A DNA stretch of 64,000 nt from Tubulanus polymorphus (lineage: Eukaryota > Animalia > Nemertea). The position numbers and the translations under genes are program-made. The stretch is from the NCBI RefSeq assembly GCF_964204645.1, contig NC_134029.1, positions 14,564,950-14,628,949 of the forward strand, read 5' to 3'. The notes beneath the pieces are model-generated. The model did not search any database. It was not told where the DNA came from and saw only the letters and a program-made list of their open reading frames with translations. Positions 1 to 64,000 of the stretch are shown here, piece after piece. Each line of letters begins with the position of its first letter. The first letter of the stretch is position 1.

Positions 1-293
1 GGCTCAATATTACGTGTTCCTGTGTACGTGCGCGCGCAAGCGCGAGCGTGTGTGTGTGTGTGTGTGTGAGAGGGAGGAGGGAAAGTGGGAGATAATTCCT
101 AGATGGCGTCTTTTAACGGCTATTGTGAAATCATGAACGAGTTTGGGCGAACAATATTTAGCAATAACAAGTGAAACCGTAAATCGTGTTCGGGCAAGTC
201 ATTTTCTGACAATAAAAACGCGATGTAAATCCATAAATTAATCATTCTGCTCAGAGACTTTGAACAATCAACATCGATCTGTATCAACATACA

Positions 294-1171
294 TGATGGA
301 TTCGACTAGTGGACAAACTACCTTAGAAATATGTAGTACACCAAAGTCATCTACTCAATCTAGAAAAAGAAAACGCCCTTCGCACAAACTCGACTTTAGT
401 AAGTTTCTACTTAAAAAGAAAAAACTATCTTGTAGCTTAACGGTTCAACTCAATTCTATGAGCCATTTTCAAAAAAATCTACTATTGATATTGGACAGCC
501 ACTTGTCTATGGAAGCCAAGTTTCTACTTCTTTTCCGTATTTGAGATCGTAGTTTTTATAAAGACGCATACCGATATAGAATATTTTATTGTTTTATAGG
601 TTCAATCGTTAATGACAACGCAGTCGCGGGCCCGTCGAAAGTTCAACGGAATACCTGGAACAATGACCCCGAGCCTCATTATTTAGGATCGCTTGTATAT
701 GCCAGTGCTAAAACGTGGCAGGGGGGCAAAACGTATAGATTTGCGATCTTTCGAATGCTGTGAACGAAGAAAACAACTGTACCCCACTAAAAACGGTATT
801 AATTTGGATCTCCAAGAGTGGGTAGGCTACATATAGATTATTGTAAAGCCGATATCGAACACGAAATTGCGCGCGTTAAAGAAGACATCGATTACGTAGG
901 CGTGATGACCGTTGGTCGTTCGAACTTTATCAAAATATATAGATCTAGTCACGATCACCGTATTTACGTAGATATCCGAAAATACGATCTACAACTAACT
1001 AACATTAGAACAATGGAAAAAATTGAAAGACATTAATTTTACAGAAGATATATCCGAACTGGCTAATATGAGACCGTGCTGGTATGATTCGAGTCACTCG
1101 AATCAGGAATACAGGTGCCCGTACTGCGCAAAAGACACAAGCGGGTTAGAAAAGCACCTGAATACGGTATA
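294..1171 (+). pseudogene. Degenerate tandem PC4 (p15/Sub1-like ssDNA-binding) domain gene with Cys/His tail, probably Polinton-associated
   Basis: Manual translation across frameshifts: YLGSLVYASAKTWQG.KRIDLRSFE...LYPTKNGINLDLQEW (about 680-820), a second repeat IYVDIRKY...TLEQWKKLKDI (about 960-1035), then PCWYDSSHSNQEYRCPYC. These match the PC4 pattern IDIR...P.KKGI.L..EQW. Confidence 0.6.
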
Positions 1172-2030
1172 ATGATAACCCAAGTATAATTAAAGTAATT
1201 TAAAAGATTCCATCACAGATAATAACTAGATAATATTTATATAAAAGCTGATTAAAATGTGTAAAAATACATCAACCATTGTGAGGAATCGGTTAGAATT
1301 TATATACGTTGTTTGGCGTTAAACTCTCCGGTAGCAATAAGTATCCGAAATGACTAATCCAGGACTTCATTAAGATCCGCTCTGACCAAGAGAGGAGTTT
1401 CTATCTTTTACGAATTTTTATACGTAGCGACACATTCGTCATCTACCGGATTGTATAATTAAAAGCCATAACCCGTGTATATGTATAATACTTTTGGAAA
1501 AAAAAATTATGTTTTTTAGATGAACGAGTAAATAATAAACTTGCAATGTATATAATATTTCATATCTGTCTCATTTTATTCGGATTCACTCCATAATAAT
1601 CAAGCATTTTGTCGTTGGCCAGACCCCTTGATACAATATATCATCTATGAACGTAATTAAGTAATTGAGAAACAAATACCATTGACCCATTGTTAGCATC
1701 TGCCATCTGAAATATCTGGTCAGTACCCTCGATGATATGTGACGGAATATGCAGGATGAAAATTACGCAATTAAGTAATTGAGAAACAAAAACCATTGAC
1801 CCGTTGTTAGCATCTGCCGATTAAGTTATTTAGATCAGAGACACAACCGCGATGGGGGAAATTAAGTATGAGCAAACCAACTAAAGTATACCCATTTCGA
1901 GTTTGTTGATTGTTCTTATCACTGACGCGATTAAGCTGTTTTGAAAACCTAGACTAGCAACAGATGGTTTTCTACGGCGAGTTTATAGAAATATAATTTA
2001 GAAAACGACAAAATTCATATACATAATAGT

Positions 2031-2497
2031 TTATTGTAGAAGCTTAAAATATTTCACGATAAATTTTTCTTTTACAAAATAATCATTATCATTAGTTTTA
2101 TTTGACAATAGTTTCGTAATATCGCGTACATCGTTACCGTGACATAGGTGCAATAGTACAAATATTGCGTAATCACAGAAATACATCGGATAATACGTTT
2201 TGATACATCTTATTATTATATTTCCAATCTATACAATTTTCATCCAAGTATTTTTCTAACATTTTATCACAAGTTCCGGGTTGATGCCCGAACGAATCAA
2301 AAATAACCGATTCCGTATTCGTTTATATATACAGCTAGCCAATGTTCCCCCGATTCGTCGTAATTATCAGTGTTTACTATAAAACCCAGCGGGACGCTGG
2401 TTTATATCTGGTAGTCGATCGCATGGAAAAACGCCAAAGAAAGACGCTTTTAGATATTCCTCTAGTATAACTATTAACATATCGCAAGCGAATTCAT
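2031..2497 (-). pseudogene. Adenain-like (Polinton PRO) cysteine protease remnant
   Basis: Minus-strand translation across frameshifts: FFGVFPCDRLP..RPAGFIVNTDNYDESGEHWLAVYINEYG..FDSFGHQP...YNNKMYQNVLSDV, with the His (GEHW), Asp (FDSFG) and Gln motifs of the family. Not in the ORF track. Confidence 0.75.
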
Positions 2498-2529
2498 TAA
2501 CGTTACAATCTCATGGCTGAATCGAAAAA

Positions 2530-3190
2530 AACTATTACTTTACTTTACTTTTGCTTTATTTGACAAACTCTTGGTCTTAATACAAAGACAATTCGAGTGA
2601 TACAGTATACATAAAAATAAACACATTATATATAGGACGTACAATAGATAGATACATAATTACACATTTATTTTCATGTGAGCTATCAATTGAAAAGTTT
2701 CAAAATTCTACCAACAAAAATACACAGTTTACGGAGTTCGGCTACATCTTTAGTTTGCATTAATAATTTTTATTTGAAAATGTTGGGGGTTCGTATAAAA
2801 TCTCCTGTCTAGGTATAACTCCCTTCTATCATTTAAATATATATAGTTGAAAAGGTGATGAAATTCCCAATTCCATTATTACACAATTTACATATTCTTT
2901 CAGCACGCTCTACATTATTCCATCGGCCAGTTTCTATTGGGAGCTTATGGTTTGCAGTACGGAATTTAGTTAAATTAATTATGAGGTTACCTGAAAGATC
3001 AGAGACTAGATGGTTACGGGGCTTGACTCAATGCCACGCGCTTGGACACGTTCTAATGTTATGTATTGTATACAAAGTGTTGACAAGCTCAATTTATACA
3101 GCATTGTAGCCCTCCGGCATTTTCAAAGTTTTAGATGATTTATCAATAGAAATACTCTTATAATGCGCATCCTTGTGCATTAGTGTTTAA
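2530..3190 (-). mobile_element. 5'-truncated CR1/L2-group LINE 3' end
   Basis: Minus strand encodes LTKFRTANHKLPIETGRWNNVERAERICKLC (ORF2 C-terminus) and ends in AATAAA plus an (AAGTA)n-like tail at about 2535-2560. Confidence 0.75.
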
Positions 3191-3599
3191 GTGATTTTAG
3201 TGTTTTAGTGTCGAATATGTAAAACCGCTGTTTATTAGATTTCGAGTTGTAAGCATTTCCCGATAACTTACATTAATTATAATGCAGAATTCTTTATTTC
3301 CAGTTAACGAGGTTTAACAATTTTTCAGTTTAAAAAAAATATGATTTGGACTTTTTTAATAGGAAAATACTAACAGGTTTGATGAAAAAATAGAAAATGG
3401 GATTTCCGGTTTTATCATTTTTCAGTATATGGCGTTTTAGTAGGATGATGATTTTAAATTCTCAATAAACGCGGTATAACAATTTTTAGGTTTTTGAAAA
3501 ATATGGTTCCAAAGTTAAAAATGATAAAAAATGATACGATAAAAATGTATATAGCGAATATGGGCACAAATCTCAGATATTTCTGTGGCTCCGCAGTAA

Positions 3600-3927
3600 C
3601 TAAAAGCTGGACGTAGGTCGACCTTGTGACGCGATGCGATCCTCGCGTTGCATCGCAAGTTTCGGTGCAAGTCGGTTGCGATACGATTGTGAGCGACTGT
3701 GTGCGACTAGTTTCTGCCAGTCGCAAGAGCGCATAGGTCGGTTGTGACAGTCGTGTAGCGTCGCAGAAAGTAGAACTCCTTGTGACTGGCGTTGCTGACA
3801 GTCGCAACCCGTCGCAAGCGAGCGTAGGTCGATGAGTCGTTGCGACACAATCGTCGCTGGCGGTCGCAGTGAATGGCGTCGCAGTGAGTCACAAGCCGTA
3901 GCAAGGCCGACCTTCGCCCGGCTTAAG
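3600..3927. repeat. GTCGCA/TGCGAC-rich non-autonomous element fragment
   Basis: GC-rich island with dense TCGCA/TGCGA submotifs in both orientations; overlapping ORFs are low complexity. Confidence 0.45.
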
Positions 3928-4156
3928 TCATTAGAAATTAATGAAACACCAGTTTCATTTATGATGAAAAAACTCAAATGAAAAGTCTGGCTTATAAAGC
4001 TGTCTGCTCAGACGAAATTTTCAAAAAAATCTTCATTTTTGGCAATAAAATTGATAATTGTGATTGATCGTTGCAAGTCAGAACCAGTTAATCACTAATT
4101 AACATGCATTTTAATAAATCTGATTCCTCCTTTACAGTGAACTTAGCTTTTCCCTC

Positions 4157-5341
4157 GTAGAGGCTACTAGCCTATGTAGGCCTATGTATATGCGTAGGCC
4201 TAACATCCGGACAGATTGGTCGTAGGCCTATGGAATAACAACCCTCCTAAATATCGTATATTTTGTTTTGAAGTTCAATCCAATGAGCCCGTTACTAAAC
4301 GCAACAATTATACTGTGTTTGTTTGAGACAGTAAAGCTCGGTGCCGGTAGGCCTAAAGCCGCGTTAAACTCGATAAACACTTTAAGCGACACAGCGAACG
4401 ATCTCCTTTCCGCCACAGCGAACGCTTACTCCGAATGTCAAGTGTGAGTCCAGCATACGGAAAGGAGTGTGTTATATACTTGTATTTAGTAAATACCTTG
4501 TGCATTTGACAATGATCGGCATGTACTGTAGGAAATATAGAGTATTGATGGTATTGATATAGAGGTTGAAGCCCGCGGCCGAATAAAGTTACATATTCTT
4601 TTATTTTGATACCTCGTCGACATAACAGCTTTTCTCCGCTATATCTCTTCGGCGTGGTTCGTTTAGGCCTACGACTCCCCGGTACACTTATGATTTATCT
4701 TAGTAAATACACGGTTAATTTGATAAAGAAAAATAGGTATTGCTAAACTAACTGCATGACGCCCGCAGCCAAATCACTGGTAGTAATAAATTAATTTGTA
4801 CTCGATTTGATTCTCAGAATGAGGAGAAACTCGCAGCTGATTCCCGGAACGACGATGTAGTGACACACGTCGATTTGTCGATGTTTACGGCTCGACAGTG
4901 CTTTAAAAATCAAAAGTAGTAAATTTCCTGTGTATCAGTAATATAATTTGATTAGGAAAATGGGTTACTGTTAAAATTAGTTTTTAAAAACCGCGACAGA
5001 ATGTGCAATCTTTCGGTAATAAATTTGTTAATTTATGCTTGAATTGATAATCGATGTGACAAGAAACGTGCGGTAGATTTCGGAAAGACGACTTAGAAAA
5101 ACATGTCGGCTCTTTGAATGGGGCTCAATTTTCGATGTTTACGGCCCGACAGTGCTTTTGTAACGTTGATTCTTCAAAATTCGCATGGAGTATTTGTAGA
5201 TCGAACTGAGCTGAATGATATCAGACGGATTGTATCGGCAACAGCGGTAATGTAAAAAAGCCTATGTACTTTTGACAAAAAATGTGTGGAAAAAAATAAT
5301 AATAAATATAGCTGCAAAGCAGCGATGACGGGTTTTCTGTA
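4157..5341 (-). mobile_element. Dispersed repeat family B (Helentron/DINE-1-like non-autonomous element), copy 1
   Basis: Colinear with 16468-17690 and with 10335-10552. Confidence 0.75.
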
Positions 5342-5907
5342 AAGCCATTCAGAATGATGGGAATTGTAGTAAATTGAAATATCGATACATAGAATAAAAT
5401 GCATTGACAGATTCGAACCTAATATGCAACCACTGTGTAAACGTCAAATATGATTCAGCTTTGACACTGAACATACGCGGACGTACAATCACAAATATTA
5501 ATATATTTGACCAGGCATTTATTTTGGTATTCAAACATCATGATACTGTATTATCACCATCCTTAAAAATGGATCTGTCCTATTAAGAACTCATCTTAAG
5601 CACCTGCTGAGCCGATAGATTGAGTGAATTCACAGATAAGAACGTATTATGATTTAGAATAGATTCAAGAAGTTAATGTTTTTATTAAAATATTTGAATA
5701 AATACATATATTGTAGTGTAGATTCAATCAATAAATTATGAATTGATTTGGTCTGGGTTTCCGGCTGATGATTTTGGCTTTTATGGATTACAAATTCTAT
5801 AGTGATAAACAATTGATACCTGCAACATGTGTGTAAATCAAACCTATTCCACAAGTTGCGTGTGTTTCCTAATAAACGGGAGAGTCACTCTTGATCTGAG
5901 TTATTAG

Positions 5908-6482
5908 AACTAGGGGTCCAGGGACACCATGCCCACTTGGGAAGTGGTTCCAAATGCTCAACAATCTAACAATTCAGGTATCAAAGGTATAAAACATCCC
6001 TTTTCAAAGAATACCCATCACAAACTGCAATGAGAAATGGCAAACTGAGAATTCGGGCCAAAATTGACATTTTTGGACACTAAAAAAGGTCATAGGACGG
6101 CCATCTTGAGTCCGTATCCCAATTTTTGTTATGCTGATGGGCCCTGGGGGCATTCACATATATACGAAAGATCAAGGTAATTGATCAAAGCGTCTTCAAA
6201 ATTTCCCTCAAAAAGTTCAAAAATGTGTAAAAAGTGTTGATTTTGGCGAATAACAATGGCTGCCAGTCGGCCATCTTGATTCTGACAGCCAGTTTTAGGG
6301 CTGAAGATGTGTCTAGGGTAGATACATGTGTAACCCAAATATCAAGACATTACCTTGAAGCGTCTTCAAAACTTCCCAAAATAACTGGATTCCGTCTACG
6401 GACGGATGGACGGACGAAATGTGAACGCACGAAATGTGAACGCAATAGCCTGCTGGGACTAAAGTCCCAAGTGGGCTAAAAA
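5908..6482 (-). mobile_element. Dispersed repeat family A (Helentron/DINE-1-like), internally deleted copy
   Basis: 5' end TTTTTAGCCCACTTGGGACTTTAGTCCCAG hairpin, (GTCC)n microsatellite, 3' end GTGGGCATGGTGTCCCTGGACCCCTAGTT; same ends as copies at 42977, 43684, 48179 and 55966. Confidence 0.8.
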
Positions 6483-7726
6483 TGTTTCTAAATTAAAAGA
6501 ATAAACTATATATGAAGTTAGAGCCGCTACGATAAGAGTGAGAGGAAAAATGACGCGGTATGTCCGGCGCCGTACACAACACAATAAGTTGACGCACTGA
6601 GGATCGCGGGAAACCGATATCGAGTAAGCCAATTGCAATAGCCCGCTGGGACTTAAGTCCCAAGTGGGCTAAAAATAATGTTCATTTAGTTATAGAAATT
6701 CATTGCCTTTTTGGAGTTTCTGTAATAATATTTGTTCTGCCCTAATTTTTATTACTGTATGAACCAATGATATGCTTTGTAAATATGATGTAATAAAATA
6801 AACTTGAATTAAATTTGAACATGAGAATCAAGCATAACTTGTGTTTTTTCAACTTGTCTTACTTGTCTTTTGTTAACAGTTCCAGAGTTTCAATTACAAT
6901 CAAATCCAAATTGGCTAAAAAGTACATAGGACTAAATGAAATGAACCGTTAGTTACTGCAAACCTATTGCAGTGTTATGTCGATCGTGTTGAATCACTTT
7001 CCTTGAGTTAAAAGAATCAGATCTTCTATGGTACAACATCGGTCGAAGAGAGATATCTTGGTGTTGACGGTCCTTGACCATCTAACTTCATGCGTTTGAC
7101 ATTGGAATCAGCATCATACCCATTTGAACTGCAAAATATTCATACAACATGAAAACCTACAGTACATGTATACAGTAATCAAACTTTCACCGATGTTGGA
7201 TATTTGAATGAACATTAGGTTTATTTCAGTATTCTAAATCAGGAAATAATAAGCCCAATCAATAGGCTCTATTCCCATTGGAACAATTGTATAATGCGTA
7301 CAGCTGTACCGTACACTTATCAGTCAAGAATGGAGAAATCGGTATACCAAACCTACGAACAGCAAAATGTACAGGCCTACAATGATTTCTGGTATACAAG
7401 CCGTGACCACATGAACGTTTTGGTTTGACTAATAATGTCAGCGGGTCAGAGAAGGCCTGGCAAAACTTAATCACATGGCTCAAATCAATTAGCCTTTCTG
7501 CTTGTGAATATTTCACTGTATTGTTTTAAAAATAGGCCTATCGAGTGAATTAGTACATAGACTGAATTAGACTTTAGGCTAGTCCTGACCAAATCCTATC
7601 CATGTTATAATGGTACCAGTTAGGCCCTATAGTAACATCACTGGAGGGCCGACAAGAGGGAAAAAGTTGTGTTTGTAGTACATAGGCATGGTAGGCTTGT
7701 TATACTCACATGATACTTAAAACGCT

Positions 7727-8171
7727 GTTGTTACCTGTACGTGACTGTACGGTGATTTCTACAGGTTAGCCGTATGTGAGTACGTTGAGGCTCAGACTTG
7801 CAATATTGGGATTCGAAACCAAACGAAAAAAAAATCCAGTTGAAGTCCGGTGATCTACCCACTGTGCCACAGAACGTAACTGCAGGGTGGATGAAATTTG
7901 ATTTACAAATAGCCTAGCCTCACCTAACCCAAACTGTATTCTTTCACGCATGCGCGTTTGCAGATTATAGGCCTAGGAACTCACGTACGGCGTTTTTAGG
8001 GAACTCACGAACGGTTAACCTGTGGATATCACCGTACAGTCACATACGGGTAACAACTTCGTATATACTTAAAATGGTATTGGCTACTAGGAACTCACGT
8101 ACGGCGTTAGTAGGGAACTCACGTACGGTTAACCTGTGGAGATCACCGTACAGTCACATACGGGTAACAAC
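7727..8171. mobile_element. MITE-like element with duplicated right arm and a tRNA-like insert
   Basis: GTTGTTACCTGTACGTGACTGTACGGTGAT (about 7727) is inverted relative to ATCACCGTACAGTCACATACGGGTAACAAC, present twice (about 8028 and 8142). Confidence 0.55.
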
Positions 8172-8747
8172 TATGTACTTAAATGCTATTGGGTACTATA
8201 TAATAGGCCTATATATATAGACAAATAAATACCGGTAGGTAGGCTTTCTTGCTTAGCTTCCACACTTCACAACCAACTGACCAACCAGTATATTTATTCC
8301 CAGTTCGCACCAACCGGCACAGGCCTAACACTGTTTGTCAACTGTGTGTACCGTAGTAGGCTATCGATAATCACCTGATACTTTTCTGTCGTTTGTTTTC
8401 TCTCTGAGTCGAACGTCATTCTGCAAAAGGTAGAAAGTTTCTTTTGTCCAATGTCGTATAGCGCCGCCGCGGTCGAAAATCTGTCAAGTCGATAATTTTC
8501 TAAGTGAGAAGACGCCGCGTTCAGTTCGCGGTACACTGTACGTACAGTTTTTCGATACACTGCTGTTCAACAAATTTGTTTTTAAGTTGAAGTTCACAGC
8601 GCGCTATTCAGTTTTCAGAAGTAGAGGGCTAAAATAACATCATTCGTAAGATCTCAGATTGAATATTTTCATCAGATTCAGAGCTCAGTTCATTGTATAA
8701 AATGTGTTATTTCATGTATTAGACAGTTACTTCTATTACTCTGACAG

Positions 8748-9099
8748 CAGAGGCGGATCCAGACCGTATTAGCCGTATTGCCCAATACGGTCTAGAATTT
8801 TTAAGTGCCCTTCGAAATTTCACCGGCAATATTTTTAAAGGCATTATTTCAGCAACCGCTAATTCCGTGTCCGGGTCGTTTATTCTGGATTGCTCTGCTA
8901 GTCTCTAGAAGCCCTCTAAAAGCCTGTAAATGGTACCATATTTTAAAAATTTTCTGGGGAGGGCCCCCATACCCCCTTCGAAGAACGTCGCACCTTCAGC
9001 ACTCGCATTGACCTGGGTACTGGGTGTGCCCTAAGATCAGAAAGGTGCCCTTAAATTTCCTTCCAATACTGTCTACTCATCCCCCTGGATCCGCCCCTG
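8748..9099. mobile_element. MITE with CAGRGGCGGATCCAG terminal inverted repeats
   Basis: CAGAGGCGGATCCAG ... CTGGATCCGCCCCTG, flanked by a GACAG direct repeat. Confidence 0.8.
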
Positions 9100-10334
9100 G
9101 ACAGGAGTTTTTATGTCATAATTTTTTTTCCCTCATGTGTAACTCAATTATAGCAGAGTTATCAATTATTAATTTATAAATAAATTAGTATTATTAATTT
9201 AATTATTGGATTGATTATTATTAAGAGATATGACATTATAAACATATAATGCACAGATATGGATGTTATATATAATGCAAAGATATGGATGTTATAATGA
9301 TAATGTATTTCTACTCGCATAGAAATAAGACTAAAGTTTTCCTGTTTGGATATTCTAAAAGCCTATAAGTCCTTTGCCAAGGATATGAATGGTTTGTCAT
9401 GATATTATGTTAACTAAATTCATTTGTTGGTTGAACGATTTCAATTAATATCGCAATATTTAGCATTCGTGATATAATTAATATGATAGAGATATGGCCA
9501 TTTGTCTATTGTTTATGTTAGCAAAAGATTGCATTTGATATAGAAGGCTTTAATGTTTTGATGTATGGTTGAGATTTTCAAAATAAATGTTATGCTTACA
9601 TGAGATAATTGGAACTAGATGTTTTATTTCATTTTTATCAAGTAAGCTGAATTTAATTCATACCGCCGTTACAGTACCATAAAATTCACACAAAATCTTT
9701 AGCGTCATTGGAATAGGACGTCCCCTGTTTCACATCCGGCAGGTGTGTTGACGGTGGGTAAGTTTAATAAGGTACACCAAATCTATTAAAACGATCGCTA
9801 TTTTAAAATCAAATCATCCCGAAGAAATTGGGGATTCGAACCTATCGGATATATACTGGTACTCGGCGTCTTTCCACTTAACAAAACATCGTCAATAAAC
9901 ATTAGTTCTTATTATTGCTAAGTAGCGGCGCTACCGGTACTGTCGATCGGACATTAGAAACTTTCTACCTTTTGCCGTAATTCTAGTAGCCCTCCGCGAC
10001 TCAACGACCTTGATTTAAACTTGATCAATTCAAAATCTGTTTATTGACGCTTTTGGTTACATGAACTGTCAGCAATATACTTAAATGAAATAACCGGAAT
10101 AACAAGAAATCAAAAATATTAAAGAGGTAACAAACAAATTCGCGTAAACCTGTCAGACACGCGAACGCCGGACTCGTAAACTCTTGGACTCGGACCCGCT
10201 GAGCAATAAATTCATAAAATTGACTTTGAAATTGATTGTGGAGAAGAGAGGGAATTATTCGATAGCTCTTCCTCGAAAAGAAGAGAGAAATATCGGTAAG
10301 AAAACACAATATGGCTACTAATTGAACGGAGCCA

Positions 10335-10552
10335 AATTTCCGATGTTTACGGCTCGACAGTGCCTTTATAACGTGGATTTATCAACATTCCCATGCAGTA
10401 TCTGGAGATTGAAGTGAGCTGAAGGATATCATACGGATTGTATCGGCGACAGCGGTAAAGTAAGGAAGCCTTTACACTTTTAACAAAAACTGTGTGGAAA
10501 AGGGAGAAAAAAAAATAAATATAGCTGCAAAGCAGCGATAACGGGTTTTCTG
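10335..10552 (-). mobile_element. Family B fragment
   Basis: Matches 5128-5340. Confidence 0.7.
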
Positions 10553-13500
10553 AGCAGGCGTGCTATTCATAGTTTGAAAAGTGGATAATAGAAATATATC
10601 AATACGGGATACGCATTTGACGTGTCAAGTCACACCAATGCGGTTTAACATAACATAATTTATAGTTATAGTCAAATTGGGGGTTACTCGGGTCGTTTAG
10701 TTGTCTGCGGAGTCGAGTAGATTGGTTACCCGTCTGTAACATTGGTTACGGAAACGACTCGTCAGCTTGATGAGTTGTATGTATTATGATTGTGCGCCAC
10801 CTGCATCTTCCGAAATAATGTTCATATAATTATTTGAAGGGAGGATTGAAATCAATTATCAACGTACATCTGAATATGTAATAGTCCTTAGTAACTTTCT
10901 GTTGCAGAGGGCAAAGAAAAGATTTTGAAATTATTTAATTAAAATATAAATTTTATTTACGAAAACTATTATGGTCAGTACAAATTGAAAATTCATAGTG
11001 TATTTTTAAGAACAAGCTTACATAGCTTACAGAATACATCACGTACATTTGAATTTTATAAGTGATGGGTAAAAATCAACGTGTGACAGAAAAAAATGTA
11101 GTTAATTATTTAACGATATCGAAATACGTGCTCTCTTTTTAAATTAATGGAGTGATACGCAATTAATCACATGGCCTGTATTAAAAGATAGAACATACAA
11201 GTTGGATATTTATAAGTCAAAACATGTGAACAGAAACTAAAACTTTGATTTCAGTGACCAGTATCGAATTACACAACGACAATTGGCTTTAAACTCAACA
11301 AACATTATTAAAGAATGTTTCAAACAAAATGCTTTATATAACGACATGAATAAACTTGTTTTACAAAACAAGAAAGTACATTTTGAACTTATGAATGGTC
11401 GAATCCCATTTATTCACAGTAACCTGTGATGTGGCGATCCTCGGAGCCATCATTCTTGATGACGTCACTAACAAGTGGTCACGGCCGTCGCGTGCACTCA
11501 TTTCTTTGAAAATCTAGCTTCCTCGCGGAGCGGGACCTGGTGGCGCTGCGCCCCGCCCCCTTCGCGCTGAGAAATATCTTATTTCCAGTCAGCAAAGACA
11601 GGTTCTAAGGATCATAGATAGAGTGGAGGGTTTCCGATCCAATTTGAGTTGGTGCGGTGGCGCTCTCAATGCGGAAGTTTTTGTGAATTTTTCAGTCGGC
11701 GACGGACGTTTATCGTTGTAAGTGATGTAATATGTAAAAAAATGCAGGGAAACCTATCTCAATTTGTTTTTAGCGATGCAGCGGAACTAATAAGGAATAT
11801 TTTGATATATAACAATAACATTAGTCATTACTATAGTACACTATCCCTGATGGAATAATAAGCTCCACTCGACAAACTCGTTCCCGTGCATTTTTATCTC
11901 TCTGTTTCACACACACAGCCCCTCTAGGCCTACCATCAATGCCTAACCCCTGTTCGACCAACTGTGGGCGTTTTCCTTTGAAACATAAGCCTAATTGTAA
12001 AAGATAAGCATTAATCTATGTTAATGCTGCATCTTTATCATGAAACCTAAGAAAGATTATTCTATTATTTAGGCCTATTCAAATTTTCTGTCCACTACCA
12101 CGTGGAAATAAGACCCAGTCAAAATTGTGCATCACGCTTTGACGAAGAAATTGGTTCTAGGCTATAAATTTTACATCTTTTCCTCAACAAAGCCGCTTTT
12201 AGTTTGATGCAAAATGAAATTTGCTTTTAAAATGTGTAACTAGGCCTAATCAAAAGGATATTTCAAAAGCAAACTTTGCCGGGCCAAGAGCCATATTGAA
12301 TTCAATTTCTTCCGAACCATTATGCCTCTTTCATCATAACATTATTTATCCTATTTCAAGATCTTAGGCCTACAAGTAGAGAGAGGGCCTACGTTGGGTT
12401 CAAATCGGAATTTTAAGATTTATTTCATTTAATTCCAGGTTTTCACTGTAGATTATCAAAGACATGTGGCGTTTTGGGAGTTCATAGTTGTTTGATAATC
12501 CATCATTTGTAAGTGTAAGGCTATTTGAGGGATTCGAAACCGACATTTTGTAAATTTTGTAGCTTTATTACGTTTAATTCCAGATGTTTATTATGACACG
12601 TTTCATTTTGGAGGTTTGTCAGCGAGTTGGTATGCTGTCGGCAGAAGTAGTTTGATAATTCGTTTCATGTAAGTAAACAGCTATTTGAAGGATTCGAAAC
12701 CGAAATCTGTATTGTGAATTTTTTAGTTGTATTTTGTTTGATTCTAGGTGAATAGGACATGATTCATTTTGGGAGTTTGTCCGCGAGTTTGTATACTGTC
12801 AAATGAAGTTTCTTCGTCAATTTGTCGTATGTAAGTATCAATCTATAGGTTATATAGGCCCTATTAGGGGTTCGATACAGAAATTTGGTGTATTCATCAG
12901 ATTTATTTTAATTTATTCCAGGTTGTTATCAGAAAAATATGTACTTTATTTCATAGGTTGGTCTTTGATTGAAAACTAAAAATGGATGATAGTTCTAAAT
13001 TTGATGTTGATTCACATGACCAATCTAGTAAGTATGGCTCACTCGTCTTTTAGAATAAGAGACCTATTGCATTAATCCTTCAATTCAAGTTGCTATACAA
13101 CCTTTTATACAGATATTTACCTTATCAATATAAACATGTATTTGCCATTAGCCATACAATTCAGTAAAACTGTTCCCGTCCAGATTTTGAAACATCATTT
13201 GACTCAATTTTTCCTCCTAGAAAATTGCTTTAGCTCATTCCAATGTTCGCAGTAAAAGTGAATGTAGCATGTATGATTCCCATCCATCAATTTTGTCTTG
13301 TTTCGTATTTTTAGCGAAAATCTCGAAAAAGTCTGACGTCGAGGCAGGTGGTGGCCAGACAAACACATATTCTTGGGAAATATTTAAAGACGCATGGCAA
13401 ACACACTTATTGTTCAATTTTTTCCTATCCTTATTTTGAAATTGAAGTATTGTAATAAACTATTGATTTATTTTTGTTGATCAACGCAACTAGTTGTTGT

Positions 13501-14605
13501 TTTCTTTCTTAATTTACATTTGAATTGGATGGTCATCTTGCGTAGGAGTCAGTTTGTCATCGAAGCAATACAGTCTAACTTGTTGACGTCTCAGATGCAG
13601 CGGGACAGGGCGGTCATTATATTGTGGACTTATCCAAATTACACTTACACAGCCCAACGTGTTTCAGTGTGTAAACTCCGTCGTACTCGGCATTATAAGA
13701 CAGTGAGGAATTGAGTTTTAGTCACCTGAGCCCTCGGCTTGATTCGACCAAAAAGACCTTAACTGACTTCACAGAATTTGATTATGAGTCAAGGATTTTC
13801 TAATTTTCTGAATGCTTTCTCCGGTTTTAAGATCAATTCAAATTCAATCTTCAAAATATTTTATTGAAAGAAATTCTACTGAAGACAGATTTTGAAATGA
13901 AGGATATATCCAGGCAAATAATTATAGCAAAATCAACTGATGATCTTCGGCTAATTTGTCTACCCCTGATGATTGAAGCATTTTGGTTACTCGTGCCAAT
14001 TAGTCAGCCACAGTCGATTTTCATGCCATCTGACCTCTTTCCATCTGTAATTAAGCAATCAAATGTAAGAATTACTTAGGTAAGGAGTGAAATAATATAT
14101 AGATATCTTAGGAGACTATTTGAAATCATGAGTTTGTTGTGAAAATCTATTACTACAGTTTCGTAGAGCATAGACACCAAGCCACGTGGCATTGGTATTT
14201 TAGGGGCTATTCAGTTTACTCCAAAAGAAGTCAATGATTAACATTAAAAAAGCTTCATATCAAGGGTATGTTGCAGGACTCGTGACGCCCATGAATTATC
14301 ATCCCATAATTACAATGAATCCAATTATGCATGTACGTTAGCACGACTGATTACTAATCCAAATATTGCATTACAAAAAAAAAATTACGCAAAAACGTCA
14401 AGTACTTACAGCATCTGAGACAGTTGCGCTTAAGTTAGCCTGTTAAGTTACGTCTTTGGATGTCAATGTTGAAAAAGCCTAATTTTAAACATACCCACCA
14501 CAATCATAGAACATGTGAGCAGCTATGGTTTTGTAATTGATTGTGATAACAAAATATGCCTCGTTACCAATTTAATATGGATATACTAAGTTATTCTACT
14601 AAATA

Positions 14606-16285
14606 TAAAACCAAAATAATGAATTGTCACGGGCGACAAAACCAAAAAGAAGAATTGTCGTGGGTGACAAAACCAAAATAATGAATTGTCGCTGGAGATA
14701 AAACCAAAATATTGAATTGTCGCGGGCGACAAAACCAGACTAATGAATTGTCGCGGGCGACAAAACCAAAAAAAGAATTGTCGGGGCGACAAAACCAAAA
14801 TAATGAATTGTCGCGGGCGATAAAACCAAAATAATGAATTGTCGCGGGCGATAAAACCAAAATAATGAATTGTCGCGGGTGACAAAACCAAAATGGTGAA
14901 TTGTCGCAGACGACAAAACCAAAATGATGAATTGTCGCGGGCGACAAAACCAAAAAGAAGAATTGTCGCGGTCGACAAAACCAAAATAATGAATTGTCGC
15001 TGGCGATAAAACCAAAGTAGTGATTTGTCGCGGGCGATAAAACCAAAATATTGAATTTTCACGGGCGACAAAACCAAAATATTGAATTGTCGCGGGCGAC
15101 AAAACCAAACTAATGAATTGTCGCGGGCGACAAAACCAATAAAAGAATTGTGGGGGCGACAAAACCAAAGTAACGAATTGTCGCGGGCGACAAAACCAAA
15201 ATGGTGAATTGTCGCGGGCGACAAAACCAAAATAATGAATTGTCGCTGGCGATAAAACCAAAGTAGTGATTTGTCACGGGCGATAAAACCAAAATATTGA
15301 ATTTTCGCGGGCGACAAAACCAAACTAATGAATTGCCGCGGGCGACAAAACCAAAAAAAGAATTGTGGGGGCGACAAAACCAAAATAATGAATTGTCGCG
15401 GGCGACAGAACCAAAATGGTGAATTGTCCAGGCGACAAAACCAAAATGGTGAATTGTCGCGGGCGACAAAACCAAAATAATGAATTGTCGCGGGCGATAA
15501 AACCAAAATGATGAATTGTCTCGGGTGACAAAACCAAAATAATGAATTGTCGCCGGCGATAAAACCAAAATAATGAATTATCGCGGGCGATAAAATCAAA
15601 ATATTGAATTGTTGCGGGCGATTAAATTAAAATAATGAATTGTCGCGGGCAACAAAACCAAAATATTGAATTGTCGCGGGCGACAAAACCAAAAAAAGAA
15701 TTGTCGCGGGCGACTAAAACAAAATATAAAACCAAAATAATGAATTGTCGCGGGCGACAAAACCAAAAAGAAGAATTGTCGCGGGCGATATAACCAAAAT
15801 AATGAATTGTCGCGGGCGATAAAACCTAAATAATGAATTGTCGCGGGTGACAAAACCAAAATAATGAATTGTCGCGGGCGACAAAACCAAAATGGTGAAT
15901 TGTCGCGGGCGACAAAACCAAAATGTTGAATTGTCGCGGGCGATAAAACCAAAATTTTGAATTGTCGCGGGCGATAAAACCAAAATACAAAAAAAAAATT
16001 GTCGCGGGCGACAAAAACAAAATATAAAACCAAAATAATGAATTGTCGCGGGCGACAAAACCAAAAAGAAGAATTGTTGCAGGCGACAAAACCAAAATAA
16101 TGAATTGTCGCTGGCGATAAAACCAAAGTATTGAATTGTCGTGGGCGATAAAACCAAAATATTGAATTTTCGCGGGCGACAAAACCAAAATAATGAATTG
16201 TCGCGGGCGATAAAACCAAAATATTGAATTGTCGCGTGTGACAAAACCAAAATAATGAATTGTCGCGGGCGACAAAATCAAAATC
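14606..16285. repeat. ~31-bp tandem satellite (AAAACCAAAATAATGAATTGTCGCGGGCGAC), roughly 50-55 units
   Basis: Directly visible tandem array; it explains the stacked repetitive minus-strand ORFs. Confidence 0.97.
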
Positions 16286-16379
16286 ATTGTTTTCTCGCGT
16301 TATTTTAGTTTTGTCGTTTTGTCGTAATGTCGCCCTCATTTGCATATTCGTGTTTTTTTAAATCTTATCAGCCACCATA

Positions 16380-17873
16380 CTAAAGCCTTAAGGTCGCGTA
16401 AAACTCGATAAACACTTCAAGCGACACAGCGAACGATCTCCTTTCCCCCACAGCCAACGCTTAACCTAGTAGAGGCTACTAGCCTATGTAGGCCTATGTA
16501 TATGCAGGGAAGTGTGATGATCATCACACTTCCCTGGTATATGCGTAGGCCTAACATCCGGACAGATTGGTCGTAGGCCTATTGAATAACAACCCACCTA
16601 GATATCGTAAATTTTGTTTTGAAGTTCAATCCAATGAGTCCGTTAATAAACGCAACAATTATACTGTGTTTGTTTGTTTGTTTGAGTAAAGCTCAGTACC
16701 GGTAGGCCTAAAGCCGCGTCAAACTCGATAAACACTTCAAGCGACACAGCGAACGATCCCTTTACCCCACAGCGAACGCTTACTCCGAATGTCAAGTGTG
16801 AGTCCAGCATACGGAAAGGATTGTGTTATATACTTGTATTTAGTAAATACCTTGTGGATTTGACAATGATCGGTATGTACTGTAGGAAATAGGCCTATAG
16901 AGTATTGATAAATGGTTGAAGCCCGCGGCCGAATAAAGTAATATATTCTTTTATTTTGATACCTCGTCGACATAACAGCTTTTCTCCGCCATATCTCTTC
17001 GGCCTGTTTAGTTTAGGCCTACGATTCCCCGGTACACTAAAGATTTATCTTAGTAAATACACGGTTAATTCGGTAAAGAAAAATTGGTATTGTTAAACGA
17101 ACTCCTTGAAACCCGCAGCCAAATCACTGGTAGTAATAAATTAATTTGTCCTCGATTTGATTCTCATGATGAGGAGAAACTCGCAGCTCATCCCCGGAAC
17201 GTCGATGTAGTAACACACGTCGATTCGTCGATGTTTACGGCTCGACAGTGCTTTTAAAATCTAAAGCAGTAAATTTCCAGTGTATCGGTAATATGATTTG
17301 ATGAGGAAAATGGGCTATTGTTAAAATCACTGTTTGAAGACCGCGACTGAATGTGAAGTCTGCGGCAATAAATTAGTTCATTTATACTTGAATTGATAAT
17401 CGAAGTGACAGTCGGCCTGCGGGTTGATTTCGGGATGACGACTCGAAAAAAATGTCGCCCCATTGAATGGGGCTCAATTTTCGATGTTTACAGCCCGACA
17501 GCGCTTTTGTAACGACGATTCGTGAAAAAACACGCGGGCTATTTGTAGATCTCAGTGAGCTGAACGATATTATATGGATTGTGTATGAAACAGCGGTAAG
17601 GTAACAAAGCCTATGTTCTTTTGGTAAAAATAGTGTGGAAAATAATAATAATAATAATCACGCGGATATCAATAGGGTTTTCTGTGAAATAACAGAAAAC
17701 CCTAATAATAAGAAACACGCGAATCTCAATAGGGTTTTCTGTGATGTAACAGAAAACCCTAATAATAATAAGAAACACGCGAATCTCAATAGGGTTTTCT
17801 GTGATGTAACAAAAAACCCTAATAATCACGCGGATATCAATAGGGTTTTCTGTGAAATAACAGAAAACCCTAA
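16380..17873 (-). mobile_element. Family B element with tandemly amplified hairpin end
   Basis: Homologous to 4157-5341; ends in four AGGGTTTTCTGT-N6-ACAGAAAACCCT hairpin units next to (AAT)n. Confidence 0.75.
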
Positions 17874-18291
17874 TTAGTAAATCTATATGCTACAAATATA
17901 ACAATAACTGTTCCACCTAAAATCCATATTATTTCATATTTCTGTTGTTCTTTACTCGGGGTATAATAATCTGATAATTTAGGTTTGTATGGATGTAATT
18001 TTTCTTTATTGGTTACCGCGTTATATAAACTCATTGCATCATCAACTGATTGAAAATCTCTATGTGAAATCTTCTGATCATATAATTCCTTGTTAATATA
18101 ATCCATATAGTTTTGCCTCTTTTCTCTATATTCTTCTGCTGCTTTATTATATTTCTCTAATGCTAAATTATGTCTTCTTTGTTCTCCTAATGAACAATTT
18201 TATCAATATGCTTAAATAAATAACCACCACCAGTAAATGCTAAAGCGTTAACAATTGCCGATCCTATAATAGTTATAATTGCAGAAGCCAT
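17870..18291 (-). pseudogene. Small Polinton-associated protein with hydrophobic N- and C-termini (one frameshift near 18195)
   Basis: MASAIITIIGSAIVNALAFTGGGYLFKH...EQRRHNLALEKYNKAAEEYREKRQNY joins the 78-aa ORF MDYINKELY...IIWILGGTVIVIFVAY. Confidence 0.7.
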
Positions 18292-18315
18292 TTATTTAGT
18301 AAAATAATTACGCAT

Positions 18316-18537
18316 TTATATGGGAGGAATATATTTTTGTTTTTCCAAATAATCAATAGTTAAATTAGATAAAGTAACTGCTAATGTTAATTTTAAGATA
18401 TCATTTATATCAAATCTATCAACATTAACACTTCCCATTTTGAATACTTTTTTTAATACCATTGAATAACCAACAGTTCCAACTGATAGTAATGCGCCAT
18501 TATATAATCCAGTTATTATCCACTTATTATCACTCAT
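18316..18537 (-). CDS. Small hydrophobic Polinton-associated protein (73 aa)
   Basis: Intact ORF with TAAATG start and two hydrophobic segments; packed head-to-tail with its neighbours. Confidence 0.7.
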   Translation of the reverse strand: MSDNKWIITGLYNGALLSVGTVGYSMVLKKVFKMGSVNVDRFDINDILKLTLAVTLSNLTIDYLEKQKYIPPI

Positions 18538-18540
18538 TTA

Positions 18541-18894
18541 TTAATCAAAAAAATAACTATCTTCAAAATATTTAGTTATCTTAGTGATGATTAATTCAAC
18601 ATTAATTTCATTATTAGTTTCATTTGTATACATTTCAATTATTATTTTTTTAATATCATCGATGATAAAATCTTCATCTAATTCATAAAATCTTAAAGAT
18701 TCTCTAATTAAATTAGTAATCTTTTCTACATTTAAAGTTTCTTTATCTATTGTTTTTTCATACTTAAATGTTGTTTCATTAGAAAATGCAATATTTTTGA
18801 TTTGTGTAATTACATCATTAATGTTAAATTTCATTTCTTTCTCACGTTTAAAATCAAACCCAAAACATATACTCGGTCCAACAGTTATATTCAT
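18541..18894 (-). CDS. Hypothetical acidic protein (117 aa)
   Basis: Intact ORF preceded by GTAATTTTTT..TAAATG; no recognisable motif. Confidence 0.6.
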   Translation of the reverse strand: MNITVGPSICFGFDFKREKEMKFNINDVITQIKNIAFSNETTFKYEKTIDKETLNVEKITNLIRESLRFYELDEDFIIDDIKKIIIEMYTNETNNEINVELIITKITKYFEDSYFFD

Positions 18895-18910
18895 TTATAT
18901 AATGAAAAAA

Positions 18911-19703
18911 TTACTCTTTACATCTTATAACTAATTCATAAATTACAGGAAAGTTATTCAAATCAATTAAATATCCATTATGATTTCTTATTCCTAATTT
19001 AAAATTATTGAAATGTGGAATACAAGGTTTTAAAATCACATTCAGCTAAATTATAATTTATTTGCGTTCCAAATTGTTTAACGTTCTTCAATGGTAAAAT
19101 ATTTAATATACTAGAATTACATGTTGTATCTTTAGTTGCTTCAAATGTTTTTGTAGGATCGATTAAATTGCAATAAATATAAAAGTGTGTAAAAGGTATT
19201 ATATTTGAATTACCGTATGTGTTTCCAACAATAAGTTTATTTGGAAGAATTCCTAACAGTTTAGCAAAAGGTTTTTTTACCGCGTAAGCATGTTTGTTTG
19301 AATGAAAATGATTATGATTACCAATATTTTCATCAACAAACTTTATCTTAATTTTATTAGAGCTCTCACTTTTTATAAATTTAATATTAAATCTAGAATC
19401 ACTACCTAACACAATCCGAGCTTTTCTATTAATTTCTTGCTCTAATGTTTCTAAATTATATAATCCTGGTGTTAGATAAAGTTTAATCCATTTATCACTA
19501 ATTTTATCAAAAATAAAAAGGATTCTATGTTCATCAGTTTTATCTGATATATTGTAAAATGAGTTACATAAACTTATATTTACTAATTTTAAATCAACAC
19601 AATTGTTAAATTCTCTATCTAATTGAACTAGTAAATTATGTGATTTATAATTTGTAAGTTTTCTAGAATCAACAAATATTCTGTATTCTTTTAATTCACC
19701 CAT
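18911..19703 (-). pseudogene. Minor capsid (penton/single jelly-roll)-like protein, frameshift near 19010
   Basis: IFVDSR...LKLVNISLCNSFYNIS...LTPGLYNLETLEQEIN...LLGI...FYIYCNLI...ILNILPL; continues in another frame as FKLGIRNHNGYLIDLNNFPVIYELVIRCKE*. Confidence 0.7.
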
Positions 19704-19761
19704 TATTTATAACACAAAAAAATTACCTCTCATCACCACTAGTAATTTTTTTCCTTAATAA

Positions 19762-21087
19762 ATGGATGAGAAGATAGGATGTGAAATTTGTGGTGAACTT
19801 CTAAGAAAAAGTAATATGGCTCGACATATGAAAAAACATGATGAAAATTATAAACCCCCTAAACTAAACTGCCCAAAATGTAATAAATTATTCACAAGAA
19901 ATTATGTTAAAAAACATTCAGAGAAGTGTAAAATTAATGGCGCAACGGCTAATGTTGATAGTAACGAAAGTAATAGTAATTCTGTTGAAGTTGAACCTGA
20001 AATTATTTGGAAAAGACCTTTCTTATTCTATGATAAGGATAATATAAAAGATCATTTCTGTGAGCCTTGTCGAATAAAATATAGCCCTGAAAATATAGAA
20101 GATTGGGAGAATCATCAATTTCGTAAAGCACATATAGATAAAATTTCTAATAAATTTGAAACTGAATTCAATTAAAGAAAAAATAGTTTATTAGAAAAAA
20201 TAAGATATGAGAAAACGTTACCAGATTATAAAGAAACAGTTGAAAAGTTAGAAAAACAATATAATGAATTAACAAGAAAAACATATTATTGTAAATATTG
20301 TAAATTGATTATTACAACAAGTAATTCAAATCTACATAATAGAACAATAAAACATAAAGAAAACGTAAGAAAATACCAAGAGCTTAATGAAGATCTATTA
20401 CCAAGAAATTATAAACAAAAATGCCCACAATGTAATTACGCGACCTTAAGACAAGAAGGTACTGTGTTATTTTGTGTTGATTGTGGATGGCAAAAGAATT
20501 TATGGGGTGAAGAAAAAACTAGAAATTTTCTCATAGATCCAAAATTAAATTATCTAGATGAAATTTTTGAAATATTTTCTATAGAAGATCATACACCAGA
20601 ATATATGCAATGGCTTGAAAAAATGAAAATAATAGAAAATAAAAATGGTGAAATAACTAAAAAAGATATTATAAAAACAATTATTCCGTCAACATTTAAC
20701 ACAAAACAAAAGAAAATGTATTTATATTTATTATTCAACGATTATTATGAAAAACCTAAATTAACAGAAGAAGATATGGAAAATATAGAAAAAATATTTA
20801 AACAAATATTAATGTATCATTTGAAAAATAGAATAACAGATTCAATAAATTATGAATTCTTTTTAAATAAGATTGTAAATTATTTAAACATCGATATTAT
20901 GATTCCATTTGATGAATTAACGAACAAAAAGAAACAAAGAGAGCGAGATGAAATGTGGAATAATATAGAACTTTATTTAAATGAGAAAAATGAAATGGAA
21001 GAACCTAAACAAATTAAACAAGAACAATTAAATGAAAAAGAAGAAACCAATAGTGATTTAGAGTTTGATGATATTGATCCATTTTAA
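19762..21087 (+). pseudogene. Multi-C2H2 zinc-finger protein fused to a poxvirus VLTF3 (A2-like) late transcription factor domain; single in-frame TAA at 20173-20175
   Basis: ORFs 19762 and 20305 are in the same frame. Four C2H2-like fingers, then CPQC..G.VLFCVDCG and PKLTEEDMENIEKIFKQI...INYEFFLNKI...KKQRERDEMWNNIELYL, following the VLTF3 pattern. Confidence 0.65.
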
Positions 21088-21539
21088 TAACCATAAGGTA
21101 ATGTTTTTATACCATCATCTGAAATATGTCTTTTATCATCAAATGGATTTAAACTAGTTTTTTCAACTTCATTAATGTACATCTCGTGATCTTCTGATCT
21201 TAAACAATTCATTTTATGTTTCATTACAATTGAGTTATATAAACACTTTATATAATCTTGGAATTCTATATGTTTATCAACCACATGTTTTGTTATTCCT
21301 TTTAACTTTTTAGCTTCATGATCTTTTGTTCTGTAACTATACATTTTACTTCTTATCCCAACAAATTCAATCATTTCATCACCCCCTAATTCATGTTTAA
21401 ACTTACCAGGAATCTTTTTATTATCATTGCTAAATAGTTCATGATCTTTGGGATAATTGCTAAAATCAAAATGATGTTTTAATGTTTTTAAGTCTTTTGT
21501 TATGTCATTTGTCTTGATTTTTAGTATGTAGGCGTCAGT

Positions 21540-22604
21540 ATTGACTGCTATTGATGGAAATCCACAGTTAAATGTACCATCTTCAGTTGATTAATCATAA
21601 ACATAATCTGTTGGGTTATATATTTCAAATAAATCCTTAACTTCTTCTGTTAACTCATTTTCTACATGGCTTAAATTAAAGCAATTTGGTTTAGATTTAA
21701 TCAATCCAATATTCATATTAAAACCTAATGAATTGCATAACATATTCAATCCTGATATAGCAACTTTTCCTTTTTGAGCTAAAGATATTGTTTTGCGGTT
21801 TTTGAAACTTTTAGTACCATCTGCTGCGTAGAATCCAATGAAGAACCATTTTCTTAATTTATTTTTTGCATTTAATACATAATCTGGAACAATCTTTTCT
21901 TTAGTTGAAGTATTACTTTTCACTATTGCATGAATATAGAATTCGTCATTATATTTTATAGCAAAATCTTTAGGATTATTCACATGTATTCTATAACATT
22001 GCGATGATTTCATAACATCTATGATTTTGAATGTTTTATGTGAATAAACTTCTTCACAGAATTTCTTTATTCTTTCTAATAATTTCAAATCTTGATTGCA
22101 TAAAAACCAGCAATATTGAGTGCGATTAACATAATTATACACACCTGCTGAACCATCTCCCATGAAAAATCCTTTGATAAAATATTATTTTTCTTCTAAT
22201 GTTTCGGGTTCTATGTTATAAATATTATCAATTATTTAATCAGATGACATATGATTCATTCTTTGGAAAAATCTTTTATGTAATAATTCATCTCCAATTT
22301 TTATATCAGTTGGTTTTATTTCATCGCCATTTCGTTTAATTAAACTATGATCTTCTGTAACATCTACAAACCCTAATTTAGTTCTAACTCTATAGATTTT
22401 CTTATTTGTTTTATGCCTAATAATATTCTTTAATTTTTTCCATCCATTTCTTGTCCAAACATCCATTAATCCATTTATTTGTATTAATTCTTTTTCACCA
22501 TATGAAATATAACATTCATTTTGTTTTGGAATTATTTCTGAAATTCTTCTTATCAATATTTTATCATTACATTTTAATAATATTGGGGTGTCAGCTGTTA
22601 CAGA
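21540..22604 (-). mobile_element. Intein with LAGLIDADG homing endonuclease in pPolB motif C (355 codons, three in-frame TAA)
   Basis: Block A SVTADTPI, block B VDVTEDHSL, LAGLIDADG motifs FIKGFFMGDG and FFIGFYAADG, block F YVYD*STEDGTF, terminal Asn followed by +1 Thr. Removal restores ILYFDTDAYIL in frame. Confidence 0.95.
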
Positions 22605-23619
22605 ATCAAAATATAATATTTCAATATGCTTTTCCCCAAAAAGTGGTTGTAAAACATTATAATAAAAATCATATATTAATAATTTTGATACTTCTAAAAC
22701 AGTTGAACCAATGAATATAGGTTTATTAAATTTCATTGACGTTCTTTTTAATTTAACTGCTGTTAAATAATCTTCAAATCTTTTATTTCCTAAATGTCTA
22801 GGACTTGATTGTAAATGTCTTAATCGTTCAGAATTATTTACTAATTCAATATCATTTCTATTTCTAATATTTTCACATGTTTTACCATAAAAACTATTAT
22901 TCATTGATTTGAAGAAATCTTTTTCAAAATCTGTTTTTGATATGGATCTCTGTTGAGTATTAAAATCTATATATTTTTCTAACCACTTCGATTGATTAAA
23001 TTCAATATATCTATGTACTTTCTTTAATTTCATTCCTTGTTTTAGATAAAATTTCAACATTCTATAATGAACGATATAATTGTATTTATTATTTTGAGTA
23101 AGTATTAATTTTTCTGTAAAAACATGATCTTTCGGTTTTATTTTCTTCTGGTATTCACTTAAATAACTATCATCTACAGTTAAATGTTCTGGGCAATAAG
23201 GTAAGTTTCTTGTTTTAAACTTTATATTTTCAGGATATTCTAAATCAACTACAAAGAAATAACCAATAGGTGCTTCATCTTCTAAACTCATAATTGCGCT
23301 TTCCCAATTAGTTTTATCATCATTTTCAACTTCTGTTAATATCAAATTTTTATATGGTTGAGGTTGCATCATTGCCCAACCATATAAATTATTGGCGTCA
23401 ATATATAATAATTTATATTCGTCATTTGCTTTAAAATACCCCATAATACCCCATATCTCCCATAACACCACTAATTCCACCTCTAATTGATTTTTCAAAT
23501 AATAAAACCATATCTGGTTCTTTTAATAAACCTAATTCTACATTTGTATATTTTAAACCACATTGCCAGGTTAAACCAGGACTAGAGTAGCAATAACAAG
23601 GATCAACATTAAAACTCTT

Positions 23620-24238
23620 TCCATGCTAACTGTGACCGGACGACACAGTCTCCAGAACGCTTTGTTTTTGCGCGGTGTGGCGCCACGTCACAGGTGTTTG
23701 ACCTACTTATCCCCTTACTGCCTAAATGGCAATGTATAAAGCTTATACGGCTTGTATGTATGCCTGGTAGTCCTGGCAACCCCAGGGACTTGTTTTTGTT
23801 CGAGTTCGCTGGCGGGTGTATGAATAAAATCTATGTAGGTCACGAAAATCAATAACGGTGAATCGATGTCAAGTTGTGTAAACAAAGTAGGGCAAAATTG
23901 AAAGCTTTATAAATAGACACAGCGGCTGGTATACGGTGTCTATACATGACGCAGTGGATATAATGAAGATATATAGAGAGAATATGAAGCTGCAGTTAGG
24001 GGTAGGGGTACCCGAATGACCCGAAAGTAGGTCGAATTTTTTTTTTGGACATTTTGGGGGCCCCTAACGACCCCAGAATAGCTAGATCATCAGAAACAAG
24101 CTGAATCATCATATTTTAGTGTAGGGAAGCGTATTAGACCGTCTAGAAGTTTGAGAACCCAATATTTTTTGAAAAAATTTTTTTTTCAAAATAAAGTTAG
24201 CAAAATCTCAGGATCTGGTTTTTAGAGAAGTCGCATGA
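23620..24238. mobile_element. ~620-bp non-autonomous insertion in pPolB
   Basis: Removing it rejoins FREVNL/KSFNVDPCYCYSSPGLTW; ends TCCATGC...GCATGA with TT on both sides. Confidence 0.8.
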
Positions 24239-26527
24239 TTCAAATTAACTTCTCTAAATTTTTCAAATATGTCAGCCAATATCATAACATCTGATTTTAA
24301 ATATAAATCAACTATTTCACCATGATTTTTCATCTTAAAATGGTTCCAAATATTTAATGTTCTATTATACACTTCGTCTTTCACATACTCCTCTTTTAAT
24401 TGATCATAAAATTGATCTTTTAATAATTCTGTTACATTAAAATCATTGTGTGTTTTATAAAATGAATAAGGAATTGCGCCTTTATATCTCAATAATTTAA
24501 AATCTTGGTCATTTGGATAATAATATCGAGTTATTATAAAATCATTATCAACTAAACTTTTTGATAAATTATCTAATGAACTTGCTAGAAATCTATAAGA
24601 ATCTAAAAATCTAATGCAACCAAATTGAAATGAAATATAATTTTCAGATGTTTTAGCTAATAGTTTAAAATCATATTTTCTTACATTTACACCATTCATA
24701 GCATTATATTCTTCTATTTCTTGATTAATTGAACCCAATTTTCCTGATAATTGTTTATAAATAGATGGGTATCATAGCCTGTTAAATTATGAAATAATAT
24801 TGGTACGAAATTAACTTTCTTAGCTTGTAAATTGCAATCTTCATGAGCAGCTCCACGATATTTTGAATTTAAATGATCATGATCTCTTACTTTTTTATCA
24901 AATGAATAAAAACGTTTTTCACAATAACAACAATGAGTTGCATAATTAAAATGAATTTCATCTTCTTTTGTCATAACTATTCTTTTATTTTTGTTTAATA
25001 ATTTTGCAAAATCACTTTCTAATTCAATCATGTTGTTACAAAAATCATTAACTACATCTTCACCTCTAAAAGAAATATATTGACTTTCATATAATTCAGG
25101 ATAATTTGATTTTATATAAATTCCATAAGCAGCAGCTCTTTGATGAACTTTTTAAATTGTATTTATAATCGGTGGGTCTTGTATTGTGTCTTCATTTAAT
25201 TCATTTCCTTTATCCATTGATTTTAATAATTGCTTTTTGTTATATATTTCTTTTCTATCTTGATCAGTTAATTCTTTATTCAACGATTCAAAATCCCCAT
25301 AAATTACAAATGGAACAATATTCTTAAATTTATGATTAGTAAATTTCAATTTATAATCTTTTTCTGTTGGCATTATTAATTTACAAAAATCTTTATTATC
25401 ACATAATTCTTCATGTTTTAATAATGTATTCTCAGTCATAAATTTAGATAAACATTTTCACTTTTATTACTTTTTGATGTTTTATTTCTTTTTGTATTAT
25501 AAACATTTAAATCTAAATATATAATTTCATTCAATGTTAAGCCAGAACCCTCAAAATATCTTTCTTCAATATGACGTTTAAATTCATTGAATATTTTTTC
25601 TAACTTCTCTTTTATTTGTGTTTTTGAAATTATTTCTTCAGAGTGTGTTTGAATATTATAATCCATTTTTTCTTCTGACTTAAAAAAACTTACTTTCCCA
25701 GAGGTACTAATTTTTGGATATTCAACATCTGTTATCAAATCTAGTATTTTTTCTATTATTTCATTAAATGTACTATAATCTTCTATTGTTGTACCTTTAA
25801 AAAATCTAAATATAATGGCTGCAGGACCAATTTTACTATGTAATGTTTCTAAAATTTCAATTGTATCTTTTATTTCTAGTGAATCAATATAATTTCTAAC
25901 ATTTTCCATGTAAGGTTTATTTGAAATGGATTTAGTTTTTGAAGTTGGTTTTTTTACTTGTTGAGGTTTATCATCAAAATAACCTTTTCCAAAAACATTA
26001 TTACTCAAATTTTGATGGTGTTTTTGTGATTCGAGATGTCTTTTATAATTCCTTTTTACTATAAATTCATTACAAACTTCACATTTTATTTCATCCACAT
26101 TCATATCATATAATCGTTCTTTTCTTTCATTTTCTGGAGTTTCAAAATCTATTACATTTTTTATATGATTTGCAGATTTTTCATGTTTAGATTTATTAGA
26201 TTTATCAATGTATTTTTTACAATATGGACAATAATATTGATTTTCATTAACATCAATTTGTTCTGTCTTATTCTCTCCCATTTATGAGGAAAAAAATTAC
26301 TTGTGGTGATGAGTGGGGATTACTTCCCCTTGTATATAACAAGCACGCTATTAACCGTTCTCACCCAAGCCTCACAGCATCTATTTATCCGAGCACAGTT
26401 GACACGCAATCACTGTAATACAGTAATAGCACACGCGTTAATAACCGTTCTCGGCTTAAAAGCGTCGTCGTGAAGTACAGACGTGTTTTCGGCGCTCTCC
26501 GTGAATACAATACCAGCAAAGTAAACA

Positions 26528-27577
26528 ATGGATCTTCAACAAGCTAGAACCTTCCGATACAACAACATGATGGCAAAAGACTTTAAAAACTTCTTGCTCG
26601 TACCAAAGATTCGAGTACAATACAGCAAATTGGACATAAACCAGATTTGTGAAATTCTACACAACGACCGAACATCGAGTGAATGCATCGAAAAAGTTAT
26701 TGATTTTAACCCGTACAATGTCGGTGTATTCTGTGGTTCATCCGACAAATACGATATTTTGAAGAGACATACAATCAGTCACAGAGGAGCAACAGTAAGA
26801 TTTAGATCAGCGCTTGAAACTCCAACAATTTTAAGAATAGAAGGTGTCCCGACCGACTGCCCACATGATGTAGTTGACAGCATCATAAAACGATATGGAA
26901 ACATTCTGACAGGGTCTTATCACCCAACACTTGGCAAAACAAACTTCCGTAACGGTGAGAAGCGAGTCCTGGAAGTAGTTATTTCCTCGCCGATCCCGAG
27001 GAACATTGCTTTAGAATCAAAACTTTATGGACTTTTACTCATCCGAGTATACTACAACGGTCAGCCAGATCACTGCGCGATTTGCGGAGAATTCAACCAC
27101 ACGTGGGTTGAATGCCAGGTTACGTGTTCGCATCCGACACACACCCCGGATCGCTGCAGACAAATTCATCATCGACAGAATATGGCTTCGCAAGGTATAA
27201 GGAAGACCAATCCAACACCAGCAGAAGCAGCAAGCACTACCAGTAAAGTTCCAGATACCAGGGTTGTGGAAACTGTCGCGGCCAAGACCAACTCGAAACC
27301 CGAGGAAACCAGGAAGAGACCGTCCTCTCCTACTGAGCTGCCGCAGACACCGAAGAAGTCTCAGAGGATCCCTACATCTACCACTGACAATGAGGCTCCG
27401 GTAGCCACGACAAAAAAACCACAGACGCCAAACAAAGACGATGAACCCGCGATGGATGATGGAAGCGTGGCTACGACCGAACCCGCGAAAACGAGTCCAC
27501 CACAAGTGAATCGGACACAGAAGAAAACTCAACCCAAAACCGGGACAGCAAAGCCAAAAAACAAGAGAACGACCTAA
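26528..27577 (+). CDS. Tx1-type ORF1 (RRM-like region, CCHC knuckle, disordered tail)
   Basis: Intact 349 aa; RVYYNGQPDHCAICGEFNHTWVEC. Confidence 0.88.
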   Translation: MDLQQARTFRYNNMMAKDFKNFLLVPKIRVQYSKLDINQICEILHNDRTSSECIEKVIDFNPYNVGVFCGSSDKYDILKRHTISHRGATVRFRSALETPTILRIEGVPTDCPHDVVDSIIKRYGNILTGSYHPTLGKTNFRNGEKRVLEVVISSPIPRNIALESKLYGLLLIRVYYNGQPDHCAICGEFNHTWVECQVTCSHPTHTPDRCRQIHHRQNMASQGIRKTNPTPAEAASTTSKVPDTRVVETVAAKTNSKPEETRKRPSSPTELPQTPKKSQRIPTSTTDNEAPVATTKKPQTPNKDDEPAMDDGSVATTEPAKTSPPQVNRTQKKTQPKTGTAKPKNKRTT

Positions 27578-27618
27578 GGTGATGTATATTTTCCACTTAT
27601 TATGTAGGTACTGAAAAC

Positions 27619-30600
27619 ATGGCGAATACATTAGGACGTATTAGATTATTATCACTCAATTGCAATGGCTTAGCCTACTCTAACTCTCGAACTATAAGCA
27701 TTTTTGAAAAACTTAAGCTGCACGATATCTTCTTACTACAAGAAACCCATTTATCTAGTGACTACGAAATTCAAAAGAAATTTAAACCCTTATCGAGGAA
27801 TTTTGAGATATTATCTAACTTTACGAATGAGAGAAAATGTGGAGTAACTATTGGCATTAGGAGATCTTTAAACTATTCAATTTTAAGTAACTCAACGGAC
27901 ACACAAGGCAGGTTAATGGCTTTGAAAATCTCTATATCTGGTCAAATTTATAACATTGTCAATATTTACGCCCCGAATAAAGAGCGCGATAGGAAAAATT
28001 TTATAAACAATATCAGTAATTATCTCAACCTCAATCAAAATGAACATACAATAATAGCTGGAGATTTTAATTGTATAGAGAGTCCTTTAGATCGAGAATC
28101 AACATCTGCCAATTCGTCGAGTATAAGAAGTGGTTCAGAACAATTAGCAAACTTATGTCAACAATACAGATTAGCAGACGCCTACAGACTTAAAAATCCA
28201 GACACACCAGCATTCTCTAGAGTAGCAAAACGAAATAACAATGTAATTAAAACAAGAATAGATCGATTTTATGTATCAGACACTCTACAGCCAGACATAG
28301 AGCATGTGAAACATGTCAACTCTATTCATTCCGATCACAAGATCGTCGAATTAGTAATTAACTCCTCTCAAGGTAAACGTGGCAAGGGATACTGGCATCT
28401 CAACAAAGAACTACTGCAGAACCCTAATTACATCACTATGATAACAGACTTTTGGACACAATGGCAAAATCACAAACTATTCTACGACTCAATTATTGAA
28501 TGGTGGGAAGAGGGCAAAATTCAAATAAAAACCAGATCAATAAAATTTGCTTCAGAACTCAGGTAAATCAAAAACAATCTTAAGAAATCTTTAGAATCTG
28601 AATTATTCATTCTCGAAAAACTCTCTGATTTAGGGGTAAACACTAACCTCACTAAAATCAAATTGAATACCTTACCAAACGTATTCGCGACTTCGAAATT
28701 GAAAAAGCAAAAAGTGCAATGATTAGATCAAAGATCGAGTGGAGAGAATTCGGAGAGAAGACAAGTACTTTCTTTGCAAATTATGAAAAGCAACGCGCTA
28801 AAGCGAATCACATCAGAACTCTCAAAAACGATTTAGGTGAAATTAAAACTGGTCAAAAAGACATTGAAAAAGTTCAACTTAATTTCTATAAACACCTATA
28901 TAGAAAAGAAGAAATCGATTTGGAAACCCAAAATATATTCCTGGCTAATCTACCTCAAATCTCTAATCAAAAGAAACTTCAGCATGACTCCGAAATAGAT
29001 ATCAACGAATTAACAAATTCGGTCAAATCTTTTCAAAATAATAAATCTCCCGGTATAGACGGTCTACCTATTGAATTTTATAGAACATTTTGGTATACTC
29101 TCCGAGATGACTTTCTGCAGTTAGTACACGCGTGTATACAAGAAAATAGACTTTCTAAATCAATGCAAACCGGCATTATATCATTAATTCATAAGAAAAA
29201 TGACAAAACAGCCTTAAAAAATTGGAGACCAATCTCTTGACTATGTACAGATTACAAAATATTCACAAAAGTTCTCGCTAACAGACTAATCAACTGTCTA
29301 ACAGACATAATTCACCCTGACCAGACATGTAGCGTGAAGGGACGTCGAATCCAAGACAACGGTCATATAATTAGAGACTTAATTGATTACGTTAATAATG
29401 ATAATTTAGAAGCATTTTTAGTAACCATTGATCAAATGAAAGCTTTCGACCGCATCGACTGGCAGTATATGTTTAAAACTTTAGAATCTTTCGGTTTTGG
29501 AGAAAATCTAATTAAATATATCAAAACTTGTTATTCAAATCCAAAATCCAGAATTAAAAGTAATGGCTTCTTAACTAAACCGTTCACTTAAGAAAGAGGC
29601 GTAAGACAGGGATGTCCCATGAGCGCAATACTCTACATAATAGCAGCAGAACCACTAGCAATTAAAATACGTGAAAACAACAACATTAAAGGAGTAAAAC
29701 TACCGGACGACACAGAAATTAAAATCAAGCAATACGCAGATGACACTACATTATGTCTCACTGACTTAGAGTCTTTAGACCAAGTTTTTACAACGTTAAC
29801 CCTTTTCGAACGAGCGTCAGGTGCAAAAGTTAATAAAGATAAAACTGAATGTATGTGGATTGGATCATGGAAAAATAGAAACGATAAACCTTTAGACTTA
29901 AATTGGAAGAAATCAATGAAAATTTATGGTATTCATTTTGGCAATGAAAATACTGATGATTTAAACTGGAATCCAAAAGTTAATAAAATTCAAAATATAA
30001 TAAACCTCTGGCGCCAAACTAAACTATCTTTACACGGCAAAAAGGTCGTCATAAACTCATTTATATTACCGCTTTTATGGTACACTTCCGAAATATTTCC
30101 AGTCCCGGACAAGTATATCAAAATCTTTGAACCAAAAATCGTCAATTTCCTATGGGACAATGGAAAACGACTTGTCGGCAAAAACATACTACACAAAAAA
30201 ATCGAACACGGAGGCCTCGACATACACAACATAAAATACAGACAACAAACACAGGCAATTACAACGATCATTAACCACGCTCTAAAACCTACACACTGGA
30301 AACCACTAATTAACTACAATCTGCAAAAATACATTGGCCCTGGCTGGAATATGTCAAACATCATTCACAATGAGCTACCTAAAAAAACAATTTCAAACGA
30401 CTACTACAGACATTTATTAAAAGCATGGACAGTTTTTCAACAACATCTGACTTCGACGGAAACCATTACTGAAATTTTGCAGAAACCTATTTTTGGCAAT
30501 CCAAAAATTAAGCTCAACAGGAAAACTGATTTCACACAGTACATACAACACGGTATAACCAATTTGCAACATTTATTTGATAATCGTGGCAATTATAAAC

Positions 30601-31439
30601 CACTTAATGAAACTCCGTTAACAAATAGATTAAAACACACACGTATACACAATGCGATACCGCAACATTGGAAACTAATTATATCTGACCAAAATTTAGA
30701 TCCTGGCGAGTTACCGAAAATCTACGTCCAGTTTGATAACATAAGTTGTGCTGTAGGAAAAATTTCATCATCTCAAATTTATAGAATTTTATTATTAAAA
30801 AATCTCCATCAAATCACGCCAATTGGACAAACAAAAATTACTGAAATGCTAAATATGGATCTGAATTGGCCGGAAATTTGGAATGAAGTTTATAATAAAC
30901 ATATTGATAAACGGTTTAGTGATATTCATTGGAAATTACTACATAATACTCTTGCAATAGCTTCAAAATTAGTACTTTGGAAAATAAAAACTGATCCAAA
31001 TTGTAAAATTTGCGGACGCGCGGCAACAAATGACCATGTAGTATACTCATGCACAGAAGCACAACAATTATATTCACGCATACAACCAATCTTTGAACGC
31101 ATAATAGGCACACCTATACGAATCACTCGAGACATCGTCTACACAGGAATTACCAAAACAATAGAAAGAGACTTTTTCAAACGCACACTTGCGAACTATC
31201 TTTTATTTCTTGCACAATTCATTTTGTACAAGAATCATTACAATCTAGAACAGGGCTCTGGTCGCATCAACACTATAATTTATTTCAAAAACGCACTTAT
31301 AGATCGCATAAACCAAGAAATAATACTGCAACAAAATCTTCATATTTGGAGTCTTAACAATATATTTATAAACCTAGACGTAAACGGACTAAATACAGTA
31401 AACAGAATCACAATTGACACTATCGATGTAGTCTATTAA
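27619..31439 (+). pseudogene. Tx1/L1 ORF2 (APE endonuclease, reverse transcriptase, C-terminal zinc finger)
   Basis: SLNCNG, LQETH, AGDFN, RIDRFY, SDH; KSPGIDGLPIEFY, RQGCPMS, QYADD; CKICG...HVVYSC. Disrupted near 28566-28680 and by stops at 29240 and 29591. Confidence 0.93.
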
Positions 31440-32892
31440 TTACTTAACCTAACGCCTTTTATTAGTTTAGTACACCTACATATCCTGACTTTGACACTTG
31501 AGGTATGTTCTGATTTAGAATGAACAGGGATGACGGTCTATCAATGCGCATAGAACTGTCTGACCACTTTTGTCCTATATCATCACATACGCATAGATAC
31601 CTTATTGTTTCTGGTTTTGGACTGTAAACTCAGTCTCACTGCCGCGATAACTGGAAAGCTGCCTCCGTTTTGGCTTCAGGATAGCAAGCTCAGTCTATTT
31701 TTGTGCAGTGGTGATTGGAAGGTTGCCTCCTGACACCGGTCTCATTAAGACCTACCAAAAAAAACAACCTAATTGTGACAAATGATTAACTGGGCGTGCC
31801 GCCTTGGTGATCACTGACGGTCTTCCATTACGCTAGCACTGTCAGATAGCCGCCAGAGTGGCATGCAATTTTTTGATCATGCCTGTAAATAAAACCCGAT
31901 CAAGACTGTACATATGTATCATTGTATTAATCAAACTCGCGTGCCTGTGTCGCTTTCTTACTGACGGTCTATCAATGCGCATAGCACTGTCTGTTTGATC
32001 GCGACGCATCCACGGACCTAACTATGCACTGTATATTAGAAACACAAAACTGCTCCACGTGTACAACTTTTAATTTTAGGCAAACTCAGCACCAGATGTG
32101 AAGTACCAACTGCACCCCTTGACGGAGAAACCTATCCTCATCGGAGCGTGCACCGTCGATGTCATACAACTACACTTCGGATACCAGGACCAAACTCTCA
32201 TCTGGATAATTTGCTTTTCAAAATGTGCTTCCGTTTTATCTAGTCAGCACGCGGGACAATCAACTTAGAGGATTTTTACACCAACATCTACCCGAGGAAA
32301 GGCTACAATAAACATTCGGACTATTTACACGTGGAAAACGACCAAAAAAATGTTAAAAATTGACAAAATGATCTTCAACCTTGTAATATAGTTATTTCCT
32401 AAATCTTGATGTATTAAATTAGGCAGCCAACTAAATTAACCCCAATCAGTCGCTTGCCGGTTCAGACTGCTTGGATGATTGTTTGAATGAACCGGAACCG
32501 AAAATTTCAAATTATGTACTTCGATTTAAACAAAAAATTCTGTAAACTCGACCGCCGATCACACAACTATATTTGTACTTCGATTTCCGATTTCAAAATC
32601 AAACCCCCTGTTTCTTTCCCGGCAGGTGTGGTGGGTTTGTAAGGGACACCAAATAAAAAAATCAAACGAAATTTACCAATCAAATAAATCACAGGGTCAA
32701 CCCCTATTTTAAGATAAAAAAAAATAACCGTTCTCGGTAGCACCTCGCTGTATCGATCTATCCACGCGCAGTTGTTGTTACGCGCACTCACTGTATACGT
32801 GTGTCACAACGCTGTTGACCATTCTCGGCCTAGCTGTGACGAGTGGTGTCTCGTACTCTCGTACTCTGGTATGAAACCCACATCTTCCAATT

Positions 32893-33125
32893 ACTGACAG
32901 TATTTAAAATCGGGTCCTCTCACGGGACAGTATTCCAAATCGGGTCCTCTCATGGGACAGTGTGTTGAATCGGGCCCTCTCACGTGACATGATTTGAAAC
33001 CAGGTCCTCTCACGGGACAGTAAGTTGATTCGGGTCCTCTCACGGGACAGTATTTAAAATCGGGTCCTCTCACGGGATATTGTGTTGAATCGGGACCTCT
33101 CACGGGACGGTAACTTGAATCGCGG
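32893..33125. repeat. ~30-bp tandem repeat (AATCGGGTCCTCTCACGGGACAGT..), about 7 units
   Basis: Visible tandem units; related motif again at about 33375-33428. Confidence 0.85.
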
Positions 33126-33466
33126 GTTCCGTTGTAAAATCCTGCGTGAAAAACGTGAATTCATATCCCCTATTGTCCCCCTGGCCCTGCAGTAAATTAG
33201 AATTTTTCGGTAGGCCTTTATGTATTTATAAATGAAATCAAAATGGAAAATGTAGTAATCACAATCGATAGTTGAATTTATTTATTCATAATCGTTATTG
33301 GCAGAATACATAAGAATATTGGGACTCGAAACCGCTAGCATTGGAATCGACGTTTCATGTAAGAATTCTACATTTGTCCCGTGAAAGGACCCATGTACAG
33401 TCACAGGACGTGTCCTCTCACGGGACGCTGCGGTTTAACTCATATGCAAAAATGAGCGAGCAAGAC

Positions 33467-34244
33467 CACAGGGGTTTGGCGATGGGCTTGGATTTTATTT
33501 CCGGGTTGTTGATAATCTCGCGAGAATGGCGCTAAATATGAACTGCAAATAAATTCAAAATATCATAGAAATACCTTGTGTTTATATTGTTTATTTATCC
33601 GCTATTAAGTTCCGATAAACAATTGGTCGATAAGGATCATCATCAGACAGTCGTCACGCTTTACTATATAAAATAACAAGGGATGAAACGCAGTTCAATT
33701 CGTGCCAGCCAGAAAGTTGGGACAGTCACGTGACAGTCGCGCTTCTTATTTGAATGAATGCAAACCCGAAGCATCTAAGATGGAAACTATGATACGAAAA
33801 ATATTTGCGAATAACTTACATTCAAATGCAATTTTTTTTTATGAATTATATATTTGATCATAATTTATTCTTTATAAGTTATTAATTTCATATGAATCAT
33901 CATCTGACAATTGATATCAGTCTGTGAATATGTTAACTTTTCATGTTAAAGTTTTAAATGTGATGACATCATCAGAATGTCACGTGACTGTCCCAACTTT
34001 CTGGCTGGCACAACTCTGAAGGCGTTTCATCCCTTGTGATTTTATATAGTAGCGTGACGACCGTCTGATAATGATTCTTAACGACCAATTGTTTATCGAA
34101 ACTTTATAGCGGATAAATAAACAATATAAACACAAGGTATTTCCGTGATATTTTGAATTTATTCGTAGTTCATATTTAGCGCCATTCTCGCGAGATTATC
34201 AACAACCCGGAAATAAAATCCAAGCCCATCGCCAAACCCCTGTG
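33467..34244. mobile_element. Foldback MITE with ~270-bp inverted arms and 8-bp TSD (P- or hAT-like)
   Basis: CACAGGGGTTTGGCGATGGGC...GCCCATCGCCAAACCCCTGTG flanked by AGCAAGAC on both sides. Confidence 0.9.
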
Positions 34245-35441
34245 AGCAAGACCATTCGGAATGCTCTCAAGTCAGGTTGAAATAGACATATCATCATCAG
34301 CAGTTCGCCGCCCAACACCTGCGTCAACAATACGTGTGGATTGTTCATTTTTGACGTTCTTCCACTACCACCCAGCTCGGGTCGCACCGATTTCACGGTT
34401 ACAAACTTAAGACTTTCACCGGCGGCGCCGGCACCAGAAGCCGCCATTTTGAACCTACGCGGTAATACCTATATAGTAATGACGTCAGCGTCGAGGATTT
34501 CTTGAGAATAGCCGCTGATTGGTTCCAGCAATGTGTGCATGTCCCATGGTGCTAGACTACCCTCCGCCTCTAACTGAAGGTAAAGACCGGCAACCAGTCT
34601 AGCGGCTCCTGGCGTAGTTTAGTATGACCCGTTTTCGCCATCTTCGATCTGTGTCGAATTACACCAGCTTATACCATTTTCTGATCAGAAATCAGCAACC
34701 ACTTCTAGGAGGGTCGAGGATACTAAAGAAATCTGACCGAAACTGCAGTGTAGGCAGTAACCATTCGAAAAAGTGATTTGTGCTGAAGAAGGATAGCTAA
34801 ATTTAACTCTTATTAATTAGGCGCGGCCTACTAAAGTAGTCAAGTACTAGTGTTGTGTAGGCCTAGTGAGTAGTGTAGTTAAGTTGGAAGTAATTAATTG
34901 AATCAGCCTGCTGGTGCTAGCTATAAAGCCGGCTTATTGGTTATAACACATTTCTAATCGATTGGCTAGCCTACCTAGGCTATTACCAGTACTAGGACTA
35001 GGAGGAGCCCACAACTGTTTGGCTGAATAAACAAAAGGGGTAGGCTGACCGCACCACGGGCATTGCCCCTCCACATCAGTATCTGGAGAAGGGCCAGGGG
35101 GGTGCTTTCTGAGGTTGACAATGAATCGCCACCAAGTGCTGACTGGAGCGACAAATAATGGTGAGCAATGTTTCGCCGTGGGAAGCGTTGAAGGTATTCA
35201 TTTCACGGTAAGTAGGTAGCATAACACTGCGCACACAGTGATTGTCTTTTTACCAGGACGATTGAAATAGGAAGTAGTCTAGTACCTAGCCGTTGTTCCT
35301 CAAACAACGTCTAGGGCGAAAGTGCTCATATAGCCTAATGTTAATTTTCGTCCCTCATTTTGAGGGACGAGGCTTTGAGCGTCTATTTCACCCCTTAAAA
35401 CACCATCAACTGACTGTTCTGTAATCAGATGGAAGTTAGTC

Positions 35442-35960
35442 TACTGTCTGTCACACCTGCTCGCGCGACGTTTTGATCCATTATTTCGTTAATAAAATGT
35501 TGATTTACCTTTATTATGCATAGATTTGTTCAGTAAGGAATTTGCATTCAGAATTAAACATATTTTCCCGAAAGATGTTTTTGTTTTCATTTAGGCCTAT
35601 GAGCGATAGTTTACTCAGCATACGATCGAGTTTACTCAGCATACGATCGCGTAATGCTTAAAAATCCGCTCCGCGGACGCTCGGAAACGTTACAGTGACG
35701 TCATCACCTGCTCATTAGCATAACAAAATACAGTAGGTGGCGCCACGTGACGGGCTGGAAAAGCCGTTTTTCAGCATAATGCGAGCGTATACTAGGTAAA
35801 CAATTGCTGATAAATGAAAACACAAACAAATTGATGCCAATTCATAATTTATTTCTGAATGCAAAATCCTTACTGAACAAATTGATGCATAATCTTCGCA
35901 GATCAACTGATTATTAACGAAATTACGGACCAAAACGTCGAGCAGGTGTGACAGACAGTA
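35442..35960. mobile_element. MITE with long imperfect inverted arms
   Basis: TACTGTCTGTCACACCTGCTCG...CGAGCAGGTGTGACAGACAGTA. Confidence 0.75.
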
Positions 35961-36292
35961 ATGTCTATTTCCATGAGCATTCCAGGTGGCCTAGCTCACC
36001 ACAGGCACTCGCCGATGGGTTTGGGATACAGTTGCTGGGGTTTTTGATAGTGTATCTGTGTTTTGAGTGGTTATTCTGCAATAAATCCGAGAAAAAAACG
36101 TCTTGGTACTGATACGTTTAGAAAGATAATGGCCGCTGGCTCCACACACGGCGACCTCACAAAATACTGAACAAACTTCGTTTTTCAATCTAAAATCAAA
36201 ACTTTTATTTTATATGACACTTACTAGTGATATGACAGTTATATATCCTATTATTCCATCCAATTGTGAGACACTGTCAATTTGTGAAACGT

Positions 36293-36683
36293 TTTTGGTA
36301 GTACATACCTGATAAAGGTCTTAGTAGGACCAGAAAGGACAGGCAGTCGACCTAAATCATCATTTTTTAATCCATTTGAAACTATTGAAGGATATCCAAA
36401 AAGTCTTCACTGAAAGGGGTTCATGAGAGAAAAGAGACTTCATGATTTGAAAGTTTAACAATATGTCTCCATGCCTACCAACTGAAGTTTGGTATGTAGG
36501 CATGGAAACATATTGTTAAACTTTCAAATCATGGAGTCACTTCTCTTCATTTAATCCCTTTCAGTGAAGTCTTTTTGGATATCCTTCAATACAGTTTCAA
36601 ATGGATTAAAAAATGATGATTTAGGTCGACTGCCCGTCCTTTCTGGTCCTACTAAGACCTTTATCAGGTATGTACTACCAAAA
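36293..36683. repeat. Near-perfect foldback palindrome, ~185-bp arms with short spacer
   Basis: TTTTGGTAGTACATACCTGATAAAGG... mirrored by ...CCTTTATCAGGTATGTACTACCAAAA. Confidence 0.85.
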
Positions 36684-36889
36684 CTGACTGAGCTAGGCCA
36701 CCTGGAATGCTCTCAAGTCAGGTTAAAATATACATTAATACCTAGCCGTTGTTCCTCAAACAACGTCTAGGGCGAAAGTGCTCATATAAGGTTAATTTTC
36801 GTCCCTTATTTTGAGGGACGAGGCTTTGAGCGTCTATTTCACCCCTTAAAACACCATCGACTTACCTCAAACTGACTGTTCTGTGATCA

Positions 36890-37885
36890 GACGGAAGTAA
36901 ACTAGGCCTATTGTTTGTGCATAAATTTGTAATCCTAAGTAGCTTTTGACGATCCTAGTAGCTCAAAACTTTTGACTAGTCGCCTCAAAAAATAGTAGAA
37001 GTGAGCAACATAACAAATTTGGCGGCTTTTCGTGGTGCATGATGGGAGTGTAAAAAACGGATTCGGACTTGAACTTGGACTGACATTGATGTCAATGCAG
37101 ATATTATTCTTGTTTCAAATTCTTAAAAGGTTAAAATTGACCAAAATTTATGCGTTTTATCAACAAGAATTAACATTTAGAGTAATTTTAGAGAGACATT
37201 TCGAATTTTCACATTTTATTAATTTTAGTCCGTATTGGAAATCCTGATTATGTCAATCAATTCAATTCAAATCAATAAATTCTCCGGTTCGCGATTTAAG
37301 TCATCAAAAGTATTATTATTAAACACGTTTTCAAAGTCAACAAAGTAACTAATTAATTTATTTTAGTACAAAGGTTTGATTTGATACTAAAATCAGTTGT
37401 TGCATTGCAATTAACAGGAGTTAACCTCTATATGATACTTTAGCGTCAGACGTTGTAGGGAACCGTAACAACGACTGGTATTCAGACTAGATGGAAGTTA
37501 ACTATTGTTTGTGCATAAATTTGTAATCCTAAGTAGCTTTTGACAATCGTAGTAGCTCAAAACTTTTGGCTTGTCGCCTCAAAAAACAGTTGAAGTGAAA
37601 CAACATGACAAATATGGCGGCTTTTCGTGGTGCATGATGGGAGTGTAAATTACGGATTCGAACTTAAACTTGGACTGACATTGATGCCAATGCAGATATT
37701 ATTCTTGTTTCAAATTATTAAGGTTAAAATTGACCAAAATTTATGTGTTTTATCAACAAAAAATAACATTTAGAGTAATTTTAGAGAGACATAGGGCCTA
37801 TTGAATTTTCACATTTAATTAATTAAGTCCGTATTGGAAATCCTGATAGATCAATTCAAATCAAATCAATAAATTCTCCGGTTCG
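36890..37885 (+). repeat. Direct duplication of a ~400-bp unit (about 36890-37290 and 37490-37885)
   Basis: CTATTGTTTGTGCATAAATTTGTAATCC ... AATAAATTCTCCGGTTCG present twice. Confidence 0.8.
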
Positions 37886-38291
37886 TGTTGACGACTTTGA
37901 GATTCCGTTATCGAATAAACCTATCTGAAATCTTGGAGTTATTTTTGACCCTCAGCTCAATATGGAGGCACATGTTAGTAGTGTTGTCTGTGCTACGTCC
38001 TATTATCTTCGGGCGATAGGTAGACTACTTGTCTGATGCGGCTGCGAAACTGTTGATGCGGTCCCTAGTTTTGTCGAGGATTGACTACTGTAACGCATGC
38101 TTGGCAGGATCGTCTTTTTCTTCTCTTCACAGACTGCAATTAATACAGAACCGTGCCGCTCGTATTGTCACCAAAACAAAGAAATATGAGCATATAACAC
38201 CTGTGCTTAAGTCCCTTCACTGGTTGCCTGTGAAACAGGGCATAGAGTTATTCTCCTTGTTTTTAAGTGCCTCCACTTGTTGGCTCCAGTC

Positions 38292-40641
38292 TTTTTTTTT
38301 ATCTTAAAATAGGGATTGTCCCCATTATTTATTTATTTGGCTGGTAAATTTTGTTTGATTTTTCGATTGAGTGTCCCTTACAGACCCACCACACCTGCCG
38401 GGAGCGAAACAGGGGGTTTGTTTTTGAAATCGGAAATCGAAGTACAGATATAGATGTGTGATCGGCAGTCGAGTTAACAGAATATTTTTAAATCGAAGTA
38501 CAAAATTGGAAATTCGGTTCCGGTTCATCGAAACAATCTTCCATTCAGTCTGAACCGGCAAGCGACTGATTGGGATGAATTTTTCTGGCTGCCTAATTCA
38601 ATACATTGAGATTCTGGAAATAGCTATATTACAAGGTTGAAGATCATTTTGTCCATTTTTATACGTTTTTGGTCATTTTCTACATGTAAATAGTCCGATA
38701 GTTTATTGTGGTTTTTTTTCTCGGGTAGATGTTGATGTAGAAGTCCTCTAAGTTGATGATCCCGCTTGTTGACTAGATAGGAAGAAAGCACATTTCGAAA
38801 CGCAAATTTTCCAGATGAGAGTATGGCCCTGGGGTATCCGAAGTGTAGTTGTATGACATCGACGGTGAGGCTCCTATGAGGATGGGTTCTCCGTCAAGGG
38901 GTGCGCAGTTGGTACTCTACGTCTGGTGCTCTAATTTGCCTAAAAGTAAAAGTTTTACACTGGGAGCAGTTTTGTGTTTCTAATATACAGTGCATAGTTA
39001 GGTCCGTGAATGTATCGCAATGAAACTGACAGTGCTATGCGCATTGATAGACCGTCAGTAAAAAAGCGGCACTAACACGTGAATATTGAATACATGTTTG
39101 TCGACTTACATATATGCAGTCTTGATCGGGTTATTGTCCCCCATGCGGCGTAGGCCGGACTTGTATCCGCCTCCGTCCGTCCGTCGGCATGAGCTTTTGA
39201 ACGCGATTCAAGAAGAACCGTTGATCGCAGGACTATGATATTACACAGTATGATTACCCCTAGGGAGAGGATGTGCCCTATTGATTTTGGTGAGGCTCCT
39301 ATGAGGATGGGTTCTCCGTCAAGGGGCGCGCAGTTGGTACTCTACGTCTGGTGCTCTAATTTGCCTAAAAGTAAAAGTTTTACACTGGGAGCAGTTTTGT
39401 GTTTCTAATATACAGTGCATAGTTAGGTCCGTGAATGTATCGCAATGAAACTGACAGTGCTATGCGCATTGATAGACCGTCAGTAAAAAAGCGGCACTAA
39501 CACGTGAATATTGAATACATGTTTGTCGACTTACATATATGCAGTCTTGATCGGGTTATTGTCCCCCATGCGGCGTAGGCCGGACTTGGTATCCGCCTCC
39601 GTCCGTCCGTCGGCATGAGCTTTTGAACGCGATTCAAGAAGAACCGTTGATCGCAGGACTATGATATTACACAGTATGATTACCCCTAGGGAGAGGATGT
39701 GCCCTATTGATTTTGGGGTCCAAGGACCAAAGGTCAAGGTAACTACATGTCATTCATGTGAAACCTTGTGAACGTCATTCAAGAAGAACTGTTGGAAGCA
39801 GGACCATGATATTACGTAGTATGATTACCCCTAGGGAGAGGATGTGCCCTATTGATTCTGGGCTCCAAGGATCATAGGTCAAGGTCACTACTGGTCATTC
39901 ATGTAAAACCTTGTGAACGTGATTCAAGAAGAACTTTCGATGGCAGGACCATGATATTACGTAGTATGATTACCCCTAGGGAGAGGATGTGCCCTATTGA
40001 TTTTGGTGTCCAAGGACCAAAGGTCAAGGTCACTACAGGTCATTCATGCGAAACCTTATGAACTTCATTCAAGAAGAACCAGTGATAGCAGGACCATGAT
40101 ATTACATAGTATGATTACCCCTATGGAGAGGATGTGCCCTATTTTTTTTCGGGAAAAAGGTCAAGGTCACTAGATATCATTCATATGAAACCTTGTAAAA
40201 ACGATTCAAGAAGAACCATTGATAACGGACAAATGCTATTTCATTGTATGATTACCCCTGGGAAGAGGAAATGCATTAGTGATTTTGGAGTTCTAGGGTC
40301 AAAGGTCAAGGTTGGTAGACGTCGTTTGCCTAAAACCCTGTAAACTCAATTCTTAAATAACCATTCATAGCAGGAAAATGATATTTCATAGTATGGTTAT
40401 CCCTGGATACACTCATCATTTTTCTATACCAAAGATCAGTGTCTTCAGGGGTCATTCATTCTATACTGGCTATCGCGGGGGACATAGATACGTAGTATCG
40501 AATTGCCTTGTTTACATTGTCACGATTATGTTTTTGGTAGTTTTTAATGAGACTGATGTCAAGAGGCAACTTTCCAGTCAACATTGCGCGTAGATAGACT
40601 GAGCTTGCTATCTTAAGGCCAAAAATGGAGGCAGCGTTCCA
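38292..40641 (-). mobile_element. 5'-truncated copy of the Tx1 3' UTR, inverted, with nested element and ~417-bp tandem duplication
   Basis: Reverse complement of about 31650-32722 including the A-tail; flanked by GCTCCAGTC/GCTCCAATC. Confidence 0.85.
39556..40512 (+). mobile_element. Helentron/DINE-1-like family C with ~141-bp internal tandem repeats
   Basis: 5' TTATTGTCCCCC, (GTCC)n, repeated AAGGTCAAGGTCAC units, 3' GGGGGACA sub-terminal inverted repeat and ...CTTGTT end. Confidence 0.75.
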
Positions 40642-42976
40642 GCTCCAATCTACTTGAGAGATCTACTCGTTCAGTACAATCCAATTCGTGCACTAAGATC
40701 ATCATCTCAAAGTTTACAGCCCATTACAACCTAAGTAGTTTTGGTGGACGTTCATTTACTGCTTCCCATTGGAATAACATTGATAACCACCTGCGTAATA
40801 TTCACGATCTCAACCAGTTTAAACGTTCATTAAAACATCTACTCTTTCAACGTGCCTATACTAAGTGACTATGAACCATTGCAGTGCGCTGGTGAACTTA
40901 TCTTTTAAGAAACAGGCGCCTTATAAATGTTTATTATTATTATTATTATCCCAGAAATTCTACATTTTTTTCACAGGCGTCATATAATTTATTAAAATTG
41001 ATTTTCTTATTCGACATTATATTGATACCTAAGCATATTTTGTTACCACAATGAATTAGAAAGTTGAAGCTTAGAACGTGTTCTATGTTTGTGGTGAGTT
41101 TAAAGGTCATTGGTTTTGTATATGGCCACCAGGGGGCATTGAATAATACAATATCTTAGTATTTCTATATTATATTCGTACCAATGCATATTTTGTTACC
41201 ACAATCAATTGCAATGTTGTAGCTCATGACATCGCCTACGATTGTGGTGAGTTTTAAGGACATTTGTTATTCTATATGGTCACCAGGGGGCGCTGAAAAG
41301 TAGAAAAACTTAGAGCTAATACCTATTTTAATGAAACAGGTTCCGACATACAACATGTATGAAAAATTGTAATGATTTCTCTACTATAATGGTGCACGGC
41401 TAATTTGGTCTCGGGGGGGAAAAACCCATACTATACTAGGAATTCATCACGTAGTTGAATCAATTACCAGTTACCTGATGCGTGATGGAATCGGTCCTAG
41501 TCTTACTGATGAATTTTGTTCATAGGCTGGTGCGGTATCACGGCTTCTCCTTGGGTCCACGGCTTGCCGATGTAGCTGCTGCAAATCATTTCTCTTTTGG
41601 GCACCAACTCGTACATTACATTGTACATCCCTATTTCGTTTTCTGATAGGCCTATATACCAAAGGTCAGCGGAGCTGATGATGTAGGGGGAGAGTCGTCG
41701 TTGTTCCTTTCGTTCGTTTGCTCGTTCGTGCGTCTGAGGGTGGAGTTTCTATTCAAATAGCTATTAGTCCTACTGTTATAATCAGAATAAGTCCAAATTT
41801 GGTATGAATCGTCTAAATCTATAGACCAATACCTACAAAGTACAGAGCCCTTTTTGGATTTGGCCACAATGGGGCACCCCTTGGTATGCAGCTTCTTTTT
41901 CTTCAAATCACACAACAGAGCTATATAAGCCGATAGGCTCCTTGTTTAATCATCCCATCTCTCCATTTCATCGGGCTGTGGTAAACCTCTAGGCCCATGG
42001 GCAATTATTTATATACCAGTCGATAGGTTTTTACTAATAAGCTTTGACATCATTCTCTTTTATAGGCCTATGCTGCAGGTTGTGATATAGTTATTCTCGC
42101 CAGTGATTTCCAGCGTGTACAGATAATTCCTGGAGCAACACATGGTAATATTCAGGTTGGATGCATCGACTGCTGTGATGACACTGGAAAGGTGAATTGA
42201 ATTTGAATTCTAGGCTTACTTTATTAGCTTCATGACATAGTTGAGTTGTCGAGAGAGTAACATTTCATACTTTCAACAAGAGATCAATGACCTCAAGAGC
42301 TTGGGATCATACAAAATCCAGACCCTCCAACCCTTCCAATTTATTTGGAATCGTTATGTATTTTCCAACCAATATCCGCATTCCGTTTGCTGGTGGAGAA
42401 ATTGCGGAAATTTTGAGAATGAAGATCGGTAGGCGATACTGGACCGTAAAAGCGTCCTGAGCCATTAAAGCGCTCATTTATAGTATACCTGCCGTGCATT
42501 ATAAAAAAAATTGATTGTCTATTTGAAATCAGCGTCAAAGATTATGAAATGCTTATTTATATACAACTAGCATTGTATTGGTTTTTCTGTCCTGAATGCT
42601 GTGTCTATCAATAACGCTAACGGCCCGAGTTTGATGGGAAAAACCCCGTACCAAGTAGTCTACATTTACCTGAATCGAACACGCTCGCTACGGCTTTTTT
42701 TAATTCACTTGTCCCTCGTGTCTTCTTTGCGGAGATTGCGTATTTGAATGAAAATAGTGTTAGATAATCGCATTTAAATATTAGAGACGATACTTATAAA
42801 CTTTTTGAAAATCAATCAAGTGTGCAATTGGCTTACTCGATATCGGTTTCCCGCGATCCTCAGTGCGTCAACTTATTGTGTTGTGTACGGCGCCGGACAT
42901 ACCGCATCATTTTTCCTCTCACTCTTATCGTAGCGGCTCTAACTTCATATATAGTTTATTCTTTTAATTTAGAAAC

Positions 42977-43425
42977 ATTTTTAGCCCACTTGGGACTTTA
43001 GTCCCAGCAGGCTATTGCGTTCACATTTCGTGCGTTCACATTTCGTCCGTCCATCCATCCGTAGACGGAATCCAGTTATTTTGGGAATTTTTGAAGACGC
43101 TTCAATGTAATGTCTTGATATTTGGGTTACACATGTATCTACCATAGCCACATCTTCAGCCCAAAAATTGGCTGTCAGAATCAATTTTTGAGGGAAATTT
43201 TGAGGGCCGTTGAATAACTTGGTATTTCCATATTAAATTGGTAACGATATATATTTTGCTATCACAATCAATCATAGCTGCTGACATATTCTATGATTGT
43301 GGTGAGTTTCAAGGTCATTGGTTATTGTTTATGGTCACCAGGGGGCGTTGAATATTGAAATTGTTAGATTGTTGAGCATTTGAAAGCACTGCCCAAGTGG
43401 CCATGGTGTCCCTGGACCCCTAGTT
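42977..43425 (+). mobile_element. Family A, internally deleted copy
   Basis: Both family A ends present. Confidence 0.8.
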
Positions 43426-46400
43426 ATTTGAGTTAATTATATGTTGTTATAAGGCGAAACGATAATCTTGACAAAGAATAAAAACGTCTGATTTTCTTGG
43501 TAAAAAGCATGAATCTTTTTATGTCTTTATTTATTTGCGATTCCTGAAAGCTGGTCCATTTTCGGAAAATCATAGTTTTATTCCTGAAAATGATTTGGAA
43601 AGGTTGGAGGGTCTGAAAATCAGACAAATTAACACGTTCACTGCCACCTAGCGGTTAAGGTCCGGTCACCATTGCCAATGCTAATTTTTAGCCCACTTGG
43701 GACTTAGGCTAAGTCCCAGCGGGCTATTGCGTTCACTTTTTGTCCGTCGTATGTCCATCCCTCCCCTCCGTCCGTAGACGGAATCCAGTTATTTTGGGAA
43801 GTTTTGAAGACGCTTCAAGGTAATGTCTTGATATTTGGGTTACACATGTATCTACCCTAGACACATCTTCAGCCCAAAAACTGTCCCTGTCAGAATCAAG
43901 ATGGCCGACTGGCAGCCATTTTTGTTCGCCAAAATCAGCACTTTTTCCACATTTTTGAACTTTTTGAGGGAAATTTTGAAGACGCTTTGATCAATTACCT
44001 TGATCTTTCGGATATAAGTGAATCCCCCCAGGGCCCATCAGCATAAAAAAAATTGGGTCGATCGAACCTTTTTAGTGCCCAAAAATGTTAATTTTTGCCC
44101 GAATTCTGAGTCCTGTAGCTTCCTACTAGTGTGCCATTTCTCATTGCAATTTTTGATGGGTATTCTTTGGAAAGGGATGTTTTATACCTGAGACAAGTAT
44201 TTTTCATCAGCCAATTATGACGCAATTGGTGGCCAGCTTGGTGTCATCAACATTCATTCGTAAGTGGGAAAAAGTTTTTCCACATTATATTGATACCTAA
44301 GCGTATTTTGGTACCACAATCAATTAGAAAGTTGTAGCTCATAAAGTGTTCTATGATTGTGGTGAGTTTCAAGGTCATTGGATTTTGTATATGGCCACCA
44401 GAGGGCGTTGAATAATACAATATCTTAGCATTTCTTTATTATATTCGTACCTATGCATATTTTGTAACCACAATCAATTGAAAAGTTGTATCTCATGACA
44501 TCATCTATGATTGTTGCAAGTTTTAAGGACATTGGTTATTCTATATGGTCACCAGGGGGCGTTGGATATTAGAATAACTTAGTATTTCCTAATTATATTG
44601 GTACCTAGGCATATTTTGTTACCATGATCAATTACAAAGTTATAGGTCGTGACATGTTCTATGATTGTGGTGAGTTTCAAGGTCATTGGGTTTTGAATAT
44701 GGTCACCAGGGGGCGTTGAATTGTAGAATAACTTAGTATTCCATATTACATTGTATTGAGACCTGAGAACATGGCCGACGACAGGCGGGTACGTTGAAAG
44801 CGCTCCTGGAAATATTAGGATTGGGGCTGATATGTACGATACTCAATGTTGAATGTAGAAACTGGAAATTGATATATGTGTAGCAGACATTTCCTGAAAG
44901 TTTGAAGCCTGAAATGTGATTTTAAAACGGTAAATGAAGGAATATTCGGAGAAATCTCGTTTGATATTCAGTATAATATAGCAGTGATCAGCGATCAGTT
45001 CAGTGTCAACTGTCAAAAGCTCAATCAGCTGTCATTAAACAAAGAGATCAACAGATATGGCAGCAGTCGGCGAAAATGTATACGTAAACGACTCGGAGAA
45101 GTCGGATTCTGAAGTCGAAGTTTTTTCAAACGGAAAAACTACTCAGAAACTAAAACTAAAGAGGGTCGTAAACAAGGCCCACAAAATAAAAAAAGGAAGG
45201 AAAGAAGTTCGACGGTGGATTCTGAAATGTCCGTTGAAGAGGGCATGATGAAGCTTACAAATTCTATTGAAGAAATGATTAAAAAAAAATTGATTCACTA
45301 GCTGGAATGAAAACAGAAATACTAGATACCATTGATCGTTAATTAGAGAACCATACTAAGAAAATTGACAACCTTGTCTACCGAACTGAAGAGAGATTAT
45401 ACGATATTGAACAATTGAACAATACGAAGACAACCAAAATCGCTGAAATTAAATCTCAACATTCCGAACATATATCCGCGTTCAAAAGTGAAATCGGCGA
45501 ACTTCATGCCCAGCTCTCCGAGAGCAAAACGCTAGCAACAAAAAATAATCAATGTTCGCGACAAAATCATATGAGTTTTTGGTGTCACCGAGTCCAAAGA
45601 TGAAAACTGTATAGATACAATTGTGAATATATTGAAAACTAAATTACACTTAAGCGAAAAGGAGCGATTAAAACTAAGCGATGTAGAGGTAGCACACTGA
45701 GTGCCTCCAAGACAACTAAAATACGACAAGAAAGGAGTTAAACAACCGGACAGAATAATTGTGCGCTTTTTCAATCGTAATAGGCGGGATTTTATCATTC
45801 GGAAACGTGCGACATTAAAGGATTCAGGGATTATAATACGCAAAGATCTTTGCCCTGAATTTGCGAAACTAGTTAATCGCGTGGTTAACTCGAGACTATA
45901 TAACAAAGTGTGGACAATCAATGGAGAAGTATTCGGTTGCACTGAGAATGGTGAGAAAAAAAGAATTAACATTTTCAAACCACTGCCGAAGTAATAGCAG
46001 TACCGGTAATTAGCTAATTGTGAATAACTAACATTTTTCCTTTCTTCATTCGTTTATGCGTTATACATTGTTAGCAATACAGGTATCTCTAAATGGATCT
46101 TACCAATAATTCAAATATTTGGTCAAACGTTCTGAATTACCAAATTATTGATATGTACATATTAACTTACCAATCCTAATATAGAGTATCAGTTTGGTTT
46201 AAATAATAACCAAAATGCTTTTCTGGGTAACCAGACTAAATTATTATGTTTTTGCTAAATGCTTTTGCTATATATATCATCTACTCTCAACTCATATGAA
46301 TAGTTCATTGAAACTCAATACAAGCAATATTACAACTTGTTCTGTAATACATGAATATGAATTATATTGGTATCTGGGGATCTTAGCTAAAGTTCTATTT

Positions 46401-48178
46401 TTGAAAATTTTTTAGTAAAAAGAAATGTGTTTAGGTAATACAGATCCAGAGAGCCGCATTAAAAACATAAGAAACAATCCCAGTCTATTATTAAATGTAT
46501 TCGGCGATCAACCGATAGTCAACAATGACTCTCCTTATGTTGAAATGAATGAACTGGATTATCCTGATTGTCAATCGAAATTGAATATTCTTCATTTGAA
46601 TTATACACAGCATTCCTAGTAAACTAAATGAACTTAAAACTTTGATAACAAAATTTGACCATAGGAAGTCTGCTTTAGACTTAATTTTATTATGTGAAAC
46701 TTTTATTACTGATATTAACCATAACCTTTGTGAAATTCCAGGCTATAACTTGATAGAAAATCACAGAATTAACTCAATGAAAGGTGGGGTGGCGATTTAT
46801 GCAAGCAAGCGACTTTCCTATAAGATCAGAAATGACATAAGCGTATTTAAAGAGGGTAAATTCGAATCCTGTTTTATAGAAATAATTTCTAAACCGGGAA
46901 AAACGCTAGAAATATTATTGTTGGAGAACTATAAAGAATACTGGGAACTGAAAGAAAAGATATAATCATTGGGATGGACCAAAACTTGGACCTCATCAAA
47001 ACTGAAACCCACAGAAACACTGCTAGATTTCTTGATTTGAATCTCTCCTATGAAGTAATACCAACAATACTACGTCCAACTAGAATCACACACAATACAG
47101 CCACCCTCATTGATAATATATATATAAGCTCAAAACTAACTGACCATTATAGATCATGCATTATCACAACTGACCTATCAGACCATCTGCCCTGTTATAT
47201 ATCAATCAAAGATAGGAACTGCAAAATAAAAACAAAGGAAACTAAATTATTTCGAAGATTCAATCGAAGCAACTTAACCAATATTAATAATGAACTCTCT
47301 GAAATTGATTGGGCTTTAATTGAAAACATGAACAGCGATGATGGGTAAAGCTATTTAATTGAAAAGCTCACTCAATCGTTAGATAGACATGCACCCCCGA
47401 CTGAAAGGAAAATTGGGCATATAAATATAGACGAACCATGGATGACACATGGTCTACTAACATCGTCAAAAAAGTGTGATCGTTTATATCGTAAGGTACT
47501 TGGTGCTCCAAAAAGTGATCCAAAATACGTAAGATATTTTGATTATCGAAATCAGTTGAATTATTTAAGAAGAAGAGCAAAGCATAGTTATAATGCGAAT
47601 AAGATACTTAGTTTTAGAAATAACAGTAGAAAGTTATGGGATTTACTAAAGACCACCATAGGTGTAACCGCACTTGCCTAAAATAAAAACTATGCCACCG
47701 TGCGGGCATGAGTCCAGAACAGCAAATAAAAAAAACCAGTAATTCGTAGATTATATATATATGGAAGATAAGTAATTTATTAAGATAATAATTCAAAAAC
47801 AAAATAACTAAGGTACTTAGAAAAAAAATGAAAATAAACAGGGCCCTTTTTTCGAAACTTAGATCAGAAAAATAAAAATAAAATAAAATTAGCTTAAATG
47901 TAAGTCAATGATCAATTAAAGTTCTTTTTCTCCAAAAGTTTATAAATTTTAACTTAGCGTCGCTCCAAAAAGATCGCACTGCCCGCTGTGGTTCCTGTTG
48001 CTGTCAAAAATCTGTAGTAATTGCTGATCTGTGGTTCCAAAATTTTTAAACGTTTGCTGAATGCGTTGTATCTGTCGAATTTATAATTTGCACGTCACGC
48101 AAATATCACTGATGATGAAAGTCCACTGGTGGTACGCGGAGTTTGGTACGCGGAAAAAAAACAGTTTTACTTGACAAT

Positions 48179-49387
48179 GTTTTTAGCCCACTTGGGAATC
48201 CAGTTATTTTGGGAAGTTTTGAAGACGCTTCAAGGGAATGTCTTGACATTTGGGTAACACATGTATCTACCCTAGACACATCTTCAGCCCAAAAACTGGC
48301 CCTGTCAGATTCAAGATGGCCGACTGGTGGCCATTGTTGTTCGCCAAAATCAGCGCTTTTTACACATTTTTGAACTTTTTGAGGGAAATTTTGAAGACGC
48401 TTTGATCAATTACCTTGATCTTTCGGATATATGTGAATTCCCCCAGGGCCCATCAGCATAACAAAAATTGGGTCGATCGGACTCAAGATGGCCGTCCTAT
48501 GACCTTTTTAGTGCCCAAAAATGTTAATTTTGGCCCAAATTCTGAGTCCTGTAGCTTCCTACTGGTTTATCATTTCTCATTGCAATTTGTGATGGGTATT
48601 CTTTGGAAAGGGATGTTTTATTATTACCAGTAATGTTACCAGTAGTATTACCAATTATGACGCAATTGGCGGCCATCTTGGTGTCAGCAGTACTCGTTCG
48701 TAAGTGGGAAAACGTTTTTTCCACATTATATTGATACCTAAGCGTATTTTGTTACCACAATCATTTAGAAAGTTGTAGCTCATAACGTGTTCTATGATTG
48801 TGGTGAGTTTCAAGGTTATTGGTTTTTGTATATGGCCACCAGGGGGCGTTGAATAATACAATATCTTAGTATTTCTATATTATATTCGTATCAATGCATA
48901 TTTTGTAACCACAATCAATTGAAAAGTTGTAGCTCATGTCATCTATGATTTTGGCAAGTTTTAAGGCCATTAGTTATTGTATATGGTCACCAGGGGGCGT
49001 TGAATAGTAGAATAACTTATTATTTTTCTTATTATATTGGTACCTAGGCATATTTTGTTACCATGATCAATTACAAAGTTATAGTTCGTGACATGTTCTA
49101 TGATTGTGGTGAGTTTCAAGGTCATTGGGTTTTGAATATGGTCACCAGGGGGCGTTGAATAGTAGAATAACTTAGTATTTCCATATTATAGTGGTAACGA
49201 GGCATATTTTATTATCACAATCAATTACAAAATCGTAGCTGCTGACATGTTCTATGATTATGGTGAGTTTCAAGGTTATTGGATTCTGTATATGGTCACC
49301 AGGGGGCGTTGAATATTGAAATTGTTAGATTGTTGAGCATTTGGTACCACTTCCCAAGTGGGCATGGTGTCCCTGGACCCCTAGTTT
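48179..49387 (+). mobile_element. Family A near-complete copy with ~140-bp internal repeats
   Basis: TTTTAGCCCACTTGG ... repeated GGTCACCAGGGGGCGTTG ... GGACCCCTAGTT. Confidence 0.82.
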
Positions 49388-50492
49388 ATCACCAAGCTGG
49401 TTAAACTTCTGTGGCCGTAAAACTTTTACTACCACTAATAACAAGTGTCCTTCTGAATCACGAACACAACTCCGTAATGATTAAAATTCAATCCCGTTAG
49501 AAGTTCTCCAACAGTAAAAAAAGTTTGTGACGATTATGACAACTTTCACAAAAGATTTCTTATATAAATTACGTATCAAGTTTTACTAGTTGTAAAAACT
49601 AAAAATTGCAGGAGAACTCGAGTTGAGCTTCCTCCTTTCTCGAAATCTCAAAAGCGTCTCCCCTCTCTCTAAACTATCCACGCCCAACTTCCTGCAGGGG
49701 CTCCCTTAAAAATAATATCTCAAAAATCCATTCAAGTCAAAAATTAGATAGTTTATCCCCTAAAATGGTGAAAAAGAACTTACCCAAAATCAGAAAAAAA
49801 TGAAAATAAACAGGGCCCTTTTTACGAAACTTAGATCAGAAAAATAAAAATAAAATCAAATTAAATTAGCTTAAGAAAAAGCTGCCACAAAAGATTTCTT
49901 ATATAAATTACGTATCAAATTTTACTAGTTGTAAAAACTCAAAAATTGCAGGAGAACTCGAGTTGAGCTTCCTCCTTTCTCGAAATCTCAAAAGCGTCTC
50001 CCCTCTCTCTAAACTATCCACGCCCAACTTCCTGCAGGGGCTCCCTTAAAAATAATCTCTCAAAAATCCATTCAAGTCAAAAATTAGATAGTTTATCCCC
50101 TAAAATGGATAAAAAGAACTTACCCAAAATAAGACTAATGTATTCAACTCCCGCCACATAATTGTGAAATCCTAATATTCATCTTCATTTAAGAAAAATG
50201 AATTCTTTATGAGATTAAAATGATTGAAATTCTTGTGAACCCCATAGCTTCTGGTAAAAATTGCATCAGCAAATACGTCAATATAGTCAAAATTCAGATC
50301 TCATAATAATTAGCACCAAGGCTACATGAGCCAGCGACCTCATAAAACTTGAATATGTTTAAACTAGTGAACTAAATTCAGCAAATGCCTGTTATGAAAA
50401 CTAGACAACACGAACCAACAGATTTTACATTTAACTTTAAGATCAAACATTTATTGATAAAAAAAAAATTAGATATAACGTTAGGACTTTAA

Positions 50493-53400
50493 CCCCTTGA
50501 CCGCCTGTACCGATATAGTCGGTATCACCGTTTCTCCCCGGAATGTCGGTACCGATATTGTCGGTACCGATATTGTCGGTATTTATGTATATGGGATTCG
50601 ACCTGCCTTTGCAAGGTCTACTGTGTATCGAGTAACATTACGCATATATAGGTACCGTAGTAAACATTCACGTACTTGAAATGGAAGCAATTTCATGAAT
50701 TTGCTGGTGTTTTGATGACAAGGGATACAATCTATGTGTATGAGTGAGATTCTCATGGCTAATCGTAGACCTAAACGGTATGATCTTGCAGCTGTTGTTG
50801 ATCAAATAAACGATGATGATTTTAGTTATTCAAGCGGAAATGAAAGTGAAAATGCCAATTTCCATGATGGCAGTGATCAGGATGTTGTCAGTGACAGTGA
50901 TAATACTGATGATAGGGCCTTACAGGATGCTGAAGATGACGAATCTAGCGATGCTGATAGAGCGTCGCCGTCGGTTTCTGCTATGGATTCAGATCATAGT
51001 GATGATAATGGCACTGCCAGCGAATCTGAAGGTATGTACACATCAACTCTCAACATAAATAATGTCAGTGTCACATATCAGTGTGAATTATTGCTCGAGG
51101 CCTACTTTACAGTACCTATAATTTCTTTGTATTCCTCCGTGTTTTCGTTTTGGAGTACGGTCTTGAAGTTATAGGCAAAATTCTCATGAATTTCTGGTTA
51201 TTTATTTTTCAGGAGCTGTAAGCCTACCTAGTAGTCAAGATTCTGATGACGACAGTGGAGCTAGCGATGGATCAGCTGTTCGTGGTAATATCAGTGGAGA
51301 CCATGGACGAGGCGGACGCGGACGAGCATGTGGTGGACGCATCGTTGCTCGTGGTCGTGGGCAAGCTCTAGGCCGTGGTCGTGGCCAAGCTCGAGGCCGT
51401 GGTGGACATGCTCGTGGTGCAGCTGGTGTTTGAGGAAGTAATCGTCATCAACCTCATCAACCACCCCTAATAGAATGGAAAAGAGACCCACAGGTAACTC
51501 ACTCGTTTCCATTTACAGGACAACATGGTCCAAATTTCCGATTACCAAATGATGCTACAGAATGGGATTTTTTTAAACTGTTCCTTACCGATGAACGAAT
51601 TGATATTGTGGTGAGAGAAACAAATCGGTATGGAAATAAGAGAAAAATAACCACGCCTGCTAATAAAAAATATGCACGTATGCATAAGTGGAAACCGATT
51701 GATCGTGAGACTATGTGGCGCTTTTTGACATTGGTAATAATGTTTGGATTGGTAGAAAAACCAGTAGTTGATTCATATTGGTCAACAGACAGTCTTCTGG
51801 AAACACCAGGATTTGGGCAAATTATAAGTAGGAATCGTTTCTTACAAATCTTGTGTGCGATACATTTTCAGAATAATAATATTCCACGACCAGAGGGTGA
51901 GCGTGCATGGAAGATCAAACCGTTTTTTGATTATCTTACTGCCCGTTTCACACGCATGTACACCCCTGAACAGTGTGTGTCAATAGATGAAGCTCTTTTG
52001 CTATGGAAGGGCAGGCTGATATTCAAGCAGTACATACCCAAAAAGCGATCACGTTTCGGACTAAAGTCGTATGAGCTGTGCGGAAGTAGCACTGGGTACT
52101 GTTGGAAATACAGGTTATATACTGGACAAGATCAAATTGCAAATCAAGTGTCTGTGCATGGTGTTTCTTATGATGTTGTCATGGATTTGATGGATGGTTT
52201 GCTTGATCAGGGATACAAATTGACGGTAGATAATTTCTACACGAGCCCTGTTCTTTTTCTGGAGTTATATCAACGTGCGACTCATGCTGTCGGTACTGTT
52301 CGGCTTGATCGAAAACACATGCCCAAAGATCTGTAGTATCGTTATGATGCTAATGGGGTACAAATTCCCTTGTTGAAAGGAGACATTACACATAGAAGCT
52401 CAGACAAACTGTTAGCACTCTGTTGGTTGGACAAAAAGTATGTTTCAATGTTATCTAACTATCATGATGAACATATCATTGATACTGGGAAAGTCAACCG
52501 CACCACTCAAGAGCCAATACGCAAGCCACATGTAATTGTAGAATACAATCATCAAATGGGAGGCGTAGATCTCAAGGACCAAATGCTTGAAGCTTATGCT
52601 ATGCATCCTAAAACAATCAAATGGTACCGTAAACTAGCTATGCATTTGATCGATATCGCAATATTCAACAGTTTGGTTCTCTGGAAGAAGGCAGATCCAA
52701 CTCGAAGCAACACGTGACATCTCAAATTTCGCACACGTTTGATAAGTCAGATTGTGGAGGGTGTTGGTGCTGATCCAACATCTGCAGCTAAGGGTCGCCC
52801 AAGAGCGTCAAATGATGTCCCCATCCGCTTTAGTGGAAGACACTTCCCAGCTTTGAATCCTCCTACTGGAAACAGACAAGTTGCGTTTCGTGTCTGTCGA
52901 ATCTGGTCAGAACGTGATCGCGAAAATGGGGCTCCAGGAACACGGAAACGTGTTGAAACAAAATACAGGTGTGTAGCCTGTGGAAATGTGCCTCTTTGTG
53001 CTGCACCCTGTTTTGAACAATGGCATACTTTATAAACTGGATACAACTGCATATGAACTGTGACAATTGATATTTGTGTTTTTCCATGAAATTTCACTAA
53101 ACGGATATTTTCAGGTAAAAGAACCTTTATTCATTTATTTGGAGATCTAATCACACAGAAATGGTTGTATATTGTAGGTAACATTCATATCTATCCATTC
53201 AGGCACACACAAAACTGTTTCTGCACTTTTTATATGCAAAATTCTATTTCAGAAGGAGGTGTGTATATGAAATTTTGATGGCGGCCATATTGATGACGTC
53301 ATAATGACATCATCATGAACAACCAAGTATCTTAAAAAGTATTTTTATGGGCTTGAATAGATAGCTCTGAATGTTACCTTTTCAAATATATATGGTTTAT

Positions 53401-53526
53401 AGCAGTTTAATTGAGAAATAAGTGACTGGAAGGCAATTTTCAACTTTTGGGTCACGACATAAAAATCCCCCCAAAATAAGTGGCGTACGGGTATATTTAT
53501 TATAAAAATAAGTGGCGGTCAAGGGG
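50493..53526 (+). mobile_element. piggyBac DNA transposon, complete ends
   Basis: TTAA|CCCCTTGACCGCC ... GGCGGTCAAGGGG|TTAA (13-bp TIR, TTAA TSD). Confidence 0.96.
50734..53035 (+). pseudogene. piggyBac (PGBD4-like) transposase with predicted intron 51032-51212
   Basis: Catalytic SIDEA, VDNFYTS, GGVDLKDQ; C-terminal Cys-rich domain; stops at 52336 and 52717 plus a frameshift near 51450-51510; GT...TTTTCAG intron after the acidic N-terminus. Confidence 0.92.
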
Positions 53527-55965
53527 TTAAGGAAATATATATAAAACCGACTACAGGCTGTTTCAACTAAAATGATGGGACCCCCCATAGTAGTGGCTAC
53601 ATAGGTAAACATAATGACAAATCATCTACTATTGAAAATCTAAAAATTGATGGAAAAATTGAAAAAGACCACAAAAAATTACTCACTGTCTTTGTTTTTT
53701 AGTAATATAGGAAAAGAGTATGCCACTAAAGTCCCAACTTCTAAGCATTCATTTCAAGAATACCTCAATATCCATAACAATATTAACATTTTCTTTAGAC
53801 CTACTGATACTAATGAGATCATTTCTTTAGTGAAATCATTACCAAATAAAAGTAGTACTGGTTTTGATAACATTAGCAATAATCTCCTAAAACAAGTAAT
53901 TTATACTATATGTGATCCGTTATGTACAATATTTAACAATTCATTAAGAGATGGCGTAGTACCCAAATTAATGAAAATTGCAGAAGTTATTCCTATCCAC
54001 AAAGGTGATGATAATTCCCAAGCAACTAACTACAGGCCTATCTCACTTTTACCCGTAATATCTCAAATACTAGAAAAAATAGTTCACAACAGGCTATATA
54101 ACTTTTTTATTATGAACAACTTACTCTACAGCAGCCAATATGGGTACAGAGAAAATCATTCAACTGCTCAAGCAATACTTGAATTAACCGGAAATATAAT
54201 TAGTAGCTTCGATAATGGTAATAACACAATTGGAGTCTTCCTTGATCTGTCTAAAGCGTTTGACTCGCTCGATACCCAACGTTAATATACAAATTAGATA
54301 AGTATGGAATAAGAGGAATTCCATTGCAATGGTTGAAAAGTTACCTCAGTGAAAGGAGAATGAATGTAAAGGTCAACAGAATCAAATCAAATCTAGCTAA
54401 AGTCGAATACGGAATTCATCAAGGCTCTATACTCGGACCACTGCTTTTTCTTATATATGTTAATGATGCCCATCAAGTTTTAAAATCCTGTAAGAGTATA
54501 TTATTTGCAGACGACACTAGCATATATATTACCGGAAAGAATCGTAACACTATTTTAGATCTTCTGAAAGATGACCTATCTACACTGATCGATTAGTTCC
54601 ATGCTAACAAATTAACAGTCAATTTCAAGAAAACTAATTGCATGATTTTTAGGCCCAGAAGTAAAAGTTTCCAAACAGATAAAGATCTCATATTGGGTAC
54701 TGAGAAAATAAGATCAGTAAAACAGTGTAAATTTTGGGAGTACTTATTGATGAAAATCTATCTTGTGAACAATTCAAACAAACCTGTTCAAAAATCAATA
54801 GAAACTTGTATTTATTAAGGAGAATAAAAGAATTTATACCTGCTTGGAGTAAGAAACTGCTGTATTATGGCTATATACATACACATTTATCTTATGGAGT
54901 GAATCATGGGGCACTCTTCTCTCAAAAAAGCAAATAGACACCATTTTCAAATTGTAGAAAAGGGCAATCAGATATATCAATAACAGCCGCTATAATGCCT
55001 CCACATCACACTTATTTAAAAAATATGATATCCTAAAATTTGAAGACATAATAAATTTAGACCTCGCAAAAATTGGCTACAAATACTTCGAAGGATAATT
55101 GCCCACCCCGATAAGAGCATTGTTCCAACATAACCAAGTAAACCACACACATAACACAAGATCAAGAAATTATCCACAATCTGCCCGTCACAAAACGAAT
55201 ATGTTCAATAAATCGTTTCTTAACAAAGTTCCAGTCATTTGGCCAACAATCGATAACACAATCAGAAAATCTCCATCAATTCATTCATTCACCAGGCTCT
55301 ACAAAAAGCAGCTCGTCAAGAGATATTGAATATTCATCCCGTCCCCCTAAAATATTCTATCATGGTATGTTTATGTTATATAATAGTTATTGTAGTATTA
55401 CCATTGTATGTTTTATGTTGTTTTGAAAATAGCTTACCATAGATAAGCCTTATAATATTGACATTTGTATCATTGTCATCATCCATTTCATAGTCACCAG
55501 GGCTCGTCCACTCTGTTCAGAGCTACAGCCTTCAGGCTCTGGACGAGTCCTTCATAGTTCATTGTGGTATTTTGTAAGATAAATTATTGTACTAAACTAT
55601 GTTCTATGAAAATAAAACCAATCAAAATCAAATTAAATTGGTAACGAGGCATATTTCATTATCGCAATCAATTACAAAATCATAGCTGCTGACATGTTCT
55701 ATGATTGTAGTGAGTTTCAAGGTCAGTGGTTTTTGTATATGGTCACCAGGGGGCGTTGAATATTGAAATTGTTAGATTGTTGAGCATTTGGAACCACTTT
55801 CCAAGTGGGCATGGTGTCCCTGGACCCCTAGTTTACATTACACATTTTACATGCTGCCAGTACCATTTGTACATTGATAAATCAATACACTGATCTATTT
55901 TAGTATGGAAAACCTCATGACGAGATAACTCTAACTCGTCACTGGCAATGGTGAATAGATTCTCT

Positions 55966-56257
55966 ATTTTCTAGCCCACTTTAGTCTTTTAGGACTTTAG
56001 TCCCAGCGGGCTATTGCGTTCACTTTTAGTCCGTTGTCCGTCCATTCGTAGACAGAATTCAGTTATTTTGGGAAGTTTTGAAGATGCTTCAATGTAATGT
56101 CTTGATATTTGGGTTACACATGTATCTACCCTAGACGCATCTTCAGCCCAAAAACTGCCCTTGTCAGAATCAAGATGGTCGACTGGCAGCCTTTGTTGTT
56201 CGCCAAAATCGGCTCTTTTTACACAATTTTTGAACTCTTTGAGGGTAATTTTGAAGC
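55966..56257 (+). mobile_element. Family A 5' fragment
   Basis: TAGCCCACTT...GGACTTTAGTCCCAG and core sequence. Confidence 0.75.
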
Positions 56258-59196
56258 TAAATTAACTCTCTTTTGCCTGCCAGGCCTTTTTTTTTCAGGA
56301 AATGCTGCACTTTGCCAGGATTTCCGTGTTTTTCAGAGATTCATAAAACAAAAACTAAAGGAGATATCATCATCAAATTTGTTTTCTTTTGTTCATCTGG
56401 TCTTGCTTTTTCATGTAAAATAAGCGGCATTTCTTCTAGAAGTGATGAAATCTGCAGCAATCACCAGTGCAGAGGGGGTATTTTGCATAAAATATGCCCA
56501 TTCATGTGTGTTCAGCCCCCATTTCAATGGATGACGTCACTTACACACTGCATAGAACGACTGATGGTAGTTTGTTTTAGTAGTAAAAGGCATTAAACTA
56601 ACTGGTGGTGTGCAATGAATTCGCCATCTGTCGTTAAAATTAAGAAACAAGTCAACCGTATCAGTACGGTATTGGCAAGCAAGTGATAGGAGATATCAAA
56701 CGTACCAGTACTTGGCAGGCAATGAGTGAATAGAATACTACTAGATGATAATCAACATATATTGATAAAGGTAATTGTGCAATACAGTTGAAGATGGGAC
56801 ATTGATTTGTAAGACAAATGCGGTCGAAGACGAGCACCATTTTTAGATTCAGCTCAGCTGAATCTATTAGTATTAAACGGAGTGTGGAATTCATGTTGAC
56901 CCCTATCTCCTCCGAGTGTGAAATGTTTCACGGGCCGGGTTCTGCATTTAGTTGACTGTTAATGGCAGCTGAGTGATGTCTGCTTTTGAAGGCTATTGAT
57001 GAAGTATTATAGTCGGCTCGTCAAGATTCACTAAAATTGATGATTAACAAATATATAAAAGATGACCTGTTTGTTTTACGTCCAGGGGTAGAATGATTTT
57101 ATAATGTAATAGATATGAGGTGTACATAATGTTTTGAATATGATAGAACTATAGATGATTTACATGAAGGTCAAATGATTATGATATAGTTAATCTAAAT
57201 AAGTCAAATACAGTTAAGTTTATCCAGGCCTATATTAAGATGTTTTAGTTAAATACAATGTACAAGACTGACTTACCTAAAATTGATGATTAACAAATAT
57301 ATAAAAGATGACCAGTTTATTTTACGTCCGGGGTAGAATGACCTAACCCGAGCTAAACCACAGGAAGATCTTTTAGGCCACTCCCCCAAGTTGACTGGTC
57401 AAACCCTTGTGTACGATTGGTCAGTCTTTGTTTTACTGAGTAGAAATAGCTTTAATTGTTCCACTTAATTACAAGAGTCACTCAGACTAGCAACATTGTT
57501 TACAAGAGAATGTAGTTACAGTCACTGGTTTTATGAAAACTAACATACAGATAATCATTGAATAGGTTTATGACATGTTTAAGCGACTAGTGTTATAATT
57601 GGCAAACATTCGTTAATTAGTTGATTAGATAAACAGGAAAAGTCTTTTCTGCGGTTTGTCACTAGCTACAAATATATATATATATATATAAATCCTGTAC
57701 ATATGAACTGAACTATGAATATGTAGATAATTAAAAATGGAATTACTAATGCAATATATTTGAAGACCAATATAACCCTTTAAATCCCTATAACATACTT
57801 GAAAATATACCATATAATAGAAGCCTTAATTGGGTGAATTGGCAATTTTATGCCATTTTTGGGGATTTTTAGCAGCGTAGTGTGACGTCATCTTGATCTA
57901 CTAACGTAAACACATGAGCTGAATATTGTACAACATTTGCTGTTGATGCGCAGTGTAGTTGACAGTATTTACTGCGGAGCTGTCATGATAGCGCCCTCGT
58001 TTTAGTAACACGTAAAGCTCACCAAAATCAACGAAGCCGGTAATCTAAGATAAGGATATTCTCTTAATAAAAAAAGATTTGTTTGAAAACATTTGTACTA
58101 AAATTAATTATGCATACTCTTGGGATTATCTTGACGAACAAACGTTTGTAACGATATACAGATGAATTTTAAACAATTCTAATTCGCATTAAAAATACCA
58201 TACAGGTTGACCAATATCGTGTAGTATATACTTTAATTCGAACACCGCATCAGTTGTTATTTATTTTCGTGGTGTCCTGTGTGGGAGAACGCACTTGGCA
58301 CGCAGCAAAGTTCGGGTAAAAACCTCAACTTGGTTGTAAAAATTTTTTAAACTGCGCGTAGGTGCCGTAGATTAGGTATTTTTACTGTTGCTCTACGTAA
58401 TTTGATGAAAGGTGATTTCTCCTTATCCTAAGATCGAAGATCGTATCAACTGGTTTCGCGACAAGAACATTCCCTGGGTCTAGTTAGGCAGTTTCGTAAG
58501 TCCTTCCTTAGATCCAGTTCATCTTCATTTCATATCATTTTCATCCCATCACGACACATTTCCACAACTAAACACCCAGTCTTAGGTCAGAGAGATCAGA
58601 GTTGCACGTCCTGAGGAGCTAACTGAGTCCTCCCAGGGCATACTTTGACGGCCACACAATAGAGGCTTGCTCTCTTTTAAAATAGGTTTAAGTTAGGTTT
58701 AGGACTAAAACCACACATATCATACCATATATTACACACATTATTATACATATTATTATCCGTATATACTGCAAGTTATCGTCGTAACAGTATACAGTAT
58801 ACGTTAGAGAATTAGTTCGGAATACAAATAGGCTTTCGTCTAGGTTACGTGCGTTGCGGAAATTCGAGTACGCACACACGTATACATTATCCATACGTAT
58901 TTCGTCGATTCAAAATTCGTCACGCTCCGTTGCATTTTCTTTTGTTCGTAGCCATAGTTACAACAAAGCACACTGGTCTTGACTCGTCACGCTCTATCGC
59001 GTTACTATTAGCTACTTTCTATTGAACTGACACGACACCGAGATTCGTCCTAATCCGGCAAGCTCTGCAAAATTCGTCATCGGTTACTCTGAAAAGATTG
59101 AAACCGTACAATCTGTAGTTCTATATAAACACGAACATATATTTATATTTATATATACCCGTTAAATTATTTACCCTTTTCAATTGGCGTTTGAAT

Positions 59197-60721
59197 ATGT
59201 CTGTTTTACGATCACCTCCAGCCGGACGTGATCCGGAACCATGGACCTCGTCGCCGGTGGTCCTTGAAAAATCCAGTAAACAAATATCTCCTAGTGAACA
59301 TTTTGTTGAATTCGTTTGGGAAAAACTCTAGAACACCTACAAAAAGACAAGATGCATTAGCGTCTCCGATTCTAAGAGAACCATCCACTACATACGCCGA
59401 GGTCGTTGCAGTAACCCCGGCAGTGAACACAAACATAGAAAATCCAATCTTACCAGTAAAAGTTAACGCAGAACCGACTTCGAAAAAAAGGCCAGCGTGC
59501 GAGTCACCGTCGGACGACGGACAGAGACGAAGTAAGGTTCGGTCGACGGATGACGGTATTTGTCGCCCGATTATTGTAACCAGAGTAGCTAAATATATGA
59601 GCGAACCAGTATTCATCAGAACCTTAGTCAAAGAAATTCCAAACGTTAAAATCAAGTCTATCAAACGTCTCATGTCCGGCGATTACCGAGTTAATCCGGA
59701 AACGTACCGCGATATGAAACTGATCCTAAATTCTCAAAATACCACTTTCGAAAAATATGAAATATCTTTTTATAAGCTCGAAAAACAAATAGATTACATC
59801 GTCGTTATTAACAATGTCGCTGAGTACAGCGAAAGAGACATAGATATCGCTCTTAAAGACCACTCAATCACTCCAAAATACACGACAAAAATGAAATCGG
59901 CAGCAACGAACAGAACAACAGATAAGATTAAAGTCGCTCTATCAGAAAAAACAGACTACGATTTTCTGTTAAGCAATGGACTCGAGATTTTCGCCGGTGT
60001 GAGGAAGAAATGCGTAGCTTATAGACGCAGCCCAACACTACTCCAATGTAGGAAATGCCAGATGTTTGGGCATAATCAATATAACTGCACAGAAGACAAA
60101 GCAATTTGCACGAAGTGCGCCCACTTTCACCAAACTTATGAGTGTAAAATAAAAGAAAATTACGTTTGTTCGAACTGCGGTGGAGAACACCGCAGTTTCG
60201 ACAAAGCCTGCACATTTGTGCAGTAAGAAATTAAAAAGAAACAACGAGAGAGATCTAGGTCGAGGTCGAGGTCGAAATCCAACTCTAGACCGATTGAAAC
60301 AAAAGAGCGTAGGAAACCGATACCAACACCACGAAAGAAAAAAACTGTATCTGAGAAAAAACAATCTGTATCTGAGAAACCCTTTTCATCGGAACAAAAT
60401 AAAAACCAAAGACCTATACCGAAACGTAGAAGTTCACTAGATAAACCGAAAGAAAGCCCTCCACCGAATAATATCATTATACTAAACGAAACATCATTTT
60501 TATCGCTAATTGCAGACATAATTTACAGAGTACGTATGAACAAAGAAAATAGCCTATCCGACATCTGTGCGAGGATAAACGAAAGCACATTAGATCATAC
60601 TAACTTAAAAATCAGCGGTAAAGATATATACGAACATACAGTCGGGAAAAACTCACACCGGCTGAGTAAGATAAAAATAACGAGACCGTTATCTGCTAGC
60701 GACACAAATCTAGCTAAATAA
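59197..60721 (+). pseudogene. LINE ORF1 (gag-like, three CCHC knuckles), I/Jockey group
   Basis: QCRKCQMFGHNQYNC, CTKCAHFHQTYEC, CSNCGGEHRSFDKAC; frameshift and stop. Confidence 0.88.
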
Positions 60722-60792
60722 AATCGTAAGTGATGTACTGATTTTAATCTAACACATTAACTTTCTTTTAAACAATTATCTAACTTTTTCTC

Positions 60793-63544
60793 ATGGCTAA
60801 GTCTTCTCTGAATATATGTTATTTAAACATAAACGGCGTGAAGCAAAAATTGCCAGAAGTAACTGAATTACTTTTGAATAAAAATATCGATATTCTTTTC
60901 GTAGCAGAAACTAAATGCAAAACGATTAACTTTGATCCGAAAAATTATAAGAAAATCCATAAGCCGAGGACAGGGAAATCCGGAGGGGGTTTAATGGCTC
61001 TGTTCAACCGTGACCTGTTTATCGAACAACTGACTTAATTTTAACAGCGACTCAATTGAATATATAGCTTTATCGGTGAAAAATAACGATAACAGTACTT
61101 TCAATGTCATAGGGGTTTATTGCCCACCTGCGAAAATTCTCGAACAACAATTTGTAGAAGTCATTGAACGATCGAATCAAAATTTTTTCATTTTGGGTGA
61201 TTTGAACGCTAAACACCCGATACTCGGTAACCGTACGACTAATACAGCCGGAATTAATCTAACGAACATTATTAATACGCACGGTCTCATTTCATTAAAT
61301 ACAAAAGACCATACCTATTATGATTACCGCGTGAGAGGACACACTGATATTCAAGATAGAGCGCTTTGTAGTTCGCACATATTCCCTAAAGTAAACTCTT
61401 TTCATGTTTGCGATAGCGTCGATAGTGATCACCAACCAATTTTAATAAATATTTCTACGCGTCCGAAAGTCATCGAACGCGAACTATATACCGACTTACT
61501 GTCTACGAGAAATATCGACTGGTCAAAATTCCACGACAACGTATCTGACAAGCTCTCAACGATCGATACAACAAATCTAACTACTAACGAGCAGGTGGAA
61601 AATATTTACAGCAAAATAGAATTAGAAATAATTAACGAAATTAAAAGACAAAATAGCATGGAAAATAATAAAAGATCGAAACGAGTTGACCGCTTACCTC
61701 GTAATATAGAATTAATAATTAAACGACGACGTTATTTAAAACGAGAATACGTTAAAACGCGTCACCCTTATTTAAAATCACAATATAATAGATTAACTCT
61801 TGAAATTAGAAAACTTATGCGAGAACACAAAAATAACAAGACTAAAAAACTACTAGATGACATAAATACATTGAATCCGAACTCGAGTAGATTCTGGCGA
61901 GGTATTAAAAACATTAACGGTAACGTTGATAAAAAAAAAGTATTTCGAATTTAGCTTATAACGATCGAACCGCGAGTAACGATAAAGTTATCGTCGAACT
62001 ATACGCCAACTTTTTATTCGACGTTTTTCAAACGCCTACTGATCCAAACTTCAGCGATCAACATAAATGTTTCGTAGAAGAATCCAATAGAAACTTCGTA
62101 TACGAAAATACTGAAGAAGATACGGGTCATATATTAAACGAAACAATTACTGAATTAGACATAAAACGCTATATCAAATGGTTGAAACTCAATAAAGCAC
62201 CCGGAGAAAATAGAATCACGAATGCGATTATTAAAAATTGTCCTCCGATATTTTTAACCCACCTATGTCACATTTTTAACTACTGCCAAAGAAATGGCTA
62301 CTGTATATCATTCTGGAAGTCTGCGAAAATTACTATGATTCCAAAAGCCGGCAAAGATGCTACACTTTGCAAAAATTTGCGTCCTATCAGTTTAACCAAC
62401 TCGATCGGCAAAATTTTCGAAAAAATCATGAACAATAAATTAACAGATTACTTAGAAAATACCAACTTCTTTACCGAAATACATGCTGGTTTTCGAAAAG
62501 GACATTCGACCATAGATCAAATATTAAAAATGTCTCATGATATCGCTAAAGGCTTAAAACGTCGGCAATGCACGCGTGCTACATTTTTTCGACCTAGAGA
62601 AAGCGTTCGATAAACTTTGGCAGGACGGAATTATCTACAAAATTAATCATTTATCTATGCCAACCAACTTTAAGCTCTTATTAAAAAACTATCTACAGGG
62701 TCGAACTTTTAAAGTCGCTAATGAAGGGTGTATTAGCCAGCCAAGGCAAATAAACGCTGGAGTCCCTCAAGGAGGGATTTTCTCGCCGACACTTTTGATC
62801 ATCTATATAAACGATTTTCCCTCGGATGCAATTAAAGCTAGTCATTATAGTCAATCGTCATTGTTCGCAGACGATATGAGTCTATGGAACACGCACAATG
62901 TAAAAACTAAAACAATCGAAAATCTCCATCAAAAATCGATAGACAAACTAACTCAATGGAGTGACATGTGGAGGCTAAAAGTAAACGCGCTTAAATGTGT
63001 TAGTATACACTTTAGTCGCCTAATAAATACCGACCCATACACTGAGCACACTGTTCACGGCCAACAAATACCGCTATCAAATTCTACCAAATTCCTCGGA
63101 ATTACTTTTTCGTCTAATCTACGCTGGAATCTGGAAATAACAGAGAGATTAATTAAGGCAAATAAAAGAATTGGAATACTAGCTATTTTGAAACGAAACC
63201 GCGTAAAAATGGAATACATACTCACTGCTTTTAAATTACTCATTTGATCAATCTATGAATACGGAGCTCCGATACTGGTAACTCGCCCATGTAGTCAGTT
63301 AGACCGCCTTCAAATACACCAAAATAAATGTTTACGGATTATTCTAGGCCGACCGCGCTATACAAGAACGGCAGACCTACATAAGCAAGCTCGAATAGAA
63401 ACTGTCGAACAGCGCTTTAAACTCTTAACGAAAACGTACCTGAATTCCAACCGAAATAACCCGATACTAAGGAGTGTCTTTTACGATATTTCGAGTCCAT
63501 GGCCGTCTTCAGACATCGTGGAAGCGTTTAAGTCAATTCTATAA
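60793..63544 (+). pseudogene. LINE ORF2 (APE and RT, no RNase H seen), I/Jockey group
   Basis: YLNING, VAETK, GGGL, GVYCPP, LGDLNAKH, SDHQP; KAPGEN, RPISLTN, FFDLEKAFD, GVPQGG, FADD, KFLGI. Confidence 0.9.
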
Positions 63545-64000
63545 CTCTATAGCGTGTACTCTACTACGAACCGACACCCGCGTAGTCGGTGAATTGAATG
63601 GAAGATTTCTTTGTGTTACACGAACTATATAGGTAGCCCGTATCTAGGTCGCTACTCCTTACACAACACGTCACGTGAACCGAACTATATGCAGTAGAAC
63701 TATATACTCTTATTAACATATCTAAGAAATGTACATTATAAGCTTTGTATATAGTAATTGACAAAGTATTCTAACTATATCGCGACTCCCCTTAACGGAG
63801 GAAAATCACTATTTTTGTGTATCATATTATATACATATATATTTTACCATATATTATATCATAGACTCTTGTGATATATACGTATCATACTAATCACTAT
63901 TTATAGAAATCTCGAAGTACTCGTACTTTATTACAACTCCGCTTGACGGTAGAAAACTTCTATTTTTGTGTGTATAACATTGAATTTAAAAACTATATAT

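Follow-up and report, generated by a model that had tools for sequence, protein, structure and literature searches.

A broken pol-c-type intein in the protein-primed DNA polymerase of a Polinton-type element and its kinship to giant-virus polymerase inteins

Family B DNA polymerases (PolBs) of giant viruses and archaea hold inteins at the YGD|TDS site, as a first-pass annotation of the locus described here had stated, and the same insertion site was seen at this locus. Inteins of eukaryotic nuclei include those of Prp8 and VMA1 in fungi and protists. For these and other nuclear inteins, the accessible portion of PMC5784728 names fungi, algae, amoebozoa, choanoflagellates and an apusozoan, together with giant viruses, and includes no animal and no Polinton; the words "polinton" and "maverick" are absent from four of its five supplementary files. 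Inserts of another kind have been described in Polinton polymerases. The HNH and VSR inserts of pPolB2 are described as nuclease domains that lack a splicing domain, and the word "intein" is not used for them in the accessible text of PMC10748475. The accessible text of PMC11161782, citing that work, suggests "intein invasions" in one sentence on nuclease inserts in Polinton protein-primed PolBs (pPolBs). Five terms searched for are absent from the accessible part of PMC8502044. In the literature searched, which also covered parts of PMC12220804, PMC3749507, PMC5718144 and bioRxiv 10.64898/2026.10.13.758929, pPolB inteins that include a splicing domain are not reported, and an earlier mention is possible in InBase, Repbase, most subscription papers or bioRxiv supplements. 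The clade of pPolB pol-c inteins presented below is apparently undescribed so far.

The split motif C and the inserted intein

The window, a stretch of 64 kb that was analysed as a whole, contains a pPolB on its minus strand. In the translation of this strand, motif C is split as YFD|TD by an in-frame insert of 1065 nt (355 codons), with ILYFD upstream and TDAYIL downstream. The insert (21540..22604, minus strand) runs in a single frame from Ser1 to Asn355, from SVTADTP to IAVN, and contains three in-frame TAA stops at 22236-22238, 22185-22187 and 21591-21593. The split motif and the one-frame insert with its three TAA codons had been noted in the first-pass annotation and were reproduced by translation. 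The common frame of the ORFs 22236-23498, 21591-22163 and 21084-21374, also noted there, was confirmed from the ORF list. The copy is dead, as had been claimed: besides the three stops in the intein, the polymerase itself is broken. Base composition gave no foreign mark, with a GC content of 0.26 in the intein and of 0.24 and 0.26 in the exteins.

Profile searches were performed with the insert read with X at the stops, and both kinds of match on which the first-pass annotation had staked its reading, Hint and LAGLIDADG, were found. The intein N-terminal model TIGR01445 scored 30.9 bits over residues 2-88 (cut-off 24.5), and Pfam LAGLIDADG_3 (PF14528) matched over its cut-off with E 2e-7. Pfam Intein_splicing (PF14890) matched the window copy with E 3.5e-5, under the cut-off, and the relative P0004 over the cut-off. 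The best protein match to the insert had E 1e-134. An AlphaFold model of the intein, built on a 52-row alignment, had a pLDDT of 91.9 and matched structures of intein homing endonucleases with E 1e-16. PI-PkoII, TliVMA, PhoVMA, PI-PfuI, PI-SceI and I-DmoI were the best fold matches in the PDB, and the best named viral ones were polymerases of a phycodnavirus, Pandoravirus, Marseillevirus and Megavirus. According to the model, the insert has a Hint + LAGLIDADG fold. Profile, protein and fold matches alike greatly exceed what chance would give.

Three regions were delimited. The N-terminal splicing (Hint) region comprises approximately residues 1-110 (22275..22604, minus strand) with Ser1 and block B Thr83/His86, as placed by TIGR01445 and the secondary structure of the model. 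The two-motif LAGLIDADG homing endonuclease occupies approximately residues 139-312 (21669..22190, minus strand; PF14528 and fold). Its region gave fold matches to I-DmoI, PI-PkoII and PI-SceI, and the one stop that the window copy has there lies at the region's start. Both LAGLIDADG motifs survive, as had been stated, with the catalytic Asp150 and Asp262 intact. The C-terminal splicing region, approximately residues 320-355 (21540..21647, minus strand; translation and model), contains block F Asp337, the terminal Asn and one stop. Ser1, Thr83, His86, Asp150, Asp262, Asp337 and the terminal Asn are retained in all 22 complete pPolB inteins. Conservation, determined over 36 pairs of nine representatives, was 51% for the nuclease, 53% and 57% for the splicing regions and 30% for the linker.

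The insert has the marks of a Class 1 intein, namely an N-terminal Ser, Thr-x-x-His in block B, a terminal Asn, a +1 Thr and a precise in-frame insertion with intein-free homologues (P0392, P0511 and 94 others). It has those of the pol-c allele as well, with insertion at YxD|TD of motif C and kinship to pol-c inteins. The motif blocks that the first-pass annotation had named for the Mimivirus PolB intein (SVTGDTP, IRHKT.KKIYRV, DVTEDHSL, GFFMGDG and YVYDL) were located by eye in its published sequence, and the similarity in length stated there proved correct (351 aa for Mimivirus, 355 aa here). A Hedgehog-type Hint domain was rejected on the basis of the central nuclease, the terminal Asn and the existing empty allele.

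The penultimate residue of the window intein is Val, and the usual His is absent. The first-pass annotation had read this residue correctly, but the family varies at this position and Val is not unusual in it. Among the 216 complete inteins that we extracted, 96 end in HN, 83 in KN and 37 in neither, so that 120 have no penultimate His, and Val was rejected as a special feature. The Mimivirus PolB intein has Lys in this position, according to the accessible part of the PMC5784728 supplement.

The host element and its copies

The N-extein (22605..26281, minus strand) was traced by tblastn of P0511, with PF03175 and PF02945 on its pieces. It lacks approximately 168 residues, changes frame several times, contains an in-frame stop and is interrupted by an insertion of 621 nt, and the missing stretch includes the vOTU cysteine motif that relatives have. 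The C-extein (21084..21539, minus strand; tblastn) begins with the +1 Thr of motif C and is 83% identical to the intein-free P0511 and P0392; along P0511, the window exteins show 59-83% identity. PF03175 was at its cut-off on a window piece and clear on P0003, P0004, P0006, P0133 and P0143, and neither P0511 nor P0393 had a Pfam match at E 0.001. On upstream pieces of the window pPolB, an Endonuclease_7 (HNH-type) insert was found. The foreign insertion (23614..24234) was placed by the read joint 23613-24235 of insertion-free sister copies, which is supported by 152 reads from run X6 and by X1 and X2 contigs. The insertion is absent from many sister copies and is itself deeply covered in X6; terminal repeats or a target duplication were not clearly seen in it. 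Its halves differ in contig depth, and it may be composite.

Further genes accompany the polymerase. A likely minor capsid (penton-like) gene (19005..19703, minus strand) is a lead from Atlas feature matches with recognition under the tool threshold. Its features belong to unnamed viral clusters, PF21507 V18-19 and PF01686 penton at 0.95-0.98, and it had no Pfam match. A zinc-finger protein gene with one in-frame stop (19762..21087, plus strand; zf-C2H2, zf-U1) is convergent with the pPolB gene. Small AT-rich ORFs of no family (17880..18894, minus strand; ORF list and Pfam) also belong to the element. The AT-rich fragment extends approximately over 17880..26316 (~8.4 kb), as judged from GC and from loose read ends at 26316, and has a GC content of 23-27% outside the 621-nt insertion. 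No integrase, packaging ATPase, protease or major capsid gene was found in the 48 reading frames scanned in the window, and neither terminal inverted repeats nor a 6-bp target duplication was found there for the fragment. Because the copy is truncated and these hallmarks were not found, the element is filed as a Polinton-type fragment only.

Some features of the noncoding DNA were recorded alongside. Among the five likely gene starts in the element, four read TAAATG (18537, 18894, 19762 and 26281), compared with 26 of all 372 ATGs in it. The motif TAAATG is the late-promoter motif of poxviruses, and such gene starts would be in line with a helper large DNA virus transcribing the element. A leader of ~60 nt, 73% alike, precedes the zinc-finger and pPolB gene starts (19703-19766 and 26276-26339) and is possibly a common promoter. 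Tandem arrays are located at 14545-16350 (31 nt), 17633-17877 (~57 nt) and 32866-33138 (30 nt). The ~57-nt array has internal palindromes and abuts the left end of the element.

About half of the sampled words occur in four runs of the host species (organism A), all from one study, and no RNA run was among the matches listed. X6 is a raw DNA run from a second study; 12% of it (1.93 Gb) was read, and the reads were aligned at 85% likeness. They cover all 30 bins, with a depth of 156-247 over the intein and 361-407 over the exteins, and number 1367, 11210, 9864 and 6082 in four identity bands. We infer that even a 100-Mb genome would need approximately eight copies. The element is endogenous, as the first-pass annotation had held, and multi-copy, and the read coverage shows many divergent copies. 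Two of the three stops in the window copy are contradicted by nearly all X6 reads (168/168 and 209/218) and are therefore private to this copy; several of its letters have no support in X6. A joint that skips the intein was not found among the best 15 of 111 joints in X6 reads, even though the exteins are covered more deeply than the intein.

The 64-kb window contained no host gene, tRNA or Rfam match. Domain searches identified three decayed LINEs (26525-31439, 46600-54596 and 59195-63544) and a piggyBac-type transposase (51434-53035) between pieces of one LINE. Two of the LINEs appear CR1/L2-like and Jockey/I-like by eye. LINEs of the CR1/L2 and Jockey/I types are typical of animals, and from these types, judged by eye, the host is probably an animal.

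Relatives, empty alleles and the possible source of the intein

The intein search returned 328 long proteins (best 120 used) and 33 of similar length, and 1296 intein representatives were obtained at E up to 1e-10 (best 150 used). Intact pPolBs were the best single-intein matches: P0003 with 61% and P0004 with 48% identity, followed by P0005, P0006, P0007, P0011 and P0013. The partial relatives P0175, P0177 and P0180 are 64-75% identical. The P0004 cluster has 136 members, on contigs of up to 1 Mb among the matches listed, and the P0007 cluster has 121. Intact pPolB inteins are present in at least nine lineages besides that of the window. Those that are complete measure 333-355 aa and include no mini-intein. 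Viral contigs scanned with P0003 and P0511 yielded no relative, and a scan for the C-terminal motif yielded 11 metagenome and 4 viral loci, among which only L045 is a pPolB.

The 216 complete inteins come from a set of 510 proteins plus the ORFs of 52 loci, and 173 of them belong to RNA-primed PolBs by a motif rule. The tree set contained 179 distinct inteins of 300-450 aa; P0002 and P0211 were dropped, and five rows were labelled pPolB by hand. All 22 complete pPolB inteins (ten lineages including the window) formed one clade in the 179-row tree (SH 100), and the 11 in a 63-row tree were monophyletic (100/100), in a set whose rows were all collected through similarity to the query, a way of sampling that tends to give a tight clade. 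Their identity to the window intein is 39-61%, compared with at most 41% for giant-virus inteins. Inteins of RNA-primed PolBs (PF00136), many on giant-virus MAG contigs, are the next kin with up to 41% identity. The closest giant-virus subgroup has the C-terminal signature FN[CST]GFPL, with a weak sister link (92/48 in the 63-row tree). Archaeal pol-c inteins mostly show 23-29% identity over long matches, and those of two archaeal MAGs 34-35%. The alignment with giant-virus and archaeal pol-c inteins that had been proposed as a check showed kinship to giant-virus PolB inteins. Trees and profiles upheld the central claim that a pol-c-class LAGLIDADG intein sits in a protein-primed PolB and has giant-virus PolB inteins as its nearest non-pPolB kin.

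The same intein family was encountered in other proteins. It is present in the type II topoisomerases P0008, P0105, P0111, P0122, P0344, P0345, P0362 and P0366, mostly at QD|TDG, a site that mimics the D|TD site of the polymerases. The nuclear DNA polymerase delta of Chloropicon primus (P0091; also P0248) contains a full pol-c intein, and the intein of P0091 groups with those of P0101 and P0372 (100/99). Polymerase delta is missing from the proteins that Table 1 of PMC5784728 gives as common hosts of nuclear inteins. PolB inteins of the giant-virus type, unlike the usual archaeal pol-c ones, were found in L055 and L056 (both at 3001-4005), which come from a Promethearchaeota MAG and another archaeal MAG; they could be real or lie on mis-binned viral contigs. 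The phage polymerases L024 and L053 also carry this family.

The search with the N-extein returned 1831 proteins of at most 1421 aa, which excludes intact filled ones. Scoring of the best 120 gave 95 empty, 4 filled and 21 unscored, a ratio that is biased by the length limit. The nearest N-extein kin of the window gene among the matches listed are empty (P0392 with 88%, P0393-P0395 with 68-73%). An extein tree was built from 120 rows with filled proteins and cluster members added. It required 9 changes between filled and empty, 7 of them forced by starred branches, compared with a shuffled mean of 18.7. Judged from this tree, the state is both clustered and labile. The 15 members listed for the P0004 cluster (90%) include 7 filled and 4 empty ones, and the 15 listed for the P0007 cluster (90%) include 5 filled and 1 empty. 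Both intein-plus and intein-minus relatives, for which the first-pass annotation had advised a search, thus exist even within single families.

The flanks of the site were compared in six pairs. The filled P0140 and the empty P0143 are identical over 200 residues before and 169 after the site, with the whole intein as the difference between them. In the pair P0004/P0133, 4 of the 10 residues preceding the site differ, as do only 9 of the 990 farther upstream and 13 of the 150 that follow it; the clustering on the N-side (4/13 within 10/1000 columns) has a p value of 3e-6. In the distant pairs P0002/P0392 and P0003/P0402, no clustering of differences at the site was observed. The P0004/P0133 pattern could reflect a conversion tract donated by a sister family or empty alleles that resist cutting, and either would imply an active nuclease. 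In P0006 the intein is 42-49% identical to the others, and the extein near the site 17-30%. Outside P0006, the identities of intein and extein run in parallel (62/58, 66/68, 58/54 and 77/79). Because the two divergences roughly match, the association appears to be old, with homing mostly within families. The first-pass annotation had proposed separate intein and extein trees, in which incongruence would support transfer. At the family level the two trees agree; the intein of P0006, with its distant extein, is best explained as a lateral jump into a very different pPolB class. These comparisons of sequences point to an old, still-homing intein lineage of Polintons.

With phage and archaeal pol-c inteins as outgroups, the best trees nested the pPolB clade in giant-virus-type inteins (SH-aLRT 85-95), and the three best trees placed it beside the FN[CST]GFPL subgroup. 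With phage outgroups, a tree constrained to keep all non-pPolB viral-type inteins in one group could not be rejected (p-AU 0.225), and with archaeal outgroups such a tree scored 9 log units above the free one (p-AU 0.686). Kinship to giant-virus inteins is firm. Transfer in the direction from giant virus to Polinton is favoured by the best trees, and the AU tests give it no support. Because the tests do not back the direction, co-infection is only something that we infer. The exchange between giant virus and Polinton that the first-pass annotation had proposed is supported in its kinship part by the trees. The picture of a single recent jump gave way to an old multi-copy clade, since the pPolB inteins are 39-61% identical to the window intein and giant-virus ones at most 41%, and a recent single jump from a giant virus was rejected.

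Other readings of these data were weighed. One ancient gain with vertical descent and repeated precise loss, in which the nuclease no longer homes and is kept for another role such as folding or splicing, agrees with identities that track each other outside P0006, with family-level agreement of the trees and with the clustering of the filled/empty label (9 changes, shuffled mean 18.7). It has little chance of being right, as P0006 needs a lateral jump, the catalytic aspartates are present in 22/22, conservation of the nuclease equals that of the splicing domain, no mini-intein is found among the complete pPolB inteins (333-355 aa) and the differences between P0004 and P0133 cluster at the site. 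It is also unlikely that the locus lies outside an animal germline, in another repeat-rich eukaryote, a co-sequenced symbiont or a mis-assembly. Such a source is suggested by the window without host gene, tRNA or Rfam match, by HNH-insert pPolBs in oomycete Polintons (accessible part of PMC10748475) and by the letters of the window copy that X6 does not support. However, runs of 2024 and 2026 from two studies under one species label cover all 30 bins with divergent copies, the 621-nt insert that breaks the gene has deep X6 coverage of its own, and the window holds three decayed LINEs, two of animal-typical look by eye, and a piggyBac-type transposase.

The intein may also home among Polintons without having come from a giant virus, as a sister lineage, by reverse transfer or from a third party such as a phage, an archaeon or a protist polymerase delta, and co-infection would then not be implied. 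The AU tests do not reject, and once prefer, a root on the pPolB branch, and the family also occurs in Chloropicon polymerase delta, topoisomerases, L055/L056 and the phages L024/L053. We regard this reading as somewhat unlikely: the three best trees place the clade beside the giant-virus FN[CST]GFPL subgroup, inteins of RNA-primed PolBs are far more numerous and diverse in the set (173/216), and the very long outgroup branch means that a root on the long pPolB branch may be attraction. Donation by a giant virus that shared a cell with the Polinton is somewhat more probable than not, and is the least certain part of the preferred reading.

Proposed mechanism and comparison with known systems

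In intein splicing, the N-terminal Ser undergoes an N-O shift, the +1 residue takes over the N-extein and the terminal Asn cyclises. The same splicing residues are listed for the Mimivirus intein in the accessible part of PMC549080. By analogy, Ser1 would make the N-O shift, the +1 Thr would take over the N-extein and Asn355 would cyclise, and the joined YxDTD would restore the catalytic aspartates of the polymerase. Since motif C needs restoring, splicing would be obligatory and only precise loss tolerated. The nuclease would cut the empty site, and repair from a filled copy would convert the empty copy, sometimes with a few flanking codons. The intein would cycle in this way through gain and loss inside families, and its lineage would have jumped at least once to a very different pPolB class (P0006). 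In summary of our preferred reading, which we consider probable, the window copy is a broken pol-c LAGLIDADG intein whose intact relatives are predicted to splice and likely home between intein-bearing and intein-free Polinton copies; a giant-virus polymerase is the likely source of the lineage, through one transfer.

With an intact, apparently mobile clade in protein-primed polymerases, the pol-c allele, described from RNA-primed polymerases, now extends across the deepest split of family B. As the polymerase needs intein splicing, upkeep of the intein would imply that these Polinton polymerases are expressed and at work. Because filled and empty alleles occur next to each other, they offer a system for watching homing in a multi-copy element, and the kinship to giant-virus inteins makes it testable whether animal Polintons meet or depend on large DNA viruses. 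More tentatively, and as a possibility that we hold short of probable, Polintons may carry their own old homing inteins from giant-virus polymerases, a natural homing-endonuclease drive among copies in animal germlines. If true, the inteins would be the first genuine ones in animal chromosomes and would record genetically that animal Polintons replicate in the same cells as large DNA viruses.

Mimivirus and other giant-virus PolB inteins (accessible parts of PMC549080 and PMC5784728) resemble the window intein in the YGD|TDS site, in Ser1, Asn and +1 Thr and in the LAGLIDADG nuclease. The window and Mimivirus inteins have motif blocks in common, and the top viral fold matches are giant-virus polymerases. 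They differ in the host protein, which is a protein-primed PolB (PF03175) of Polinton type in the window and an RNA-primed PolB (PF00136) in giant viruses. The window intein lies in eukaryotic chromosomal repeat DNA and ends in FNxGFP rather than in FHAG[VI]G. Archaeal PolB pol-c inteins share the insertion site and the Hint + LAGLIDADG architecture, but are mostly 23-29% identical and separated by a very long branch. The same architecture is found in PI-PkoII, TliVMA, PI-PfuI and PI-SceI. Nuclear Prp8 and VMA1 inteins are likewise found in eukaryotic chromosomes with a patchy distribution, but their carriers are host genes, whereas the carrier here is a multi-copy endogenous virus-like element. 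In the accessible parts of PMC8502044 and PMC11161782, Polintons/Mavericks and adintoviruses match the window element in pPolB motifs, a zinc-finger gene, AT-richness and many copies, and possibly in a penton gene; unlike them, the window fragment is only 8.4 kb long, and integrase, ATPase, protease, major capsid gene and terminal repeats were not found in it. The HNH and VSR inserts described in pPolB2 are also nuclease domains in Polinton polymerases, and the window pPolB has an HNH-type insert as well. In contrast to these inserts, the window intein has a full splicing domain and a LAGLIDADG nuclease, and sits in the catalytic motif.
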